The notes beneath the pieces are model-generated. The model ran no database searches and had not been told where the DNA came from. It saw only the letters and a program-made list of their open reading frames with translations. Position numbers and translations under genes: made by a program. Below are positions 1 through 64,000 of a stretch of DNA of 64,000 nucleotides, piece by piece. Position 1 is the stretch's first letter, and the number at the start of each line of letters is the position of its first letter. Origin of the DNA: an uncultured Bacteroidales bacterium (GTDB lineage Bacteria > Bacteroidota > Bacteroidia > Bacteroidales > Bacteroidaceae); assembly GCA_902792555.1 (NCBI GenBank), contig CADAZW010000002.1, positions 7,480 to 71,479 of the forward strand, in the 5' to 3' direction.

Positions 1-71
1 GGGTGTCGGAAGCCATCTTGAATCTTAGCCCGTTGAGGTCTGCCTTGGCCTGCGGCAGCATGAGCATAAGG

Positions 72-581
72 CTACTTATGGATATCAAAATATATCTTGA
101 GATTCTCTTGACCATCGAAATTGACGTTGGGTTGGCTTACTGCCACGCGGGTTATGGCGTAGCGGAAGGTGGCGGAGGGTGTGCGGCTGGTGCAGGCGGT
201 GGCGGTGATGGAGTGGAAGACGCTTGTGCCGCACTCCAGCGAAACGACGTGGGGCTCATTGGTCTTGCTGACGATGAGGGTGTCGCTGATGCTGGCCTCG
301 CTGCCTTCTGGCGTGAAGCGGAATACCAGGGTGTCGGCCTCGCTGCCGTAGCTCATTGGTAGGCTGACCATTGCCTCATTGGTTGCCCGGTTGAGTATCA
401 CGGAGTCGCGCACGGCAATGGTGAGGGTGTCGCTGACGATCAGGCTGCTGTCGTTGGCGGCATCGTAGAATCCGCAGACGAGCCTCACCGAGTTGTTGAG
501 GGGGCAGTCGTTGGAGTTGCAGCCCAGCATTGCCAGGGCCACCAGCCAAATGCAGATGATATTTCTGATGAAATCTTTCAC
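72..581 (-). CDS. hypothetical lipoprotein (signal peptide plus lipobox ...LAMLGC)
   Basis: 169-aa ORF. The N-terminus MKDFIRNIICIWLVALAMLGCNSN looks like a type II signal peptide. No family recognised. Confidence 0.6.
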   Translation of the reverse strand: MKDFIRNIICIWLVALAMLGCNSNDCPLNNSVRLVCGFYDAANDSSLIVSDTLTIAVRDSVILNRATNEAMVSLPMSYGSEADTLVFRFTPEGSEASISDTLIVSKTNEPHVVSLECGTSVFHSITATACTSRTPSATFRYAITRVAVSQPNVNFDGQENLKIYFDIHK

Positions 582-605
582 TTATAGCATATTACAAATG
601 AATGC

Positions 606-1559
606 CTAAAGCTCTTCCTCAATCTGGTAGGAGTTGCGGCTGTTGGCATTGCGGCTGATGAGCTCGCCGATGAATCCGGCCAGGAAGAACTGGCTGCCCA
701 GCAGCATCATGGTCAGAGCAATGTAGAAATAGGGCGAGTCGGTAACGAGGCGTGCGGGCACTCCCTTGCTCAGGGCGTAGAGCTTGCCGGCGCCAACGAT
801 GATGATGGCCACAAAGCCGATGAAGAACATCAGCGAACCAAGGAATCCGAACACGTGCATCGGCTTGCGGCCGAAATTGCTGATAAACCAGAGGCTCATC
901 AGGTCGAGGTAGCCATTGACGAAGCGGTTGAGGCCGCCGAACTTGGTATGGCCAAACTTGCGGGCCTGGTGTTGGACCACTTTCTCGCCAATCTTGTCGA
1001 AGCCGGCATTCTTGGCCAGGTAGGGGATGTAGCGGTGCATCTCGCCATAGACTTCGATATTCTTGACCACGTCCTTGCGGTAGGCCTTGAGGCCGCAGTT
1101 GAAGTCGTGGAGATTCTTGATGCCGCTCACCTTGCGGGCAGTGGCGTTGAAGAGCTTGGTGGGCAGGGTCTTCGACAGCGGGTCATAGCGCTTCTTCTTG
1201 TAGCCGCTCACCAGGTCGTATTTGTCTTCGGTGATCATGCGGTAGAGCTCGGGAATCTCATCGGGCGAGTCTTGCAGGTCGGCATCCATGGTGATGACTA
1301 CATTGCCCTGTGCCTTCTCAAATCCGCAGAAGAGGGCTGCCGACTTGCCGTAGTTGCGGCGGAACTTGATGCCTTTCACCTCGGGATTGGCTTGACGGAG
1401 CTCCTGCACTTTGTCCCACGAATGGTCGGTGCTGCCGTCGTTGACGAATATGACCTCATAGCTGAAGCTATGCTCGTCCATCACTCGCTTGATCCACTCA
1501 AAGAGTTCGCCGAGGCTCTCCTCTTCATTAAATAGGGGTATTACGACTGAAATGTCCAT
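606..1559 (-). CDS. family 2 glycosyltransferase, polyprenol-phosphate sugar transferase type (GtrB/ArnC/DPM1-like)
   Basis: N-terminus VVIPLFNEEESL...VIFVNDGSTDHS, a DADLQD motif, and two C-terminal TM helices typical of this GT2 subgroup. Confidence 0.9.
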   Translation of the reverse strand: MDISVVIPLFNEEESLGELFEWIKRVMDEHSFSYEVIFVNDGSTDHSWDKVQELRQANPEVKGIKFRRNYGKSAALFCGFEKAQGNVVITMDADLQDSPDEIPELYRMITEDKYDLVSGYKKKRYDPLSKTLPTKLFNATARKVSGIKNLHDFNCGLKAYRKDVVKNIEVYGEMHRYIPYLAKNAGFDKIGEKVVQHQARKFGHTKFGGLNRFVNGYLDLMSLWFISNFGRKPMHVFGFLGSLMFFIGFVAIIIVGAGKLYALSKGVPARLVTDSPYFYIALTMMLLGSQFFLAGFIGELISRNANSRNSYQIEEEL

Positions 1560-1628
1560 GATTATCTTGTTTTATGATAGTTTCTTCGCACCGCGTTTCT
1601 TCGCCATAACATAATGCAGGTTTTCTGT

Positions 1629-2225
1629 CTATGGCTTAATCGAAGCGTTGTCTTGGTTGATGTCGGAGTTGCGTGTCTTGCCTATAAGGGCGGTGGGCAG
1701 CGATAGCAGCAACCCCAGGAAAATATTGACGTTGAACAGGCTGGCGGCAATGTCGGTGGGGCCGATGCTGCGCAGCATCTCCTCCAGGCTGTTGAATCCG
1801 CTCTGGGCTACGGCATTGTTGATGAAATCCCTCATGCCGCTTTGCTGCATGGCTTGCTGCATCTCCGGTGCGCTTTGCAGCGCTAAATAGGAGGATACGA
1901 AGTCGCCGCCGTCAAACCAGCGGAAATAGGCATAGGCTGCCAGGGCGAGTATGATGGAGGCGTAGAGGTAGAGCAGGGCGGAGTAGAGGTATGCCTTGCC
2001 GTAGCCTACGGGCTCGTCCTGACGCACCTGATTCTCAAACCTGCGGGCAAAATAGCACCCCAGAAACGGAGCGCTGATTATCACCATCATGCTGAGGGTG
2101 GAGAGCCCGCCGCCGCCCACGCCTTTTACTGCGCATAGGAATCCGAAGCACCAGTAGATGCCGAACAGGAGCCCGTCGAGCATGGCGAAGGCATTGGTTT
2201 GCCGCAGGGTGTCATTGCGTGTCAT
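1629..2225 (-). CDS. multi-pass membrane protein, DUF4199-like
   Basis: 198-aa ORF with 4 predicted TM helices. It sits next to the GT2 gene, as DUF4199 genes usually do in Bacteroidota. Family call is from memory only. Confidence 0.6.
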   Translation of the reverse strand: MTRNDTLRQTNAFAMLDGLLFGIYWCFGFLCAVKGVGGGGLSTLSMMVIISAPFLGCYFARRFENQVRQDEPVGYGKAYLYSALLYLYASIILALAAYAYFRWFDGGDFVSSYLALQSAPEMQQAMQQSGMRDFINNAVAQSGFNSLEEMLRSIGPTDIAASLFNVNIFLGLLLSLPTALIGKTRNSDINQDNASIKP

Positions 2226-2306
2226 AAGTGGAGCTGCTTGGTGCTGTTAACTTAAATCGATTGCAAATTTAACATAAATTATTAGAATCTGCGATATTTC
2301 GGCAGT

Positions 2307-5046
2307 TTATTTTTTCTTTGCTGCCAGTTCGGCCTTGATAAATGGCGCGGTTATGCTGCCTTTGGCTTTGGCCACCTGCTCAGGAGTGCCTTCAGCTACT
2401 ATCTGGCCGCCGGCATCACCGCCTTCGGGCCCCATGTCGATGATGTGGTCGGCTATTTTTATCACGTCGAGATTGTGTTCAATCACCACCACAGTGTTGC
2501 CCTTGTCAACCAGGCGCGTGAGCACTTGATTGAGTATGCGGATGTCTTCAAAGTGGAGGCCGGTGGTGGGTTCGTCGAGTATGTAGAGTGTGCGGCCGGT
2601 GTCGCGCTTGGAGAGCTCGGTGGCCAGCTTGACACGCTGGCTTTCGCCGCCGCTGAGGGTGGTGGACGATTGGCCGAGGCGGATATAGCCCAGGCCTACG
2701 TCTTGCAGGGTCTTGATCTTGCGCAGGATGTTGGGCACAGCCTCAAAGAAGTCCACGGCTTGGTCGACGGTCATGTCCAGCACGTCGCTGATGCTCTTGC
2801 CCTTGAAGCGCACCTCAAGTGTCTCACGGTTGTAGCGCTTGCCATGGCATGTCTCGCATGGCACCGTTACAGAGGGTAGGAAATTCATTTCCACCACCTT
2901 GTAGCCATTGCCCTTGCATGTGGGGCACCGCCCGCCGGGGGTGTTGAAGGAGAAACGCCCTGGCTTGTAGCCTCGGATGGCGGCCTCCGGCAGCTGCACG
3001 AACAGGTTGCGAATGTCGGAGAATACTCCGGTATATGTGGCGGGGTTGGAGCGTGGCGTGCGGCCTATGGGGCTCTGGTCCACGGATATCACCTTGTCGA
3101 TGTTCTCCAGTCCCTCGATGGCGGAGTAGGGCAGGGGGTCCTCCAGACTGCGGTAGAAATGCTTGCTCAGTATGGGCAGCAGGGTGTTGGTGATAAGGCT
3201 CGACTTGCCGCTGCCGCTCACGCCGGTTATGCATATCATCTTGCCCAGGGGTAGGGTGAGGGTTATATTCTTAAGGTTGTTGCCCGTGGCGCCGCTGAGG
3301 GTGAGGGTGAGACCGTTGCCCTTGCGGCGGGTCTTGGGCACGGGTATTTCCTTCTGGCCGTTGAGGTATTGGGCGGTGAGGGTGCTGCTCTTGAGCATCT
3401 CCAGGGGTGGGCCGCTGAATACTATCTGTCCGCCGTGGCGCCCTGCCATGGGGCCTACATCTACTATGTTGTCGGCATGGAGCATCATGTCCTTGTCGTG
3501 CTCCACCACGATAACGGTGTTGCCTGTGTCGCGCAGCGATTGCAGCGAATGGATGAGCCTCATATTGTCGCGCTGATGGAGGCCTATTGAGGGTTCGTCG
3601 AGTATGTAGATAACATTGACCAGGCCCGAGCCAATCTGCGTGGCCAGCCTGATGCGCTGGCTTTCACCGCCGCTGAGGGTGGCTGAGCCGCGGCTGAGCG
3701 AGAGGTAGCCCAATCCTACGTCGAGCAGGAATCGCAGGTGGCTGTTGACCTCTTTGATTATTTCTTCGCCTATTTTCTGCTGATTGGGAGAGAGCTTGGG
3801 CAGCAGCTCGTTTATCCACCTGTGGAGGCTTACGAGGTCCATTTCGCAGAGGTCGGCAATGTTTTTGCCGTCGATGAAATAGTGGAGCGCAATCTTGTTG
3901 AGGCGGCGGCCGTGGCATTCGGGGCACACCACCTGGCGGTTGAATTGCTCCACCCATTTCTCTGCACTGGCAGAGAGTTCGCCGTCGGCCATCTGCTGCA
4001 GATGCTTCACTATGCCGTTATACTTGATGAAATGGTCGTTGGTGGTGTGGATCAGTTCGGCAGGAATGCGTACATCGCGGGTGCTGCCTTGCAGGATCTC
4101 GTTGATGGCCTCGTCGGGAATCTCGCTGATGGGGGTGTCGAGGTCGCAGTCATATACCTTGAGCAGCGATTGTATCTCAATGAAAATAAGGGTGTTCTTC
4201 TTTTTTCCCAGAGGGGCAATTCCGCCGTTGGCGATGCTCTTGGTGCGGTCGGGAATCACCTTGTCGATATCGATGTCGTTGACCACCCCGAGGCCGTTGC
4301 AGTGGGGGCATGCTCCCTGCGTTGAGTTGAAGGAGAAATCGTGTGGTGAGGGGTCGCGATAGCTGAGGCCTGTCACTGGGCACATGAGGTGCTTGCTGTA
4401 GTGGCGGTCCTGGTTGGTGTCGGCATCGAGCACGGTAATCATGCCGTCACCCTGGCTCAACCTTATAGCGTGGCTTAAGCTCAATCATCTCGCCGTCAAC
4501 GCGGGCATAGATGAAGCCCTTGCGGCGGATGGTGTCGAAGAGTTCGCGGTAGTGGCCCTTGCGGTTGCGTACCAATGGAGCAAGGATGTAGATTTTGTGG
4601 CCGGCATAGTCGTGGCTGAGCATCTCAATGATTTTCTCCTCAGTGTATTTCACCATGCGTTCGCCGGAGGCATAGGAGTAGGCTTCGCCGATGCGGGCGT
4701 ATAGCAGGCGCAGGAAATCATAGACTTCAGTTACGGTGCCCACGGTGGAGCGGGGGTTGCGGTTGGTGGTCTTCTGACTGATGGAGATGACGGGCGAGAG
4801 GCCGGTGATTTTGTCAACGTCAGGCCGCTGGACATTGTCAAGGAAATTGCGGGCATAGGCGCTGAAGGTCTCGATGTAGCGCCGCTGTCCCTCGGCATAG
4901 ATGGTGTCGAATGCCAGGCTTGATTTGCCGCTGCCGCTGAGACCGGTGATTACCGTGAGGCGGTCGTGGGGAATGTGCACGTCAATGCCTTGCAGATTGT
5001 TGGCGCGTGCTCCGTAGATATCTATGTTGTTTGAAACAGAGTCCAT
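2307..5046 (-). pseudogene. uvrA: excinuclease ABC subunit A (UvrA paralog 1), interrupted by an out-of-frame internal deletion at 4447-4484
   Basis: ORF 4447..5106 carries the N-terminal Walker A (GLSGSGKSSLAFDTIYAEGQRRY); the likely true start is MDSVSNN at 5046. ORF 2307..4484 carries the rest (zinc modules CPxC/CxxC, LSGGEsQR signatures, second Walker A GVSGSGKSSL). The two frames overlap and about 30 codons expected between them are absent. Confidence 0.7.
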
Positions 5047-5199
5047 CTGTGTCTTTATTAAAATATGGAGACCCCTCTGCCTCCTCTCCATATGAGCAGG
5101 GGGCAAGGGGGCTCAGGAATATAGAAGATTGAGCATTGACTGTCGTCCTATTAACTCCTTGTTGACTTCCCTTCAATTTCTCGTTAACCTGTCAACCCG

Positions 5200-5966
5200 T
5201 CAGGTCGTTCCTGCGGCGGAGTTGTAGGTGTAACCTCTGAGCAGGCTGATGACCTGCCTGATATTATAATGTTTGCCGTCGGCTCCGCGGGCTTCAATCT
5301 TGAGGATGTAGACGCCGTCGGGCACATCCTTGCCATTGTGCTTGCCGTCCCAACCCTTGGTGATGTCAGTCCATTCATAGATTTTCACCCCCTGGCGGTT
5401 GAAGACGTAGGCGTGGAATGAGATGATGCTCCTGTAATCCTGCTTCACGCGCAGGGTGTCGTTGGGGCCTCCACGCTGAATGGAGTCTCCAACGCATATT
5501 CCACTGTGTCGGTGCCTTTTACGAAGCTTATCTGCAGCGATATATAGGATTTGCCAGTCTCCTTGAAGTCGTATTCAAAGTCGGCATCCGTACGGACGAG
5601 GTAGGGGTTTTGCTCCTGACCTGATTTATAGACGTGCCACTCATAGAGCGGGGTATAGTCCCCCAGGTTGGTCACATTGCTTGAGAAGGATACATGGATG
5701 GGCGCGGAGCCGATGAATTCTGTCACGTCCTGCAGGCCGGTGCTGTCGGTGACCTTCATCTTTGGCTCGGCGTTGGGTAAGTCGCCGTCGGCTTCGGGAT
5801 AGGTAGAGCCGGAGCGTGCTGAGCCGAAGCCGTCATTGTTGGCTGCGGGGGTGGCGGCAGGTGCGGTAAACTCGTCAGAGTCGGTACCGCATGCTCCCAT
5901 CAAGGCAAGGCTCAGTCCCAGCAGGAGCAGCAGGCTGGCTTGATGCTTGAATATTTTTCTTATCAT
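5200..5966 (-). pseudogene. secreted lipoprotein with PKD-like region and T9SS type-B (gliding-motility-associated) C-terminal sorting domain; apparent 1-nt frameshift near 5449-5476
   Basis: ORF 5445..5966 has a lipoprotein signal (LALMGACG). ORF 5200..5448 is a type-B CTD (YRSIISFHAYVFNRQGVKIYEW...GWDGKHNGKDVPDGVYILKIE). Shifting frame upstream of 5448 gives GGPNDTLRVKQDYRSI, which continues the CTD consensus. Confidence 0.6.
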
Positions 5967-6198
5967 ATATAATGTATTCGTTTATATCTAATTCTAATAA
6001 CTGCAAAATTACGCATTTATTGCGAAACGAGCCGGCCTTGGCGGAAAAAAGTTTGGTAATGATATAGATGTTGGCACAGATTACTCATAATGCAGCCAAT
6101 TCTGACTGCGTTAGTTGTATGTTTATTGCATAGCAGCGTTGATTAGAATATAATCCCATGAAGAAAGATTTTAATCCCGTGGAGCTGGCGTTTTCAAC

Positions 6199-6282
6199 GG
6201 GATTAGATTTCGTTTCAAGGCTTTTAGATTTCGTTTCAAGGCTTTTAGATTTCGCTTCAAGGCTATTAGTTTTGATTTCCAC
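6199..6282 (+). repeat. R1 array, locus 1: four tandem 21-nt units (GCTTTTAGATTTCGTTTCAAG type)
   Basis: Units at 6199-6219, 6220-6240, 6241-6261 and 6262-6282, read directly from the sequence. Confidence 0.9.
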
Positions 6283-6620
6283 GGAACCAAATTGCCCTGC
6301 ATATTAAATCGTCTGTTTTTCAACTCTTTAACCGAAACAATGCAGGAATGTATGCAAAAAATATTTTATTTTTTTATAGGCAATGACACAGATGTTGGCA
6401 CAGAGAGAGCATAACTATTGAGAGCATAACTATTTCGCAGAGACCGTAATCTGTGCCAACTGCTATATTGTTGCCAAAAGTTTTATTTCCATGACATAAG
6501 GATGAGGGAGCATGGCCAATTGCTGCGGCGGGTGCATGATATGCAATCGGGTGTATGGCTTGAGACATGAGAGCTCGTTAATACAATAATAAATGTATGT
6601 GTGTGGATTTTTTCGGGAGG

Positions 6621-6708
6621 TTATGCGGTTTGTTTGCGGCTATTTTAGTAATTTCGCATCCAAATTATGCGGCTTGTTTGCGGCTATTTTAGTAATTTCG
6701 CATCCAAA
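6621..6708 (+). repeat. 44-nt tandem duplication (2 copies, 1 mismatch) just upstream of the PBP gene
   Basis: TTATGCGG(T/C)TTGTTTGCGGCTATTTTAGTAATTTCGCATCCAAA at 6621-6664 and 6665-6708. Confidence 0.95.
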
Positions 6709-6718
6709 TACACAAGCT

Positions 6719-7804
6719 ATGAACATACTGACAAAAATCTTAATGTTTGCCTGCGTGCTACCTGCCATGGCTCAGGTTAAGGTGGGCGTGTTTCTTCCCT
6801 TCAAGTCGGGCGGTGCCATAGGAGAGAGCGCCGTGGAGTATTATCGCGGTCTGCTGATGGCCGTTGACTCGCTCAGTCAGGGCGGTCAGCAGTTTACCGT
6901 TACGGCGGCCCACAGCGGCCAGACGGCTCAAGATATGCAGGCCCTGCTCAACGAGAGCCAGAATGGGGTGTTCGATATTATCTTTGCCCCCTCCAATCAG
7001 GAACAGCTGAGGATTGTCAATGAATATTCGCGCCGCAACGGCACCAAGGTGGCTGTTCCTTTCGGCGGTGCATACGATGATTTCATCTCCAATCCGTCAT
7101 TCTATGCCCTGCGTGTAACCCAGACAGACTTCACTCCCTCTGCCTACCAGTTGATGATCAGTGCGCTGAAGGACAAGGTGCCCTATGTGGTATCGTGCAA
7201 CGGTGAAGCGCAGATATGCCCATTTGCCAACTATGTGAGCAAGTATGTGAAGGGCGCCAAGCAGCTGGAGTGGCCCAAGCAGGAGAAGAAGATTGTGCAG
7301 CTGATGGCTGATGAGAATGCAGTGCTCATACCCAGCATGTATGATGAGCAGACGCAGGCCACTATGCACTCGCTCTCCGCCAAGAGCGGCGGTGTGAAGG
7401 CTGCCATCGTGGGCTACCCTGCGTGGTACGACCGTGTGCAGACCGAGGCAGACCGCAAGGCCCTGTGTCAGATGAACGCCTATGTCATCCAACAGTATTT
7501 TCCGCGTTCAGACCTGCCGAGAGTAAAGAAGTTTGCTGCCATGTATAAGGATAATTTTGACCGCGACCTTCCTCGTGGACGGTTCTCCTTCCCCATGTGG
7601 GGCTTCGATACGGGCTACTATATGCTCAAGGGTTTTAGCCGCTATAAGATAGAGTTCTACGACCAGCAGGTCTATGCAGCGCCACTGCAGAGCGCGCTTC
7701 GATTCCATCCGCGTACCTCCCTGTCGGGCCTTATCAACACTGCCGTGCTTATGGTGCACTATAAGCCTGATGGTTCACAGGAACTGGTGGAGATGAGCGA
7801 ATAA
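6719..7804 (+). CDS. secreted periplasmic-binding-protein type I fold protein (LivK/Peripla_BP_6-like)
   Basis: Signal peptide MNILTKILMFACVLPAMAQ, then VKVGVFLPF...AVEYYRGLLMAVDSL, typical of PBP1 substrate-binding proteins. The ORF-track start at 6593 runs through a tandem repeat and is rejected. Confidence 0.7.
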   Translation: MNILTKILMFACVLPAMAQVKVGVFLPFKSGGAIGESAVEYYRGLLMAVDSLSQGGQQFTVTAAHSGQTAQDMQALLNESQNGVFDIIFAPSNQEQLRIVNEYSRRNGTKVAVPFGGAYDDFISNPSFYALRVTQTDFTPSAYQLMISALKDKVPYVVSCNGEAQICPFANYVSKYVKGAKQLEWPKQEKKIVQLMADENAVLIPSMYDEQTQATMHSLSAKSGGVKAAIVGYPAWYDRVQTEADRKALCQMNAYVIQQYFPRSDLPRVKKFAAMYKDNFDRDLPRGRFSFPMWGFDTGYYMLKGFSRYKIEFYDQQVYAAPLQSALRFHPRTSLSGLINTAVLMVHYKPDGSQELVEMSE

Positions 7805-7907
7805 GACAGTTTGCTGGGGAAGGCTTGATGTTCGGACATAACTGCTCATTTCGCCTCTTCTATCTGCCTGTGTGTGCACCGCGGTGCCATCAACGATATT
7901 ATTATAC

Positions 7908-8636
7908 ATGAAGAATAAGAGAATAGTCTTTCTTTCAGTTGCACTGTGGCTGGTCGCCTTGTGCAAAGCTCAGATTGGTGAGCCGCGTCATGTGTTGAGC
8001 CTTGGCGCCAATGCCGGCGTGGCTATCAATAGCGTGGATTTTGATCCGACCATCAAGCAGAAAATGCATGTCGGTCCCTCGCTGGGCCTGTCGCTGAAAT
8101 ATGTCAGCGAGAAATATTTTACCACCTACTGCGCCCTATACACAGAGCTGAACTATACGCAGCTCGGCTGGGAGGAGGACATACGTGATGACCAAGGCCA
8201 GTCGATAGGCGACACCTACAGGCGCAATGTCAGTTACATCCAGTTGCCCGTTTTTGCCCGGCTGGCGTGGGGTAAGGAGCAAAAGGGCCTTCAGTTCTTC
8301 TTCCAGGCTGGCCCGCAGATTGGATTCTGCATAGGCGACAACTCTAAGCGCAGCAGCCAATGGACCACTGACGAGCAAGGCGTTCCATTGCGCCCCAACA
8401 ATGTGGTGGCACAGTATGACCTTGACATTGAGCGCAAGTTTGACTATGGCATAGCCGGTGGACTGGGACTGGAATACAATTCGCCGGTAGGACACTTCAT
8501 CTTTGAAGGCAGATACTATTACGGCCTTGCCGATATGTTTGGCAATAGCAAGAAGGACCCCTTTGCACGCTCCGCCAACGGCACCATCCATGTGAAGCTG
8601 GCTTACCTGATGGACCTGCAGAAGGTGAAAAATTGA
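7908..8636 (+). CDS. outer-membrane beta-barrel protein (porin/PorT-like family)
   Basis: Signal peptide MKNKRIVFLSVALWLVALCKAQ, alternating beta-strand pattern and an aromatic C-terminal region. Confidence 0.7.
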   Translation: MKNKRIVFLSVALWLVALCKAQIGEPRHVLSLGANAGVAINSVDFDPTIKQKMHVGPSLGLSLKYVSEKYFTTYCALYTELNYTQLGWEEDIRDDQGQSIGDTYRRNVSYIQLPVFARLAWGKEQKGLQFFFQAGPQIGFCIGDNSKRSSQWTTDEQGVPLRPNNVVAQYDLDIERKFDYGIAGGLGLEYNSPVGHFIFEGRYYYGLADMFGNSKKDPFARSANGTIHVKLAYLMDLQKVKN

Positions 8637-8648
8637 AAATTGCACTTT

Positions 8649-9830
8649 ATGGCTCCCATAACACTTTACGAGCTCAACCGTATGGTGAAGGAACTCATTG
8701 CAGACTCCTTCACCGACAGCTATTGGGTAACGGCTGAATTGAGCGAGGTGCGTGCGGCAACCCGTGGCCACTGCTATCTTGAGCTCGTGGAGCAGGGAGA
8801 GCACAGCGCTGCTCCGATAGCCAAGGCGCGTGCCGTGATTTATTCTAACCTCTTTCCCTTGCTCAAGCAGACCTTTGAGGAGGCTACGGGGCAGGTCTTC
8901 CGCTCTGGGCTCAAGGTGCAGCTGGAGGTTAGCATCAGTTTCCACGAAGCCTACGGCTATTCGTTGGTCGTGAGGGATATAGACCCAACCTACACTCTTG
9001 GCGCTATGGAGCAGCTGCGCAGGCAGATTCTCCTCCAGCTGGAGCGCGAGGGAGTACTGGAGATGAATAAAGATCTGGTCCTGCCGCGTCCCTTGCAGCG
9101 CATAGCCGTCATATCATCAGCTACCGCTGCGGGTTACGGCGACTTTTGCAATCAGCTTGACAACAATGCCCAAGGCTATGCCTTCCGCCATCAGCTGTTT
9201 CCCGCCCTTATGCAGGGTGACGGCACAGCCCGCTCTGTCATCGGTGCCCTTGAAGCCATTGCTAACGAGAGCGACAGGTGGGATGCTGTGGTTATAATCC
9301 GTGGCGGAGGAGCCGTAAGCGACCTGGCAGGCTTTGAGAATTACGACCTGGCTGCCAACTGTGCGCAGTTTCCGCTGCCAGTGATTGTAGGTATCGGCCA
9401 TGACCGCGATACCACGGTGCTGGACTTCGTGGCCAACACCAGTCTTAAGACTCCTACTGCCGTGGCAGCATTTCTCATAGAACGTATGGACGAGGAAGCA
9501 GGCATCCTGCGCAACTATGAGCGCATAGGCCAGCTGGCGGTCCGATTCCTGGAATCCCGTCGCGGTCAGGTGCAGCAGCTGGAGTTGGGACTGCGCTCCG
9601 CTCTGCGCCAGTATATGCAGACGCTCCACTATAGTCTCGACACCTTTGAGAGGGCCATAGCCCACTACGACCCGGTCAACATACTACGACTCGGCTACAG
9701 TATCACCCGCCTCAACGGTAAGGCTGTCGCCTCCGTTTCCGCCCTTGCCGACGGCGATATGCTCACTACTCAGTTTGCCGACGGTACTGCCACGAGTGTC
9801 GTTAAAAAGCGGGAAGTCAATGGGGCGTGA
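8649..9830 (+). CDS. xseA: exodeoxyribonuclease VII large subunit
   Basis: N-terminal OB-fold region (YWVTAELSEV...GHCYLELVE) and the catalytic region IIRGGGAVSDL...PVIVGIGHDRD. Confidence 0.93.
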   Translation: MAPITLYELNRMVKELIADSFTDSYWVTAELSEVRAATRGHCYLELVEQGEHSAAPIAKARAVIYSNLFPLLKQTFEEATGQVFRSGLKVQLEVSISFHEAYGYSLVVRDIDPTYTLGAMEQLRRQILLQLEREGVLEMNKDLVLPRPLQRIAVISSATAAGYGDFCNQLDNNAQGYAFRHQLFPALMQGDGTARSVIGALEAIANESDRWDAVVIIRGGGAVSDLAGFENYDLAANCAQFPLPVIVGIGHDRDTTVLDFVANTSLKTPTAVAAFLIERMDEEAGILRNYERIGQLAVRFLESRRGQVQQLELGLRSALRQYMQTLHYSLDTFERAIAHYDPVNILRLGYSITRLNGKAVASVSALADGDMLTTQFADGTATSVVKKREVNGA

Positions 9831-9893
9831 ACGCGAAGTCAACGATAAGAAATTAAAGCTTTACGGAAAAAGGTTTTTCAACTGATAAGAAAT

Positions 9894-10103
9894 ATGAAAA
9901 AGGATATAACCTACACTCAGGCTGTCAGTCGCCTCAATGAGATAATGCAGCAGATGGAGAGCGGCACACTTGATGTTGATGCTCTTACCGACACACTTAA
10001 GGAGGCGCGTGAGCTTCTTGCCTTCTGTAAGGAAAAGCTGCATACCGTTGATCAGAGCATTAAGGAGATAACGGATTCTGCTTCGCCACAGAGTGCTGAA
10101 TAA
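9894..10103 (+). CDS. xseB: exodeoxyribonuclease VII small subunit
   Basis: 69-aa helical protein (YTQAVSRLNEIMQQMESG...LDVDAL) immediately downstream of xseA. Confidence 0.9.
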   Translation: MKKDITYTQAVSRLNEIMQQMESGTLDVDALTDTLKEARELLAFCKEKLHTVDQSIKEITDSASPQSAE

Positions 10104-10189
10104 TAATTCTTACCCTAAAATTTGGCATTGTTAAACGAAATACGTAATTTTGCACCCCGAAAGACGGAGGAACTTCCGCTTTCACCATT

Positions 10190-10262
10190 CGGAAAGTAGC
10201 GCAGTTGGTAGCGCACTACGTTCGGGACGTAGGGGTCGGGCGTTCGAGTCGCCTCTTTCCGA
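10190..10262 (+). tRNA. tRNA-Pro (anticodon CGG)
   Basis: Manual cloverleaf: acceptor CGGAAAG/CTTTCCG, D-arm TAGCGCAGTTGGTAGCGCA, anticodon stem CTACG/CGTAG with loop TTCGGGA, T-arm GGGCGTTCGAGTCGCC, discriminator A. Confidence 0.9.
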
Positions 10263-10264
10263 CA

Positions 10265-10293
10265 ATAAAGCAGCAATTGCTGCTTTATTCTTG
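10265..10293 (+). terminator. rho-independent terminator after tRNA-Pro
   Basis: 24-nt perfect palindrome ATAAAGCAGCAATTGCTGCTTTAT followed by a T-rich tail. Confidence 0.7.
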
Positions 10294-10341
10294 TTATGAA
10301 GACTGCCCAGTCTACGTTGTTATTTTTTCTATAGCAGAGCA

Positions 10342-11058
10342 ATGAAGATTCTTATTGTAGGGGCAACCTCGGGGATAGGCCGAGCCTTGTTTGAACTTTA
10401 TGCGTCGCAGGGGCATGAGGTTGCTGTTGTAGGTCGCAGGCAAGAGATGCTGGACGAAATGTGTCGGCAGCATTCGCAAGGTAGGGTATGTGCTTATCGT
10501 GCAGATGTAACTGACGTTGAGTCAACGCCAGTATGGCTGGACGGGGTATGGAAGGACATGGCTGGAGTGGATGTCGTCATTGTCAGTGCTGGAGTGGGCG
10601 AACTTAACCCGCAGTTGGAGTATGCAAAAGAAGTTGCTACGCTCAATACTAACGTCGTTGGTTGGACTTGCCTCGTTGATGAGGTCTTCAACAGATTTCT
10701 TGCCCAAGGCAGAGGCCATCTTGCCGTAATCAGTTCCGTGGGAGGTCAGCGCGGCGAGCCCAGTGCGCCAGCCTACACGGCCACCAAGGCTTTCCAGATT
10801 AATTATGCTGAGGCACTCCGCAAGAAAGCTCGCAAGAGTGGTCTCCCTATCTATGTGACGGATATCCGTCCCGGATTTGTTGACACCAAGATGGCGCAGG
10901 GTGAAGGCTTGTTTTGGGTGATGCCCGCCGAGAAGGTCGCTCTGCAGATAGCCAGGGCTATCAGGCGTCGTCGCTCGGTGGCCGTAGTAACAAAAAGGTG
11001 GCGCCCCATTCATTTCCTCTGGCGTCACCTCCCTCGGTTTGTCTATGACAGGCTATAG
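10342..11058 (+). CDS. SDR-family short-chain dehydrogenase/reductase
   Basis: Rossmann motif VGATSGIGRA and catalytic YxxxK (YTATKAF). Confidence 0.9.
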   Translation: MKILIVGATSGIGRALFELYASQGHEVAVVGRRQEMLDEMCRQHSQGRVCAYRADVTDVESTPVWLDGVWKDMAGVDVVIVSAGVGELNPQLEYAKEVATLNTNVVGWTCLVDEVFNRFLAQGRGHLAVISSVGGQRGEPSAPAYTATKAFQINYAEALRKKARKSGLPIYVTDIRPGFVDTKMAQGEGLFWVMPAEKVALQIARAIRRRRSVAVVTKRWRPIHFLWRHLPRFVYDRL

Positions 11059-11073
11059 CTATAAAGTATAGCT

Positions 11074-12402
11074 TTAACTTTTTGTCTTATCTTTCTGATA
11101 AGGATATTTCAATATTATTGCTATTGTTGCGGCCAGACCCAGCAGCAGGGGATAGAAGAGCCATGGTATGATGGCCGTGGCGGGAATGGCGGCGAGGGCG
11201 CTGGCAATGAGGAGCTGGGCGCCGTAAGGCAGAAATCCCTGGATGAAGCAGGAGAATGTGTCGAGTATGGAGGCAGCCTTGCGCGGGTCAACGCCAAAGC
11301 GTTTGGATATGTCGCGGGCTATGGCTCCCACTGACAGAATGGCTACCGTGTTGTTGGCTGTACAGCAGTTGACGAGGCTCACCAGCATGGCTATGCTTGC
11401 CTCAGCACCGCGGCGACCATTGACATGGGCGGTGAGCCGATGGATTATCCAGTCGATACCGCCGCCGTGGCGTATGACTGCCAGCAGGCCGCCGGCCAGC
11501 AGTGCCACGAGGATGGTCTCGGTCATGCCGCCGATACCTTCAGACATGGTGCTGAACCACCCGTCGAGTCCGTAGCTGCCGTCGCAGAGGCCGATGATGC
11601 CTGTCAGCGCAATGCCCATGGTGAGCACGGCCAGTACGTTTATGCCGGCTATGGCGGTGATGAGCACTGCGAGGTAGGGCAGCACCTTGAGCAGGTCTAC
11701 ATGGCCGGCGTCAATGGGGCTGACGGCGCTGCCCCTGCCTATGCATATATATATTATAAAGGTGACGATGGCGGCGGGCAGGGCAATGATGAAGTTGGTG
11801 CGAAACTTGTCGCTCATGCGGCAGCCTTGCGTCTTGGTGGCCACTACGGTGGTGTCGCTGATAAAGGAGAGGTTGTCGCCGAAGAAGGCTCCGCCCACTG
11901 TGGCGGCCGCCATCATGGGCATGTCGAGTCCCGTCTTGGCAGTCAGGCCACTGACTATTGGTATGAGGGCGGCAATGGTGCCCACTGAGGTGCCGATGCT
12001 TAGGGATACCAGGCAGGCGGCGGCAAAGATGCCGGGCAGCAGCATGCTTTCGGGCAGCACGCTGAGGGTGAGGTTGACGGTGGCGTCAACGGCTCCCATG
12101 GCCTTGGCAGAGGCGGCGAAGGCTCCGGCCAGGATGAATATCCACACCATGAGCATTAGGTCGCTGTCGCCTGCCCCTTTGGAGAAGACGGATATGCGTT
12201 CGCTTAGCCTCAGTCCGCGCATGGTCAGCAGGGCATAGACCGAGGTGATGATAAATATGACCGCTGGCGGCACCTTGTAGAAGTCATGGAAATACAGGCT
12301 GAGGCCCACCATCAGGATGATGAGCACCAGCATGGGACTGAGGGCAAGGAGACCGCGTCGGGACATTTTTATCGGGAATCGAGTATTGGAAATATCTTTC
12401 AT
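11074..12402 (-). CDS. nhaC: Na+/H+ antiporter, NhaC family
   Basis: About 440-aa polytopic membrane protein with NhaC-like C-terminal half. Start moved to MKDISNTRF (12402) because the ORF-track extension to 12504 is translated repeat DNA. Confidence 0.8.
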   Translation of the reverse strand: MKDISNTRFPIKMSRRGLLALSPMLVLIILMVGLSLYFHDFYKVPPAVIFIITSVYALLTMRGLRLSERISVFSKGAGDSDLMLMVWIFILAGAFAASAKAMGAVDATVNLTLSVLPESMLLPGIFAAACLVSLSIGTSVGTIAALIPIVSGLTAKTGLDMPMMAAATVGGAFFGDNLSFISDTTVVATKTQGCRMSDKFRTNFIIALPAAIVTFIIYICIGRGSAVSPIDAGHVDLLKVLPYLAVLITAIAGINVLAVLTMGIALTGIIGLCDGSYGLDGWFSTMSEGIGGMTETILVALLAGGLLAVIRHGGGIDWIIHRLTAHVNGRRGAEASIAMLVSLVNCCTANNTVAILSVGAIARDISKRFGVDPRKAASILDTFSCFIQGFLPYGAQLLIASALAAIPATAIIPWLFYPLLLGLAATIAIILKYPYQKDKTKS

Positions 12403-12441
12403 CACCTCTGGCCGAGGGGGATGGGTAGGGTGTTGAGCATT

Positions 12442-12521
12442 AAATTTGAGATTTGAAATTTGAAATTCAGGCATGTCCGCAACCGGACTGAGCTCAAATC
12501 TCAAATTCCAAATCTCAAATT
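12442..12521. repeat. 80-nt imperfect hairpin built from GATTTGAAATTTGAG stutter arms
   Basis: The left arm AAATTTGAGATTTGAAATTTGAAATTCAG pairs with the right arm CTCAAATCTCAAATTCCAAATCTCAAATT. The loop contains the mini-hairpin GTCCGCAACCGGAC. Confidence 0.85.
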
Positions 12522-12551
12522 ACTGGATTCAGTGTATCAGCAAGGTGTGTG

Positions 12552-13862
12552 CTAGCCAATGAAATTGTTCATCACATAGCGGATGATGAACAGGATGGCG
12601 AGTACCCACAGCATGGGTGAAATCTTGCTGAACTTGGCTGTGCATGCGTTGATTACCACATAAGAGATCATACCGATCATGATACCGTCGCTGATGCTGT
12701 AGGTCAGCGGCATGAGCATCATGGTGAGGAATGCGGGTATGGCCTCGGAGTAGTTGCCCCACTCAATATTCTTGATGGAGGAAGCCATCATCACGCCAAC
12801 AATCACCAGCACAGGACCGGTAGCCGATGAGGGGATGGCCAGGAAGAGCGGTGCGAAGAACAGCGACAGCGCGAAGCATAAGGTAATGACGAAGGCTGTC
12901 AGACCGGTGCGTCCGCCTTCAGCTACGCCAGCTGCACTCTCAATGTAGGTGGTGGTTGTGCTGGTGCCGAGGCATGCGCCTGCGGTGGTGGCTACGGCAT
13001 CGGCCATGAAGATCTTCTCAATGCGGTCAACATTGCCCTTCTCGTCAACCATGCCGGCCTTGACGGACACGCCTACCACGGTGCCGATGGTGTCGAACAT
13101 GTCGATGAAGAGGAATGTGAAGATGATGATAATCATGTCGGGCGTAAAGATCCTATCCCATTCAAACTGGCAGAAGATGGGCTCGATTGACGGGGGCATG
13201 TCGATGATGCCGTTAAACTGGGTGATGCCCATGGGGATGCCGATGATGGTGGTGGCCAGGATGCCGATGAGCATGCCGCCTTTCACGTTGAGCACTACCA
13301 GTATGCTGGTCAGCGCCAGGCAGATGAGCGACAGGATGACGGCAGTGTCGGCAAAGTTGCCGAGGGTTACGGATGTAGCCTCGCTGCTTACTACGATGCC
13401 GGCGCTCTTAAGGCCGATGAAGGCGATGTAGAGTCCGATACCGGCGCCGATGGCGTTCTTAAGCGTGGAGGGTATGGCCTTCACGATGGCTGTGCGCACC
13501 TTGGTCAGCGTCAGGATGATAAACAGTATACCTTCAAGCAGGATGGCTGTCAGGGCAAACTGCCAGCTGTAGCCCATGCCGAGGCATACGGTGAAGACGA
13601 AGAAGGCATTGAGGCCCATGCCCGGCGCGAGGCCGAAGGGCTTCTTGGCATAGACGGCCATAACCAGTGTGCCAATGATGGCTGCCAGGGCTGTGGTGGT
13701 AAAGACGGCCTTGGTGTCCATGCCCTGATCAGCAAGGGCACTGAAGATGCCGGGGTTCACTGCAAGGATGTAGGCCATGGTGAGGAAGGTGGTTATACCT
13801 GCCATAACCTCTATTCTTTTAGAGTGCTTGCCGGGAACGAATCCAAATAATCTGTAAAGCAT
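12552..13862 (-). CDS. NCS2-family purine (adenine/guanine/hypoxanthine) permease, AzgA/PbuG type
   Basis: N-terminus EVMAGITTFLTMAYILAVNP, a polytopic membrane protein of the expected 436-aa length for the AzgA subfamily. Confidence 0.9.
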   Translation of the reverse strand: MLYRLFGFVPGKHSKRIEVMAGITTFLTMAYILAVNPGIFSALADQGMDTKAVFTTTALAAIIGTLVMAVYAKKPFGLAPGMGLNAFFVFTVCLGMGYSWQFALTAILLEGILFIILTLTKVRTAIVKAIPSTLKNAIGAGIGLYIAFIGLKSAGIVVSSEATSVTLGNFADTAVILSLICLALTSILVVLNVKGGMLIGILATTIIGIPMGITQFNGIIDMPPSIEPIFCQFEWDRIFTPDMIIIIFTFLFIDMFDTIGTVVGVSVKAGMVDEKGNVDRIEKIFMADAVATTAGACLGTSTTTTYIESAAGVAEGGRTGLTAFVITLCFALSLFFAPLFLAIPSSATGPVLVIVGVMMASSIKNIEWGNYSEAIPAFLTMMLMPLTYSISDGIMIGMISYVVINACTAKFSKISPMLWVLAILFIIRYVMNNFIG

Positions 13863-13880
13863 GGTCGTAATTCTTTAATT

Positions 13881-14118
13881 ATTTGAAATTTGAGATTTGA
13901 AATTTGAAATTTAGCCAAGTCCGGTGGTGGACACTGAATGCCGAAGGCATCGCGAGAAATTGCTTTTGAGCAATGCTCTCTTTGAGCGAAGGCTCTGTCG
14001 GTGGTCGGCGAAGCCGGGCTGACAAATAAGAGCCTGATAGCGAAGCGGCACAGTAATTACCATAATTTTTTTTAGAAATTTATGCCCAACGGCCTGCTAA
14101 ATTTCAAATTTCAAATGC
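13881..14118 (-). repeat. E1: about 238-bp MITE-like composite element with 21-bp perfect terminal inverted repeats
   Basis: ATTTGAAATTTGAAATTTAGC at 13895-13915 and its exact reverse complement at 14096-14116. Subterminal motifs TTTAGCCAAGTCCGG and ATGCCCAACGGCCTGCTAAAT. Confidence 0.85.
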
Positions 14119-14165
14119 TTAATGTTTAACGTTTATTGGTTGTTGGTTAACGCAATCTCGTCAAC

Positions 14166-14924
14166 TTAGAAGCTCCACTTCAAGGCGATGGTCGGGTTGA
14201 CGAAGAAGGTCTTGCCGTCGTAGTTGTTGACAACGAAGTTGTTGGAGAATTCCCACTCGGTGCCGAGGCTGAGGTTGAGGCCGTCGCAGAGGGTGTTGAA
14301 GTTATACCACAGCTGAGGCTCGGTCAGGAATACCAGCTGGCCGTGGCCGTTGGCCTTCTGTCCGCGCCAGAGGTCGGCGAAGCCGCTGAAGGTGAGGGCC
14401 TTCTTGCAGAAGGTAGTGCTCCATACGCCGGTGAGCTGGAAGCTGGAGTAGGCCTTGTTGTCATAAGCATCCTTGAAGAATTGCTTATACAGGACCTGTG
14501 CAGACCATGTGGTGCTGAAGTCGGCATTGTGGCCATTGATGGCGGGACCGATGAGGGCAGCCTGCTGATAGATGGAGCCCCAGGTGGTGCGGCGACCTAC
14601 GCAGAATCCGCCGTTATACTCGACGTGGGCAGCCAGGCTGACATTCTCGCTAGGCTTGGCGAAGGTAAACTCGCGGCTGATCTCGGTGTAGGCACCCTGC
14701 ATACCGCGGCTGTAGAAGTCGAGGTCGACAAAGTAGAACCATGAACCCCACTTGTCAGCCTTAAATGTCTCGTAGGTCAGTGTCATGCGGGGACGGCTGC
14801 CGTTGTCGGCATTGAGAGCCTTGTTCATGTCGCGACCGAAGTCGTAGTGCAACTGCACATTCTGTGCCTGTACAGTAACCATGGTAGCCAGCATAGCGGC
14901 TGCAATAAAGAAAAATTTCTTCAT
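14166..14924 (-). CDS. outer-membrane beta-barrel protein, DUF5020/Tsx-like (putative nucleoside or nucleobase channel)
   Basis: Signal peptide MKKFFFIAAAMLATMVTVQAQ, then NVQLHYDFG... with beta-strand periodicity and a terminal ...LKWSF. Lies adjacent to the purine permease. Family call is from memory. Confidence 0.6.
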   Translation of the reverse strand: MKKFFFIAAAMLATMVTVQAQNVQLHYDFGRDMNKALNADNGSRPRMTLTYETFKADKWGSWFYFVDLDFYSRGMQGAYTEISREFTFAKPSENVSLAAHVEYNGGFCVGRRTTWGSIYQQAALIGPAINGHNADFSTTWSAQVLYKQFFKDAYDNKAYSSFQLTGVWSTTFCKKALTFSGFADLWRGQKANGHGQLVFLTEPQLWYNFNTLCDGLNLSLGTEWEFSNNFVVNNYDGKTFFVNPTIALKWSF

Positions 14925-15153
14925 AACTAAAAAGTTTAAAGTTAAAAGGTTTAAGTGTTTGATGTGAGTGTCTGATGTGGGGGTGCAATGCTTTGCATTG
15001 TCGTTTTCGTAACCCAAGGCTTTGTCTGTTGTCTTTTTTCTGCCTACAAAGTTAAAAATGTTTATTAAATCCCAAAAAATATTGCACTTTTTTTTGTATT
15101 TTCACTAGGTTTTGATGCTGAAAATAGTAAAAAGAGGTGCAATTCTGGGGTTA

Positions 15154-17925
15154 TTACATTACAATTTTCCTGCTTGTTCCGTTGCTCAGCCTGACTATGT
15201 GGATGCCCTTGCGACTTGAGGCTTGAGATGTGAGGCTTGAGATTTTGCGGCCCTGCAGGTCGTAGATGCATTGACCGTTGCCGCTTCGCTCTCGCGGCTC
15301 TATGAAGTCGGCACCGGCTTCGCCGACAGCCGACGAGCCGCTCGCGATGCCTTCGGCATTGACCATTGCCCATTGACCGTTATTCTCTATTATCTTCTTG
15401 CTGCTCTCTATGCCTGTGGGGTCGTCGTCAGGGTCGGGCATCATGTCCTTGTATAGATGGTATATCTGCTGCACTTGGTCGGGATAGTTGGTGGTGATCA
15501 GGTCCACGCCCATGTTGCAGAAGCGCACCATGGTGGCCCTGTCGTCGATGGTGAAGGCGTCAATCAGCAGGCCCAGTTCCTCGGCCTCGCTGACCCAGGT
15601 GGGATTGCTGAGGAAGGAGGTATAGTTGAAGTCAAGGGCCTGCAGGTCGTTCTTCCTTATGTCGGCTGGGGTCATGGAGGTGAGCGACTGGGTGAAGGCG
15701 GTGGGGTCGGCGGCGCGCACGTATCTCAGTGCGCTCACTCCGAAGGAGATATACTGCACCCTGTCTTGCATGCCGGCTTCCCTTACGGCCTGCACCACTG
15801 AGTTGGCCAGGCGCAGGGTGTCGGTGTTGGCGTTGACCTTGAGCTCAATCACCAGCTTGGTGGGTGAGTCGGGGTATTCGTTCTTCATGATGCTGAAGAA
15901 GTCGCTGAGCAGTGGCAGCTTCTCGCCGTTGCTGAGCGTCTTGTCCTTCACCTGGGCGTAGGTGCTCTGGTTGATTACCGTGCCGCCGAAGGAGAAATCG
16001 TGGTTGACGAATATGTAGCCGTCGGTCGTTTGGTGCACGTCAATCTCGCAGCCATAGAATCCTGCCTCGAAGGCGTTGCGGATGGCGGCGCGTGAGTTCT
16101 GGCTGGTGCCGTTGCCCTTGGTGTACCATCCGCGGTGGGCTACGGCTTGTGCCGGCTTGGGCATCTTGTCGGTCTTTGTCAGGGTGGCGGTGCCCAGGGT
16201 CTGGGTGACGGCTCCGCGCGTGAGGCGGATGGTGTAGGTGCTGGTGGCCATGTTCTGCGGTATGGCTATGCGCCCGCCGCGTTCGGTCAGGCTTAGGGTG
16301 TCGCCGGCTGCCGGTGTGTCGCCGCTGTAGAGGCTCAGCCTGTCGCCGCGGCTGAGCTCGGTGCTGTGTACGGGGAAGTGGCATCCCTCGGCAAAGAGGA
16401 ATCCGTCGGGCAGCAGGCAGTCGTGCAGCAGCACCAGTCCGTCGTGGGCCTGCCGCAGCTGCTTCTCGAGTTCCAGCAGACGGGTGCCGCTCACTGCCTC
16501 GTCATCCACGGCGCTCTCGCACTCTGCCAGCAGGGCGAGGTAGCTGCTTGCCTCATCCGTCAGTTCGGCGTCCTGGGCAATGCTGATGGTGGCCTTGGCC
16601 TTGTCGATGGCCTCGCGCAGCGCCTTGCGCTCGGTGCGGTTGATGAGGTCGCTGTAGATGAGGCCCACCTGCTCGGTGGTGAGCACCTGGTCGTAGATCT
16701 TGCAGCTCACTATGTCCCACGAGCCGCTGGCGTTGGCTGCGTTGGCTGCCGAGGGGTCGCCACCGATGCCAAACCAGTGGTAGATGTCGTTGCTGCTGAG
16801 GTTGAGGTTGCCCTGTGCCGCCACCTCGTTTTTCAGCTCGCCGTTGACGTAGATGCGCGCCTTGCCGGCGGCCTTGTCCCATACGCCCACCACGTGGTAG
16901 TATTCGCCTGCCTCGGGCTTCACGCCGCTGGTGGCCCACTTGTAGCCGCCCACGTAGGGCAGGAAGGTAATCTCGTTCTTGCCCTCCTTGGCGTTGGCCT
17001 TCTTGCAGATGAGGAAGCCCGTGCCGCCCTGCTGGTGGGATGAGAACCACTTGGCCTCCTTGTCCTCCACCGGTATGCGGGAGCAGAACAGCGTCTCCAG
17101 CGTGTGGCCGTCCTGCAGGGCCTTGAGCATGCGGCCGTCGGTGCGGCTGGCAGCGTAGTCCACCTTGTAGAATGCTGAGGTGCTGCCGCCGTAGGCATTG
17201 CTGAACTGGGCAACATAGCGGCCGAAGCGGTCGTTGTAGGAGGTGCTGACGGTGCCGTTCCTCACCACGGCGTTGCCCATCGGCGATACATCGGCAGCCG
17301 TGCCGCCGGAGCCGAACTGCACATCCAGCACGTCGGCCACGGGCAGCAGGCTCTCTTCCGCCTCAAAGACATTCCACATATTGATGTGGGTGCCGCTGCC
17401 GTACCATAGGTTGCCCTCGGCGGGCTTGCCGGCGTCGTTGCGCCAGGCGTAGGAGGCTGAGGTGTCGTAGATGGCCCAGGAGAGGTCGTCCCATCCGCGC
17501 GGGAATTTCTTCTGGTCGTTATAGTCTGTCCACGGGGTGGGGGAGGAGTCCTTGGTGAGGAAGGTGAACAGGGCAGCGTCCTCTCTGTCGGCCACCGTCT
17601 TGGCTGTGCCCGTAGCCTTGGGGCACGGGGCAATATAGCGGTTGGTCACTGCGTTGCGCAGGCGGTAGTGGGTGGCGTCGGCTTGCTCCATCATCCATAC
17701 TGACTGCTGGGTGAAGCCCAGCTGCCAGTGGGCCTCGCCGGCGTCGGTCTCCCTGACATAGTATCCGTAGTTGGCAACGGTGGAGGCGGCCTCAATCACC
17801 ACGGCCCTGCCGTCGGCGGCATTCGCGGGGGCGAGGCGGCTGCCCACCACATAGGCTGCACTGGCGGCAGCGGCCCAGCCTGCAAGGCATAAAAGGGTAA
17901 GAAAAATGCGTGCTATCTTTTGCAT
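15154..17925 (-). CDS. large secreted protein: LamG/concanavalin-like region, glycerophosphodiester phosphodiesterase (GDPD) domain and T9SS type-A C-terminal sorting domain
   Basis: Signal peptide MQKIARIFLTLLCLAGWAAAASA. GDPD motif AHRGW...ENSRAAI...GCEIDVHQTTDGYIFVNHD. C-terminus ...IYDLQGRK...KGIHIVRLSNGTSRKIVM. Start set at 17925. Confidence 0.85.
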   Translation of the reverse strand: MQKIARIFLTLLCLAGWAAAASAAYVVGSRLAPANAADGRAVVIEAASTVANYGYYVRETDAGEAHWQLGFTQQSVWMMEQADATHYRLRNAVTNRYIAPCPKATGTAKTVADREDAALFTFLTKDSSPTPWTDYNDQKKFPRGWDDLSWAIYDTSASYAWRNDAGKPAEGNLWYGSGTHINMWNVFEAEESLLPVADVLDVQFGSGGTAADVSPMGNAVVRNGTVSTSYNDRFGRYVAQFSNAYGGSTSAFYKVDYAASRTDGRMLKALQDGHTLETLFCSRIPVEDKEAKWFSSHQQGGTGFLICKKANAKEGKNEITFLPYVGGYKWATSGVKPEAGEYYHVVGVWDKAAGKARIYVNGELKNEVAAQGNLNLSSNDIYHWFGIGGDPSAANAANASGSWDIVSCKIYDQVLTTEQVGLIYSDLINRTERKALREAIDKAKATISIAQDAELTDEASSYLALLAECESAVDDEAVSGTRLLELEKQLRQAHDGLVLLHDCLLPDGFLFAEGCHFPVHSTELSRGDRLSLYSGDTPAAGDTLSLTERGGRIAIPQNMATSTYTIRLTRGAVTQTLGTATLTKTDKMPKPAQAVAHRGWYTKGNGTSQNSRAAIRNAFEAGFYGCEIDVHQTTDGYIFVNHDFSFGGTVINQSTYAQVKDKTLSNGEKLPLLSDFFSIMKNEYPDSPTKLVIELKVNANTDTLRLANSVVQAVREAGMQDRVQYISFGVSALRYVRAADPTAFTQSLTSMTPADIRKNDLQALDFNYTSFLSNPTWVSEAEELGLLIDAFTIDDRATMVRFCNMGVDLITTNYPDQVQQIYHLYKDMMPDPDDDPTGIESSKKIIENNGQWAMVNAEGIASGSSAVGEAGADFIEPRERSGNGQCIYDLQGRKISSLTSQASSRKGIHIVRLSNGTSRKIVM

Positions 17926-18615
17926 GGTTTTGATGTTTGTTTCTGCATACAAAGTTACGAAAAACCGAGGGCATAACAAAGAAGAATTCTCTCTTTTTAA
18001 GCCGTGACAGAGCAACTTTTTTTTGCTGCGTCAAGGTTGCGGAACACTGTGGGCATGGCAGAGGGATTTCCCAGAAAAACCTATTAGTTTATTATTATTA
18101 TTACTTTCTTTACTTTTCTTTTGTGTTACTTTTCTTTTTTTTCTTTCCCCCCGCGCCGTGACCGTATGAATCATACGGTCATAGACCTGACGGTGAACGA
18201 ATCGTTCACCCTCTTCATCTGCATGGCCGGGCGTTCCGCCAAGGGTGTCACGTTTTGTTACCCCCTTGTCTTCTATCGAATCATACGGTCGCTGACCGGT
18301 GTCGCGAATCACGACGGTGGTTTTGTCCTCGGCATTCTCTGCGCAGGCTCCATCAACCCCAGACTTTTCACCCCGCCGGAGAGCACCACCAACTTCATCC
18401 AGTCGCTCATCAACCCCAAGGGCGAACAAGGCGACGATGCAGAATAAAAACGTTACAAACGTTACAAACGTTACACCTAAAAATGTAACGTTATCCTCCA
18501 ATCTTTAACCTAACCCCCTTGAATTTTAAACTGAGCCCGTCGAAGTTTATTTTAACTCCGAGGAAAAAATTTTTAACTCCGTGGAAACATAATCTAAGAG
18601 CCTCGAGCTGTCATT

Positions 18616-18722
18616 TTCAAGGCTCTTAGATTTTTTTTCAAGACTCTTAGATTTCGGCTCGGCGCGATTAGATTTTGCTTCGACGGGCTCAGCATAAAGC
18701 TTCGACGCGATTAGATTTGGGT
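18616..18722 (+). repeat. R1 array, locus 2: five units of 20-22 nt
   Basis: TTCAAGGCTCTTAGATTT.., TTCAAGACTCTTAGATTTCGG, CTCGGCGCGATTAGATTTTGC, TTCGACGGGCTCAGCATAAAGC, TTCGACGCGATTAGATTTGGG. Confidence 0.9.
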
Positions 18723-18861
18723 GCCGCATTACCGAATTCAGTGTTTATTGTCTATATTTCATTTTGACGCTGCAAAGATGGTGATTGCTTTCTAACAGTT
18801 ATCATATCTGCGAATTATTTCGTGTTTTCATGCGAATTTTTTCTTGAGAAGCAGGGAAGCG

Positions 18862-18900
18862 GGACAAAATAAATCGGCGGGCATTGCTGCTCGCCGATTT
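18862..18900 (-). terminator. rho-independent terminator of the islet operon
   Basis: The minus strand reads AATCGGCGAGCAGCAATGCCCGCCGATT followed by TATTTTG. It starts 23 nt after the stop codon of 18923..19435. Confidence 0.7.
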
Positions 18901-18922
18901 GTTGTTATGAGGGTGAGGAGTG

Positions 18923-19435
18923 CTATTCGTCACTAAACAAGGCACTTATGCCGTAATAAATAAATCCAACACAAAATAACAGCATCCCCCATTGTATTAT
19001 AGGAGAATCAAAATATTTTGTGTTTTTGACTACTCCATAGAATTTCTTGTCAATTCGAATGACTAACACGTCTTTTGTGGCGATAAAGCTCTGTGAATCT
19101 GTCGTTGCTATGGCAGAAGGGGCCTCTTTTTCTACCAAGTGTATAAGGAAACGCTGCTCATCAGTCAGTTCCTTACCCCAAACGACATTCCAACTGCCAA
19201 ACTTAAAAAGGAGAAAAGCAATAACAAAGCAAATAATGGCTACTATTATACGTGAAATAAATCCAGAGCTGCTGTGAGATGTTAAATTATTTTCATTGAC
19301 ATCTTCATCAGTCTGTTCGTTAGCTATGTTAACATTTTGTTCTTCATCAAGCCATTCGCCACAATGCTTGCACTTCTTGGCTACGGCCAAAATTTCTTCG
19401 CCACAATACGGGCATTTCATAGTTTCTTGTTCCAT
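18923..19435 (-). CDS. zinc-ribbon membrane protein of unknown function
   Basis: N-terminal CPYCGEEI...CKHCGEW zinc ribbon, an acidic linker and two TM helices (IIVAIICFVIAFLLF; MLLFCVGFIYYGISALF). The DNA is AT-rich. Confidence 0.75.
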   Translation of the reverse strand: MEQETMKCPYCGEEILAVAKKCKHCGEWLDEEQNVNIANEQTDEDVNENNLTSHSSSGFISRIIVAIICFVIAFLLFKFGSWNVVWGKELTDEQRFLIHLVEKEAPSAIATTDSQSFIATKDVLVIRIDKKFYGVVKNTKYFDSPIIQWGMLLFCVGFIYYGISALFSDE

Positions 19436-19446
19436 TGTTGTAATAA

Positions 19447-20451
19447 TTAGTCAATACGTGTATAGATGATTTCATTGCCATCTTCATCTTCTGTTATCAT
19501 CTGGTCTCTTGTCAATATTTTGATTTTTTCTTCACTTTGTCTTAATATTAATGTGGGCAGATTCTCTTCAATGCTTTCTTGCAACATCTGTATATAGTAA
19601 CTATCATCACTACGATTGTATCTTGTTGCAGAATTAACGAATACCATATTGAACTTTTCGCCTGTTTGATTGAGATTGAGTCCTTCTTGTTCCCAAGTTC
19701 CACGGTAGAAAGTGTTATATGACAGAGTAATGACATTACTATAGTCATAATCTTCAACATCGAAAATGAGGATAAAAGATCCATTCCATATTACCGTACC
19801 ATCTTCCTTAAACTCGTAAATATCGTTTTCCTTAACAGTACATTTTGTTATAATGTCGTCATCTCCATAGTCCGTGTCTTCGGATGTTCCTTCGATTTTC
19901 CATTTCCCGACTACTTTAGGCGCATCTGTATTTTCCTCGTCTTGCTGAATTTCATGAGAGGCAATACGGGCAACTTTTCCCACATAACGCGCATTCTTAG
20001 CTAAGAATAAGAGTGCTGCAACAGCTATGATTCCCATACACTTCAAGATGTTTTTCCATGGTAGTTTTTTCTTTTGCTTTGTTTTATCTGCATCAATAGA
20101 AGATTCTTCGTGAGATTGGAGAAAATTCATTATGGTTTCCCAATCTTCATCTTTCAACATACCTGGAATTTCTTTAAAATGCAATTTCTTTTCGCCACTT
20201 TTTACATAAATCTCCATTCTGTCGTATTTGTCTTTCTGATACCTAAATGAACACTCTTCAATGGGAGCAGTCAATTCATTACCATTCATAACAGAGATAT
20301 ACAAAATCCCATCTTCATACTTGAACTCCTTTAGTAACCAAGATTTGGGGTTCACCCAGTAAACTTGCAATAATTTGTTTAAAAAACTGGGTTCATGTGT
20401 GATGAAATGTAAACGTGAAGTTGTTTTCTCTTCATGTTGTGTTTGTTCCAT
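19447..20451 (-). CDS. single-pass membrane protein of unknown function (N-terminal cytoplasmic beta-rich domain, C-terminal lipocalin-like domain)
   Basis: 334-aa ORF with one TM helix (CMGIIAVAALLFLA) near residue 145. The C-terminal VVGKWKIEG... resembles lipocalin-like domains. A 12-nt gap to the next gene suggests an operon. Confidence 0.75.
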   Translation of the reverse strand: MEQTQHEEKTTSRLHFITHEPSFLNKLLQVYWVNPKSWLLKEFKYEDGILYISVMNGNELTAPIEECSFRYQKDKYDRMEIYVKSGEKKLHFKEIPGMLKDEDWETIMNFLQSHEESSIDADKTKQKKKLPWKNILKCMGIIAVAALLFLAKNARYVGKVARIASHEIQQDEENTDAPKVVGKWKIEGTSEDTDYGDDDIITKCTVKENDIYEFKEDGTVIWNGSFILIFDVEDYDYSNVITLSYNTFYRGTWEQEGLNLNQTGEKFNMVFVNSATRYNRSDDSYYIQMLQESIEENLPTLILRQSEEKIKILTRDQMITEDEDGNEIIYTRID

Positions 20452-20768
20452 TACTACAACTATTAAACGTTAATATATTTGTTAATCTATTTTCTTGAAT
20501 CTGAATACCTACTAAGATATCCTTCAGTGTTCACAAGGGCCATTTGACACAAAAGAAGCGTGGTGCTGATATACCACGTCTTCGAATGGAGGCTGTGAGA
20601 AGTGCCCTAAGATGTAGATGTAGTAATCAGTCCACGCTATACGCGCGAACCGTTCATACTGTCCTTGCATCTTATAGAAGTTTCTCACATTTCCATTCGC
20701 AAGTCGAGCATAACGCTTCGTTGTTCAAAAAGTTTCGTAAAAGAGGCTGGTAGGCCTCAAATACGGTG

Positions 20769-20776
20769 CAAATATA
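20769..20776 (-). promoter_or_regulatory. candidate Bacteroidota -7 promoter box (TATATTTG on the minus strand)
   Basis: CAAATATA on the plus strand is TAnnTTTG on the minus strand, about 320 nt upstream of the islet operon start. Confidence 0.3.
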
Positions 20777-20817
20777 GTATTTTTATTTGAAAAGCCAGTA
20801 AGACGGTTTGAACTTTT

Positions 20818-20857
20818 TATAAAAAAAGCAATCGGCGAGCAGTAATGCCCGCCGATT
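20818..20857 (-). terminator. rho-independent terminator of nifJ
   Basis: The minus strand reads AATCGGCGGGCATTACTGCTCGCCGATT followed by GCTTTTTTT. It starts 27 nt after the nifJ stop codon. Confidence 0.75.
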
Positions 20858-20883
20858 TGTTGTTGTTATTAGAAGGAGGATTT

Positions 20884-23800
20884 TTACTCCTCCCAGTTCT
20901 CTTGGGTTTTGCGTACGTAGGTCTTGTAGCGGAGCTGGGCCATCTTTTGTGCCTCGCTGAAGAGTTCTTCGGCCTCGTCGGGATAGGCTTTCTTTACGCT
21001 GAGGTAGCGTACTTCGCCCATAAGGAAGTCGTGGAAGTTCTCCCAGTTGGGCTCCTTGGAGTCAAGGCTGAAGGGGTTCTTGCCTTCCTCGGCCAGAGCG
21101 GGGTTATAGCGCCAGAGGTGCCAGTAGCCGCACTCTACGGCCTTCTTCTCCTCTGCCTGGCTCTTGCCCATGCCGCCCTTGGCCTTGAGGCCGTGGTTGA
21201 TGCACGGTGCGTAGGCTATGACGAGTGAGGGCCCGTGCCATGCCTCTGCCTCGCGGATGGCCTTGAGGCACTGGGCGTGGTCGGCGCCCATGGCTATCTG
21301 GGCTACATAGACGTAGCCGTAGGTGGTGGCTATCATGCCGAGGTCTTTCTTGCGGATGCGCTTGCCCTGTGCGGCGAACTGTGCGATGGCGCCGAGGGGC
21401 GTGGCCTTGGAGGCCTGGCCGCCGGTGTTGGAATATACCTCGGTGTCGAGTACGAGGATGTTGACGTCCTCGCCTGAGGCGATGACGTGGTCGAGGCCGC
21501 CGTAGCCGATGTCATAGGAGGCGCCGTCGCCGCCGATGATCCACTGTGAGCGCTTGGCCAGATGGGCCTTGCCCTCGAGCAGCTGGCTCTCGAGCGCGCA
21601 GCCGCGGCATGGGCAGATGGGGCTGCCTGCTGCCTTGGCGTCCTTGGCTTCCTGCAGCTTTTGGGCTGCCACCTCGGCGCCGTAGAGCTCGATGCCCTTG
21701 CTCTGCCAGAACTCGATGGCTCCGTCGATGGGCAGTATGGCTTTCTCCAGCGCTGCCACAAACTCGTCGGTTGCCTGGCGGTTGGCGGCTGAGTCGTTAT
21801 AGGTGTCGAGCCACTTCTGGGTGGCTTCGCGCATCCAGTCGAAGGCGGTGGTCTTTACCAGCTCCTCTGCCTTCTCGCGCAGGATGCCGCGCATCTTCTT
21901 ATGACCCAGGTGCATGCCGAGTCCGAACTCGCAGAAGTCCTCGAAGAGGGAGTTGTTGAAGCACGGTCCCTGGCCCTTTTCATTGGTGGTGTAGGGCGTG
22001 GAGGGGATGGATGCTGAGTAGATGCTGGAGCATCCTGTGGCGTTGGCTACCATCTGGCGGTCGCCGAAGAGCTGCGAGATGAGCTTGACATAGGGTGTCT
22101 CGCCGCAGCCGGAGCATGCTCCTGAGAACTCAAAGAGGGGCTTGGCGAACTGTGAGTTCTTGACATTGCTGCTGACGTCGACGAGGTTCTGCTTGGAGGG
22201 CACCTTGACGAGCTTGTCCCAGTCGGCGGCCATCTTCTGCATCTCGGGTGCGTCGGGGTTGAAGGGCACCATGGTGAGTGCCTTGCCGAGCTTGGGATTG
22301 CCCGGGCATATGTCGGCGCAGTTGCCGCAGCCGAGGCAGTCGAGCACTGAGGGCTCGATGACGAAGTGCATGCCCTTCATGGCTGCCGGGGCGCGCATCT
22401 CGATGGTGTCGAGGCCGGGGAAGGCGGTGAGCTCATCGTCGGTGAGCACGAAGGGTCGGATGGCTGCGTGGGGGCAGATGTAGGCGCACTGGTTGCACTG
22501 GATACAGTTTTCCTTGTTCCATGCGGGCACGAAGGCCTCTACGCCTCGCTTCTCATAGGCGGCGGTGCCCACCTGCCATGAGCCGTCGATGGTGGCGTGC
22601 TTGGCAAAGGCGCTTACGGGCAGCAGGTCGCCGGCCTGGGCGTTGATGGGACGCACGAGCTCCTTGACGAATGCGGGGGCGTCGTCGGCCTTGGGGGCGT
22701 CATCGGGCAGGTTGGCCCACTCGGGCTTGACATTGAGCTGCTTATATTCGCCACCGCGGTCGATGGCGGCATAGTTCTTGTCAACGACGTCCTGACCCTT
22801 GGCGCCGTAGGACTTAAGGGCTGCGGCCTTCATCTTCTCAACGGCCAGCTCAACGGGGATCACCTCGGTGATGCGGAAGAAGGCTGACTGGAGGATGGTG
22901 TTGGTGCGGTTGCCCAGGCCAATCTCCTGTGCTATCTTGGTGGCGTTGATGGTATAGACGGTGATGTTGTTCTGCGCGAAGTAGCGCTTAACCTTGGCGG
23001 GCATGAACTTCTCGAGCTCGGCATCGTCGAAGATGGTGTTGAGCAGGAAGGTGCCGTTCTTCTGCAGGCCGCGGGTTACGTCATACATATGGAGGTATGC
23101 CTGCACGTGGCATGCCACGAAGTTGGGCGTGGTGACCAGATAGGTGGAGCGGATGGGGGTGTCGCCGAAGCGGAGGTGGGAGCAGGTGAAGCCTCCTGAC
23201 TTCTTGGAGTCGTAGGAGAAGTAGGCCTGGCAGTACTTGTCGGTATTGTCGCCGATAATCTTCACGCTGTTCTTGTTGGCACCCACGGTGCCGTCGGCGC
23301 CGAGGCCGTAGAACTTGGCCTGGAACATGCCTTCGCCGCCCAGTGCTATCTCCTCCACTGCGGGCAGGGAGGTGAAGGTCACGTCGTCAACGATGCCCAC
23401 GGTGAAGTGGTTCTTGGGCTCGGGCATGGCGAGGTTGTTGAATACGCTGATAATCTGGGCGGGGGTGGTGTCGTGAGAGCCGAGGCCGTAGCGGCCGCCT
23501 ACGATGATGGGGCGGTCCTTAACCTCAAAGAAGGCGTCCTTGACATCGAGGTACAGGGGCTCGCCGTTGGCGCCGGGCTCCTTGGTGCGGTCGAGCACGG
23601 CAATGCGCTTGACGCTCTTGGGCACTGCCTGGAGCAGGTGCTTGACGGAGAAGGGGCGATAGAGATGGACGCTGATCATGCCTACCTTCTGGCCTTGGGC
23701 GTTGAGATAGTCGATGGCCTCGCGGGCTGCATCGGTGGCGCTGCCCATGAGGATAATCATGCGGTCGGCGTCGGGGGCTCCGTAGTAGGAGAAGAGGTGA

Positions 23801-24579
23801 TACTTGCGGCCGGTGATGTTGGAGAGCTCGCCCAGGTATTTCTCAACTACCTCGGGTACTGCATCGTAGTAGGGGTTGCAGGCCTCGCGGTGGGTGAAGA
23901 ATGTCTCGGGATTCTCGGCGGTGCCACGGGTGACGGGGCGCTCGGGCGACATGGCACGGTCGCGGAAGCGCTTGATATACTCTTCCCTGACGAGGGGACG
24001 GATGTCCTCCTGGTCGAGGAGCTCAATCTTGTGATATTCATGGGAGGTGCGGAAGCCGTCGAAGAAGTTGACGAACGGCACGCAGGTCTCCAGTGAGGCG
24101 AGGTGGGCGGCGGCGGTCATGTCCATAACCTCTTGCACGGAGCCCTCGCAGAGCATGGCGAAGCCGGTCTGGCGGCATGCCATCACATCCTGATGGTCGC
24201 CGAAGATGCAAAGCGAGTGGCTGGCCAGGGTGCGGGCGCTGACATCAAAGACGCAGGGTATCAGCTCGCCGGCTATCTTGTACATATTGGGTATCATCAG
24301 CAGTAGGCCTTGGGAGGCGGTGAAGGTGGTGGTTAGCGCACCGGCCTGCAGCGCACCGTGAACGGCACCGGCAGCACCGGCCTCTGACTGCATTTCCTGC
24401 ACGCTTACTGTCTGGCCCCACAGGTTCTTGCGGCCGCGGGCAGCCCATTCGTCTACATGCTCCGCCATGGGCGAAGAGGGGGTGATGGGGTAGATAGCTG
24501 CTACCTCGGAGAACATATAGCTAACGTGAGCCGCAGCCTCGTTGCCATCACAGGTGATGAATTTCTTTTCCTTTGTCAT
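20884..24579 (-). CDS. nifJ: pyruvate:ferredoxin (flavodoxin) oxidoreductase
   Basis: 1231 aa. N-terminus DGNEAAAHVSYMFSEVAAIYPITPSSPMAE, two 4Fe-4S motifs (CIQCNQCAYICPHAAIRP; CLGCGNCADICP) and a TPP motif GGDGASYDIGYGGLDHV. Confidence 0.97.
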   Translation of the reverse strand: MTKEKKFITCDGNEAAAHVSYMFSEVAAIYPITPSSPMAEHVDEWAARGRKNLWGQTVSVQEMQSEAGAAGAVHGALQAGALTTTFTASQGLLLMIPNMYKIAGELIPCVFDVSARTLASHSLCIFGDHQDVMACRQTGFAMLCEGSVQEVMDMTAAAHLASLETCVPFVNFFDGFRTSHEYHKIELLDQEDIRPLVREEYIKRFRDRAMSPERPVTRGTAENPETFFTHREACNPYYDAVPEVVEKYLGELSNITGRKYHLFSYYGAPDADRMIILMGSATDAAREAIDYLNAQGQKVGMISVHLYRPFSVKHLLQAVPKSVKRIAVLDRTKEPGANGEPLYLDVKDAFFEVKDRPIIVGGRYGLGSHDTTPAQIISVFNNLAMPEPKNHFTVGIVDDVTFTSLPAVEEIALGGEGMFQAKFYGLGADGTVGANKNSVKIIGDNTDKYCQAYFSYDSKKSGGFTCSHLRFGDTPIRSTYLVTTPNFVACHVQAYLHMYDVTRGLQKNGTFLLNTIFDDAELEKFMPAKVKRYFAQNNITVYTINATKIAQEIGLGNRTNTILQSAFFRITEVIPVELAVEKMKAAALKSYGAKGQDVVDKNYAAIDRGGEYKQLNVKPEWANLPDDAPKADDAPAFVKELVRPINAQAGDLLPVSAFAKHATIDGSWQVGTAAYEKRGVEAFVPAWNKENCIQCNQCAYICPHAAIRPFVLTDDELTAFPGLDTIEMRAPAAMKGMHFVIEPSVLDCLGCGNCADICPGNPKLGKALTMVPFNPDAPEMQKMAADWDKLVKVPSKQNLVDVSSNVKNSQFAKPLFEFSGACSGCGETPYVKLISQLFGDRQMVANATGCSSIYSASIPSTPYTTNEKGQGPCFNNSLFEDFCEFGLGMHLGHKKMRGILREKAEELVKTTAFDWMREATQKWLDTYNDSAANRQATDEFVAALEKAILPIDGAIEFWQSKGIELYGAEVAAQKLQEAKDAKAAGSPICPCRGCALESQLLEGKAHLAKRSQWIIGGDGASYDIGYGGLDHVIASGEDVNILVLDTEVYSNTGGQASKATPLGAIAQFAAQGKRIRKKDLGMIATTYGYVYVAQIAMGADHAQCLKAIREAEAWHGPSLVIAYAPCINHGLKAKGGMGKSQAEEKKAVECGYWHLWRYNPALAEEGKNPFSLDSKEPNWENFHDFLMGEVRYLSVKKAYPDEAEELFSEAQKMAQLRYKTYVRKTQENWEE

Positions 24580-24683
24580 ATTTGTATAGTTGTGTTAAGT
24601 GTTTGCCGTTAGAGACTTCCCCTGGGGAGTACCCTGGCGTGAGGGGGGTAAGTCTTCTCCCTTAGCGGGATAAGAGAGGGTTT

Positions 24684-25868
24684 TTAATACAGGAATCCGA
24701 AGAGCCAGATGGGTATGTCGCCATCGCGGGAGACCTCGGTATTGTAGCGCGTGTAATAGACGTTTTTGTCCTTGATGCGCTTCTTGGCATTCTTGTCGCA
24801 GACGTATATTTGCTTGTTGCCGTCAATGATGAAGAGTCCGGGCTTGCGAGTCTCCACCTTGTGGTGACGCCAGATGCTGTTGGTGAAGAAGGTCTCCATC
24901 ACTTCCTGGTCGGAGGGTGCGCCGCTCAGTATGGCGTAGAGCAGGTTGGTGTTGTGGGTGAGCACCCTTGCAGGCTTCCTGGGGCCCTCGGCATTGCTGG
25001 GCTTGTATATCTGGTGGATGAGGCGTGCCTCCTCCAGGTTGTTCATGTAGTTCATCACGGTGGCGCGAGACGTGTTGATCTCCTTGGCCAGGTTGCTGAC
25101 GTTGGGCGACTCGCTGCCTCCCAGCACGAGGAGGTATAGCAGCTTCTTGAGGCGACTGACGTATTTCACGTCAATCTGCTTGGTGAAGAGCACGTCCACC
25201 TCAATCATGGCGTTGATGGACTTGAGCAGGTTTTCAGTGAAATTGTGTTTCTCGATGTAGAAGGGGTAATAGCCGTGATGCAGATAGCTCTGCAGGAAAA
25301 TCCAGGGCCTCACCTTCATGAGGATGCTTTTCTGCACCTCCTCGGTGTGGTCGAGGATATCGTCAAGGGTTACGCGCTGGATGTCAAAGCCTGCCTGCAT
25401 GTTGATATACTCGCGGAAGGAGAATCCGTGGAGTACATAGAAGTGAGCAAGCTTGGAGAGCTCGTCATTCTCCGTGCCGGGCTCCTCCAGGGTGGTGGTG
25501 GCAAAGATGATTTGCAGCAAAGGCAGTGTGTGGTAGCATTCGCACAGTTCCTCGCGCCATCCGCTTTGCTTAAACAGCTGGTCAACGATGAGCACCCTGC
25601 CGCCGCGTCTTACAAACTCCTGGGCAAAGTCCACCAAGCCACGGCCGCGGAAGTAGAAGCTGTTCATGTTGATGTACAGGCATCGGCCTACCGACAGGCT
25701 GTAGTTCTTCTTGGCATACTGCAGCAAGAAAGTGGTCTTGCCCACTCCGCGTGGGCCCTTGATGCCGATTAGGCGATATTTCCAGTCAATATCGTTCATC
25801 AGCGGACGCGTCATCGACAGATCGGTGTGATCCAGCAAGTAGGTGTGGCGTTGAAAAAAGCTTTCCAT
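24684..25868 (-). CDS. AAA-family ATP-binding protein (AAA_14 plus DUF4143 architecture)
   Basis: Walker A GPRGVGKTT. Length and C-terminal region are typical of the widespread DUF4143 ATPases. Confidence 0.8.
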   Translation of the reverse strand: MESFFQRHTYLLDHTDLSMTRPLMNDIDWKYRLIGIKGPRGVGKTTFLLQYAKKNYSLSVGRCLYINMNSFYFRGRGLVDFAQEFVRRGGRVLIVDQLFKQSGWREELCECYHTLPLLQIIFATTTLEEPGTENDELSKLAHFYVLHGFSFREYINMQAGFDIQRVTLDDILDHTEEVQKSILMKVRPWIFLQSYLHHGYYPFYIEKHNFTENLLKSINAMIEVDVLFTKQIDVKYVSRLKKLLYLLVLGGSESPNVSNLAKEINTSRATVMNYMNNLEEARLIHQIYKPSNAEGPRKPARVLTHNTNLLYAILSGAPSDQEVMETFFTNSIWRHHKVETRKPGLFIIDGNKQIYVCDKNAKKRIKDKNVYYTRYNTEVSRDGDIPIWLFGFLY

Positions 25869-25893
25869 ATCGGCTACTTTTAGGTTTTATGCG

Positions 25894-25901
25894 CAAATAT
25901 A
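25894..25901 (-). promoter_or_regulatory. candidate -7 promoter box (TATATTTG on the minus strand) for the AAA ATPase gene
   Basis: CAAATATA lies 26-33 nt upstream of the ATG at 25868. Confidence 0.4.
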
Positions 25902-25933
25902 GTGAGTTTTTCTGAATTTTATAGAGTAGCTAT

Positions 25934-27142
25934 ATGAAAAATGCGCAAAAAAAGCCTAATTTTGTCGTCGTGGATAGACATTTCCTAAATTTTTCGCATG
26001 ATATGGCCATGGGGCGCAATGTTGCCAACTATACTCCGCCCCCTAATGTGCAGATGATGGAGCGCGACCTTGCCCCGCTGGCTGACCTGCTTCCCGAGGC
26101 TGATATTTCTTACAGTGAAGACGCCCCGGTGTGGGGTTGGGACCTCAGCTATGTCAACCGCATGCGAGTCGCAGGATACAGCAATCTGCCTACCGCTGCG
26201 CAGCTTGCCGACATACGCCGCCTGGCGTCGCGCCTCACTGCCGTGGAGATGCTGCCCGCCATCCGCCGTCGCCTGCCGCAGGAACTTACCGCAGGCGAGA
26301 GCTGCTTTGTCTCGGAGAAATCGGCAGGAGTCTTCGAGAGCGAAGTGGCAATGCCTCAGGCATCGCGAGGAGGCTCTTTCGCTGTCGGCGAAGCCGGAGC
26401 AGATATTGTAGGCAAATTCGTGAGAGGAGTGGAAATGGCCAACTATAAATGGGCAATTCTAAAAGCCCCCTATTCCGGCAGTGGTCGTGGCCTGCGCATG
26501 GCGGAGAGCAGTCAGCTAACGGCGCCGGGCACCATGCCTATCAGCCTGAGACATTGGTTGATGCGCTGCCTGCGCGAGCAGGGCGGGGTGGTGATAGAGC
26601 CTTATTATAATAAGGTGGCAGATTTCGCCCTTGAGTTTAAGGTTACTCCTTCGGAGGTGGAGTATTTGGGCTTGTCTGTGTTTGAGACTAATGCCAACAA
26701 TGTCTATTCCTTTAATTTTATTGCTTCACAGCCGGCCTTATGGCAAAAGGTGAAGCGCCTGGTGCCCTCCCTGGACAGCGGGAAGCTGATAGACGCGGTG
26801 CGCGAGGAACTCCACGACCGCTTCGTGGGTCACTACCTCGGTCCTGTGGGCGTGGACATGATGGTGATAGACGACTCTCGCATTCCTCTGCTTCATCCCT
26901 GCGTGGAGGTCAATGTCAGACGCACCATGGGAGAGCTGTTGCTCCATCTCCTGCCACTGCTGGCCGAGGGTGTGGAGGGGCGTTTCCGCCTGCTGTATAA
27001 TAAGGAAAATGCCGGTCTGCGCAGGGAGATTTCGGCCATGCCGTCGGCTCGCTATGACGAGCGGGGCTGCCTGGTCAGTGGCACGCATCTGCTTACTCCC
27101 GTCAATGCCGACACGCGCTATGTCGCTATGATTGAGGCATAA
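25934..27142 (+). CDS. conserved hypothetical protein (possibly ATP-grasp-like)
   Basis: 402-aa ORF with coding-like composition. The motif ILKAPYSGSGRGL resembles ATP-grasp-type hypothetical proteins of Bacteroidota, but this function is not established. Confidence 0.65.
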   Translation: MKNAQKKPNFVVVDRHFLNFSHDMAMGRNVANYTPPPNVQMMERDLAPLADLLPEADISYSEDAPVWGWDLSYVNRMRVAGYSNLPTAAQLADIRRLASRLTAVEMLPAIRRRLPQELTAGESCFVSEKSAGVFESEVAMPQASRGGSFAVGEAGADIVGKFVRGVEMANYKWAILKAPYSGSGRGLRMAESSQLTAPGTMPISLRHWLMRCLREQGGVVIEPYYNKVADFALEFKVTPSEVEYLGLSVFETNANNVYSFNFIASQPALWQKVKRLVPSLDSGKLIDAVREELHDRFVGHYLGPVGVDMMVIDDSRIPLLHPCVEVNVRRTMGELLLHLLPLLAEGVEGRFRLLYNKENAGLRREISAMPSARYDERGCLVSGTHLLTPVNADTRYVAMIEA

Positions 27143-27150
27143 TGTGGCGG

Positions 27151-28077
27151 CTATTTCCTCTTCGCCAAATAAATCAGGCAGGCTAGCAGGGCCAGGTATA
27201 AGACAACGCTCACCACTATGTTCACGCTGGCAAGAGCGGCGTATAGAAAGACAGCGATGACGGTGTATAGCGCCATGCCGGACAGGAGCCGTGTAAATGA
27301 CAGCTTGGCATAGAGGTCAAAAATCGTGGCTATCCACAGCAGGATGCTCAGCCACATGCCGGTCAGGTAGACAGCCAGCAGCAGAGGTTGGCCCAGCGGA
27401 TTGAGGGTGGGGTGAAAATAGTATTCCTGCCACTGATGGGAGGCTATGCCTTGCAGCAGGGCAAAGAGCAGGCCGGAGGTGGCTGCTGACAATATGAGTG
27501 CAGCGGGATAGCCGGACAGTTTGCTCCTTACTCCCTGCCTGAACCATATTGCTGCCAGTCCTGCCAGAAACAGTATGCTGATGATGAGGAGGATGATATT
27601 TCTGTGGGCCTTGGTCTGGAAGATGAAATGCGAGATGGGGTCTACGGGAGCTGCCTTGCTCAGCATCTCCGTCTCGCCGACCCATCCGAGGGGGATGCCG
27701 TCGGAACCGATGCGCAGCCAGATGCTGTCGGTTGCGCTGCCGTTATTCAGAGAGTCAGACTCGGCGGTGCGATAGGTCTCGGTGATGACGAAATCCTCAT
27801 TCTTGAGCAGGGTGGCAGAGTCGGGGGCATAGTCCAGGGTCAGCGAGATACCGTTAGGCACACTATGCAGCTGCATGGAGTCGGCTTCCATGATGAAGTT
27901 GTAGCCCACATTGTAATGGTGGACTGCTGAGAAGGCAATGGAGTCTTTCTGACCTTCAGTCAGTATCCACTGGCTTCTGCTCTTTTGACTATCTGGGCCA
28001 CATGAAGCAAGTAGGGCCGTTAATGCTATGACCTGTACGGTGAGGAGAACGTAGCGAAAAGTAAAGGTTTTTTTCAT
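27151..28077 (-). CDS. membrane lipoprotein with N-terminal periplasmic domain and about 5 C-terminal TM helices, unknown function
   Basis: Signal and lipobox (LTALLASCG), then a soluble domain of about 150 aa, then hydrophobic helices. Confidence 0.7.
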   Translation of the reverse strand: MKKTFTFRYVLLTVQVIALTALLASCGPDSQKSRSQWILTEGQKDSIAFSAVHHYNVGYNFIMEADSMQLHSVPNGISLTLDYAPDSATLLKNEDFVITETYRTAESDSLNNGSATDSIWLRIGSDGIPLGWVGETEMLSKAAPVDPISHFIFQTKAHRNIILLIISILFLAGLAAIWFRQGVRSKLSGYPAALILSAATSGLLFALLQGIASHQWQEYYFHPTLNPLGQPLLLAVYLTGMWLSILLWIATIFDLYAKLSFTRLLSGMALYTVIAVFLYAALASVNIVVSVVLYLALLACLIYLAKRK

Positions 28078-28098
28078 GGCTGGGTCTTTGCTAAGCAT

Positions 28099-29955
28099 TT
28101 ATTTCATCACGCGCATTTCGCATTTCTTGCAATCAAACTCCAGTTCAAACCGCCGCCCGTTGGGCAGAGCCAGGAAGAGAGGGCCCTCGCTCTTTATTTC
28201 CCTATTCCCTACATCCTTATTCTTTCTTTTGCTGCACATTCCGAGCGAATATCTGATGCAGTGGCGGCATGTCATTATGGCGGTGCGCCTTTTGGGTTCC
28301 CTAATCTCAAAGGCGGGCTCAATGTCGGTAGCTCCCCGGCACTCGTAGAATTGCCGCGCCATTCTGTTGGCGACATTCTCGGTGAAGGGAACCACTCCCT
28401 CCGCAAACCTGCCCTGCAGGGATTTCTCCCCTTGAGGGGGAGTGAGAGGGGGCTCTCCCTCTGAGGGGGAGTGAGAGGAGGCTGGCAGGCCCACCTTCTC
28501 AATCAGCTGCCTGCGCCATTGGCTAAGCTGCGAGGCAGGGATGAAGTATTCTTTGTCAAGGTCGAGGCTTACGTTGCCTATCTCATAGGCAGTGCTGCCG
28601 GTCTTGCGCAGTTCGGTCTCTATGCGCTGTCGCTGCGGCTTGAGGGCAGGCTGGTGGGGGGCCTGGCATTCGAGGGTGGCTGTGTGGCCATAGATGCTGG
28701 CGGCGCTGAGGCGGAAGCCTTCGGGGATATCGGTCATACTGATATCAAGGCTGATGGTTCGCATCGGGGTGGGGCGGAGCATGGCAGCTTCGAAGGCGGC
28801 ATCGTGGTTGCGGAAGAGAGGGGTCTTGGGCCTGAGGTCGGCAGGCATCTTATGGGGAAAGAGCCTGTTGTTGTCGGCGCGGTTGACGCGGAAGCCCTGC
28901 AGCGAGCCGTCGGGGGCAAAGTAGCTGATGCCATCGCCGTTGTGAAAACTGCTTGTGCCTCCAACCAGGATATAGCTGCTGCGTATCTCCTTCACCAGGC
29001 CTACGGGCTCACCAATGACCTTGGGAGTGTCGATGGAGGCCACGTCCTCGGTGCGGCCGTGTAGGAAATATTCGGTGAAGCCGCGATTGAAGGTCTTGTC
29101 AAGGTTGGGCTCAAATTCCACATGGCATTGCCCCACGGAGCTGCGGCGGTAGTCATGCGGTCTTCTCCTTATTATATTATTAAGCAGTCGGCTGTAGAAG
29201 GCGGTGGTGTTCTTCACATAGGCTATGTCCTTCAGCCTTCCCTCAATCTTGAGCGAGCTGATGCCGGCGTCGAGCATTTGCTCCAGGCTGCGGCTGCGGT
29301 TCATGTCCTTGAGCGAGAGCAGGTGCTTGTTGCTGACGAGGTTACGGCCCTCGGCATTCTGCAGGTCGAAGGACAGCCGGCAGAACTGTGCGCACTCGCC
29401 GCGGTTGGCGCTGCGACCGAAGCAATGCTGTGAGGCATAGCATTGGCCGCTGTAGCTGACGCACAGGGCGCCGTGGACAAAGGCCTCCAGCTTCATCTCC
29501 GGGCAAGCCTTGTGGATGGCGGCAATGTCCTTCAGCTCCAGCTCGCGGGCGAGCACAGCCTGACGGAAGCCCCAGTCGTGGAGCTGCCTTACCTTGTCGG
29601 CGCTGCGTATGTCCATCTGGGTGCTGGCGTGGAGGGGCAGGGGCAGGTCCATCTGTAGCAGGGCGGTGTCCTGCACTATCAGTGCGTCAACACCCACCTC
29701 GTAGAGCCTCATGATGAGGTCGTGCACCTGGGTGAGCTCGCCGTCGTAGAGAATGGTGTTTACCGTGACATATACCCTGGCTCCGTAGCGGTGGGCATGG
29801 GAGCAGAGCCGGGCAATGTCCTCCACGGAGTTGCCGGCGGTGTGGCGCGCACCAAATGCCTCGGCGCCGATATATACTGCATCGGCTCCGCAGTTGATGG
29901 CTTCAATGCCTATGTCTGCCGTGCGGGCAGGGGCCAGCAGCTCTATCAGTTTCAC
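28099..29955 (-). CDS. U32-family peptidase-like protein (RlhA/TrhP/YhbU-YhbV family), GTG start
   Basis: N-terminus ELLAPA...AINCGADAVYIGAEAFGAR and the motif E.FVHGALCVSYSGQCYAS, which is characteristic of U32. Confidence 0.9.
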   Translation of the reverse strand: MKLIELLAPARTADIGIEAINCGADAVYIGAEAFGARHTAGNSVEDIARLCSHAHRYGARVYVTVNTILYDGELTQVHDLIMRLYEVGVDALIVQDTALLQMDLPLPLHASTQMDIRSADKVRQLHDWGFRQAVLARELELKDIAAIHKACPEMKLEAFVHGALCVSYSGQCYASQHCFGRSANRGECAQFCRLSFDLQNAEGRNLVSNKHLLSLKDMNRSRSLEQMLDAGISSLKIEGRLKDIAYVKNTTAFYSRLLNNIIRRRPHDYRRSSVGQCHVEFEPNLDKTFNRGFTEYFLHGRTEDVASIDTPKVIGEPVGLVKEIRSSYILVGGTSSFHNGDGISYFAPDGSLQGFRVNRADNNRLFPHKMPADLRPKTPLFRNHDAAFEAAMLRPTPMRTISLDISMTDIPEGFRLSAASIYGHTATLECQAPHQPALKPQRQRIETELRKTGSTAYEIGNVSLDLDKEYFIPASQLSQWRRQLIEKVGLPASSHSPSEGEPPLTPPQGEKSLQGRFAEGVVPFTENVANRMARQFYECRGATDIEPAFEIREPKRRTAIMTCRHCIRYSLGMCSKRKNKDVGNREIKSEGPLFLALPNGRRFELEFDCKKCEMRVMK

Positions 29956-29996
29956 GATTCCTAATTTCTAATTTCTAATTCCTAATTTCTAATTCA
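29956..29996. repeat. AATTTCTAATT stutter repeat spanning the U32 start / metA stop junction
   Basis: GATTCCTAATTTCTAATTTCTAATTCCTAATTTCTAATTC. On the minus strand it supplies the last metA codons (DELEIRN*). Confidence 0.85.
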
Positions 29997-30871
29997 TCCA
30001 CGTACTGCTGCAGCCAGTTGTGGTAGAATCGGCGGCCGGTGTCTTGCCAGGTGACGTTGACGCCCTTGGTGGGGTCGTCGTCAACGAAGTAGTTGAGCGG
30101 CACGCTGATGGGTACGCCCTTGGCCATGTCGCGCTCATACTCAAAGCGCAGTCGGCCCTCGGCGTACTCCATGTGACCGTTGGCAAAGATGTGACGTCCG
30201 CCCCAGGCAATGGCCAACTCGGGGCCGGTGTGCTCCTGATCGATGAGCACAGTCAGCTCCTCCTGTGCCTCGAGCTCGCTGCGCAGCATGGTGATATGCC
30301 TGCTGATGGGCACCATTACCTCCAGGCTCAGCCCCTCGGTGAGCGGGCAGTCGTTGCGCAGCCTGATGTGGGGATAGACGCCGAAGAGCTTCTCCTCCGT
30401 CCAGTGCTTGTCGATGCCGAAGAATATTTTCAGCGCAGCGAAGGCTCCCCAGCAGATGTTGAGAGTGGAGCGGACATGGGTGAATGTCCAGCGATAGACT
30501 TCCTGCAGCTGCGGCCAGTAGGTTACCTCTTCATAGTCGAGGTGCTCCAGCGGTGCACCGGTGATAATCATGCCGTCGTAGAGGCTGCCGTCTTCCATTA
30601 TCTCCGCAATGTCGGTGTAGTAGGTGTCCATGTATTCTTGCGGAGTGGTCTTGTAGCGCAGGCCGCTCATCTTGGCCAGGGTGACGGCTATGTCGAGGCC
30701 GGCGCCATCCATCATCGTATAGTATTCCTCCTCGGCCTCCTGCTTCTGCGGCATGAGGTTGAGGATGACAAGCCTCAGCGCACCGGCACCGGGCTTGTCA
30801 TCGCTGATGCTTATGCCTTGCTGACGCAGCCTCGCCACTGATGGATGGTTCTTAGGTAGGAAAATCATCAA
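29975..30871 (-). CDS. metA: homoserine O-acyltransferase (MetA family)
   Basis: Contains LRLVILNLMPQKQEAEEEY and the downstream MetA-like core. Length of 298 aa fits the family. Confidence 0.88.
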   Translation of the reverse strand: MMIFLPKNHPSVARLRQQGISISDDKPGAGALRLVILNLMPQKQEAEEEYYTMMDGAGLDIAVTLAKMSGLRYKTTPQEYMDTYYTDIAEIMEDGSLYDGMIITGAPLEHLDYEEVTYWPQLQEVYRWTFTHVRSTLNICWGAFAALKIFFGIDKHWTEEKLFGVYPHIRLRNDCPLTEGLSLEVMVPISRHITMLRSELEAQEELTVLIDQEHTGPELAIAWGGRHIFANGHMEYAEGRLRFEYERDMAKGVPISVPLNYFVDDDPTKGVNVTWQDTGRRFYHNWLQQYVDELEIRN

Positions 30872-30902
30872 TGCTCAATGCTCAATGTTCAATGTTCAAT
30901 GC
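30871..30902. repeat. CAATG(C/T)T stutter repeat between the pepO stop and the metA start
   Basis: The stretch CAATGCTCAATGCTCAATGTTCAATGTTCAATGC fills this short intergenic gap (coordinates approximate). Confidence 0.85.
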
Positions 30903-32939
30903 TTACCAAATGTCCACCCTCTTGGCTTTGGGCACGAAGAGCGGGTCTTTCTTGGTAATTTTGAAAGCCTTGTACCATGCGTCTATATGAGGCAGGGCGC
31001 CGTTCACTCTCCACTCGCCGAGGGAGTGGGGGTCGCGGGCGGTGAGGTCGCGGATGGCCTCTTCGGTAATGTTCTGTGCCCATACTCCGGCATAGGCAAG
31101 GAAGAAGCGCTGGTCGGCGGTAAAGCCGTTGGCCATGTCTGCCCCGGTCTTGCCGGCATCTTTTTGAGCCTTCTTGAATGCTGTGTAAGCCACTTGCAGG
31201 CCACCGTGGTCGGCCAGGTTCTCGCCGAGGGTGAGATCGCCGTTGGCCTTAAGGTCGGGCAGCACGCTGATGTTGGAGAAGAAGTCGGTCATCACCTGTG
31301 CACGAGCCTTAAACTTGTCGCCGTCGCCTTCTGCCCACCAGTCGCGGAAGTTGCCCTCCTTGTCAAACTGGCGGCCCTGGTCGTCGAATCCGTGAGTCAT
31401 CTCATGACCGATGACCACGCCGATGGCGCCGTAGTTGAAGGCATCGTCAGCCTGCATGTCGAAGAAGGGGTATTGCAGGATGCCGGCGGGGAAGCATATC
31501 TCGTTGGTGGTGGGATTGTAGTAGGCGTTGACGGTCTGCGGGTACATATACCACTCGTCGCGGTCAACGGGCTTCTTGTATTTCTCCTCCACAGTCTTGC
31601 GGTTGGCCCATTCGCGCACATCCTGCATCGACTCGTAGAGCGACTTGCTGGCGTCGATGTCGAGCTTGGAGTAGTCTCTCCATTTGTTGGGGTAGCCAAT
31701 CTTGACATAGAAGGAGGAGAGCTTGTCCTTGGCGTAGGCCTTGGTCTCGGCGCTCATCCATTTCTGCGCGTCGATGCGCTCAGCCAGGGCTATCTGCAGG
31801 TTCTTCACCAGCTGCTCCATGCGAGCCTTGTTCTCTGCGGGGAAGTATTTCTCCACATAGAGCTGTCCCACAGCCTCGCCCAGTATGGCGTTGACGGCCG
31901 ATACGCTGCGTTTCCAGCGTGCCTGGGGCTCCTTCTGGCCCGACATGGTGCGGTTGTAGAAATCGAAGTTCTGCATGTAGATCTCGTCGCCCAGCACATT
32001 GGTGTTGCCGTTGATGAGGGTCCACTGCATCCAGTCCTTCAGCGTCTGCAGGTCTGTCTCGTTGAGTATGGCCACTGCCTCCTTGACGGCCTCGGGCTGG
32101 CCTACGTCGAGGATGTCGAGGTCGTCAATATAGTTGAGGTGGAAGTACTGGTCCCAGTCGTAGCCGCCAAACTGCTCCTTGAATTCGGCATAGGTCATCT
32201 TATGGTAGTTGGAGGCGGGGTCGCGCAGCTCCACGCGGCTCTTGGATGCCTTGGCCATGCGTGTCTCCACGGCCATCACCGACTCCATCTTGCGCAGGGC
32301 GGTGAGCTCGTCGTCGCCCAGCAGCTTAAACATCTTCACGATGTGCTGCTTGAAGGCCTCGCGTATCTTTGCGAATGCGGGGTCGTCGCTGAGGTAATAC
32401 TCCTTCTGTCCCAGCGAGAGGCCGCCCTGTCCCAGACTCACGATGTTGGAGGTGGAGTTCATCATGTCGGCATTGATGTCTGCGCCCCACAGCTCGTCTG
32501 CGCCTTTGATGGAGTTAAGCACCATCAGGCGCTTCAGCTCGTCGCGGTCCTTGATGTTGGCGATGGCCTTGAGGTCGGCTTTGATGGGGGTGATGCCCTC
32601 CTTGTTCTGACGGACGGAGTCCATCATCATGCCGTAGAGGTCGCCAATCTTCTGCGCTACGCTGCCCTTCTCGTGCTTCTCCTTCGTAAGGCTGAGGATG
32701 AGCTCCTTTATCTGCTCGCGGTTGGCCTCAGCCACGGCGTCGAAGGAGCCGAAGCGGGAATACTCAGGCTTGAGGGGGTTGTTGTCAATCCATCCGCCGC
32801 AGGCATAGCGATAGAAGTCGGTGCCGGGCTTAACGGACTTGTCCATGTTGCTAACATCCACTCCGTGCGAGTGGTTGAAGGTCTGTGCTGTGGCTGCAGT
32901 CATCGCAGCCGCCAGTGCAAGTGTCATAATGATTTTCAT
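30903..32939 (-). CDS. pepO: M13-family zinc metallopeptidase (PepO/endothelin-converting-enzyme-like)
   Basis: Signal peptide, zinc motif HEMTHGFD and a downstream ENLADHGG motif. Length 678 aa. Confidence 0.93.
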   Translation of the reverse strand: MKIIMTLALAAAMTAATAQTFNHSHGVDVSNMDKSVKPGTDFYRYACGGWIDNNPLKPEYSRFGSFDAVAEANREQIKELILSLTKEKHEKGSVAQKIGDLYGMMMDSVRQNKEGITPIKADLKAIANIKDRDELKRLMVLNSIKGADELWGADINADMMNSTSNIVSLGQGGLSLGQKEYYLSDDPAFAKIREAFKQHIVKMFKLLGDDELTALRKMESVMAVETRMAKASKSRVELRDPASNYHKMTYAEFKEQFGGYDWDQYFHLNYIDDLDILDVGQPEAVKEAVAILNETDLQTLKDWMQWTLINGNTNVLGDEIYMQNFDFYNRTMSGQKEPQARWKRSVSAVNAILGEAVGQLYVEKYFPAENKARMEQLVKNLQIALAERIDAQKWMSAETKAYAKDKLSSFYVKIGYPNKWRDYSKLDIDASKSLYESMQDVREWANRKTVEEKYKKPVDRDEWYMYPQTVNAYYNPTTNEICFPAGILQYPFFDMQADDAFNYGAIGVVIGHEMTHGFDDQGRQFDKEGNFRDWWAEGDGDKFKARAQVMTDFFSNISVLPDLKANGDLTLGENLADHGGLQVAYTAFKKAQKDAGKTGADMANGFTADQRFFLAYAGVWAQNITEEAIRDLTARDPHSLGEWRVNGALPHIDAWYKAFKITKKDPLFVPKAKRVDIW

Positions 32940-32943
32940 ATTG

Positions 32944-34905
32944 TTATTGTTGGTTATTAAGTTCTTCCAGTTGTTCGGAGGCGGCAGTCCACTCGTCCAT
33001 GGCTTTGTCCAGCTGTTGGCTGAAGGCCATGTGCTTCTCTATCAGCGTCATGTCGCTGGCGCCTTCTATTGTGCTCATGCGGCTCTCAATCATCTTGATG
33101 GCAGCCTCCAGCTCGCTGATGTGCTGCTCGGCCTCCTTCACCTGCTTCTCCAGCTTGTTGACTCGTTTCCTCTGCTCCTTCTGCTGCTTATAGAGCGAAG
33201 CTCCCAGCCCCATAGCCCCCTCTGACTCCTCCTCGGAGGGGAGTACCCTGGCGCCAGGGCTGGGGAGGGGCTTCGGGCTGGAGGAGATCTTGTTGGCTTC
33301 GGGCTGCCTCCCCAGGTAGTCATATATTCCGCCGAGATGCTCGCGCACCCTGCCGCCGCCGAAGGCATAGACGCGGCTCACCAGTCCGTCGAGGAAGTCG
33401 CGGTCGTGGCTCACCACTATCACCGTGCCCTTGAAATTGAGCAGAGCCTCCTTCAGCACGTCCTTGGTGCGCATGTCCAGGTGGTTGGTCGGCTCGTCGA
33501 GTATGAGGAAGTTGACAGGCTGCAGCAGCAGCTTGAGCATCGCCAGACGGCTGCGCTCGCCGCCGCTGAGCACCATGACCTTCTTGTCGCTGGCCTCGCC
33601 GCCAAACATGAAGGCGCCCAGCAGTTCACGTATCTTCAGCCTCACGTCGCCGGTGGCTACGCGGTCGATGGTGTCATAGACGGTGAGGCTCTCGTCCAGC
33701 AGCTGTGCCTGGTTCTGGGCGTAGTAGCCTATCTGCACGTTGTGGCCTATCTTGAGCGTGCCGTCGTAGGGAATCTCGCCCATTATGCATTTCACCAGCG
33801 TTGACTTGCCCTCGCCGTTGCGGCCCACAAAGGCCACCTTCTCGCCGCGGCGGATAGTCATGTTGACATGGCTGATCACCCGGTGCTCGCCGTAGGCCTT
33901 GCCCACCTCGTCGCATATCACGGGGAAGTCGCCGCTGCGCATGGGCTCGTTGAAGCGCAGGTGGAGGGTGGCGGTGTCCACCTCGTCAATCTTGATGGGC
34001 ACGATTTTCTCCAGCTGCTTGATGCGGCTCTGCACCTGCACCGCCTTGGTCGCCTTGTAGCGAAATCGCTCGATGAATGCCTTGGTGTCGGCTATCTCTT
34101 TCTGCTGATTTTCGTAGGCGCGGAGTTGCTGCTCACGCCGTTCAGCCCTCAGTTTAACAAACTCATCGTAACCTACCTTGTAATCAATCAGTTGTCCGCA
34201 GCTAATCTCCAGTGTGCGCGAGCAGACATTGTTGATGAATGCGCGGTCGTGGCTCACCAGCACCACAGAGCTTTTCGACTCCTTGATAAGGAAGTTCTCC
34301 AGCCAGCTTATGCTCTCAATGTCGAGGTGGTTGGTGGGCTCGTCCAGCAGCAGCACGTCGGGGCGCTGCAGCAGGATTTTGGCGAGCTCAATGCGCATTC
34401 GCCATCCTCCGCTGAACTCGCTGGTCGGCCTCTGGAAGTCCGTTCGCTCAAAGCCCAGCCCCATCAGCGTGCGCTCCATGTCGGCACGCCAGCTCTGGCC
34501 GCCGCTCATCTGCAGTTGCTCCTGCAGCGTGGTGCTCTGCTCAATCAGTTGGGCATAGGCCTCGCTCTCATAGTCGGTGCGCTCGGCGAGCTCGCGGTTG
34601 ATGGCGTCCAGGCGTTGCTCCTTCCGGCGCAGCGAGGAGAAAGCCTTCTCCGTCTCCTCGATGAGGGTGCAGCTGTCGCTGAGCTTCATCACCTGGGGCA
34701 GGTAGCCCACCGTGCTGCCCTGCGGCATAGCCACGCAGCCCGCCGTGGGTTGCTGCAGGCCGGCAATGATCTTGAGCATCGTGCTCTTGCCGGCGCCGTT
34801 CTTGCCCACCAGGCAGACGCGCTCCCTGTCGTTGACCACAAAGCTCACGCCCTCAAACAGAGGCTCAACGCTGAATTCAACTTTCAGATTCTCAACCGAA
34901 ATCAT
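32944..34905 (-). CDS. ABC-F family ATPase (translation-factor-type, two ABC domains, C-terminal coiled coil)
   Basis: Two Walker A motifs (GKNGAGKST; GRNGEGKST), two LSGG signatures, no TM domain. Confidence 0.93.
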   Translation of the reverse strand: MISVENLKVEFSVEPLFEGVSFVVNDRERVCLVGKNGAGKSTMLKIIAGLQQPTAGCVAMPQGSTVGYLPQVMKLSDSCTLIEETEKAFSSLRRKEQRLDAINRELAERTDYESEAYAQLIEQSTTLQEQLQMSGGQSWRADMERTLMGLGFERTDFQRPTSEFSGGWRMRIELAKILLQRPDVLLLDEPTNHLDIESISWLENFLIKESKSSVVLVSHDRAFINNVCSRTLEISCGQLIDYKVGYDEFVKLRAERREQQLRAYENQQKEIADTKAFIERFRYKATKAVQVQSRIKQLEKIVPIKIDEVDTATLHLRFNEPMRSGDFPVICDEVGKAYGEHRVISHVNMTIRRGEKVAFVGRNGEGKSTLVKCIMGEIPYDGTLKIGHNVQIGYYAQNQAQLLDESLTVYDTIDRVATGDVRLKIRELLGAFMFGGEASDKKVMVLSGGERSRLAMLKLLLQPVNFLILDEPTNHLDMRTKDVLKEALLNFKGTVIVVSHDRDFLDGLVSRVYAFGGGRVREHLGGIYDYLGRQPEANKISSSPKPLPSPGARVLPSEEESEGAMGLGASLYKQQKEQRKRVNKLEKQVKEAEQHISELEAAIKMIESRMSTIEGASDMTLIEKHMAFSQQLDKAMDEWTAASEQLEELNNQQ

Positions 34906-35145
34906 TTACCTTACGATATATTTCGTGCAAAATTACGAAATAATCGCGACAAACCTAAATAATCGGGACGTTTTCGTTAAGCTAAATGAGCAGAATGATG
35001 TTAGCATCAATTCTGCCATGGCGAGAAAAGGTGGTTGCGAAGAAACCAAGATAATCGCAAACACACCTACTAAATTAAAGGTATGTTAATAAAGATTGTC
35101 TCTAATTCCGCAGTTATTTCACCTTATTCAGCGAAGAATTTTTTT

Positions 35146-35232
35146 AATCGCGCAGAGCCGTTCAGTTTTGGCGCGATTAGATTTCATTTCGGCGCGATTA
35201 GATTGTGGCTCTGCGCGATTAGATTTTTATGC
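35146..35232 (+). repeat. R1 array, locus 3: leader TTTAATCGCGCAGAG plus three GGCGCGATTAGATT units
   Basis: Read directly. The period is 21 nt. Confidence 0.9.
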
Positions 35233-35326
35233 GTCAGGCAGGCTGTTTGGCACGGCTCAGATGCCCCATGGCGGCAGATAATGTGCTTTTCCATGACGGT
35301 TTTGAAATTGTGTGCAAAAAAAAATG

Positions 35327-35334
35327 TAACTTTG
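35327..35334 (+). promoter_or_regulatory. candidate -7 promoter box TAACTTTG for parC
   Basis: Matches TAnnTTTG 40 nt upstream of the ATG at 35374. A TTTG sits at 35301-35304 as a possible -33 element. Confidence 0.45.
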
Positions 35335-35373
35335 TAGCCAGTTTTAATTGACGATTTCACTATTTTACGATTT

Positions 35374-38175
35374 ATGGACGATGAGATAGAAGTTAGGAGT
35401 GAGGAGTTGGGTGCCTCTGGCGAGGGTCACGCCTCTTATAATCCCGATGAGCATCATGACGACGCGGAGTCGGTGCACAGGCTGGGCGGTATGTATCAGA
35501 ACTGGTTTCTGGACTACGCCAGCTATGCCATCCTTGACCGCGCGGTGCCCCACCTGGGCGACGGACTGAAGCCCGTGCAGCGCCGCCTGCTCCACTCGAT
35601 GAAGCAGATGGACGACGGCCGGCTCAACAAAGTGGCGAACATTGTGGGCAACACGATGAAGTACCACCCCCACGGCGATGCCTCCATCTATTCGGCGCTG
35701 GTCACCCTGGGGCAGAAGAACCTGCTGATTGACTGCCAGGGCAACTGGGGCAACATCCTGACCGGCGACGGGGCTGCCGCCCCGCGATACATCGAGGCGC
35801 GACTGAGCAAGTTTGCGCTCGACACGGTGTTCAACGCCAAGACGACGGAGTGGAAGCTGAGCTACGACGGCCGCAACCAGGAGCCCATCACCCTGCCGGT
35901 GAAGTTTCCGCTGCTGCTCTGCCAGGGTGCCGACGGCATCGCGGTGGGACTGAGCACCAAGATCCTGCCCCACAACTTCGTGGAGCTCTGCGATGCTGCG
36001 GTGAGCTACCTCAACGGTGAGGAGTTTCATCTGTACCCCGACTTCCAGACTGGCGGCAGCATCGACGTGAGCCACTACAACGACGGCCAGCGCGGCGGCA
36101 GCGTGAAGATTCGCGCCAAAATCAACAAGATTGACAACAAGACGCTGCACATCACCGAGATACCCTTCGGCAAGACGGTGAAGAGCGTGATTGAGTCAAT
36201 CATGAGGGCCGGCGAGAAGGGCAAGATAAAGATCAAGCATATCGACGACACGACTTCGGAGACGGCGAGCATTGTGGTCCACCTGCAGCCCGGCGTATCG
36301 CCCGACAAGACGCTCGACGCCCTCTACGCCTTCACCGACTGCGAGGTGAGCATCTCGCCCAACTGCTGCGTGATTGACGACCGCACGCCTAAGTTCCTTA
36401 CGGTGAGCGACGTGCTGCGCTACAGCGTTGAGCAGACGCGCGGCCTGCTGAGGAAGGAGCTGATGATTCACCGCCAGGAGCTGCTGGAGGAGCTGCACTA
36501 CGCCTCGCTGGAGAGTATCTTCATCAATGAGCGCATCTATAAGGATAAGGAGTATGAGAACGCCAAATCGACCGACGAGGCATGTGAGCATATCGACGAG
36601 CGCCTGACGCCGTGGTACCCCAAGATGGTGCGCGAGGTGACCAAGGACGACATACTGCGACTGCTGGAGATTAAGATGAAGCGCATCCTCCGCTTCAACA
36701 AGGACAAGGCCGAGGAGAACATCCTCCGCCTGCAGGGCGAGATACGCAAGGTGGACCGCGACCTCAAGAATATCAAGCAGGTAACCATCAACTGGTATCT
36801 CAACCTCAAGGAGAAGTACGGCGCCAAATATCCCCGCTATACCCAGGTGACGGCCTTCGACCAGATTGAGGCCGTCAAGGTGGCGGAGCAGAACCAGAAG
36901 CTATATGTTAACCGCGAGGAGGGCTTCATAGGCACCTCGCTCAAGAAGGACGAGCTGGTGGGCGCCTGCTCCGACCTCGACGACGTGATTATCTTCTACC
37001 GCGACGGCACCTATAAGGTTACGCGCGTCGCCGATAAGCTCTTCGTGGGTGACACCGAGCGCTCCAAGGCCGAGGGCAAGAAGGCCGAGATAATGCACGT
37101 GGCGGTGTTTAAGAAAAACGACAAGCGCACTATCTACAATGTCATCTACCGCGACGGCAAGAAGGGTGCCTACATGATGAAGCGTTTCTTCGTCACCAGC
37201 ATCACCCGCGACCGCGAGTATGACGTCACTCAGGGCACTGCCGGCAGCAAGGTGGTCTATTTCACGAGTAACCCCAACGGCGAGGCTGAGGTGGTGCATA
37301 TCACCCTCAAGCCATCGGAGAAAATCAAGAGGCTGACCTTCGATATCAATTTTGCCGACCTCGCCATCAAGGGGCGCGTGTCGAAGGGTAATATCGTAAC
37401 CAAGAATACCATCTACCGCATCAACCTCAAGAGCCACGGCGTGAGCACCCTCGGAGGCCGCAAGGTGTGGTTTGACAATGCCGTGCGCCGACTCAACTAC
37501 GACGAGCGCGGACAGCTGCTTGGTGAGTTTGGCGGCACCGACCGCGTGCTGGTCATTCTCAGCAATGGCGAGTACTACACCACCGATACCGACATCAACA
37601 ATCACTATGAGGACAACATTGCCTATATCGGTAAGTATGTGAGCGGCACGGTATGGACAGCCGTCTATAGCAGCCCTGACACTGACGGCCGTCCCTACAT
37701 CAAGCGCTTCCAGCTTGAGTCCTCCGTCAAGCGACAGAACTTCCTCAGCGACCAGGGCGATGCCCGTATGCTGCTGCTCACCAGCGAGGTCTATCCGCGC
37801 ATAAGCATCACCTTTGGCGGCGGCAGCAGTTTCCGTGAGCCCCAGGAGGTGGATGTCGATGAGTTTATAGCCGTCAAGGGCGTCAAGGCCCGCGGCAAGC
37901 GCCTCACCAACTTCGGAGTGGCCACCATTGAGGAACTGGAGCCGCTGAGGCAGCCGGAAAATGAAAACGAAAACGATAACGAAAACGATAACGAAAACGG
38001 GTTTAACGAAAACGAAAACGGAGACGGAAACGAAAACGAAAAGCCTGACGAAGGAGAGTCCGACGGAGGAAAGCCCGATGAAGGAGAGCCCGATGGAGGA
38101 GAGCCCGAGCCCCCCTCTGAGAAGACCGAGGATGAAATCCGTGATGAGCTCAACGGCCAGCTCAGGCTCTTCTAA
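35374..38175 (+). CDS. parC: DNA topoisomerase IV subunit A (GyrA/ParC family) with a low-complexity acidic C-terminal tail
   Basis: N-terminus YASYAILDRAVPHLGDGLKPVQRRLLH, motif HPHGDASIY and active-site region AAPRYIEARL. The last 70 or so aa are ENENENDNEN.../PDEGE repeats. Confidence 0.9.
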   Translation: MDDEIEVRSEELGASGEGHASYNPDEHHDDAESVHRLGGMYQNWFLDYASYAILDRAVPHLGDGLKPVQRRLLHSMKQMDDGRLNKVANIVGNTMKYHPHGDASIYSALVTLGQKNLLIDCQGNWGNILTGDGAAAPRYIEARLSKFALDTVFNAKTTEWKLSYDGRNQEPITLPVKFPLLLCQGADGIAVGLSTKILPHNFVELCDAAVSYLNGEEFHLYPDFQTGGSIDVSHYNDGQRGGSVKIRAKINKIDNKTLHITEIPFGKTVKSVIESIMRAGEKGKIKIKHIDDTTSETASIVVHLQPGVSPDKTLDALYAFTDCEVSISPNCCVIDDRTPKFLTVSDVLRYSVEQTRGLLRKELMIHRQELLEELHYASLESIFINERIYKDKEYENAKSTDEACEHIDERLTPWYPKMVREVTKDDILRLLEIKMKRILRFNKDKAEENILRLQGEIRKVDRDLKNIKQVTINWYLNLKEKYGAKYPRYTQVTAFDQIEAVKVAEQNQKLYVNREEGFIGTSLKKDELVGACSDLDDVIIFYRDGTYKVTRVADKLFVGDTERSKAEGKKAEIMHVAVFKKNDKRTIYNVIYRDGKKGAYMMKRFFVTSITRDREYDVTQGTAGSKVVYFTSNPNGEAEVVHITLKPSEKIKRLTFDINFADLAIKGRVSKGNIVTKNTIYRINLKSHGVSTLGGRKVWFDNAVRRLNYDERGQLLGEFGGTDRVLVILSNGEYYTTDTDINNHYEDNIAYIGKYVSGTVWTAVYSSPDTDGRPYIKRFQLESSVKRQNFLSDQGDARMLLLTSEVYPRISITFGGGSSFREPQEVDVDEFIAVKGVKARGKRLTNFGVATIEELEPLRQPENENENDNENDNENGFNENENGDGNENEKPDEGESDGGKPDEGEPDGGEPEPPSEKTEDEIRDELNGQLRLF

Positions 38176-38197
38176 CCCGTCACATTCATAAGTCACG

Positions 38198-38992
38198 ATG
38201 AAGGTAAACGCATGGATACTGGGCATGCTGCTTCTGCCGCTAACCGCGGCATTGGCGCAGGAGGGTAGGGAGAGCTCCACAATGTTTGGCGTCAGCGCCG
38301 TCAGCCAGTGGGACACCTATCTCTCCAACGAGCGCTATCACGGCGGCGGCCTCACCGTTGCCTCGATGGTCAGCCGCCCCACCCACTGGATGGATCGCCG
38401 TCTCCATGTGCAGCACCTCACTCAGGGCAACCTGGCCCTGGCAGAGCCGCGCTCCGACAAGCATAAGACTATCTCCGGATTCTTCCATTGGCAGGTGGCG
38501 TGGCAGTACCACTTCTTAAGGGAAAAGGGAGAAGAGCCCAGCGGCCCGTGGCAGATGAATGCTGGCCTCGGCGTACAGACCCGCCTCGGCTTCGTCTATA
38601 ACACCCTGGGCGGCAACAACCCCACTTCCGCCAGGGCTGCACTCAACATTATTGCCTCCGGCCAGGTGCGCCGCAGCTTCGAGCTGTGGCACAAGCCCTT
38701 CGCCGCCACCCTGCAGGCCGATGTGCCGCTGACCGGACTGATGTTCTCGCCCGACTACGGCCAGTCGTACTATGAGATATTCTCCCTCGGCCACTACAGC
38801 CATAATGTCTGCGTGGTCAATCCCTTCCGCGCCTTCCAGGCCAATGTGCTGCTCACCTTCGACTGCCGGCTCCGCGCCCGCACCTCGCTAAGGATGGGCT
38901 ACCAGGGCCAGTTTATGCAGTCGCGTGCCAATGGACTAAAGACTCAGGACTTCTATCACAACCTACTCGTCGGATTCGTCCGCCACTGGTAG
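38198..38992 (+). CDS. putative outer-membrane beta-barrel protein (possibly DUF3316-like)
   Basis: Signal peptide MKVNAWILGMLLLPLTAALAQ, beta-strand periodicity and a C-terminal aromatic residue. Family not recognised with certainty. Confidence 0.55.
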   Translation: MKVNAWILGMLLLPLTAALAQEGRESSTMFGVSAVSQWDTYLSNERYHGGGLTVASMVSRPTHWMDRRLHVQHLTQGNLALAEPRSDKHKTISGFFHWQVAWQYHFLREKGEEPSGPWQMNAGLGVQTRLGFVYNTLGGNNPTSARAALNIIASGQVRRSFELWHKPFAATLQADVPLTGLMFSPDYGQSYYEIFSLGHYSHNVCVVNPFRAFQANVLLTFDCRLRARTSLRMGYQGQFMQSRANGLKTQDFYHNLLVGFVRHW

Positions 38993-39025
38993 GAGTGACC
39001 AAGCCCCCCACCTGTTAATCTCACA

Positions 39026-40039
39026 ATGAAAAAAGCCCTACACCTTATTTATATTATATGTGCACTGGCTGCCATGGGCTCCTGCGTCAGCGAGGAGGAG
39101 TTCAGCAATAGTCCGCAGGGCAACTTCGATGCCCTCTGGCAGATAGTTGACGAGCATTACTGCTTCTTCCCCGACAAGGCTGCCGAGTATGGCCTCGATT
39201 GGAACGAGTGCCGCTCTCGCTACGGTGCCATGCTCCTGCCCAAGATGACCGGCGAGCAGCTCTTCGAGGTCTGCGCCAAGATGCTCGACGAACTGCGCGA
39301 CGGCCATGTCAACCTCGCTTCGCCCTTCAACACCGCCCGCTACTGGGACTGGCATGAGAATTACCCCGTCAATTTCAGCGACTCGCTGCAGCGCGTATAT
39401 CTCGGTACCGACTACCGCCTCACCTGCGGCATAAAGTATTGCATCCTCCCCGACAATATCGGCTATATCTACGTACCCTCCTTTGAGGGTAGTGTGGGCA
39501 GTGGCAACCTCGACGCCATCTTCACCTATCTGCGTCTGTGTGACGGACTGATAGTGGATGTGCGCAACAATGAGGGCGGGTTGCTCACCATGGCACAGGA
39601 CCTCGCCGCCAGCTTCATCAATGAGAAGACCACTGTCGGCTATATTGCCCACAAGACAGGGGCGGGTCACAGCTCCTTCTCCTCCCCTGAGGCCGTCAGG
39701 CTTGTGCCATCCGAAGGTATGCGCTGGCAGAAGGCCGTGGCGGTGCTCACTAATCGCCGCACCTACAGCGCTGCCAATGCCTTTGTGGCATATATGAAGG
39801 ACCTGCCCAACGTCACCACCGTTGGCGACCGCACCGGCGGCGGCGCCGGCCTGCCTTACAATAATGAGTTGCCCAACGGATGGACAGTGCGCTTCTCTGC
39901 CTGCCCAACCTATGATGTCCACATGCAGTCCACCGAGGGCGGCATCACTCCGCAGCACCAGGTAAGCCTCCTCTCCTCCGACTTCGCCCGGGGTGAGGAC
40001 ACCATCATTGAGTATGCCCGTAAATTGTTGAGGAAATAA
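39026..40039 (+). CDS. S41-family peptidase lipoprotein (tail-specific protease-like)
   Basis: Lipobox AAMGSC, S41-type motif LIVDVRNNEGG, and a downstream TYSAANAF region. Confidence 0.85.
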   Translation: MKKALHLIYIICALAAMGSCVSEEEFSNSPQGNFDALWQIVDEHYCFFPDKAAEYGLDWNECRSRYGAMLLPKMTGEQLFEVCAKMLDELRDGHVNLASPFNTARYWDWHENYPVNFSDSLQRVYLGTDYRLTCGIKYCILPDNIGYIYVPSFEGSVGSGNLDAIFTYLRLCDGLIVDVRNNEGGLLTMAQDLAASFINEKTTVGYIAHKTGAGHSSFSSPEAVRLVPSEGMRWQKAVAVLTNRRTYSAANAFVAYMKDLPNVTTVGDRTGGGAGLPYNNELPNGWTVRFSACPTYDVHMQSTEGGITPQHQVSLLSSDFARGEDTIIEYARKLLRK

Positions 40040-40058
40040 TAAACTTCAAATAAAGAAG

Positions 40059-41594
40059 TTAGTGCTTTAGCGTGCTTATCTTCTTTTCCTTGTTAATCTC
40101 CAGCGGAACGAAAGTGCGTATCTTCCTTTCCTTGTTAATCTCCAGCGGAGCGCTCTCGTGACCGTAGCGGTCAATGGCTGTCACGGCGTAGTAGGGCAGC
40201 CACCCCTCCAGCAGCGGCAGGCTGATGGTAAATTGCGGCTCCGTCAATCTCACCTTATAGATATTGTTGGCGTCCTCCGTGTCCACGGGGTAGGTGTTGC
40301 TGCGGTAGAGCACGTAGCGGCAGGCCTCGGCAGCCTCCCATCTCAGCGTGTAGCCGCTGGGTGTCTCTTCTATTCTGGCGTTGACGGGTGTCGGCGGCGC
40401 GGAGCGTTTGTTGTCTATGGCTGGCGGCAGCGCCCGGGTGCGGTAGAGATTGTAGCGCAGCAGATTGTAGATGCCCTTCGTGTTGTCGGTCACAAACCGT
40501 GAGCGGAAGAACACCTGACCGCCCACGCCGTAGCGGCGGCAGTAGCTTATCTGGCTCTCCATCTCGCTCAGCGGCCAGTTTTGCTGCTGGCGGTCAATCT
40601 GATAGACTCCCAGTCCGCTGGCAATGGTGCGCCCTGCCGCATCCTCCTGCCAGTCCAGCAGGAAGGGGTAGTAGTGTCTGCCGCGGAAATACTGCATCGG
40701 CATCAGTATGTCCATCCATCCCTCGCGCAGCCACAGCTTGGCGTCCTGGCTTACTGCGTTGAGGGCGTTCCACCCTCCGGCCGGGTAGCGGCGCGTGTCG
40801 GCATACTTGCCCACGGGGCTGCAGCTCAGTGCCACCCAAGGCTTGATGGCCTTCACCCGGCGGTGGATGGTCTCCACCAGGCGGCTGATATTCTCCCTGC
40901 GCCAGTCGGCCAGGCTCTGTCCTACGCTGGCATAGCGTCGGTAGGTGGCGGCGTCGTTGAAGCTGATTTCCTTCTCCGGGTAGCGCAGGTAGTCGAAGTT
41001 TAGTCCGTCGATGTCGTAGCCTCTTACTATCTCCTCGCATATCGAGGCTATGTAGTCGGCTGTGCCGGGCTGTCCGGGGTCAAGCATGTTGCCCTCGTTG
41101 GTTTTAATCACCAGCTGCGGCACCCGCTTGCCGAGGGCCTGTGCTCCCAGCGCCTTGATCTGCGCGCTCTTGTTGCCCGGCACTGCCACCACCCATGCGT
41201 GGATCTGCATGCCGCGCCTGTGGCACTCCTCCACGGCGAAGGCCAGCGGGTCGTAGCCCGGCGCCTGTCCAAAGCGTCCCGTCAGGCATCCGTCCCACGG
41301 CTCTATCTGTGAGGGATAGACCACCGTGCCGCGGATGCGGGTCTGGAATATCACGGCGTTGAAGTTGGCAGCCTTCAGCTTGTCCAGTATGTTGCGCAGC
41401 TCCTGCTTCTGCCTCTCGATGCCGGCGGGGCTGGTGGCCTTGGTGTCGGGCCAGTCCAGTCCGTTGATGGTGGTCAGCCATACCGCCCTCAGCTCGCGCT
41501 TGGGGGCATCCATCGCCAGTTGGGCGTCAGCCTCCGCAGCCAGGCAAAAGACCGTCGCCAGGAGCGTCAGTATGCGTGTGATGATGTTTTTCAT
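40059..41594 (-). CDS. glycoside hydrolase-like family 10 (GHL10/DUF187, YngK-like) protein
   Basis: Signal peptide, then RAVWLTTINGLDWP...NFNAVIFQTRIRGTVVYPS...EPW...ECHRRGMQIHAW, the GHL10 hallmark. Paralog of 46438..47946. Confidence 0.85.
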   Translation of the reverse strand: MKNIITRILTLLATVFCLAAEADAQLAMDAPKRELRAVWLTTINGLDWPDTKATSPAGIERQKQELRNILDKLKAANFNAVIFQTRIRGTVVYPSQIEPWDGCLTGRFGQAPGYDPLAFAVEECHRRGMQIHAWVVAVPGNKSAQIKALGAQALGKRVPQLVIKTNEGNMLDPGQPGTADYIASICEEIVRGYDIDGLNFDYLRYPEKEISFNDAATYRRYASVGQSLADWRRENISRLVETIHRRVKAIKPWVALSCSPVGKYADTRRYPAGGWNALNAVSQDAKLWLREGWMDILMPMQYFRGRHYYPFLLDWQEDAAGRTIASGLGVYQIDRQQQNWPLSEMESQISYCRRYGVGGQVFFRSRFVTDNTKGIYNLLRYNLYRTRALPPAIDNKRSAPPTPVNARIEETPSGYTLRWEAAEACRYVLYRSNTYPVDTEDANNIYKVRLTEPQFTISLPLLEGWLPYYAVTAIDRYGHESAPLEINKERKIRTFVPLEINKEKKISTLKH

Positions 41595-41607
41595 AGCTAA
41601 ATATGCG

Positions 41608-41615
41608 CAAATTTA
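41608..41615 (-). promoter_or_regulatory. candidate -7 promoter box (TAAATTTG on the minus strand) for the GHL10 gene
   Basis: CAAATTTA lies 14-21 nt upstream of the ATG at 41594. Confidence 0.35.
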
Positions 41616-41805
41616 GCTTTTTTCTATCGAAAAACTGCCCTGTTTGAGCAGAAATGTGTATTTTTGCAAGAAATAGGAGGCAAACCTATCAACCATCAGC
41701 CCGTTTTGTCTGTCGCTATGCCATGGCGGCCGCTGTGCCGCCCATTCCGGCAGCGTGGGAAGGGAGCCTCCCGGCTTATGCATAATAATGATAATCAATA
41801 AACCT

Positions 41806-42285
41806 ATGAAAAAGATTCTTTTAGCAGCAGTGCTGCTGTTGGGAGCCGTAGCAGGCAAGGCTCAGTTTGAGGCAGGCACCAAGTACGTTGGTATGTCAGT
41901 AACTAATTTCGGCTTGGCATACAATGCAGAGAAGAAGTTCCACTTCGGCCTCGAGGCCACCGGCGGCTACTTCCTGTGGGACAATGTCATGCTCAAGGGT
42001 AACCTGGGCTATCAGCATAACCGTCCCCACTGCGACGATATCACCGTGGGACTCGGCGGCCGCTACTACTTCTACCAGAACGGCATCTTCCTCGGCGCCG
42101 GCGCTGAGTACTGCCATGAGACCAAGAGCTACAACGATGTGCGCATCCCCGTGGAGATCGGCTACTGCTTCTACATCAACCACTATGTAAGCATCGAGCC
42201 CTCCCTCTACTATAATATGTCGCTCAACGACTTCAGCGACAAGAGCACCGTGGGCCTCAAGATAGGCTTCGGACTCTACTTCTGA
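41806..42285 (+). CDS. small outer-membrane beta-barrel protein (OmpW/porin-like)
   Basis: Signal peptide MKKILLAAVLLLGAVAGKAQ, 8-strand-like periodicity and the terminal ...GLKIGFGLYF. Confidence 0.7.
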   Translation: MKKILLAAVLLLGAVAGKAQFEAGTKYVGMSVTNFGLAYNAEKKFHFGLEATGGYFLWDNVMLKGNLGYQHNRPHCDDITVGLGGRYYFYQNGIFLGAGAEYCHETKSYNDVRIPVEIGYCFYINHYVSIEPSLYYNMSLNDFSDKSTVGLKIGFGLYF

Positions 42286-42306
42286 TCCCTGGGAGGGCCA
42301 GACACC

Positions 42307-42885
42307 ATGCGTCTGTTGCTACATTCCTGCTGTGCGCCGTGCTCAGCGGCCATAGTGGAGCATCTGCTGGAGAATGCGGTGGACACCACCGTGTTCTTCA
42401 GCAATTCAAATATCTTTCCGCAAGACGAATACCTCCACCGCCGTGCTGAGCTGGAGCGCCATCTGCAAGCCCTCGGCATCCCCTTCGTAGAGGATGACTA
42501 CGACCACTCCGCCTGGCTTGCCTCCGTCAGGGGACTCGAGCAGGAGCCTGAGCGTGGTAGCCGCTGCACCCAGTGCTTCCGCTTCCGCCTGCTGCGAGCT
42601 GCCAGCTATGCCGCCGAACATGCCTTCACCCATCTCGCCACCACCCTGGCATCCTCACGGTGGAAGAATATCGACCAGGTCAATGCCGCAGGCCAATGGG
42701 CCGTCGGGCAGGTGGGCACCACGGCATCCCCCCTGCAGTTCCTCGACCGCAACTGGCGCAAGGGGGGACTGCAGGAGCGACGCGCACAGCTGCTACGACA
42801 GTACGCCTTCTACAACCAGCAGTATTGCGGCTGCGAGTTCAGCATCAGGAAAACGATAAACGATAACCGTGAAGAAAGAGCTTAA
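42307..42885 (+). CDS. queH: epoxyqueuosine reductase QueH (DUF208)
   Basis: Contains LLLHSCCAPCS, CTQCFRFRL and the C-terminal YCGCEFS cysteine motifs. Confidence 0.9.
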   Translation: MRLLLHSCCAPCSAAIVEHLLENAVDTTVFFSNSNIFPQDEYLHRRAELERHLQALGIPFVEDDYDHSAWLASVRGLEQEPERGSRCTQCFRFRLLRAASYAAEHAFTHLATTLASSRWKNIDQVNAAGQWAVGQVGTTASPLQFLDRNWRKGGLQERRAQLLRQYAFYNQQYCGCEFSIRKTINDNREERA

Positions 42886-43058
42886 AAGAAGTTGTTAGAA
42901 GATATTCTAATCCCGCTTCTCAAACATTAATTTCGGCAAAAACAGAAAGAAACTTATTTTTCAAGTTCCTCGAACAATGACACTAAATGAATGGCATAGT
43001 TCGAGGAGTTCTTTTCTTATTGCGAGGCGTCTTTTTCTTATTTCGTAGAGAAATAATT

Positions 43059-43166
43059 TAATCGCGCAGAGATTGTCAGTTTCGGCGCGATTAGATTTCG
43101 GTTTGGCGCGATTAGATTTTGTTTCGGCGCGATTAGATTTGCCGCCAAGGCTCTCAGATTTCCTTT
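43059..43166 (+). repeat. R1 array, locus 4: leader TTTAATCGCGCAGAG plus three GGCGCGATTAGATTT units and one degenerate unit
   Basis: Read directly. The period is 21-22 nt. Confidence 0.9.
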
Positions 43167-43256
43167 TGTCGGACCGCGCTTGTAGCGCGACCACCGACGA
43201 AATCTTTGCGAAGGCTTCGCCTTTTGTTTTGGCGTGACTAGTGGCCGCTCCGCGGC

Positions 43257-43328
43257 ACGCAGATCACGCAGATAAGGCAGATCACGCAGATAAGGCAGAT
43301 TACGCAGATAAAGGCAGATTGCGCAGAT
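43257..43328 (+). repeat. R4 array: eight 9-nt units (CACGCAGAT / AAGGCAGAT)
   Basis: CACGCAGATCACGCAGATAAGGCAGATCACGCAGATAAGGCAGATTACGCAGATAAAGGCAGATTGCGCAGAT. Confidence 0.9.
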
Positions 43329-43439
43329 TTTTGTTATCACGCTTTGCGCTTAGTCGTGTGTCAAGAGGAGTTAGGAGTTAATGGTAAATAGCCAAATTGT
43401 ATATAAATTGTAATTTGTGAAATTGTAAATTACATGGTT

Positions 43440-46310
43440 TCAAAGTTTCTCTCTCAGGAATTTGGCTGTGTGGCTGCCGGGGCACTGCGCCACTTGCTCG
43501 GGTGTGCCCTGGGCTACTATCTGTCCGCCGAGGTCGCCGCCCTCGGGGCCGAGGTCGATGATGTGGTCGGCGCACTTGATGACTTCCATGTTGTGCTCGA
43601 TGATGACGATGGTGTGGCCGTGGTCGATGAGTGCCTGGAAGGCGCGGAGCAGTATGCTGATGTCATGGAAATGGAGTCCGGTGGTGGGCTCGTCGAAGAT
43701 GAAGAGTGTGGGCTGTGTCTTCTCGCTGGCGAGATAGTAGGCGAGCTTGACGCGCTGGTTCTCGCCGCCGCTGAGTGTGGAGGAGGGCTGTCCGAGCTTG
43801 ATATAGCCGAGGCCTACGTCCTGCAGGGGCTTGATGCGGCGGGCGATGGAGGCCTGGCCGTTGGCGCTGAAGAAGCTGATGGCCTCGTCTACGTCCATCT
43901 CGAGGATGTCGTGGATATTCTTGCCGGCGAAGCGCACCTCCAACACGTCCTTCTTAAAGCGCTTGCCGTGGCACTCCTCGCACTCGAGCTCGATGTCGGC
44001 CATGAACTGCATGGACACCTTGATTTTGCCCTCGCCGTTGCAGTTGTCGCAGCGGCCGCCCTCGGCATTGAAGGAGAATGTGGCGGGGGTGAAGTCCATC
44101 TGGCGTGACAGGGGCTGGTCGGCCATGAGGCGCCGTATGAGGTCGTATGCCTTGATATAGGTGATGGGGTTGGAGCGTGAGGAGGTGCCTATGCTGCTTT
44201 GGTCGACGAGGGTGACGGCCTTGATGGCCTTGAGGTTGCCCTCGAGGGAAAGGAACTCGCCCGGGCGGTCGCAGGCCTCGTCCAGGTGGCGCTTGAGGCC
44301 GCGGTAGAGGATGTCGTTGACGAGGGTGGACTTGCCGCTGCCGCTGACTCCGGTGACTACGGTCATCACGTTGAGGGGGAACTTCACGTCGATGCCCTTG
44401 AGGTTGTTGGCGCGGGCTCCCTTGACCTCTATGTAGCGATTGCTGCAGCGGCGGCTCTGCGGTACGGCTATCTTGTCGATGCCGAGCAGGAAGTTGAGGG
44501 TGTGGGAGGTTGGGTGTTTGAGATTTGAAGTTTGAGATTTGAAATTTATTTCTTTCAGGTCTCCCTGGAAGACAATCTGTCCGCCGTTGACTCCTGCGTC
44601 GGGGCCGAGGTCGATGATATGGTCGGCAGCGCGCATGATCTCCTCATCGTGCTCCACTACTATCACGGTGTTGCCCAGTTGCTGCAGGCGGCGCAGCACG
44701 CCTATGAGCTGCTGGGTGTCGCGCGAGTGGAGGCCTATGCTGGGCTCATCGAGTATGTAGAGTGAGCCTACGAGACTGCTGCCGAGGGAGGTGGCTATGC
44801 TGATGCGCTGGCTCTCGCCGCCGCTGAGTGTGGAGGCGGTGCGGCCGAGGGTGAGGTAGCCCAAGCCGATATCTACGAGCACCTGCAGGCGGTTGCGTAT
44901 CTCCTGGACCAGGACGGGGTAGTCGCCGTCGGGCATCTGCCTGAAAATGTCGTTGAGCTGGCTGACGGGCATGTAGGTAAGCTCGGTGATGGTGTGGCCG
45001 CAGAGTTTGACATAGTCGGCCTCCTTCTTGAGGCGGTGGCCATGGCAGGCGGGGCAGGTGGTCTTGCCGCGGTAGTGGGCGAGCATGACGCGGTACTGTA
45101 TCTTATATTGGTTGCGCTTGACCATGCGGAAGAAGGCGTCGATGCTTACCTGCATCTCTTCGGGCATGGCCTGCTCGTCGGCATCGCCGTGCCAGAGGAT
45201 GTCCTTCTGCTCCTGGGTGAGGCTGTAGTATGGCTGGAAGATGGGGAATCCCTTGGGGCCCTGGCGCTCGCAGAAGACGCGCTTCCACTCGCTCATCTTC
45301 TCGCCGCGCCAACACTGGACAGCGCCGTCATAGACTGATAGTGAGCTGTTGGGGATGACCAGGCTCTCGTCGATGCCTATGAGTGAGCCGAAGCCCTCGC
45401 ACTCGGGGCAGGCGCCGGCGGGCGAGTTGAAGGAGAACATGGCGTCGGTGGGGCGTTCAAACTGGATGCCGTCGCGCTCGAAGGCGGAGGAGAAGGCCCT
45501 GATGGTCTGGGGAGACTCCTCTATCTCTCCTATAGGGGAGGACCCTGGCGCAGGAGTTTCTCCTTTAGTGGGACGGGAGGGTGTCTCTCTGATGATGCAT
45601 TGTCGGCTGCCCTCGTCGAATGCCGTCTCGATGCTCTCGCGCAGTCGGGAGAGGGAGTCGGCGTCGGTGCGGCGCGCCAGGCGGTCGATGAGGATGTTGA
45701 CCTCGAGATTCTCCAGCTGGTGGTCGCTCATGGTGCCGAGCAGGTCGGCTATGTCGCGTATGTCGCCGCCGATGCTTACGCGGGAGAATCCCTGCTTGAG
45801 TTCCATCTCAAGCTGCTGGCGCATGGTGCGCCCCTGTGGCACGGTGAGGGGGCTCTCGACGGTGAAACGGCTGCCCTCGTCCATTTGGAGGACATAGCTG
45901 ACCACGTCCTCAATGGTGTCGCTCTTGACTTCCTGTCCGCTGACGGGCGAGATGGTCTTGCCGGCGCGGGCAAAGAGCATGCGCAGATAATCGTAAATCT
46001 CGGTGGAGGTGCCTACGGTGGAGCGCTGGCTGCGGTTGGTGGTGCGCTGCTCGATGGCTATGGCGGGGGGAATGCCGTGGATATAGTCGCACTCGGGCTT
46101 CTGCAGGCGGCCCATAAACTGGCGGGCATAGCTGGAGAGGCTCTCCACATAGCGGCGCTGGCCGTCGGCGAAGAGGGTGTCGAAGGCAAGGCTCGACTTG
46201 CCGCTGCCGCTGAGGCCGGTGATGACCACAAATTTGCCGCGGGGTATGGTGATGTCAATGCCCTTGAGATTGTTGACGCGTATGCCTTTTGCTACTATGT
46301 TACCGTCCAC
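43440..46310 (-). CDS. uvrA: excinuclease ABC subunit A (UvrA paralog 2), uninterrupted
   Basis: 956 aa. Walker A GLSGSGKSSLAFDTLFADGQRRY, zinc modules, two LSGGEsQR signatures and a second Walker A GVSGSGKSTL. Confidence 0.95.
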   Translation of the reverse strand: MDGNIVAKGIRVNNLKGIDITIPRGKFVVITGLSGSGKSSLAFDTLFADGQRRYVESLSSYARQFMGRLQKPECDYIHGIPPAIAIEQRTTNRSQRSTVGTSTEIYDYLRMLFARAGKTISPVSGQEVKSDTIEDVVSYVLQMDEGSRFTVESPLTVPQGRTMRQQLEMELKQGFSRVSIGGDIRDIADLLGTMSDHQLENLEVNILIDRLARRTDADSLSRLRESIETAFDEGSRQCIIRETPSRPTKGETPAPGSSPIGEIEESPQTIRAFSSAFERDGIQFERPTDAMFSFNSPAGACPECEGFGSLIGIDESLVIPNSSLSVYDGAVQCWRGEKMSEWKRVFCERQGPKGFPIFQPYYSLTQEQKDILWHGDADEQAMPEEMQVSIDAFFRMVKRNQYKIQYRVMLAHYRGKTTCPACHGHRLKKEADYVKLCGHTITELTYMPVSQLNDIFRQMPDGDYPVLVQEIRNRLQVLVDIGLGYLTLGRTASTLSGGESQRISIATSLGSSLVGSLYILDEPSIGLHSRDTQQLIGVLRRLQQLGNTVIVVEHDEEIMRAADHIIDLGPDAGVNGGQIVFQGDLKEINFKSQTSNLKHPTSHTLNFLLGIDKIAVPQSRRCSNRYIEVKGARANNLKGIDVKFPLNVMTVVTGVSGSGKSTLVNDILYRGLKRHLDEACDRPGEFLSLEGNLKAIKAVTLVDQSSIGTSSRSNPITYIKAYDLIRRLMADQPLSRQMDFTPATFSFNAEGGRCDNCNGEGKIKVSMQFMADIELECEECHGKRFKKDVLEVRFAGKNIHDILEMDVDEAISFFSANGQASIARRIKPLQDVGLGYIKLGQPSSTLSGGENQRVKLAYYLASEKTQPTLFIFDEPTTGLHFHDISILLRAFQALIDHGHTIVIIEHNMEVIKCADHIIDLGPEGGDLGGQIVAQGTPEQVAQCPGSHTAKFLREKL

Positions 46311-46437
46311 GACGATTTAATTTGACTATTTCACTATTCGCGATTTGACTGTATCGTGACCCTTTGATTTGATGATTCTTGATTCCATGATTGGCAATCG
46401 TAAAAATGTAGAATCGTGAAATTAAGAGGTTGTGAAA
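46311..46437. repeat. R5 stutter region (CGATTT / GATTTGA / CGTGAAAT vocabulary) filling the uvrA2-GHL10 intergenic space
   Basis: GACGATTTAATTTGACTATTTCACTATTCGCGATTTGACTGTATCGTGACC...AATCGTGAAATTAAGAGGTTGTGAAATC. Related to 35340-35368 and 57837-57915. Confidence 0.75.
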
Positions 46438-47946
46438 TCATTTCGCTTTTTTGGGTTTCGACTCATTCCACATGCGGTCGAGGGTTGTGACCATATAGGT
46501 GCTGCCGTCAGCTGGGCCGCTGAGGTTGAGGAATGGCTGTGACGTGATGGCCAGTATCTTGGCGGGGTCGCTGATGTCGGCCTTCTCTCCCTTGGCGAAG
46601 CGATAGACCACGAATCTCACGGGCTTTTGCATCTCGTCCTTGGTGTCCTTTGTGAGCCAGACGAGCACGCGGCCGTTGCCGTCAGCGGGCAGTATCTTGA
46701 CGCCCTTGACGGGCTTGGGGGCTGCCTTGTCCTTGAAGCGCATAGGCGGCACCAGGGCGGGGTAGGGCTGATAGACTTTCTCCAGGGCGGTGAGTATGTT
46801 GCCGGTGTTGTTGGCCACGGCGGCGGAGTACCACAGGCAGTTGCCTTCGATGCCGGGGAGGGTGCGCTGCAGTCGCAGTTTCTCGGGCAGCTGGTTGACC
46901 TGCGGGTTGTTGAGATCGGCGGCCTTGACGGTGCGCTCCACATCCTGCCCAATATAGAGCGGCCTGCCGCTGGCGTACTTTGACCACCAGTGGATCAGCT
47001 CGTCATAGTCGGCGGTCTTGTGGCCTATCTCCCAATAGATCTGGGGTATGTTGTAGTCCACCCATCCTCGGTTGATCCACTGCAGGATGTCGGCATAGAG
47101 GTCGTCGTAGTTCTGCAGGCCATGGGTGTTGCTGCCGGGGAGCAGCGAGCCCTCCTCGGGCTGGTTGTGGTAGATGCCGAAGGGCGATATGCCGAACTTC
47201 ACCCAGGGCTTCAGCCGGAGGATGGTATCGTGAATGTCCTTGATGAGAAGGCTCACGTTGTCGCGGCGCCAGTCCTGGATGGAGCTGAAGCCTGCGCCAT
47301 ACTGGCTGTAGGTCTGCTGGTCGGGAATCTCGGTGCCTGCCTCGGGGTAGGGATAGAAATAGTCGTCGATGTGCAGTCCGTCAATGTCGTAGCGGCTGAC
47401 GATGTCGCTCACCACCTCGCAGATGTATTCGCGGTTCTCAGGTACTCCGGGGTTGAAGAGCAGCAGCTTGCCATACTGGAAGAAGCGCTCCGGATGCTTG
47501 AAGTATGGGTGGGTGGCGGCCAGCACGGCGGTGCCTGCCGTCTTGGCGCGGTAGGGGTTGATCCAAGCGTGGAGCTCCATGCCGCGGCTGTGGCACTCGT
47601 CAATCATCCACTGGAGGGGGTCCCAGTAGGGCTGGGGTGCCATGCCCTGCTGACCGGTGAGAAATCGGCTCCAGGGCTCCAGCTGGCTGGGGTAGAGGGC
47701 GTCGCCCTCAGCCCTGACCTGGAAGAAGACGGCATTGACATGGCAGCGCTGCAGGGCATCGAGATGCCGCCGCAGGGTGGCTTGCATCTGGTCGCGGCCC
47801 AAGGCCTGGAACTGTCCGTTAACACACTGAATCCAGCTGCCCCTGAACTCTCTCTTGGGCTGCGTGGCCTCTGATGCCTCCATCGGCTGGGCGGCTATGC
47901 ACCACAGGGCAAGGCATGCTAAAAATGTCCTGATTTTTGCTGTCAT
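46438..47946 (-). CDS. glycoside hydrolase-like family 10 (GHL10/DUF187) protein, paralog
   Basis: Contains REFRGSWIQCVNG...HVNAVFFQVRAEGDALYPS...EPW...ECHSRGMELHAWINPYR. Start set at MTAKIRTF (47946). Confidence 0.85.
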   Translation of the reverse strand: MTAKIRTFLACLALWCIAAQPMEASEATQPKREFRGSWIQCVNGQFQALGRDQMQATLRRHLDALQRCHVNAVFFQVRAEGDALYPSQLEPWSRFLTGQQGMAPQPYWDPLQWMIDECHSRGMELHAWINPYRAKTAGTAVLAATHPYFKHPERFFQYGKLLLFNPGVPENREYICEVVSDIVSRYDIDGLHIDDYFYPYPEAGTEIPDQQTYSQYGAGFSSIQDWRRDNVSLLIKDIHDTILRLKPWVKFGISPFGIYHNQPEEGSLLPGSNTHGLQNYDDLYADILQWINRGWVDYNIPQIYWEIGHKTADYDELIHWWSKYASGRPLYIGQDVERTVKAADLNNPQVNQLPEKLRLQRTLPGIEGNCLWYSAAVANNTGNILTALEKVYQPYPALVPPMRFKDKAAPKPVKGVKILPADGNGRVLVWLTKDTKDEMQKPVRFVVYRFAKGEKADISDPAKILAITSQPFLNLSGPADGSTYMVTTLDRMWNESKPKKAK

Positions 47947-48043
47947 GCTTATAATATAAATAAGGTGTATGCGTGAATAATGGATATATCCGCGCAAAGA
48001 TACGAAAAAAAAAGCAAACGGCGGTATAATCGTCAGGAAAAGC

Positions 48044-48799
48044 TTAGTCAAGCATCATTGAGACGTGCAGCTCGCCAGGCAGCGGAGTGCGGCCGCAGAT
48101 GGGCAGGAAGAGGAGGGGAGTGGTGACTTCGCTGAGATGAGGGATGGGCGAATTGCCGTTGGCCGTGGTGTCGAGGATGTGGTATTGCGTGTCGCTGATG
48201 CGCTCTGCCATGAAATAGTGGCCTTCTGTCGTCTGGTACAGTCCCCCGCCGCTTATCAGGCATACGTCCATCTGGTCGCGGAGGTCATCGGCGCGGTGCT
48301 GCACGGCATAGGGCAGCGAGGCCAGGTGGTGCTGCATAGTATATATAATGTGGGGGCTGAGCTGTGGCAGCTGGGTGCAGGCTGCTATCTGGCCGGCGGT
48401 GGCCAGTCTCTTGCAGCGGGCTGAGGAGGGTTGGTAGCCGAAGATGGCGGTGTACCATTGGGTTGCGTCCTGGCTGGCGGGAATGAGCAGGGAGTAGTCG
48501 ATGTGGTGCTTATACATCCACCAGTGAATCTGGCGCATCACTCTGGCGGCGTGGCCGAGGTTGCGATAGTCCGGCAGGGTGGCAAGGCCCGACACATAGC
48601 CTATTTTCAGCATCGGGGCGCCGGGGGCTGCCGTCATGCTATAGACGAAGCACTGGCCCTGAGCCACGGTTACTCCGTCCTGCTCAGAGGTGAATGTCTG
48701 GGCGCTGGGGTAGCGGCGGCTGAAGTATAGGTTCATAAACTCCTCGCTGTCGCCGAAAACGGTTCGCCAGATGTGGCGGCACTGTTCTGTCTGTGACAT
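48044..48799 (-). CDS. GNAT-family N-acetyltransferase-like protein
   Basis: 251 aa. The segment GYVSGLATLPDYRNLGHAARVMRQ resembles the acetyl-CoA-binding motif A of GNATs. Confidence 0.65.
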   Translation of the reverse strand: MSQTEQCRHIWRTVFGDSEEFMNLYFSRRYPSAQTFTSEQDGVTVAQGQCFVYSMTAAPGAPMLKIGYVSGLATLPDYRNLGHAARVMRQIHWWMYKHHIDYSLLIPASQDATQWYTAIFGYQPSSARCKRLATAGQIAACTQLPQLSPHIIYTMQHHLASLPYAVQHRADDLRDQMDVCLISGGGLYQTTEGHYFMAERISDTQYHILDTTANGNSPIPHLSEVTTPLLFLPICGRTPLPGELHVSMMLD

Positions 48800-49704
48800 T
48801 AATGATTGTGAATCATATTCTCACACAAGACGTACTTATGGAGCTTGAGTGCGGGTTGGTATGTGGTCTTGGCCTGACGGAGGCCAGGTATGCCCAGGTC
48901 TTCCTCGCGGTTGATCCATAGGTACTGCGGCGGCAGGTGGTTGACGAACTCATTGTTGATGGCGGCGTAGGAGCCCTCAAAGGCTGTGTCGGCCTTCTCG
49001 ACGCATACGTCGAAGGTGTCAGCGTTGATGGCTGCGCCGTAGGTGAAGGCCACCAACCGGCCATCCACGTAGATGGTGCCGCCGACGGCCTCCAGCTCCT
49101 GCCAGTGGTCGAAGACATACTTGATGGTCCTGCGCTCATTGATTTCCTCATCGGTGTGGCCGAGGTCGAGCCCCTTGTTTATCCACGACTTGTCGAGGGC
49201 CAGGCAGGCCTCCATGTCATCGACGCTGAGGGGTTTAAAGATATAGTCGGGGTAGCTGCGGCGGAAGCGGTTGAGGAAATTGCGCTTGCTCTGCAGCTTA
49301 TGGCCTGCGAGGGTGGCAAGGCTCTGGCGGGCATAGACATAGTCGGAGCTGTCGTCAGAGTAGGAGCAGCTGAGGCTGGGGTCGGCCTTGAGGTAGTAGG
49401 GCAGCTGGTCCTCGTTGACGCCGAAGATGCACAGGCCGTCGCCTGCCTCGGCGGCATCTTCCCTCACAACCTGGAGCAGGTCGGCGAGGTCGGCGGGGCG
49501 GAAGCGCAGTGAGTAGGCGCGGTGGCCTTCATAGCTGAAACGCAGGATGATATTGTCGTTGCAGATGGCAATGGAGCCTTGGTATAGGTGCTGCCAGCTG
49601 CACAGGTTGATTATGCTGGTGTCGCATCCCTGGGGGGTGATCAGTCCGCTGATGGTGCGCAGCGGCCGGCAAGTCTGCGGGGTGCAGGGGGTGAATGTTA
49701 GCAT
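48799..49704 (-). CDS. DUF2156-like protein (C-terminal domain of phosphatidylglycerol lysyltransferase family)
   Basis: About 300 aa containing ...NLCSWQHLY...LQSKRNFLNRF...FEGSYAAINNEF. Overlaps the GNAT gene start by 1 nt. Start is uncertain (49704 or 49743). Confidence 0.65.
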   Translation of the reverse strand: MLTFTPCTPQTCRPLRTISGLITPQGCDTSIINLCSWQHLYQGSIAICNDNIILRFSYEGHRAYSLRFRPADLADLLQVVREDAAEAGDGLCIFGVNEDQLPYYLKADPSLSCSYSDDSSDYVYARQSLATLAGHKLQSKRNFLNRFRRSYPDYIFKPLSVDDMEACLALDKSWINKGLDLGHTDEEINERRTIKYVFDHWQELEAVGGTIYVDGRLVAFTYGAAINADTFDVCVEKADTAFEGSYAAINNEFVNHLPPQYLWINREEDLGIPGLRQAKTTYQPALKLHKYVLCENMIHNH

Positions 49705-49813
49705 TGTACCTTTTGTCGTGATTTTGCTATTGTCAGTTGGCACGTTTTTTTATAAAAATACTGTCGCAACTCAATTTTGGGTACAAAATTAGTGCTTTCT
49801 TGTCATAAATACG

Positions 49814-49821
49814 TATATTTG
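49814..49821 (+). promoter_or_regulatory. candidate -7 promoter box TATATTTG for the carboxyltransferase gene
   Basis: Perfect TAnnTTTG 32 nt upstream of the ATG at 49853. Confidence 0.45.
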
Positions 49822-49852
49822 CAGACCTAAAAGAAAAACGAACGACAATATC

Positions 49853-51505
49853 ATGCAGAAAAAGAAAGTTGAGTTTAGCCTTGTCTATAGAGACATGTTT
49901 CAGTCCTCCGGCAAGTTTCAGCCTCGCAAGGACCAGTTGGAGCGCGTAGCCCCTGCCATCATTGACATGGGCTGCTTTGCCCGTGTGGAGACCAATGGTG
50001 GTGCCTTTGAGCAGGTCAACCTGCTCTACGGCGAGAACCCCAACAAGGCCGTCAGGGCCTTTACCGCCCCGTTCAACAAGGTGGGCATCAAGACCCACAT
50101 GCTTGACCGCGGCCTCAATGCGTTGAGAATGTTCCCTGTGCCGGCTGACGTGAGGAAGCTGATGTATAAGGTTAAGCATGCTCAGGGCGTGGACATCCCC
50201 CGCATCTTCTGCGGACTGAATGACGTCCGCAACATCATCCCCTCCATCCAGTATGCCAAGGATGGCGGCATGACTCCGCAGGCCACCCTCTGCATCACCA
50301 ACTCGCCCATCCATACCGCCGAGTACTATTTCGGCATTGCCGAGCAGCTCATCAAGGCCGGAGCGCCTGAGATCTGTCTGAAGGACATGGCGGGCATCGG
50401 TCAGCCTGCCATGCTGGGCAAGCTGACGGGCATGATTAAGAGCAAGTATCCCGAGATAATCATCCAGTACCACGGCCATAGCGGCCCGGGCCTGTCGATG
50501 GCCTCCATCCTGGAGATATGCAAGGCCGGCGGCGACATTATCGACACTGCCGTTGAGCCGCTCTCCTGGGGCAAGGTTCATCCCGATGTCATCTCCGTGC
50601 AGAGCATGCTGAAGCATGCCGGCTTTGAGGTGGCCGAAATCAATATGGACGCCTACATGGAGGTGCGCAAGCTCACCCAGGAGTTCATCGACGACTTCCT
50701 CGGCTACTTCATGAGCCCCACCAACAAGCTCATGTCATCGCTGCTGCTGGGCTGCGGCCTGCCGGGCGGCATGATGGGCTCGATGATGGCCGACCTCAAG
50801 GGTGTGGAGAGCGCCATCAACGCCAACCGCAAGAAGAAGGGCCTCGAGCCTTTCACCGAGGACCAGCTGCTCGTGCGCCTCTTCAACGAGGTGGCATACG
50901 TATGGCCGAAGGTTGGCTATCCACCACTCGTCACTCCGTTCAGCCAGTATGTGAAGAACATTGCGCTGATGAACCTGCTCGCCGAGTCTATGGACAAGCC
51001 TCGCTACTCCATGATGGACCAGAGCATCTGGGGCATGATACTCGGCAAGAGCGGCAAGCTGCCCGGCGAGGTGGCTCCCGAGATTGTGGAGCTCGCCAAG
51101 CAGAAGGGCCTCGAGTTTACCGACGCCAATCCGCAGGACAACTATCCCGACGACCTGCCCACCTTTATCAAGGAGATGGAGCAGAACGGCTGGGAGCGCG
51201 GTCAGGACGACGAGGAACTCTTCGAGCTCGCCATGCACCCCACGCAGTATCGCGACTACAAGAGCGGCATAGCCAAGGAGCGCTTCGAGGCAGACCTTGC
51301 CAAGGCTAAGGAAGCCAAGAGCGCCGCAGCTCCCGCAGCCCCCAAGGCCGAGGCTTCGAAGCCCGCAGCTCCCGCTAAGGGCACTGATGCCAATGAAGAA
51401 ACTGTTGCCGCCATCTCCATGGCAGTGGCTCAGCACACTGGCGACACGGGCCAGAAGATTACCATCCGTCCGTACACCAGCCCCTGGGCGATGCGCCGAT
51501 TCTAA
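49853..51505 (+). CDS. carboxyltransferase subunit (oxaloacetate decarboxylase alpha / pyruvate carboxylase B / transcarboxylase 5S type) with an OadG-like C-terminal tail and no biotinyl domain
   Basis: HMGL-like TIM-barrel region (FRDMFQS...ETNGGAFE...LKDMAGIGQP...HGHSGPGLSMAS). The C-terminus has an Ala/Pro/Lys linker, then EETVAAISMAVAQH...SPWA. No AMKM biotinylation motif. Confidence 0.85.
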   Translation: MQKKKVEFSLVYRDMFQSSGKFQPRKDQLERVAPAIIDMGCFARVETNGGAFEQVNLLYGENPNKAVRAFTAPFNKVGIKTHMLDRGLNALRMFPVPADVRKLMYKVKHAQGVDIPRIFCGLNDVRNIIPSIQYAKDGGMTPQATLCITNSPIHTAEYYFGIAEQLIKAGAPEICLKDMAGIGQPAMLGKLTGMIKSKYPEIIIQYHGHSGPGLSMASILEICKAGGDIIDTAVEPLSWGKVHPDVISVQSMLKHAGFEVAEINMDAYMEVRKLTQEFIDDFLGYFMSPTNKLMSSLLLGCGLPGGMMGSMMADLKGVESAINANRKKKGLEPFTEDQLLVRLFNEVAYVWPKVGYPPLVTPFSQYVKNIALMNLLAESMDKPRYSMMDQSIWGMILGKSGKLPGEVAPEIVELAKQKGLEFTDANPQDNYPDDLPTFIKEMEQNGWERGQDDEELFELAMHPTQYRDYKSGIAKERFEADLAKAKEAKSAAAPAAPKAEASKPAAPAKGTDANEETVAAISMAVAQHTGDTGQKITIRPYTSPWAMRRF

Positions 51506-51529
51506 GACCTAAACTCGGTAAATAGAAAT

Positions 51530-51667
51530 ACTGAAAGAAATTGCCAGAAATTTTTCAGAAATTTAGGCTGCGCAATAAGACCTGTCCTAAATGATTTCTG
51601 AAAAATTTCCGGCAATTTCTTTCAGTGTATTCCTTTAGACGGAAAGGGCAATTTCTTTCAGTTTTTT
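51530..51667. terminator. long imperfect inverted repeat (arms of about 38 nt) plus a third partial arm followed by a T-tract, between convergent genes
   Basis: ACTGAAAGAAATTGCCAGAAATTTTTCAGAAATTTAGG (51530-51567) against CCTAAATGATTTCTGAAAAATTTCCGGCAATTTCTTTCAGT (51586-51625). A third copy GGGCAATTTCTTTCAGTTTTTT is at 51646-51667. Confidence 0.6.
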
Positions 51668-51681
51668 GTTTGCCGTTTCAT

Positions 51682-52731
51682 TTATTGCTGTTTGTTTACA
51701 TTGCGGATTCTCTCGAGCATTTCCTCGTTCCACTGCTCTGTGCCGGGCAGCTGGTAGCGGCAGTAGCCGGTGGGTGAGGGATTGAAGAACGTCTTCGCCT
51801 CATCGGTCACGGTCACTGTGCCGCGCTCCGACATGGTAAAGAGCGAGTCGCCCTCTATGGCCTGAATCACCGTCAGGGGGTCCCACATCTTCTGGCCGGT
51901 GTCGCAGTCGTAGTTCATATACACCTGCTTGATGGGGTGCACGTCAGTCCAGTCGATGTCGTCAATGACCATCTGGGGCTTGTAGTCGATGCCGTCGCCC
52001 ACTTCGCCGGGACTCATTATGATGTCCACATCGGCGGGCCACAGGGCGAAGAGGTTCTGGGCAAAATCCACGCTCTGCAGGAAGTTGTATTCTATCGGCT
52101 CAATAGACTCTCCGAAGGCGCCGCCCATGATATAGAGGCACTTCACTTTCCGTCGCACCAGCTCTACGCCGTTGAGCTCGGAGAACCCGTCGGGCTCCGA
52201 CTGTAGCAAGTGAGCCAGGCTTGTCACGAAGCCCAGGGATATGATGCTCACGCTGTGGTCTGGCTGCTGCGCCAGCAGTTGGCGGTATAGCTGCCAGCTG
52301 TCGGGCAGCGCCGAGTAGTCGGTCAGTGAGCGCCTGAACATCGGCAGGCCGTCATTGCCGGTGTGGTACGGCAGCATCTTATAGTCGATATAGACGTTAG
52401 GCTCTTCTACGCCGTCGCGCTCCAGCCCGATGGGGATGTCGCCGTGGCCGAAGAAAGTGTTCATCAGGTCTGCCAGTGCTGCGTATTCTTCGCCCTCGCG
52501 GTTAACCATCACGCCCAGCAGGTTGCAGCGCCCTTTGTCCATGTATCGGTAGAGCATCTCCATTGCGAGGAGGTCGTCGGTGGATGAGCCGATGTCGGTG
52601 TCGAGGATTACGAGCGGAATGCCGGAGTAGGGCGTAGTCTTATTGTTGGCTCCGCCGTCATGGTCGGAGCACGACATCAGATTGACATTGGTGCATACAA
52701 ACAGCAGTGCAGCAAGCAGGGGATGTTTCAT
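51682..52731 (-). CDS. secreted nucleoside hydrolase (IUNH family)
   Basis: Signal peptide, then the hallmark LVILDTDIGSSTDDLLAM aspartate cluster. Confidence 0.9.
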   Translation of the reverse strand: MKHPLLAALLFVCTNVNLMSCSDHDGGANNKTTPYSGIPLVILDTDIGSSTDDLLAMEMLYRYMDKGRCNLLGVMVNREGEEYAALADLMNTFFGHGDIPIGLERDGVEEPNVYIDYKMLPYHTGNDGLPMFRRSLTDYSALPDSWQLYRQLLAQQPDHSVSIISLGFVTSLAHLLQSEPDGFSELNGVELVRRKVKCLYIMGGAFGESIEPIEYNFLQSVDFAQNLFALWPADVDIIMSPGEVGDGIDYKPQMVIDDIDWTDVHPIKQVYMNYDCDTGQKMWDPLTVIQAIEGDSLFTMSERGTVTVTDEAKTFFNPSPTGYCRYQLPGTEQWNEEMLERIRNVNKQQ

Positions 52732-52966
52732 GTTTGAGGTTTGAGGTTTGAGATTTGAGGTTTAGCCAAGTCCGGAGTTAATAGTTGATAATTGATAGTT
52801 GACAGTTGAAAGTTGAGAATTAACGGTTAGCGGTTAGCGTTGAGCGGTTAGCGGAAAAGTTAGTATCATACGCCCCCGGCCCTACGGGCCACCCCCTCTA
52901 TCTTAGAGGGGGAGCCGACTCTTTGCCTTCAAATGCCCAACGGCTTGCTAAATCCTAATTTCTCAC
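52732..52966 (-). repeat. E2: about 235-bp composite element homologous at its ends to E1, abutting the nucleoside hydrolase ATG
   Basis: TTTAGCCAAGTCCGG at 52761-52775 and ATGCCCAACGGCTTGCTAAAT at 52933-52953. The interior is made of other stutters (TTGATA/GTTGA, CGGTTAGCG) and the hairpin CCCCCTCTATCTTAGAGGGGG. Confidence 0.8.
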
Positions 52967-52975
52967 GGCTCACCG

Positions 52976-55459
52976 CTATATATTTGCCACTCGGATGATG
53001 TCGGCGAACACACCGGCGGCGGTTACGTCGGCGCCTGCCCCGTAGCCCTGGATGACCATGGGGTATTGCTTATAGCGCGTGGTGGTAAGGAGCACCATGT
53101 TGTTGGAGTCCTCCAGGCTGTAGAACGGGTGGCTTCTGCCGATGGGCGTCAGTGCCACGGTAGCCTTTCCGTTGTCCAGGCGTGCCACGAAGCGCAGCTT
53201 CTTTCCCTCCTCGTCCAGAGCCTTGCGGCGTGCCTCGAAGGGAGCGTCCAGCTCGCCGACGACGCTGAAGAAGTGGTCGGCGTCGCCCTCAAAGAACCGC
53301 TGCTCCATGAAGGGGTGCAGCTCCACGTCCTCCAGGTTGATGTGGTATCCAGCCTCGCGGGCGAGGATCACCAGCTTGCGCACCACGTCCTTGCCGCAGA
53401 GGTCTTGGCGCGGGTCGGGTTCGCTCAGCCCTGCGTCCATGGCCATGCGCACGGCGCGGCTGAAGGGAATGTCGGCAGACAGCTTGTTGAATATGAAGTT
53501 GAGCGTGCCGCTCAGCACCGCCTCAATCTTGAGCACCTCGTCGCCGCTGTCGCAGAGGTCGCTGATGGTCTTGATGATGGGCAGCCCGGCGCCGGCGTTC
53601 GTCTCATAGAGGAATTTCACGCCCTTGTTGAGGGCGGTCTGCTTGAGCTGGACATATTCGTCGTAAGGTGCCGAGGCGGCAATCTTGTTGGCTGCCACCA
53701 CGGAAATGTTGTGGCTGAGCAGCGTGCCGTAGAGAGCCGCCACGCCGGCGTCGGCGGTGCAGTCAACGAACACCGAGTTGTAGAGGTTCCGCTCCACGAT
53801 GTCGTGGCACATAGCTTTGGGCTTGTTGTCCAGCCCCTTGGCCTTGAGCAGCCCCTTGACGTCGGAAGCGTCGATGCCTTCGGGGTCGATGAGGTACTTG
53901 CGCGAGTTTGCCACCCCCACGATGTTGAGCTTCAGCCGGCGCTTGGCCATCAGCTCCTCGCGCTGCTCGTGGAGCTGGCGCAGCAGGCTGCTGCCCACCG
54001 TGCCTATGCCGCAGATGAAGAGGTTGACCACCTTATACTGGCTGAGGAAGAACCCGTCGTGTATTACGCTGAGCGCCTTGGTGAGGTGGCGCTTCTCCAC
54101 CACCACCGAGATATTCATCTCCTGTACGCCCTGGGCGGAGGCCTTCACGTTGATGCCGTTGCGCCCCAGTATGCTGTACAGGCGGCCCGCCACTCCCAGC
54201 TTGTCCTTCATCTGCTCGCCCACCACGGCGATGGTGGCGAGGTCGTCGATAATCTCAATGGGGTTGATGGAGCCCTCCTCAATCTCCTTGGCAAACTCCC
54301 GGGTGAATATCTCCTTCGCCCTGACGGCATCGCTGTGAGTCATGCAGAGCGACGTACCCGTCTCCGAGGATGTCTGTGCCACCATGAAGGTGCTGATGCC
54401 GTTGTCGGCAAGGATGGTGAAGAAGCGGCGGTTGATGCCCACCACGCCCACCATATTCATTCCCGAGATATTGATGATGCTCGTGTCGTTGATGGAGGTG
54501 AGGCCCTTCACGCCGATGTCGTCAACTCTTGACGAGCCTACCCCCATCCCTTCCCCAAGGGAGAGGTGACTCGGCTCTTGGTCGTTGCCGCTGATGATGC
54601 TGCCCTTCTGCTCCGGGCGGAAGGTGTTTTTCACATAGAGGGGAATCTTCTTGGCAAAGACGGGGAATATGGTGGGGGGATAGATCACCTTCGCTCCGAA
54701 GTTGCACAGCTCGATAGCCTCGCTGTAGGTGAGTCGCTCAATGGTATATGCTGAGGCGATGATGTGGGGGTCGGCGGTCATAAACCCGTCCACGTCGGTC
54801 CATATCTCCAGCACCTCGGCATCCAGTGCGGCGGCGATGATGGCAGCCGTGTAGTCGCTGCCTCCGCGCCCCAGGGTGGTCGTGTCGCCCGTATGCACGT
54901 CGCTGGCAATAAACCCGGGCACGATGGCAATGCCCTGCTCGTGGGCAAAGGCCTGCCGTATCCTGGCGTTGCTAGCGCCGAAGTCCACCGAGGGCTTGCC
55001 CCAGCTGCTGTCGGTGATGATAAACTGGCGTGAGTCGTAGAGGGTGCTGCCGTCGATGAACAGCTGGATGATGCGTGAGCTGCACCGCTCGCCGTAGCTC
55101 AGGATGGCGTCCTCCGTCTTGGGCGTGACATCCTTGATGAGGAAGACGCCGCGCAGAATGCTGCCCAGCTCGTCAAACAAGCCGCCCAGCTGCTGCTTCA
55201 GGCTCTTGGCAGCCCCCGCGTCGGCAATCAGGTCGTCTATCAGGGCATGGTGGGCGTCCACCACCTCCTCCAGCACATCTCTGTAGTGCCCGTCGCCGCG
55301 CGAGGCGAGCCCCGTAGCCTTCACCAGATTGTTAGTCACCGTCTTCAGGGCAGAGACCACCACAATCACCGGAGTGCGCTCAGCCTCCACAATCCTCTTA
55401 AGGTTGCGTACCGCCTGCAGGGTGCCCACCGACGTGCCGCCAAATTTCAGAACTTTCAT
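52976..55459 (-). CDS. thrA: bifunctional aspartokinase / homoserine dehydrogenase
   Basis: N-terminus MKVLKFGGTSVG, ACT region and homoserine dehydrogenase C-terminal region (GAGLPII...GILSGT.NFIF...GYGAGADVTAAGVFADI). Start set at 55459. Confidence 0.95.
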   Translation of the reverse strand: MKVLKFGGTSVGTLQAVRNLKRIVEAERTPVIVVVSALKTVTNNLVKATGLASRGDGHYRDVLEEVVDAHHALIDDLIADAGAAKSLKQQLGGLFDELGSILRGVFLIKDVTPKTEDAILSYGERCSSRIIQLFIDGSTLYDSRQFIITDSSWGKPSVDFGASNARIRQAFAHEQGIAIVPGFIASDVHTGDTTTLGRGGSDYTAAIIAAALDAEVLEIWTDVDGFMTADPHIIASAYTIERLTYSEAIELCNFGAKVIYPPTIFPVFAKKIPLYVKNTFRPEQKGSIISGNDQEPSHLSLGEGMGVGSSRVDDIGVKGLTSINDTSIINISGMNMVGVVGINRRFFTILADNGISTFMVAQTSSETGTSLCMTHSDAVRAKEIFTREFAKEIEEGSINPIEIIDDLATIAVVGEQMKDKLGVAGRLYSILGRNGINVKASAQGVQEMNISVVVEKRHLTKALSVIHDGFFLSQYKVVNLFICGIGTVGSSLLRQLHEQREELMAKRRLKLNIVGVANSRKYLIDPEGIDASDVKGLLKAKGLDNKPKAMCHDIVERNLYNSVFVDCTADAGVAALYGTLLSHNISVVAANKIAASAPYDEYVQLKQTALNKGVKFLYETNAGAGLPIIKTISDLCDSGDEVLKIEAVLSGTLNFIFNKLSADIPFSRAVRMAMDAGLSEPDPRQDLCGKDVVRKLVILAREAGYHINLEDVELHPFMEQRFFEGDADHFFSVVGELDAPFEARRKALDEEGKKLRFVARLDNGKATVALTPIGRSHPFYSLEDSNNMVLLTTTRYKQYPMVIQGYGAGADVTAAGVFADIIRVANI

Positions 55460-55553
55460 CAACAGATATAATTTCAAAAAAACGAGGCAAAGTTAGTGAA
55501 AGCCGAGCGGAAAACCAAATTTTATTTGGGTTTTCCCGAGTTACTGTAAAAAA

Positions 55554-55604
55554 TCGATAACGAAAACAAGTTAACGAAAACGAAAACCAAAACGAAAACC
55601 AAAA
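55554..55604. repeat. CGAAAAC stutter array
   Basis: CGATAACGAAAACAAGTTAACGAAAACGAAAACCAAAACGAAAACCAAAA. Shares the 17-mer TTAACGAAAACGAAAAC with the parC tail. Confidence 0.85.
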
Positions 55605-55605
55605 T

Positions 55606-55712
55606 AAATCTGTGAAATCTGTGGAATCTGTGTGACCTTAATCCGTGTGATTCGTTAGATTCGTGTTCCAATAAAATCTGCGTGATCTGCCTTCATCTGC
55701 GAAATCTGCGCG
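55606..55712 (-). repeat. R4 array in inverted orientation (ATCTGCGTG / ATCTGTG units, period 9)
   Basis: AAATCTGTGAAATCTGTGGAATCTGTG...AATCTGCGTGATCTGCCTTCATCTGCGAAATCTGCGCG. Confidence 0.85.
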
Positions 55713-55721
55713 TCGCGAAGC

Positions 55722-55806
55722 GACGACATCGCGCCGAAGTTTATGCTAATCCCGTCGAAGCCAAAACTCATCGCGCCGAAACAGACAACTCCTGCGCAAT
55801 TACATT
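55722..55806 (-). repeat. R1 array, locus 5 (inverted orientation)
   Basis: The reverse complement reads TAATTGCGCAGGAGTTGTCTGTT TCGGCGCGATGAGTTTTGGCT TCGACGGGATTAGCATAAACT TCGGCGCGATG.., colinear with loci 2 and 4. Confidence 0.85.
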
Positions 55807-55813
55807 CTTTCTC

Positions 55814-56056
55814 TAACACCCCTTTTAATTTAGTGGTGGGTTTGGTAGTAATTGGTGGGATTTGTTACCCGGCTACAGTGGGGTAATCAAACTAAATCTT
55901 TTATGCGTCTTTCTATCGTATAATGCTACCAAAATGGTTTTTGTGTCTCATCTTGGGAACAACCAACCCACTGACCTTTGGTGAAGCTCCTATTGTTTTT
56001 GTTGATAAAATCCCACCAATTACTACCAAACCCACCACTAAATTAAAAGGGGGTTA
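55814..56056. mobile_element. 243-bp MITE-like element (or invertible segment) with 45-bp perfect terminal inverted repeats
   Basis: CCCCTTTTAATTTAGTGGTGGGTTTGGTAGTAATTGGTGGGATTT at 55819-55863 and its exact reverse complement at 56008-56052, with a 144-bp spacer. No ORF inside. Confidence 0.6.
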
Positions 56057-56159
56057 GCTTGCCTTTACGATTTATGAAATGTTGAAATAAAAAAGGCTTT
56101 TTAACTTGTTGGCTTGTTTGCTTGTCGATTTTCGATTTTTTTTGTAACTTCGCGCTGCT

Positions 56160-57836
56160 ATGGAGAAGATTGTCATCTATCAGGTGTTGCCCCGTCTGTT
56201 TGGCAACAGGGTGTCCGACCCGGTGCCTAACGGCAGCAGGGAGCGTAACGGCTGCGGTCTGATGAGGGATTTCACCATGCTTGCGCTGCGCAAGATCAGG
56301 GCGCTCGGAGTGAGCCATATATGGTTTACGGGCCTGCTGGAGCACGCCACGCAGACGGACTATTCCGACTGCGGCATCGAGCGCGACCACAGTGCCATGG
56401 TCAAGGGGCGTGCAGGCTCTCCCTATGCCGTGAAGGACTACTATGATATCGACCCCGACCTGGCTGCCAACCCCCGGCGACGCATGGCTGAGTTTGAGGC
56501 GCTGGTGGACAGGACTCACCGCGCGGGGCTGAAGATAGTGATGGACTTCGTGCCAAACCATGTCGCCCGCCACTATGTGTCGGATGCCAGGCCCGAGGGT
56601 GTCCGCGACTTCGGACAGGACGACAACAGCGCTCAGGCTTTCTGTCCGCAAAACAATTTCTACTACATCCCCGGCCAGCGGCTGGCATGCCGCTTCGACA
56701 TGACGGGAGTGGAAAAGGTGCCGTACTGCGAGATGCCTGCCAAGGCCACGGGCAACGACTGCTTCAGTGCGCAGCCGGGCAGGGATGACTGGTATGAGAC
56801 GGTGAAGCTCAACTACGGCATCGACTATTGTGGCGGCGGCATACGCCATTTTAACCCCGTGCCCGACACATGGCATAAGATGCTGCACATCCTGCTCTAT
56901 TGGGCAGGGAAGGGCGTGGACGCCTTCCGCTGCGACATGGCGGAGATGGTGCCCGTGGAGTTCTGGAGCTGGGCCATTGGGCAGGTGAAGGAGAAGCATC
57001 CCGGCGTGATGTTCATTGCCGAGGTGTATAACCCCTCTCTTTACCGCGAGTATATCTACCGCGCGGGCTTCGACATACTATATGATAAGGTGGGGCTCTA
57101 CGACTGCCTCCGCGGGGTTGTCCGCATGGAGCGCAGCGCGAGCGACATCACGCAGTGCTGGCAGCAGGTGGACGATATCCGCTCGCACATGCTGTATTTC
57201 CTCGAGAATCATGACGAGCAGCGCCTTGCCAGCGACTTCTTTGCAGGCAGCGGCCGGAAGGGCGTTGCCGCCCTGGCTGTGGCTGCACTGATGGGCGGCA
57301 ACCCGATGATGCTCTACTTCGGACAGGAACTGGGCGAGCGGGGCATGGAGCGCGAGGGGTTCAGCGGCATGGACGGCCGCACCACAATATTCGACTACTG
57401 GCGCGTGCCCTCGGTGCAGGAATGGTTTGGCGGCGGCAAATGCTGCTCACGGCATATCAATGCCGAGGCTGCAAGGCTGCGCGAGCAATATAGGAAGATT
57501 CTTGCCCTGGCAAATGCCGAGCCTTTCGTGAGCGGCAAGTTCTACGACCTGATGTACGTGAACACCGACAATCCGCACCTTGACCACCAGCGCGTCTTTG
57601 CCTTTATGCGCGCTGCCGGCGACGAGAGGTATCTGGTGGTCTGCAACTTCAGTGACCGCGAGGGCGACGTGGGTGTCAACATTCCCCAGCATGCCCTTGA
57701 CTTCCTCGGCATTGACGAGGGCAGCCATCCTGCCCGTGATGTCCTCAGCGGCCGTCGCTTCACCCTGGCTCTCTCCGCCCGCCGTCAGGCTGTGGTCAGG
57801 GTGGGGGCATGGAGTGCCGCCGTGACGAAATTCTGA
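56160..57836 (+). CDS. GH13 alpha-amylase-family glycoside hydrolase
   Basis: Conserved regions IVMDFVPNHVA and GVDAFRCDMAEMV, and FLENHDEQR. Confidence 0.9.
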   Translation: MEKIVIYQVLPRLFGNRVSDPVPNGSRERNGCGLMRDFTMLALRKIRALGVSHIWFTGLLEHATQTDYSDCGIERDHSAMVKGRAGSPYAVKDYYDIDPDLAANPRRRMAEFEALVDRTHRAGLKIVMDFVPNHVARHYVSDARPEGVRDFGQDDNSAQAFCPQNNFYYIPGQRLACRFDMTGVEKVPYCEMPAKATGNDCFSAQPGRDDWYETVKLNYGIDYCGGGIRHFNPVPDTWHKMLHILLYWAGKGVDAFRCDMAEMVPVEFWSWAIGQVKEKHPGVMFIAEVYNPSLYREYIYRAGFDILYDKVGLYDCLRGVVRMERSASDITQCWQQVDDIRSHMLYFLENHDEQRLASDFFAGSGRKGVAALAVAALMGGNPMMLYFGQELGERGMEREGFSGMDGRTTIFDYWRVPSVQEWFGGGKCCSRHINAEAARLREQYRKILALANAEPFVSGKFYDLMYVNTDNPHLDHQRVFAFMRAAGDERYLVVCNFSDREGDVGVNIPQHALDFLGIDEGSHPARDVLSGRRFTLALSARRQAVVRVGAWSAAVTKF

Positions 57837-57945
57837 TTTGACAATTTCACGATTTTACGATTGGACGATTTGGCAAGCCGGTGGACGGTAATGAACCACG
57901 AATTTCACGAATTAAACGAATGCCGAAGGCATTCATTTTTACATT
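57837..57945 (+). repeat. E3: related composite element (R5 stutter, GGCAAGCCGGTGGAC, GAATGCCGAAGGCATTC hairpin)
   Basis: GGCAAGCCGGTGGAC (57872-57886) resembles E1 AGCCAAGTCCGGTGGTGGAC. GAATGCCGAAGGCAT (57918-57932) is identical to E1 13936-13950. Confidence 0.7.
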
Positions 57946-57978
57946 AAATTTTCGCATTAACTAAATATTACTACAAAT

Positions 57979-58503
57979 ATGACATTCAAAGATTTAGCAA
58001 AGAAGAGACGCAGCATTCGCACGTTTACCGAGCAGCCTGTCAGCGAGGAGCAGCGTAAGCAGCTGATGACCGTCGCCCTGATGTCTCCCACCGGGAAGAA
58101 TTGCCGTGCATGGGAGTTTGTGATTGTTGATGACAAGGATAAGCTGCAGATTCTCTCGGAGTGCAAGGCAAGTGGCGCGCAGCTGATTGCCGGGGCGCCG
58201 TTGGCCATAATCGTGGCTGTTGACAAGGAGAAGAGCGAGACCTGGGTGGAGGATGCCAGCGTGGCTTGCACGATGCTGATGCTCCAGGCTGAGGATATGG
58301 GCCTCGGCTCATGCTGGGTGGAGATCATGAACCGCAAGCGCGAAGACGGCACCCTGGCCGAGGATATCATCCGCGAGACCTTCGGCATACCCGAGCAGAT
58401 GGGTGTGCTGGCCGTGGTGGCCATTGGCTATAAGGCCCAGGAGCGCAACTTGCAGAATGAGGATAAGCTGCTCTGGGAGAAAGTGCACCTCAACAGATGG
58501 TAG
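57979..58503 (+). CDS. nitroreductase-family protein
   Basis: Contains KRRSIRTFTEQPVSEE...SPTGKNCRAWEFVIV and GLGSCWV. Confidence 0.88.
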   Translation: MTFKDLAKKRRSIRTFTEQPVSEEQRKQLMTVALMSPTGKNCRAWEFVIVDDKDKLQILSECKASGAQLIAGAPLAIIVAVDKEKSETWVEDASVACTMLMLQAEDMGLGSCWVEIMNRKREDGTLAEDIIRETFGIPEQMGVLAVVAIGYKAQERNLQNEDKLLWEKVHLNRW

Positions 58504-59312
58504 GAGCAGGGTATAAGATAGCCATCCTCGGTGCCGGCAACGTGGCCAGCCACCTGCTGCGCGCCTTTAGCAAGGTGGGGTGCAGCGTGGCGGTATGGAA
58601 TCGCAGCGACGGTGCGCTTGTCGCCCTTCGCGATGAGCCGGGCGTGCTGTGCACCACCTGCATGGATGAGCTGCCTGCCGATGCTCAGGTGTATCTCATC
58701 TCCGTGAAGGATGATGCCGTGGAGAGCGTGGCACAGAGGCTGCAACAGGCGAAAGGGTCAGAGCTGGGCAGTGGCTGCATTGTGGCGCATACTGCCGGGA
58801 GCCTGCCGGTGAGCCTGCTGGAAAAGTATTTTCCTAACTGCGGCGTGCTATACCCCATGCAGACATTCAGCAAGGATAAGGAATTAGATTATAGCAAGAT
58901 ACATTTCTTTGTAGAAGAAAAGAGTGATATGCTCCATCGGTTGGCAGGCTGTGTGTCGGAACACGTGCACGACCTAACCAGTGAGCAGCGCAAGGTGCTG
59001 CACCTGGCCAGCGTGTTTGCCTGCAACTTTGCCAATCACTGCTATGTGATGGCCGAGGATGTGCTGAGGGGGATAGGTGTGCCTTTTGCCGCATTGCTGC
59101 CCCTGATCAGCGAGACGACGGACAAGGTCAGTGCCCTTCCGCCGCTGAAGGCGCAGACGGGGCCTGCCGTAAGGGAGGACCGCAGTGTGATGGACGCCCA
59201 CCGGCAGCTGCTTGGCGACAGAGCCGATTTGCGGGAGATATATGAGCGGATGAGTGAAAGCATAATAAAATATAAGCACGACAATGATAGACTACGACCT
59301 GAAAAAGATTAA
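58497..59312 (+). CDS. Rossmann-fold NAD(P)-binding protein with DUF2520-type C-terminal domain
   Basis: N-terminus [13 protein letters not shown] plus a C-terminal region typical of DUF2520 proteins. Overlaps its neighbours by a few nt, as expected in an operon. Confidence 0.75.
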
Positions 59313-59802
59313 GGCCCTGATGTTTGACGTTGACGGTGTGTTGAGTGCAGCCACAATTCCGATGGGAGCAGACGGCATCCCTCAGCGCAGCGTGAATATC
59401 AAGGACGGCTATGTCATTCAGCTGGCTGTGAAGCTCGGTCTCCATATTGTGATAATCACCGGTGGCAATGCGCCCTCGGTGAGCAGGCGCTATGAGGGTC
59501 TTGGTGTGAAGGAGGTTCACCTGTCTGCCGGCATCAAGATCGAGAAGTATCGTGAGGTGATGCAGCGGCTCGGCCTCAGCAGCGATGAGGTGCTCTACAT
59601 GGGTGACGACATCCCCGACTATGAGGTGATGATGGAGTGCGGCCTGCCGTGCTGCCCATGCGACGCCGCTCCTGAGATACAGCAGATAGCGCGCTATGTG
59701 TCGCCCCTGGCTGGCGGCTATGGCTGCGTGCGCGACGTGATAGAACAGGTGCTGCGTGCCAAGGGTCTGTGGAATATGGACAAGACAGCTTTCGGATGGT
59801 GA
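59284..59802 (+). CDS. kdsC: KDO 8-phosphate phosphatase (HAD-IIIA)
   Basis: Contains FDVDGVLS...IKDGYVI...IITGG...MGDDIPD...P.DA. Length 172 aa. Confidence 0.88.
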
Positions 59803-60377
59803 CGAAGAGTGATGTGTGGCTTATCAGCCATTCGCCGCGCAGGGTGCAGCTGCTGAGAGACCTGGGACTGAAGTTCCGCACCGGTGAGGCACACGTGAAG
59901 GAGAGCTATCCCGACTCGCTGCCTCCGGAGCAGATACCCGTATTCCTCTCGCAGCTCAAGGCCGACAATGCCGATGTGCCCATGACGGATGAAACCCTCA
60001 TCATTACTGCCGACACCATTGTGTGGGCAGCAGGCAAGGTGCTCGGCAAGCCCGCCGATGAGCATGAGGCTCGCGAGATGCTCCACCTGCTGAGCGGCAA
60101 GACCCACCAGGTGATTACCGGCGTGACACTGCGGTGCAAGGACGGGAACCGGTCGTTCTACGAAAAGACCGATGTGACCTTTGCCACCCTCAGCGATAAA
60201 GATATCGACTACTATATCAGCCACTACCGCCCCTTCGACAAAGCCGGCGCCTACGGCATCCAAGAGTGGATAGGCATGGTGGGAGTGGAGAAAATAGACG
60301 GATGCTTCTACAATGTGATGGGATTGCCCGTTCATCGCCTGTATAAGGAAATATGTAGCCTTTTGTGCGAGGATTAA
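59796..60377 (+). CDS. maf: Maf-family nucleoside triphosphate pyrophosphatase
   Basis: Contains [28 protein letters not shown] and [10 protein letters not shown]. Confidence 0.88.
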
Positions 60378-60504
60378 TATTAAATAATGTATAAAATACT
60401 TGGTTTCTTGGCAAAAAGCATTACTTTCGCGAACAGACATAATTATAATATAAAGTTGACGAGTGAGCAAGTTGACGAAAAAAGACAATATGATAAGTAA
60501 AAAT

Positions 60505-60984
60505 ATGAACAGGATTTTTTTGATTATCGGGATGGTTATAGCCGGAGCTTTTGCCGTCTCATGCGACAATGACGATGACTACAATGTGGTGCTGCCGGTA
60601 TATCAGGATGTGGTATTTACCCAAGGCGGCACTCAGGTAAGCAGCCGTGCCATCATGGCAGACCAACCCGTGACGGTTACCCTCGTGCAGGCCAAGAAAG
60701 GCAAAGGCATCTATCGTTATAATTACATATGGAGCAGTGATGCCGAACTGCAGAATTTTCAGACCGGCCAGATAAGCAGCAATTACGATACCGACCCAAC
60801 CAACACCTTTACTGCCACTACGCCAGGCAACTACACGATGACCATCAAGGTGAGGTATGACTATAGTGGCAATAAGGCTCCTGTTGCTCCCAGCGTGGAG
60901 ATTGCCAACGGCACCGTTAGCTACAATGCTGCCGGAGCACTGTACGGCGAGGCTACCATTATCAAAGAATTCACGATAAGATAA
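60505..60984 (+). CDS. hypothetical lipoprotein
   Basis: Signal and lipobox MNRIFLIIGMVIAGAFAVSCD. No family recognised. Confidence 0.6.
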   Translation: MNRIFLIIGMVIAGAFAVSCDNDDDYNVVLPVYQDVVFTQGGTQVSSRAIMADQPVTVTLVQAKKGKGIYRYNYIWSSDAELQNFQTGQISSNYDTDPTNTFTATTPGNYTMTIKVRYDYSGNKAPVAPSVEIANGTVSYNAAGALYGEATIIKEFTIR

Positions 60985-60997
60985 ATCATACACTGCA

Positions 60998-62299
60998 ATG
61001 CGTAGACTGATCTTGCTTTTAACCATTATGTTCTCCATTGTTGATGCTGTTTTCGCCGCAGGAGGGCCAAGCTACCAAATACCTTTGTATGGCAACACCT
61101 ACTATAGCCGCACCACTCATGAGAATGGGCGGTTCGGCTTCGGCAGAGCCAAGGATAAGAGCCTCGTGCTTAGCGGCGACACAAGCATCACCGCCACGAC
61201 CTACGTCTATTTTACTAAGGGCCAGCAGCCCGAGCTGGCTCTGCTGGCGCAGGGTACGGGCAAGGTGGAGGTGACCGTGGAGGCTACCGGCGTAAGTGCC
61301 AAGAAGACTGTGCTTAAGATAGCAGGCAAAAAGTCTAAGGCATACAAGCTGGGGCATATAAGGACGGCAGTTGACGGCTATGTGAGAGTGCATTACCGAC
61401 TGCTGTCGGCTGCCGACAGGGTAGGGATAGAGACCTTAGTGGTAAGCGGCACCGACAAGGAGCCAGTCTATCTGCACGAAACGACAAACACCTACTTCGG
61501 CTTGCGTGGTCCGTCGTGCCACCTTAATTACGGATGGCGCAGGCAGGGCAAGGAGTATGACTGGGCCACCATAAGCGTGACCGTTCCAGAGGAGAGCGAT
61601 CAGCAGGGCTCCTACTATATGGCCCTGGGCTTCAGTGGCGGCTACTTCGGCATTCAGAATAATAGCAGCGATAGGCGCAATGTGCTCTTCTCGGTGTGGA
61701 ATACCCAAGACTCTGATGACCCCAAGGCCGTTGACGAGGAGCATAGGGTGCAGGTGATAAGCCACGGCGAGGGCGTGACGGCGCAGGACTTCGGCAACGA
61801 GGGCAGCGGCAAGCAGTCGTTTATCAATGGGGGCTGGGTGCCGGGCAAGACCTATCGCTTCCTGCTCCATGCCTCAAGGGTTGACGAGACGACGGTGGAC
61901 TACAGCGCCTGGTTCTACGACTGTGTAAAGGATGCCTGGATCTATCTCTCCACCCTGCGCCGACCAAATACAAAAGAGCTCATTACGGGGCTCCACTCTT
62001 TCCTGGAGAATTTCGACCCTCGTCAGGGCGACAAGACACGCAAAGCCTATTACCACGATGTGTGGGTAAGAGCCACCGACGGCGAGTGGAAGCCCGTCAG
62101 GATGGCTTACCTTACCAGTGACGATACTGGCAATAAGGGCAAGCGCCTTGACTTCATGGGCGGGACTGACGGCAATCGATTCTACCTCATGAACGGCGGC
62201 TACTTTGACCGTCCAGAGAAGATTACCCGCGAACTGATGGTGGAGAATATCGATACCATACCACCTTCGATAGACCTGAACCAGTTCGTTAAAAAATAA
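60998..62299 (+). CDS. secreted protein, DUF5077/DUF3472-like
   Basis: Signal peptide. The central YYMALGFSGGYFGIQNN...VLFSVWN resembles DUF3472. Call is from memory. Confidence 0.6.
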   Translation: MRRLILLLTIMFSIVDAVFAAGGPSYQIPLYGNTYYSRTTHENGRFGFGRAKDKSLVLSGDTSITATTYVYFTKGQQPELALLAQGTGKVEVTVEATGVSAKKTVLKIAGKKSKAYKLGHIRTAVDGYVRVHYRLLSAADRVGIETLVVSGTDKEPVYLHETTNTYFGLRGPSCHLNYGWRRQGKEYDWATISVTVPEESDQQGSYYMALGFSGGYFGIQNNSSDRRNVLFSVWNTQDSDDPKAVDEEHRVQVISHGEGVTAQDFGNEGSGKQSFINGGWVPGKTYRFLLHASRVDETTVDYSAWFYDCVKDAWIYLSTLRRPNTKELITGLHSFLENFDPRQGDKTRKAYYHDVWVRATDGEWKPVRMAYLTSDDTGNKGKRLDFMGGTDGNRFYLMNGGYFDRPEKITRELMVENIDTIPPSIDLNQFVKK

Positions 62300-62315
62300 A
62301 CATAGAAAAATTCCC

Positions 62316-63665
62316 TTGCCTCCAGCGTGTGGAGAGTCGCTCACTCCGCTTGACATCGTAAAGATTGTAACAGCTTATGCTATTCAGCGGCGCAGGGTAA
62401 GCAACCTGCCCAGCAACGCCATCGTATTGGGACGTGATGCCCGCATATCAGGCGATATGGTTCACCAGATTGTCTGCGGCACCCTTCAGGGCATGGGCTT
62501 CGATGTAATCAACATAGGCCTGGCTACCACTCCTACCACCGAGATTGCCGTAACCATGTCGGAAGCTTGCGGAGGCATTATCCTTACCGCCAGCCACAAT
62601 CCACGCCAGTGGAATGCACTCAAGCTGCTCAATGAGAGGGGCGAGTTTCTTAACTCTGACGAGGCACACGAGATTGTGCTAATGGCTGAGCAGACCAAGG
62701 AGTTTGAGTATGCCGACGTGGATCACCTGGGCAAATATTACAAGGACCTCAGCTTTGGTCAGAAGCATATCAACCTCGTCAAGAACCTTGAGCTCGTTGA
62801 TATTGAGGCTATACGCAATGCTCACTTCAAGGTGGCCCTCGACTGCGTAAACTCCGTGGGCGGCATCATCCTGCCCAACCTGCTCAAGCAGCTTGGCGTG
62901 GAGAAGATTACCAGCCTCTATGCCGACCCCACCGGCAACTTCGGCCATAATCCCGAGCCGCTGGAGCAGAACCTTACCGACATCAAGAACCTCATGAGGC
63001 TCGGCGACCATGACCTGGCCTTCGTGGTTGACCCCGATGTTGACCGACTGGCCATGATCTGTGAGGACGGCACCATGTATGGCGAGGAGTACACCCTGGT
63101 CACTGTGGCCGACTATATCCTGCAGAACCAGCGTGGCAATGCCGTGAGCAACCTCAGCTCCACCCGTGCCCTGCGCGATGTGGCAGCACGCTACGGTGCC
63201 ACCTACACTCCCTCGGCCGTGGGCGAGGTGAATGTGGTTACCAAGATGAAGGAGACGGGCGCCATCATAGGTGGCGAGGGTAACGGTGGAGTGATATATC
63301 CTGCTGCCCACTATGGCCGCGATGCCTTGGTAGGTATCGGTCTCGTGCTTTCTTATCTTGCCAAGAAGAAGATGAAACTGTCACAGCTGCGCGCCACATA
63401 TCCCAACTATGTGATAGTCAAGCACCGCATCGACCTCCAGCCCGAGACTAATATTGATGCAATCCTCGAATCGGTGAAGAAGCATTTCAAGGACGAGAAA
63501 GTCACCGATATCGACGGAGTCAAGATTGACTTCCCCACGGCTTGGGTTCACTTGCGCCGTTCTAACACTGAGCCCATCATCCGAGTCTATGCCGAGGCTT
63601 CCACAGAGCAGGATGCCAATGACCTGGCCGAGGATGTCATCAGCCAGGTCAAGGCCCTGATGTAG
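62316..63665 (+). CDS. glmM: phosphoglucosamine mutase / phosphohexomutase, N-terminally short with a TTG start
   Basis: Active-site loop ILTASHNP, metal loop FVVDPDVDR and sugar loop GGEGNGG. The usual N-terminal SGIRGT segment is absent. Confidence 0.8.
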   Translation: MPPACGESLTPLDIVKIVTAYAIQRRRVSNLPSNAIVLGRDARISGDMVHQIVCGTLQGMGFDVINIGLATTPTTEIAVTMSEACGGIILTASHNPRQWNALKLLNERGEFLNSDEAHEIVLMAEQTKEFEYADVDHLGKYYKDLSFGQKHINLVKNLELVDIEAIRNAHFKVALDCVNSVGGIILPNLLKQLGVEKITSLYADPTGNFGHNPEPLEQNLTDIKNLMRLGDHDLAFVVDPDVDRLAMICEDGTMYGEEYTLVTVADYILQNQRGNAVSNLSSTRALRDVAARYGATYTPSAVGEVNVVTKMKETGAIIGGEGNGGVIYPAAHYGRDALVGIGLVLSYLAKKKMKLSQLRATYPNYVIVKHRIDLQPETNIDAILESVKKHFKDEKVTDIDGVKIDFPTAWVHLRRSNTEPIIRVYAEASTEQDANDLAEDVISQVKALM

Positions 63666-63674
63666 ATTTGCCGC

Positions 63675-64000
63675 ATGATGCGCCCGACAGTCTCCATAGT
63701 ATTGCTCTTGCTCTCCTTTATCACGGCGAGCAGCCAGCGCAACGAAATCCTGGATGCCGATATCAGGACTCTGCAGGTGCAGCGCAACGGTCAGTGGAAC
63801 TCGTTTCCTTTCATAGAGCTTGACACTCCTGACAGACTCGACATTTCCTTTGATGTAATGGGCCACGAGTATCGCAGGCTGCGCTATCGCATCGAGCCCA
63901 TGACGTGGGACTGGCAGCCCAACGAGCGCCTGCTGACATCGGAGTTTCTCCAGCAGGGCATAGGCGATGAGCCTATAGAGGATTTTCAAGAGTCCATAAA
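63675..64000 (+). CDS. partial (5' end only): secreted protein resembling the T9SS plug / DUF5103 family
   Basis: ATG at 63675 and signal peptide MMRPTVSIVLLLLSFITASSQ, open to the window end. IRTLQVQ...ISFDVMGHEYRRLRYRIEPMTWDWQP resembles DUF5103 N-termini. This ORF is not in the supplied ORF track. Confidence 0.55.
   Translation, partial: MMRPTVSIVLLLLSFITASSQRNEILDADIRTLQVQRNGQWNSFPFIELDTPDRLDISFDVMGHEYRRLRYRIEPMTWDWQPNERLLTSEFLQQGIGDEPIEDFQESI

Follow-up and report, generated by a model that had tools for sequence, protein, structure and literature searches.

The 64-kb stretch of DNA analyzed here (the window) contains four copies of one repeat: the interior of element E1, an in-frame copy within a GDPD/LamG ORF, an in-frame copy within an ORF encoding a 402-aa protein, and an intergenic copy at 43139-43224(-). 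We consider it likely that all four belong to a single, previously undescribed family of short, non-autonomous mobile DNA elements that resemble RPEs, the palindromic repeats found between genes and in-frame within genes of Rickettsia (Ogata et al. 2000, via PMC10969869 and PMC3733652). The repeat copies, their surroundings and their host genes are as follows.

13881..13936 (+): (ATTTGAA)n heptamer arm and left shell half (TTTAGCCAAGTCCGGTGGTGGACACTG), left of the E1 core; TRF
13937..14052 (+): E1 core, long form; DNA fold z=-2.8; CM and nhmmer matches
14053..14117 (+): right shell half (AGTAATTACC...TATGCCCAACGGCCTGCTAAA) and inverted (TTTCAAA)n arm, right of the E1 core; direct reading
15154..17925 (-): host gene 1, secreted Laminin_G_3 and GDPD protein, 923 aa from ATG; Pfam PF13385, PF03009
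15217..15243 (-): second, separate period-7/14 array in the GDPD ORF, in the C-terminal tail; TRF period 14, 100% match
15268-15277 (-): short matching array remnant, CGGTCAATGC, after the core; direct reading
15278..15360 (-): intact short-form core, in-frame in the GDPD/LamG ORF; CM R1 114.6 bits, E=1e-23
15361..15384 (-): heptamer-array remnant ACGGTCA ATGGGCA ATGGTCA, directly 5' of the core, encoding NGQWAMV; direct reading
25934..27142 (+): host gene 2, 402-aa protein with an ATP-grasp fold; Foldseek against ATP-grasp ligases, E about 1e-12
26336..26441 (+): degenerate core with a 3'-module remnant of another copy (GAGAGCGAAGTGGCA) ahead of it; nhmmer E=6.5e-9, CM 38.9 bits
43139..43224 (-): intergenic copy, diverged subfamily; CM 45.8 bits, E=1e-7

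Copies of the repeat in the window

The 20-mer AATGCCGAAGGCATCGCGAG occurs with no more than two mismatches at 13937(+), 15341-15360(-) and 26350(+), where 0.03 occurrences are expected, and CTGTCGGCGAAGCCGG is found exactly at 15314-15329(-) and 26382-26397(+), and with two mismatches in E1. When the GDPD copy and four copies from another genome were combined into an nhmmer profile, it detected E1 (E=1e-10) and the degenerate copy of the 402-aa ORF (E=6.5e-9). The copy at 43139-43224(-) reads AAGGC-GAA-GCCTT ... GATTTC/GAAATC, GTCGG/CCGAC, CGCGCT-ACA-AGCGCG ... TGAGAGCCTTGGCGGCAA; it lies between convergent genes and is flanked by 21-nt and 9-nt arrays (TRF). Both ORF copies are in-frame and each encodes AVGEAGAD; a 1-nt indel puts their first halves out of frame with each other (NAEGIAS versus MPQASR). 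The copies are homologous as DNA, not as protein: the frame of the first half differs between the two ORFs, hosts as a whole use all three sense frames, and for the element they carry, the Ugd orthologs L023 and L050 share an insertion site but not a reading frame.

E1 is composite: its core is an element in its own right, nested inside a second repeat that we named the shell. The core consists, in order, of a 5' module, an extra 34-nt hairpin (AAATTGCTTTTGAGCAAT...), a three-helix hairpin and a 3' module (GATAGCGAAGCGGCAC), and the inverted heptamer arms that surround it fold with z=-5. E1 is antisense to both neighboring genes. It is missing from two relatives (L068 and L006; 98.4-98.9% nucleotide identity), which carry 40 nt in place of the 275-nt stretch 13891-14165. 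A search for empty sites using joined flanks was swamped by tandem arrays and revealed the shell as a repeat that recurs without a core (in L032, L026 and L015). A candidate empty shell at 52762 of the window was rejected, having only the left motif in common.

The core in host gene 1 reads AATGCC...GCGGCAA, with the element proper (TGCC..GGCAA) being 81 nt, or 27 codons, and encoding NAEGIASGSSAVGEAGADFIEPRERSGN; its P1/P2/P3 hairpin is perfect. This core is common to relatives at 97-99% nucleotide identity. A GDPD ortholog with 62% identity (P0122) lacks the core, being ~34 aa shorter at the insert, and also lacks the second array, which encodes KISSLTSQASS. The C-terminal tail of the protein is T9SS-like, with a sub-threshold match to TIGR04183 (E=0.013; 15.5 bits versus a cutoff of 23).

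The 402-aa protein has no Pfam or NCBIfam hits. Its core encodes ...SEVAMPQASRGGSFAVGEAGADIVGKFVRGVEM and sits in a linker ahead of the KAPYSGSGRG loop; the palindrome has been lost, with no residual hairpin (DNA fold z=-0.1). The copy has an 18-nt indel that is polymorphic among relatives at 96% nucleotide identity, and a 68% ortholog (P0002) lacks ~30 aa here. In the AlphaFold model, confident elsewhere (pLDDT 91 overall), low pLDDT within the chain is limited to one stretch, residues ~131-165 at 50-65, and this coincides with the insert.

A sequence-only reading of the window had quoted three sequences with coordinates, all of which were correct, and had claimed that the interior of E1 recurs in-frame in two unrelated ORFs that give the same peptide. 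The recurrence was confirmed, as was the shared peptide for AVGEAGAD, with the first halves differing by frame. Other claims held only in part. The third copy, placed at 26349-26400, extends over 26336-26441 and is a degenerate copy without its palindrome; three copies were counted of the four present, with 43139-43224(-) missed and E1 being a long form with the extra 34-nt hairpin; and the T9SS sorting domain assigned to the GDPD protein rests solely on the sub-threshold TIGR04183 match.

Anatomy of the element and its insertion site

Cores are 81 or 84 nt long, and long forms are about 115 nt. The 5' end is a conserved hairpin, TGCC-GNA-GGCA, followed by TCGCGAR; the middle is a three-helix hairpin whose sequence varies by subfamily with pairing always kept, followed by an A-rich bulge; and the conserved 3' end is YGAGA-GCGAAGC-GGCAA, within which GCGAAGC forms a mini-hairpin. 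The terminal modules are conserved and the interior covaries. Triloops are GAA, GCA, GTA or GGA; GCGNAGC is an extraordinarily stable DNA mini-hairpin, and triloops of the form C-GNA-G are characteristic of DNA hairpins (PMC13037366).

Intact copies fold as DNA with z from -2.2 to -3.9. In a covariance-model alignment, 97.4% of base-pair cells were paired, compared with 78.8% in shuffles and 22-43% in slid controls, and double changes were found at 21 of the 24 base pairs; the model itself guided the fitting of this alignment, and expansions within subfamilies should not be counted as independent. An anchored, alignment-free test of P1 gave 90-98% paired, against a permutation maximum of 62-84%. 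The structure is strand-specific (90 G:T versus 18 A:C; p=1e-12). RNAalifold applied to a MAFFT alignment of all subfamilies did not recover the interior helices, because the subfamilies sit in different registers. An Rfam search of the whole window found only a single tRNA at the gathering score, and at E<=1 over 13800-15500 there was a single, chance miRNA hit outside the element. We considered and rejected a CRISPR-like reading of the tandem arrays (conserved junction with variable interior), the interiors being related, covarying palindromes.

Insertion is precise, occurring after NNAA (TCAA, GGAA or TGAA) and mostly inside 7-nt tandem arrays. In each of the 26 copies flanked by arrays left and right, NNAA closes the left flank and GCAA closes the element, and excising exactly TGCC...GGCAA from these copies restores the phase of the array (0.89, versus <=0.40 at shifts of 1-3 nt). 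There is either no target duplication or a duplication of AA at most, two cases that cannot be distinguished from the junctions. Across the family, cores are embedded in period-7 arrays, with some copies lacking flanking arrays, and arrays without cores are widespread, including within ORFs. Adjacent units are arranged head-to-tail with a period of 79-95 nt, and such tandems are frequent. The 3' terminus of the element, GCAA, resembles the NNAA target; because the end mimics the target, fresh copies can land right behind older ones, which produces the head-to-tail tandems. Internal deletions between short direct repeats give rise to solo forms.

The 7-nt arrays are pervasive and themselves add 7-residue repeats to proteins. 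The link between the element and these arrays is unexplained, and this link may be the more general phenomenon.

Distribution of the family and copies within genes

We identified 186 unique copies in ~1 Mb of related ruminant-gut contigs. Most were found using a pattern that demands the two terminal modules, and the search itself thus accounts for part of the conservation seen at the termini. Matches were found in 116 metagenome stretches, largely from ruminant assemblies as judged by accession series, and the repeat is present in independent assemblies from NCBI, ENA, JGI and Logan. A search for an exact 20-mer across 185,579 species gave seven occurrences in one GTDB species (RUG13363) and two apparently chance hits elsewhere; no copies were found in the viral contigs searched. 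Every sequence comes from a MAG or a metagenome contig; among the hosts, some (P0233, P0234) appear to be chimeric or frameshifted. The family occurs in a narrow clade of uncultured ruminant-gut Bacteroidales, where it is abundant. Our literature search found no prior description of these sequences, of heptanucleotide arrays in Prevotella or the rumen, or of MITEs in Bacteroidales.

About 75% of the 186 copies are intergenic and ~8-14% are in-frame within genes. Intergenic copies between co-directional genes show no orientation bias (23 sense versus 20 antisense), and intergenic copies are also present in divergent and convergent spacers. Within genes, nearly all copies are in the sense orientation. 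In-frame copies occur in at least 11 gene families, including AroA, RibD, Ugd, Omp85 and threonine aldolase, with all three frames used; hosts comprise the GDPD and ATP-grasp proteins of the window and, besides AroA, RibD, Ugd and Omp85, a beta-eliminating lyase, rSAM/SPASM, phosphatase, rhodanese-MBL and GNAT proteins. Pfam domains are found on both sides of the insert in in-frame hosts, and the AroA insert has no counterpart among solved structures. Element length is divisible by three for 13 of 15 validated coding copies, as compared to 69 of 119 non-coding copies. Coding status was mostly assigned by an open-frame heuristic, with about 15 copies checked against Pfam or orthologs.

We found no evidence for avoidance of stop codons: intact copies are not more open than dinucleotide shuffles in any frame, indicating that the element is not designed for reading in every frame, and none is open in all six. 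A phmmer search of 1.84 billion representative proteins returned 18 hits at E<=0.001; the 11 with >=68% identity correspond to two long hosts (AroA and the beta-eliminating lyase) and short ORFs, and low-complexity proteins (P0231, P0232) were hit weakly. A peptide search of a word-indexed protein database returned only 7 short ORFs and missed the known hosts. Translation of the inserts is inferred from sequence alone. In the scenario we favor, most insertions would persist solely between genes, and survival inside a gene would require a length that is a multiple of three, a stop-free frame, and a site in a loop or linker. The host protein would gain about 27-45 residues, mostly small and hydrophilic, and the palindrome would decay with time, as in the 402-aa protein.

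The sequence-only reading had interpreted the repeat as a dispersed palindromic repeat inserted in-frame in the manner of an RPE and had named several tests of this, all of which gave favorable results. Alignment with orthologs showed that P0122 (62%) and P0002 (68%) lack the segments; nucleotide similarity was far above that of shuffles; and structure prediction made the insert the sole internal low-pLDDT stretch of the 402-aa protein. One finding that would have refuted it, the same peptide in distant orthologs, was not made: phmmer recovered the peptide solely from a few proteins of the same kind, which rules it out as an ancestral motif. The interpretation is qualified by the family being mainly intergenic (~75%), with ~8-14% in-frame and all three frames used. 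Its statement that the precedent lies in Rickettsia needs qualification, since gene-internal palindromic repeats are known elsewhere, as REPs (PMC3733652) and as ERIC and BOX elements (PMC10969869).

Mobility, rival explanations and known systems

Gain and loss of the element are supported by the absence of E1 from ~99% relatives, the absence of the inserts from 62-68% orthologs, and the polymorphic 18-nt indel. We infer, but have not shown, that the element is mobilized in trans through a single-stranded DNA intermediate, as by HUH/Y1 transposases of the IS200/IS605 or RAYT type; the inference is based on the strand-specific structure, the hairpins at both ends, the GNA triloops and insertion at a fixed tetranucleotide. 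A DDE-type or other mechanism is not excluded, because an AA duplication is indistinguishable from none. Within 1 Mb of loci, we detected neither a transposase nor an autonomous copy: unverified query sequences for IS200 TnpA and E. coli RAYT gave no tblastn hits in these 1.0 Mb, with no whole genomes searched, and no pair of modules encloses a transposase in the 1 Mb searched. Orphan 5' modules (L082, L118, L114) were rejected as autonomous copies, being remnants beside ordinary genes.

One alternative, which we consider unlikely, is that the element acts chiefly as structured RNA, either as a small RNA or in cis as a stabilizer or terminator like transcribed REPs, with selection on the hairpins acting on the RNA and the ORF copies being incidental. 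The strong covariation, the restriction of G:U-type wobbles to one strand, and the sense orientation of nearly all in-gene copies are consistent with this, and many REPs are believed to function as RNA (PMC3733652). However, intergenic copies are unbiased in orientation (23 sense, 20 antisense) and also occupy divergent and convergent spacers, E1 is antisense to both neighbors, Rfam has no matching family at the gathering score or at E<=1, and C-GNA-G triloops typify DNA hairpins (PMC13037366). Moreover, target-precise insertion and head-to-tail tandems demand a DNA-level process, whatever the RNA does.

A second alternative dispenses with a dedicated transposase: the core would be carried by slippage, template switching or gene conversion between recombination-prone heptamer arrays. 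In its favor, cores are nearly always in or beside period-7 arrays, core-less arrays are widespread and extend into ORFs, solo forms arise from deletions between short direct repeats, and no transposase was found in the 1 Mb of loci. We nonetheless regard it as improbable. Junctions are identical to the nucleotide in unrelated heptamers (TCAACTA, GGAATTA, TTTGAAA, TCAAACC), which argues for recognition of the element ends rather than flank homology; in addition, some copies lack flanking arrays, and the termini are conserved while the interior covaries.

That AVGEAGAD and its neighbors are an ancestral or convergent low-complexity motif, a chance similarity or an assembly artifact is suggested by the Gly/Ala/Ser-rich peptide and the weak hits to low-complexity proteins (P0231, P0232), but is all but excluded by the different frames of the first half in the two ORFs, the same DNA in an intergenic copy, the absence of the segment from orthologs, the strong phmmer hits (11 at >=68% identity) being known host kinds and short ORFs, and the agreement of independent NCBI, ENA, JGI and Logan assemblies.

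We favor a family of mobile elements that works like RPEs by analogy; no RPE reference sequences were compared, and we do not claim that the element is an RPE. Both are short, dispersed palindromes found between genes and in-frame in unrelated housekeeping genes, where the extra peptide is tolerated and copies decay with age, and neither has a known transposase. The hosts differ (free-living gut Bacteroidales versus an obligate intracellular alphaproteobacterium), as do size (81-84 nt versus roughly 100-150 nt) and genic share (about 8-14% versus all 44 first-described R. conorii insertions). Unlike RPEs, the element uses three frames, so that there is no single conserved peptide, inserts precisely after NNAA within 7-nt arrays, and commonly forms head-to-tail tandems.

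REPs and REPINs, which are mobilized by RAYTs, are likewise high-copy hairpins, mainly extragenic and sometimes genic, that are thought to move single-stranded (PMC3733652). By contrast, our element lacks the GTAG/CGTC tag and has the conserved ends TGCCG... and ...GCGGCAA, is a ~81-nt composite of three hairpin modules rather than a 20-40-nt palindrome, forms direct tandems rather than inverted pairs (REPIN/BIME), and has no RAYT nearby that we could find (unverified queries, 1.0 Mb of loci). IS200/IS605 elements have end hairpins and strand-specific structure and insert 3' of a fixed tetranucleotide without duplication. The NNAA target, the target-like GCAA right end and the strand-specific hairpins at both ends (helices 1 and 5) match this description, whereas its hairpins are GNA mini-hairpins of very small size, duplication of AA (2 nt) is possible, and neither tnpA nor tnpB with such ends turned up in the loci searched. 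Like ERIC, BOX and cyanobacterial MITEs in genes (PMC10969869), the element is small, non-coding and non-autonomous, with occasional in-frame ORF fusion; it differs in having no clear target duplication and no parent IS in the 1 Mb searched, and in needing heptamer arrays to land in. DDE-derived MITEs carry terminal inverted repeats of about 15-30 bp and a target duplication of fixed length; any such repeats here would be minimal, with only TGCCG...CGGCA and TCGC...GCGA able to pair across the ends and covariation favoring a local 5' hairpin.

Selfish DNA that invades proteins as RPEs do has mostly been regarded as an oddity of Rickettsia, apart from scattered cases involving REP and ERIC elements. 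The same outcome is now seen in free-living ruminant-gut Bacteroidales, bacteria that recur across many ruminant metagenome assemblies; the anatomy of the element is unusually well defined, and its target is known to the nucleotide. With ends, target and strand defined, candidate enzymes can be tested, making this a tractable system for studying the movement of small hairpin repeats. Annotators of rumen MAGs should be alert to short ORFs that are spurious, domains that are split, and frameshifts where copies lie in tandem. A bolder reading, which is no more than possible, is that these are an undescribed class of single-stranded-DNA hairpin transposons in Bacteroidales that use 7-nt arrays as landing pads and are moved by an enzyme not yet linked to such elements, with the same machinery perhaps making the arrays, and that, in abundant rumen bacteria, they and the arrays are actively remodeling loops in dozens of housekeeping proteins. 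The in-frame copies constitute a natural experiment in the tolerance of AroA, RibD, Ugd and BamA-like proteins for insertions of 27-45 residues.

Copies in the window and their host genes

We identified four copies of the element in the window with a covariance model, one of them (copy 4) new and diverged. They and the two host ORFs are as follows:

13937-14052, plus strand: E1, the intergenic long-form copy
15278-15360, minus strand: copy in the GDPD ORF
26336-26441, plus strand: copy 3, in the 402-aa ORF
43139-43224, minus strand: copy 4, intergenic, convergent genes on either side
15154-17925, minus strand: ORF of a Laminin_G_3 and GDPD protein, by domain matches
25934-27142, plus strand: ORF of a 402-aa protein with no Pfam or NCBIfam match and a predicted ATP-grasp fold

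The sequence-only reading had quoted three related stretches, in E1 and in the two ORFs, and all three were found where it had placed them. The 20-mer AATGCCGAAGGCATCGCGAG is exact at 13937 (plus strand) and 15341-15360 (minus strand) and has two mismatches at 26350 (plus strand), whereas 0.03 matches are expected in shuffles; the similarity thus exceeds that of shuffled sequence. The two ORF copies match CTGTCGGCGAAGCCGG exactly, and the 3' motif GAGAGCGAAGCGGCA was seen at 3/3 sites (E1 and both ORFs). The claims that both ORF copies lie in frame and yield the peptide AVGEAGAD also held. A 1-nt indel between the element halves puts the first half into different reading frames (NAEGIAS in one ORF, MPQASR in the other), which by itself favours homology at the DNA rather than the protein level. 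The placement of the GDPD copy just before a T9SS sorting domain is weakly supported: the C-terminal tail (15154-15270) matches the type A domain below threshold (TIGR04183, E=0.013, profile positions 25-63), and the core may instead fall inside a degenerate N-terminal part of that domain.

Both host ORFs are genuine genes. The 402-aa protein has >1,500 homologs, the few with source names being Bacteroidales MAGs, and ATP-grasp peptide ligases rank highest among its PDB matches. In its AlphaFold model (mean pLDDT 91), the sole internal low-confidence stretch, residues ~131-165, is the insert, which is predicted to lie in a linker ahead of the glycine-rich loop. The segment is present, minus 6 aa, in the nearest homolog (P0001, 95% identity) and missing from P0002 (68%) and every more distant homolog; at the DNA level, ~90 nt are gone from the gene at related locus L004 and 18 nt (AGCGAAGTGGCAATGCCT) from that at L007. 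Similarly, the GDPD homolog P0121 (96%) has the insert, and P0122, the syntenic ortholog (62%), is shorter there by ~34 aa. The insertion reading therefore held against orthologs at 62-68% identity.

The DUF5020-permease spacer holding E1 is 303 bp in the window versus 69 bp in MAG GCA_017528775.1. By megablast, two relatives of 98.4-98.9% identity have 40 nt in place of the block 13891-14165 (275 nt), indicating that E1 is a strain-level gain. The element is thus a DNA-level repeat, polymorphic for presence among close strains. A phmmer scan of the 42-aa segment against 1.84 billion representative proteins gave 18 matches, those of high identity being EPSP synthase, beta-eliminating lyase and short ORFs that had been predicted across intergenic copies; this rules out a general protein motif. 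Two further long inverted repeats in the window are unrelated to the core: 55819-55863/56008-56052 (45 nt, 100%) and 51519-51562/51594-51637 (44 nt, 86%).

A conserved, strand-specific hairpin architecture

The short form reads AA/TGCC-GNA-GGCA-TCGCGAR, then helices P1 (7 bp), P2 (5-6 bp) and P3 (4-6 bp, loop mostly GAA), which have an A-rich bulge of 5-7 nt on their 3' side, then YGAGA-GCGAAGC-GGCAA. Long forms, E1 among them, have one or two additional 34-nt hairpin modules after GCGAG. P1-P3 vary throughout between subfamilies with complementarity kept (CGGCTC/GAGCCG, GACTTTC/GAAAGTC, GGCTC/GAGCC, AAGGCTC/GAGCCTT). In an alignment-free, module-anchored comparison, the seven P1 positions were 90-98% paired, versus at most 62-84% with permuted partners. 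On the covariance model alignment, 97.4% of cells were paired, versus 78.8% in shuffles and 22-43% in slid controls, and 21/24 pairs showed double changes, the local 5' hairpin included. These statistics have limits: pairing was counted on an alignment fitted to the model, the subfamilies do not represent independent events, and the search pattern required the terminal modules. Pairs included 90 G:T versus 18 A:C, indicating that it is one strand on which the hairpin is important, whether as single-stranded DNA or as RNA. Hairpin loops are GAA, GCA, GTA or GGA, and the GCGAAGC of the 3' module is an extraordinarily stable DNA mini-hairpin (PMC13037366). As DNA, the intact copies adopt similar folds (z -2.2 to -3.9), a structure that copy 3 no longer has (z=-0.1).

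Among 185,579 species, rumen MAG RUG13363, a GTDB species representative, has seven exact 20-mer copies, and the only two other matches are apparently chance. A gapped pattern with both terminal modules obligatory returned 116 stretches from metagenome contigs; their accession series (JAEEG*, OCTW01, Ga03106xx) suggest a ruminant-gut origin, although sample source was not confirmed. Viral contigs searched for the element gave no match. An nhmmer profile recovered 186 unique copies from 1.0 Mb of sequence, comprising the window and 133 loci.

Landing sites in period-7 arrays

Cores sit within period-7 tandem arrays: 23% of 30-nt core flanks reach ≥65% period-7 identity, versus 1.3% of background. 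For the 26 copies that have an array on each side, exact removal of TGCC...GGCAA restores array phase (cross-junction identity 0.89, versus ≤0.40 at 1-3-nt shifts), and the left flank always ends NNAA (TCAA, GGAA or TGAA). Junctions are therefore exact and target-specific, and fit either insertion 3' of NNAA without duplication or a 2-nt AA duplication. The element end GCAA mimics the target, which accounts for the frequent head-to-tail tandems without any spacer (...GCGGCAA/TGCC...). The E1 core is itself nested in a separate shell repeat (TTTAGCCAAGTCCGG ... TATGCCCAACGGCYTGCTAAA). Shells and arrays are located as follows:

13909-13936 and 14053-14102: E1 shell with the core nested inside; the shell repeat, flanked by inverted heptamer arms, forms a long hairpin
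L032:8497-8607, L026:7245-7339 and L015:5911-6014, related loci: shell without core
52762-52775: left shell motif alone
12442-12521, 13881-13912, 29957-29994, 30868-30903, 43404-43431, 44517-44547 and 52732-52854: period-7 arrays
15217-15243: period-7 array inside an ORF
6192-6284, 18614-18654, 35161-35226, 43070-43140 and 55727-55780: 21-nt-unit arrays

The window has ~11 period-7 arrays (units such as ATTTGAA, TCAATGC, GTTTGAG, AGTTGAT and TTAGCGG); they are landing sites of the core, and their origin is unexplained. Genes of relatives (ATP-grasp orthologs, GNAT, P-type ATPase) contain similar arrays, encoding 7-residue repeats (NGQWSMV, SQLSTIN, GVRSEEL). The second family, with an intergenic unit of approximately TTTCGGCGCGATTAGATTTCG (3 x 7 nt), includes one array abutting copy 4, which also adjoins a 9-nt array (ATCTGCGTG/ATCTGCCTT, 43257-43328); a similar ATCTGCGTA array adjoins a RUG13363 copy (L008, to the right of the copy at 7142). 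In loci L010 and L051, solo forms that comprise the 5' module and CGGCAA occur alternately with heptamers.

Coding copies and the proposed mobilisation

By an open-frame heuristic (embedded meaning an open frame of ≥200 codons), 140/186 copies are non-coding, 20 lie at ORF ends and 26 are embedded, 21 sense and 5 antisense, the latter mostly tandem-array artefacts. All three sense frames are in use. Pfam domains on both sides of the insert confirm as hosts EPSP synthase, RibD, UDP-glucose dehydrogenase, Omp85/POTRA, beta-eliminating lyase, radical SAM/SPASM, phosphatase (insert right after the signal peptide), rhodanese-metallo-beta-lactamase and GNAT. In two species, the UDP-glucose dehydrogenase orthologs share one insertion site for the core and read it in differing frames (L023:4158-4240, L050:1033-1115); L050 also holds, at 664-707, an additional solo copy with an internal deletion (NAEGVASGQRERSGNGQ). 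Nothing in the solved enzyme 3nvs, between its residues 323 and 330, corresponds to the AroA insert (residues 281-324). In EPSP synthase P0233 (residues 284-350), the first core is immediately followed by another in a different frame, which leaves the remaining AroA out of frame; this is likely a gene disrupted by tandem insertion, or else a sequencing error. Most copies are 81 or 84 nt long, and length is divisible by three in 13/15 validated coding copies versus 69/119 non-coding copies (p=0.047). Stop codons were not avoided relative to shuffles, indicating that coding copies are mere survivors; in-frame copies survive in loops.

The sequence-only reading had proposed behaviour like that of RPEs, while aware of no description in Bacteroidales. 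Functionally, the element is the RPE phenomenon (PMC10969869), and it partly overlaps with REPs in genes (PMC3733652). We conclude that it probably lies outside both families, with a different host, no GTAG/CGTC tag, an 81-84-nt composite unit, direct tandems and heptamer-array landing sites. Full-text literature searches turned up neither these sequences nor comparable elements in Bacteroidales or rumen bacteria, and no Rfam family matches.

Two rivals remain possible: that the element functions as a structured RNA, or that array-driven recombination or slippage produced the copies. Both are weakened, but not excluded, by the lack of orientation bias (23 versus 20 for intergenic copies relative to neighbouring genes) and by junctions that stay identical where the array sequences are unrelated. 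We instead infer that the element would be mobilised in trans by an HUH/Y1-type enzyme through a single-stranded DNA intermediate, following IS200/IS605 or RAYT logic, based on its subterminal hairpins, tetranucleotide target, target-like right end, GNA mini-hairpins and absence of clear duplication. No transposase or autonomous copy was found in 1 Mb of loci. The anatomy of the element is well defined and testable.

Follow-up and report, generated by a model that had tools for sequence, protein, structure and literature searches.

A dispersed palindromic repeat, in frame in housekeeping genes of a rumen Bacteroidales bacterium, and the association of its hairpin units with DUF559 genes

What kind of DNA can lie in the spacer between two genes and also be translated within conserved proteins? 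The question is raised by a GC-rich 16-nucleotide core in an uncultured rumen Bacteroidales bacterium. We analyzed a 64,000-nucleotide stretch of this genome (GCA_902792555.1 CADAZW010000002.1:7480-71479), henceforth referred to as the window. The core, GGGGAG(T/G)ACCCTGGCG, occurs on the + strand as GGGGAGTACCCTGGCG at 24624-24639 and 33238-33253, and as GGGGAGGACCCTGGCG at 45535-45550 (identity between copies of 16/16 and 15/16). When up to two mismatches are allowed, the window contains three matches against 0.10 expected, and none of 100 dinucleotide shuffles reached three. These are the three positions given in a preliminary description of the locus, and its further details were recovered as well. 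The flanking arms AGACTTCCCC...GGGGGGTAAGTCT and GGAGACTCC...GGGTGTCTC are present, a perfect palindrome (CCCTGGCGCCAGGG) lies at 33246-33259 in the ABC-F gene, and the peptides quoted for ABC-F and UvrA were both reproduced. The gene names also hold: ABC-F, UvrA, AAA ATPase (AAA_14) and nifJ, i.e., pyruvate:ferredoxin oxidoreductase (PFOR). In reverse complement, the core begins with a third codon position in ABC-F (GARVLP) and with a second position in UvrA (APGSSP). Because these codon phases differ, the similarity is at the level of DNA and not of protein.

We scored copies with an nhmmer profile HMM built from six copies of the family and with a separate HMM of its hairpin unit. The family HMM detected four copies in the window, including one that had escaped the preliminary description (E = 5.7e-4). 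A fifth site is a possible relative. The features are as follows.

24606..24686, + strand: degenerate full-length copy, intergenic (nhmmer E = 1.3e-14; core at 24624-24639)
28422..28483, + strand: two tandem hairpin units of 29-31 nt, newly found (unit HMM E = 4.1e-10 and 1.4e-7)
33213..33260, - strand: half element in the ABC-F gene (nhmmer E = 2.6e-4; core at 33238-33253)
45513..45590, + strand: full-length copy in the gene for the UvrA paralog (nhmmer E = 1.9e-17; core at 45535-45550)
52888..52915, no strand assigned: possible relative, the intergenic hairpin CCCCCTCTATCTTAGAGGGGG (recognized by eye; unit HMM E = 34-43 only)

The genes that contain or flank these copies are the following.

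20884..24579, - strand: PFOR (nifJ-type), flanking the intergenic copy (TIGR02176, 1836.9 bits)
24684..25868, - strand: AAA_14 ATPase, flanking the intergenic copy (AAA_14, 3.9e-13)
28099..29955, - strand: U32-family peptidase, 618 aa (Pfam Peptidase_U32, 4.7e-69; DUF3656, 3.6e-17)
32944..34905, - strand: ABC-F ATPase, 653 aa (NF000355, 400.9 bits; Pfam ABC_tran twice and ABC_tran_Xtn)
43440..46310, - strand: UvrA paralog, 956 aa (TIGR00630, 1043 bits; UvrA matches in the PDB at E of about 1e-244)

The intergenic copy lies in the 104 nt that separate the AAA_14 ATPase gene, whose stop is at 24684, from the PFOR gene, which starts at 24579. The preliminary description had the core and arms right but not the extent of the element, whose real length is about 78 nt (24606-24686 and 45513-45590). 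Its ABC-F copy is real but is only a half element, which aligns best to the family in the orientation opposite to the one assumed; it consists of the central palindrome and one hairpin unit (33213-33240, - strand, from the unit match and the family alignment). The copy in the U32 gene comprises the units TTCTCCCCTTGAGGGGGAGTGAGAGGGGGCT and CTCTCCCTCTGAGGGGGAGTGAGAGGAGGCT (Tandem Repeats Finder, TRF: period 29 x 2.0). All three copies in open reading frames (ORFs) are translated in frame. The peptides are PASSHSPSEGEPPLTPPQGEKS for the U32 copy (residues 491-512, from the - strand), SPGARVLPSEEESEGAM for the ABC-F copy (residues 549-565), and RETPSRPTKGETPAPGSSPIGEIEES for the UvrA copy (residues 241-266, from the - strand).

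The copies in the window are degenerate. The intergenic copy is 69% identical to a copy in the related genome RUG13363 and the UvrA copy is 70-72% identical to consensus-like copies. Most of the palindromy has been lost (single-stranded DNA fold z = -0.4 to -1.0, the intergenic copy being at -1.0). The window copies are probably now inert fossils and, taken by themselves, they are ordinary decayed selfish DNA of a kind already known. With low confidence, the hairpin at 52888..52915 might correspond to both outer tails of the element directly joined, the interior being absent.

The three core-bearing copies align with one another well past the core, and we defined the element through pattern scans and protein-guided retrieval of better-preserved relatives. 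At full length, about 78 nt, the element forms a near-perfect palindrome in which two inverted hairpin-plus-tail units of ~30 nt surround a CTGGCGCCAG centre. Its consensus is GAGCCCCCCTCACCCCCTAAAGGGGAGGCCCCTGGCGCCAGAGTTCTCTCCCCTTTAGGGGGAGTTAGAGGGGGCTC, or by parts GAGCCCCCCTCACCCCCTAAAGGGGAGG-CCCCTGGCGCCAGAGTTCT-CTCCCCTTTAGGGGGAGTTAGAGGGGGCTC, with CCCTGGCGCCAG as the short centre between the inverted units. In each unit, a TTAG-A-GGGGG tail follows a C-run/loop/G-run hairpin. The two internal hairpins are CCCCTAAAGGGG and CCCCTTTAGGGG, and the terminal inverted repeats of ~14 nt read GAGCCCCC(C)TC(TA)AC ... GTTAGAGGGGGCTC. The whole element is self-complementary at 66 of 82 positions, and the consensus folds as single-stranded DNA at -26.4 kcal/mol (z = -4.5), a stability matched by none of 200 shuffles. 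Each strand of the consensus has exactly one stop-free frame (EPPSPPKGEAPGARVLSPLGGVRGG and EPPLTPPKGERTLAPGASPLGGEGG); the remaining frames meet TAA and TAG in the hairpin loops and tails. The element resembles a MITE in being small (<300 bp), non-coding and dispersed in multiple copies and in having terminal inverted repeats, and the ~30-nt unit with its inverted doublets corresponds to the 20-40-nt palindromic unit of REP/REPIN sequences. The tag of the unit is neither the GTAG nor the CGTC of REPs. We found no consistent direct repeat around full-length copies that would indicate a target-site duplication or an excision footprint, and the empty sites are too divergent to delimit boundaries.

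Several other classes of sequence were considered for the element. A structured RNA was dropped: Rfam yielded only a tRNA in the window and only rRNA and tRNA in 18 element-bearing loci, and RNA folds of the window copies were not better than shuffles (z -0.3 to -2.7), the exception being the + strand of the UvrA copy (z = -2.7). A cloverleaf or three-way junction, with the tail pairing to an upstream arm, was rejected as such an arm accompanies only 3 of the 114 units listed. An integron attC site, a CRISPR repeat, a diversity-generating retroelement (DGR) and an intein were rejected, as they did not fit the copies in ORFs, the lack of arrays and of splicing motifs, and the core-site consensus.

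We then searched for the element in other genomes. An extended core pattern matched 17 places in 185,579 species genomes. Three of these are in RUG13363, a sister rumen metagenome-assembled genome (MAG) and the closest genome (UvrA 90% identical), and the other 14 are single matches in unrelated GC-rich taxa, consistent with chance. The bare 16-mer, scanned across genome contigs, gave only single chance matches in unrelated GC-rich taxa, and neither the core nor the unit had a match in the viral contigs scanned. In the JGI metagenomes, 6 of 15 matches to the extended core pattern are true family members. With the unit pattern described below, near-consensus copies were located at no fewer than seven distinct sites of RUG13363; rumen metagenomes contain such copies as well. 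The copies in relatives are mostly intergenic. Two of them are identical and carry the exact consensus (L350 and L351), two others are identical over the central 58 nt (L212 and L213), and pairs from unlinked loci or different genomes show 70-94% identity over about 78 nt. By these sites and identities, the element is dispersed and has recently been active in relatives of the window genome.

Comparison of orthologs indicates that the host proteins exist with and without the element. All three in-ORF copies fall between Pfam domains or in structural gaps, in linkers that are missing or different in orthologs. The UvrA copy lies between UvrA_inter (132-241) and UvrA_DNA-bind (314-381), in an alignment gap relative to solved UvrA structures. 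At this site the window protein has 31 residues vs a turn of 9-15 residues in orthologs with ≤82% identity, and residues 241-266 are missing from the latter. The element is kept, with compensating indels, in a 97% identity cluster of 32 members (P0123) and on two long metagenome contigs (L219 and L232). Orthologs of 86-91% identity, from the clade of RUG13363, have a different insert at the site that is rich in heptamer repeats. In ABC-F, the copy occupies a hypervariable linker of ~40 residues ahead of the C-terminal helices, roughly constant in length and unrelated in sequence in every close ortholog. One ABC-F ortholog (P0005, 89% identity) contains a full-length near-consensus element that has its right boundary in common with the window copy and is read in another frame. 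The U32 site is just after the DUF3656 domain (380-487), and an ortholog with 72% identity has unrelated sequence there.

These comparisons support the proposal in the preliminary description of a dispersed GC-rich palindromic element that is intergenic and also in frame in housekeeping ORFs as foreign linkers. The alignments of UvrA and ABC-F orthologs that it had suggested delimit the inserts. Conservation of the segments as protein without similarity of DNA, which would have spoken against an element, was not observed: one DNA is read in different frames, and intergenic copies of the sister genome share 94% identity with a copy in an ORF (L213 and the ABC-F copy L225). Polymorphism among strains, another of its suggestions, was not seen, and protein clusters at 97-99% identity retain the inserts. 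A search of the protein database with a concatenated 51-aa element peptide returned two tiny ORFs only; even P0005 was missed, so this search is useless for counting in-frame copies.

Further repeats occur in the window and in the sister genome. In the RUG13363 UvrA gene, the site matching 45513-45590 holds the insert IKEEVKKEEAPAAELSNSQAPELSNS with GAACTCT-type heptamers, a small part of which (AAAGGAAGAAGCTCCTGCC) is possibly left over from the palindromic element. The UvrA paralog of the window has a second, unrelated insert at 44516-44547, a heptamer array (GTTTGAGATTTGAA x2.3) read in frame as INFKSQTSNLKH; orthologs below ~80% identity are without it. Tandem arrays of 7-nt period (ATTTGAA, GTTTGAG, ATTTCTA, TCAATGC, AGTTGAT and TTAGCGG) also occur at 12442-12467, 12493-12521, 13881-13912, 29957-29994, 30868-30903, 43404-43431 and 52732-52854. 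These arrays mark many boundaries between genes, frequently right before a start codon, and recall the heptamer STRR repeats of cyanobacteria. A separate repeat family consists of intergenic arrays of 21-nt period at four unlinked sites (6203-6273, 18614-18654, 35161-35226 and 43070-43140), all with a unit of the TTAGATTTCG type. A tandem repeat of 18 nt (GCAGATCACGCAGATAAG x3.8, 43259-43328) follows directly downstream of the UvrA paralog, in a probably spurious 100-aa ORF. At the C-terminus of a 933-aa ORF (35374-38175), whose ortholog in a related locus (L201) has a DNA_topoisoIV Pfam domain, a GAAAAC hexamer (x13.8) and 15/30-nt repeats at 37957-38108 encode a tail of ENENENDNEN... and KPDEGE...; an intergenic AACGAAAAC repeat at 55573-55604 is similar to these. 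The first uvrA gene of the window (2307-5106) is divided between two ORFs, 4447-5106 and 2307-4484, which overlap; the frame changes near 4447-4484 (...KVEPG* / ...GDGMITVLD). A frameshift, decay to a pseudogene or an error in the sequence could explain this.

The hairpin unit extends well beyond this lineage and is part of a cross-phylum superfamily. We used a 24-nt pattern, CCYYTKAGGGGGAGTKAGAGGRGG, which covers the right-hand hairpin and tail and for which about 0.1-1 chance matches are expected (an estimate from information content, with no shuffle control). It has at least 114 matches in at least 108 loci. The matches listed are overwhelmingly from Bacteroidota (Chitinophagaceae, Lentimicrobiaceae, Prevotellaceae, Flavobacteriales, Sphingobacteriales, Paludibacteraceae and Marinilabiliaceae), and others are in Ignavibacteriaceae, the candidate phyla radiation (CPR), Arenicellales and an uncultured gammaproteobacterium. 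A crude ORF call places 75 of the matches listed between genes, many of them adjoining ORF ends, and 39 in ORFs. At least four reading frames occur among the in-ORF units (PPLTPPKGE, APSNSPSGGE, PPLGGVRGG and PPEGELEGA). The tag is TTAG in Bacteroidota and CTAG, TCAG or CTGG in other phyla, with a G-run after it.

Two further settings of the units were seen. In 'Bacteroidia bacterium MS495-25', a unit (854-877 of locus L319) lies in an rRNA operon, ~50 nt past a tRNA (728-801) and before a partial LSU rRNA match. Nine loci of 'Lysobacteraceae bacterium OTbin.42' contain dense arrays of several hairpin types (CCTAACCTCCCCTAAATAGGGGAGGAA, TTCTCCCCCTTTTAGGGG and others) that resemble BIME-like mosaics; this MAG is AT-rich, and its taxonomic label looks doubtful for such DNA.

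In many bacteria the units flank one kind of gene, which encodes a small DUF559 (Vsr-like) endonuclease. In the leucyl-tRNA synthetase (LeuRS) of six Chitinophagaceae/Sphingobacteriales MAGs (L250, L255, L277, L283, L297 and L321), a unit is present at an orthologous site, at the left end of an in-frame insert of ~190 residues with the order inverted unit, DUF559, unit (Pfam PF04480, E = 2.3e-29). The same hairpin-DUF559-hairpin arrangement is in frame in the methionine synthase MetH (2841-6044 of locus L281) and in an epimerase/Polysacc_synt_C protein (1784-3427 of locus L352). In all of these inserts, peptides encoded by the hairpins flank a complete domain with its core motif intact; their placement is intein-like, without splicing domains. 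Units also bracket free-standing DUF559 genes in a gammaproteobacterial MAG. With a local DUF559 HMM we detected 11 ORFs in 0.75 Mb of unit-selected loci vs none in 1.62 Mb of control loci.

Locus L352 connects the complete element with such a gene. It holds two copies of the 77-nt element as in RUG13363 (E = 1e-21 and 1e-16), less than 4 kb from a 129-aa DUF559 gene that is bracketed by AGCCCCCAAG-CCCCCTAAAGGGGAG and CTCCCCTTTAGGGGG-CTCGGGGGCT, i.e., by the two hairpins of the element with their tails outward. The L352 ORFs are annotated as PF04480, and an RRQ...DF...E.DG..H core is visible in all DUF559 copies. The L352 DUF559 protein matches PDB 3HRL (E = 3e-17) and, more weakly, the Vsr-like homing endonuclease I-Bth0305I (3R3P, E = 0.002). 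PD-(D/E)XK group 58 unites Vsr, DUF559 and I-Bth0305I (PMC3424549).

The association was also observed in the reverse direction. We picked nine DUF559 genes from plasmid records by protein similarity alone (three from cyanobacteria, two from Deinococcus, and one each from Azospirillum, Sphingomonas, E. coli and Neisseria). All nine have C-run/loop/G-run hairpins within ~150 nt, in most cases with a tail of YTAG or CTGG and a G-run. This amounts to 23 hairpins in 9.1 kb vs 1.6 expected from shuffles (maximum 8), and the background is 0.055 per kb. Across phyla, the sequence of the hairpin varies with the DUF559 lineage and the architecture is kept. The flanked gene was DUF559 in every case seen, and neither a RAYT nor another candidate mobilizer was present in any locus examined. 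Neither the window nor ~60 kb of sequence from RUG13363, JAEEGG and JAEEGH yielded a DUF559 gene. We know of no demonstrated transposase, transposition or homing activity of DUF559. Our literature search returned no paper that contains the motif sequence and no report that links DUF559 to flanking hairpin repeats or to mobility. The full extent of the element, its fourth copy, the wider family and the DUF559 partner are additions to the preliminary description.

Our preferred reading, to which we assign a probability of about 0.7, is that the element is a lineage-specific, non-autonomous palindromic repeat, MITE/REPIN-like, that derives from a DUF559 element and is tolerated in protein linkers. 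As its halves are the hairpin-plus-tail modules that bracket DUF559 genes, the 78-nt element would consist of the ends of a DUF559 element with a 19-nt centre in place of the ORF. Copies would land, or be copied, anywhere, and selection would then purge those that break genes. Because the consensus has one stop-free frame per strand, the survivors in ORFs would be those that are in frame, stop-free and in linkers or loops, as in UvrA, ABC-F and U32. They would be translated as Pro/Gly/Ser/Glu-rich spacers and would subsequently decay. A DUF559 nuclease may act in trans, nicking or cutting at the hairpins and so driving their copying. The intergenic copy may incidentally act as an RNA or DNA hairpin. 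More tentatively, DUF559 could be the trans-acting enzyme of unrecognized cross-phylum REP/REPIN-like repeats, a RAYT-independent 'REPtron' whose members and miniatures would invade intergenic DNA and also, in frame, essential proteins such as UvrA, ABC-F, LeuRS and MetH.

We consider it rather unlikely that the relationship is the reverse, with independent REP-like palindromes spread by RAYT, another transposase or recombination, and DUF559 as a homing-type parasite of the doublet centre; the 78-nt element would then be the empty target and not a deletion derivative. DUF559 is related to I-Bth0305I, IS elements that target REPs are known (ISPpu9), and solo units far outnumber DUF559 ORFs (at least 114 vs 11). 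Each DUF559 insert in an ORF is flanked by units left and right, as if the doublet came first. However, the centre CCCCTGGCGCCAGAGTTCT was not found split around the DUF559 ORFs in L352 or LeuRS, and the loci examined offer no RAYT or alternative mobilizer that could have spread the palindromes. The association with DUF559 could arise just as well by homing into palindromes already in place, and the co-variation of hairpin and DUF559 lineage across phyla fits this account and the derivative model alike.

It is much less probable that the copies are selected cis elements (terminators, mRNA-stabilizing hairpins or operators for a palindrome-binding protein) that recur by function. The position of the intergenic copy directly after a stop codon and the very stable fold of the consensus are consistent with such a role, as are the many units elsewhere that adjoin ORF ends, like REPs (PMC3733652). 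Against it, three of the four window copies are in ORFs, in differing frames and with their palindromy lost, copies are missing at orthologous sites of close relatives, and there is neither an Rfam family nor an RNA fold that stands out from shuffles. Local slippage under GC or codon bias, which would make the linkers alike by convergence without any element, is effectively refuted: although indels are frequent at the ABC-F and UvrA sites, where relatives have tandem heptamers and further inserts of low complexity, slippage does not account for cores identical at 16/16 and 15/16 positions, the similarity over about 78 nt across unlinked loci and genomes (70-94%), or an intergenic member.

We compared the preferred reading, a DUF559-derived palindromic repeat, with known systems. 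REP and REPIN sequences (PMC3733652; PMC3116915) are similar in being imperfect palindromes of 20-40 nt with an unpaired end tag, in forming inverted doublets that yield a long hairpin, and in having a partner gene flanked by units. REPs are mostly extragenic, often adjoining stop codons, and a minority of them, tagged GTAG or CGTC, are in ORFs, in particular uvrA, uvrB and recBCD (PMC3733652). The family described here differs in its tag (TTAG or CTAG plus a G-run), in its flanked gene, which encodes a DUF559 PD-(D/E)XK nuclease and not a RAYT (an HUH Y1 transposase), and in a unit sequence that recurs in many families of Bacteroidota, whereas a REP is as a rule specific to its species. Rickettsia palindromic elements (RPEs) are likewise palindromic selfish DNA in frame in unrelated housekeeping genes, with a peptide tolerated at the protein surface (PMC10969869). 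RPEs are 100-150 bp long, confined to Rickettsia and presumably unrelated in sequence, whereas the elements here are of about 78 nt or single 30-nt units, and no associated nuclease gene is known for RPEs. The resemblance should be read as an analogy only, as the host here is a rumen Bacteroidales bacterium and the element is half the length of an RPE.

Bacterial MITEs (Correia, ERIC, the Coxiella QMITE and the Porphyromonas gingivalis BrickBuilt) are also small and dispersed, with terminal inverted repeats, no transposase and occasional in-frame fusions (PMC5896051). They also have a longer relative with the same ends; the candidate for it here encodes a Vsr-like nuclease and not an IS transposase. 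No target-site duplication was found around the element, and the family differs from BrickBuilt, which is reported as strictly intergenic. The hairpin-bracketed DUF559 proteins match both I-Bth0305I (PDB 3R3P) and the DUF559 structure 3HRL by sequence. The gene for I-Bth0305I lies in a group I intron of a phage, whereas the ORFs described here are free-standing or fused in frame and flanked by hairpin repeats. In yeast mitochondria, GC clusters and byp-type inserts are short GC-rich hairpins that invade essential coding sequences, and some are bypassed by the ribosome. They belong to another domain of life, and bypassing is not suggested for the element in the window.

In-frame palindromic inserts are thus known from Rickettsia (RPEs) and from the REPs of proteobacterial repair genes, and we found no description of them in Bacteroidota, which dominate gut and rumen communities. 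The family differs from these known in-frame palindromes in its tag, phylum, cross-family conservation of the unit and partner gene, and the family with its DUF559 association looks like a new form of such repeats. The two-way, cross-phylum association of hairpins with DUF559 outweighs the window copies in importance. If the nuclease mobilizes or targets the hairpins, a very large domain of unknown function would gain a testable role, a second enzyme class would join the REP/RAYT picture, and a rule would follow for the annotation of foreign linker segments and spurious small ORFs. If the 'REPtron' reading is true, the orphan family DUF559 would gain a function and many Pro/Gly-rich linker inserts in Bacteroidota proteins would be explained. 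Selfish DNA of this kind may be a source of raw linker sequence for essential proteins.
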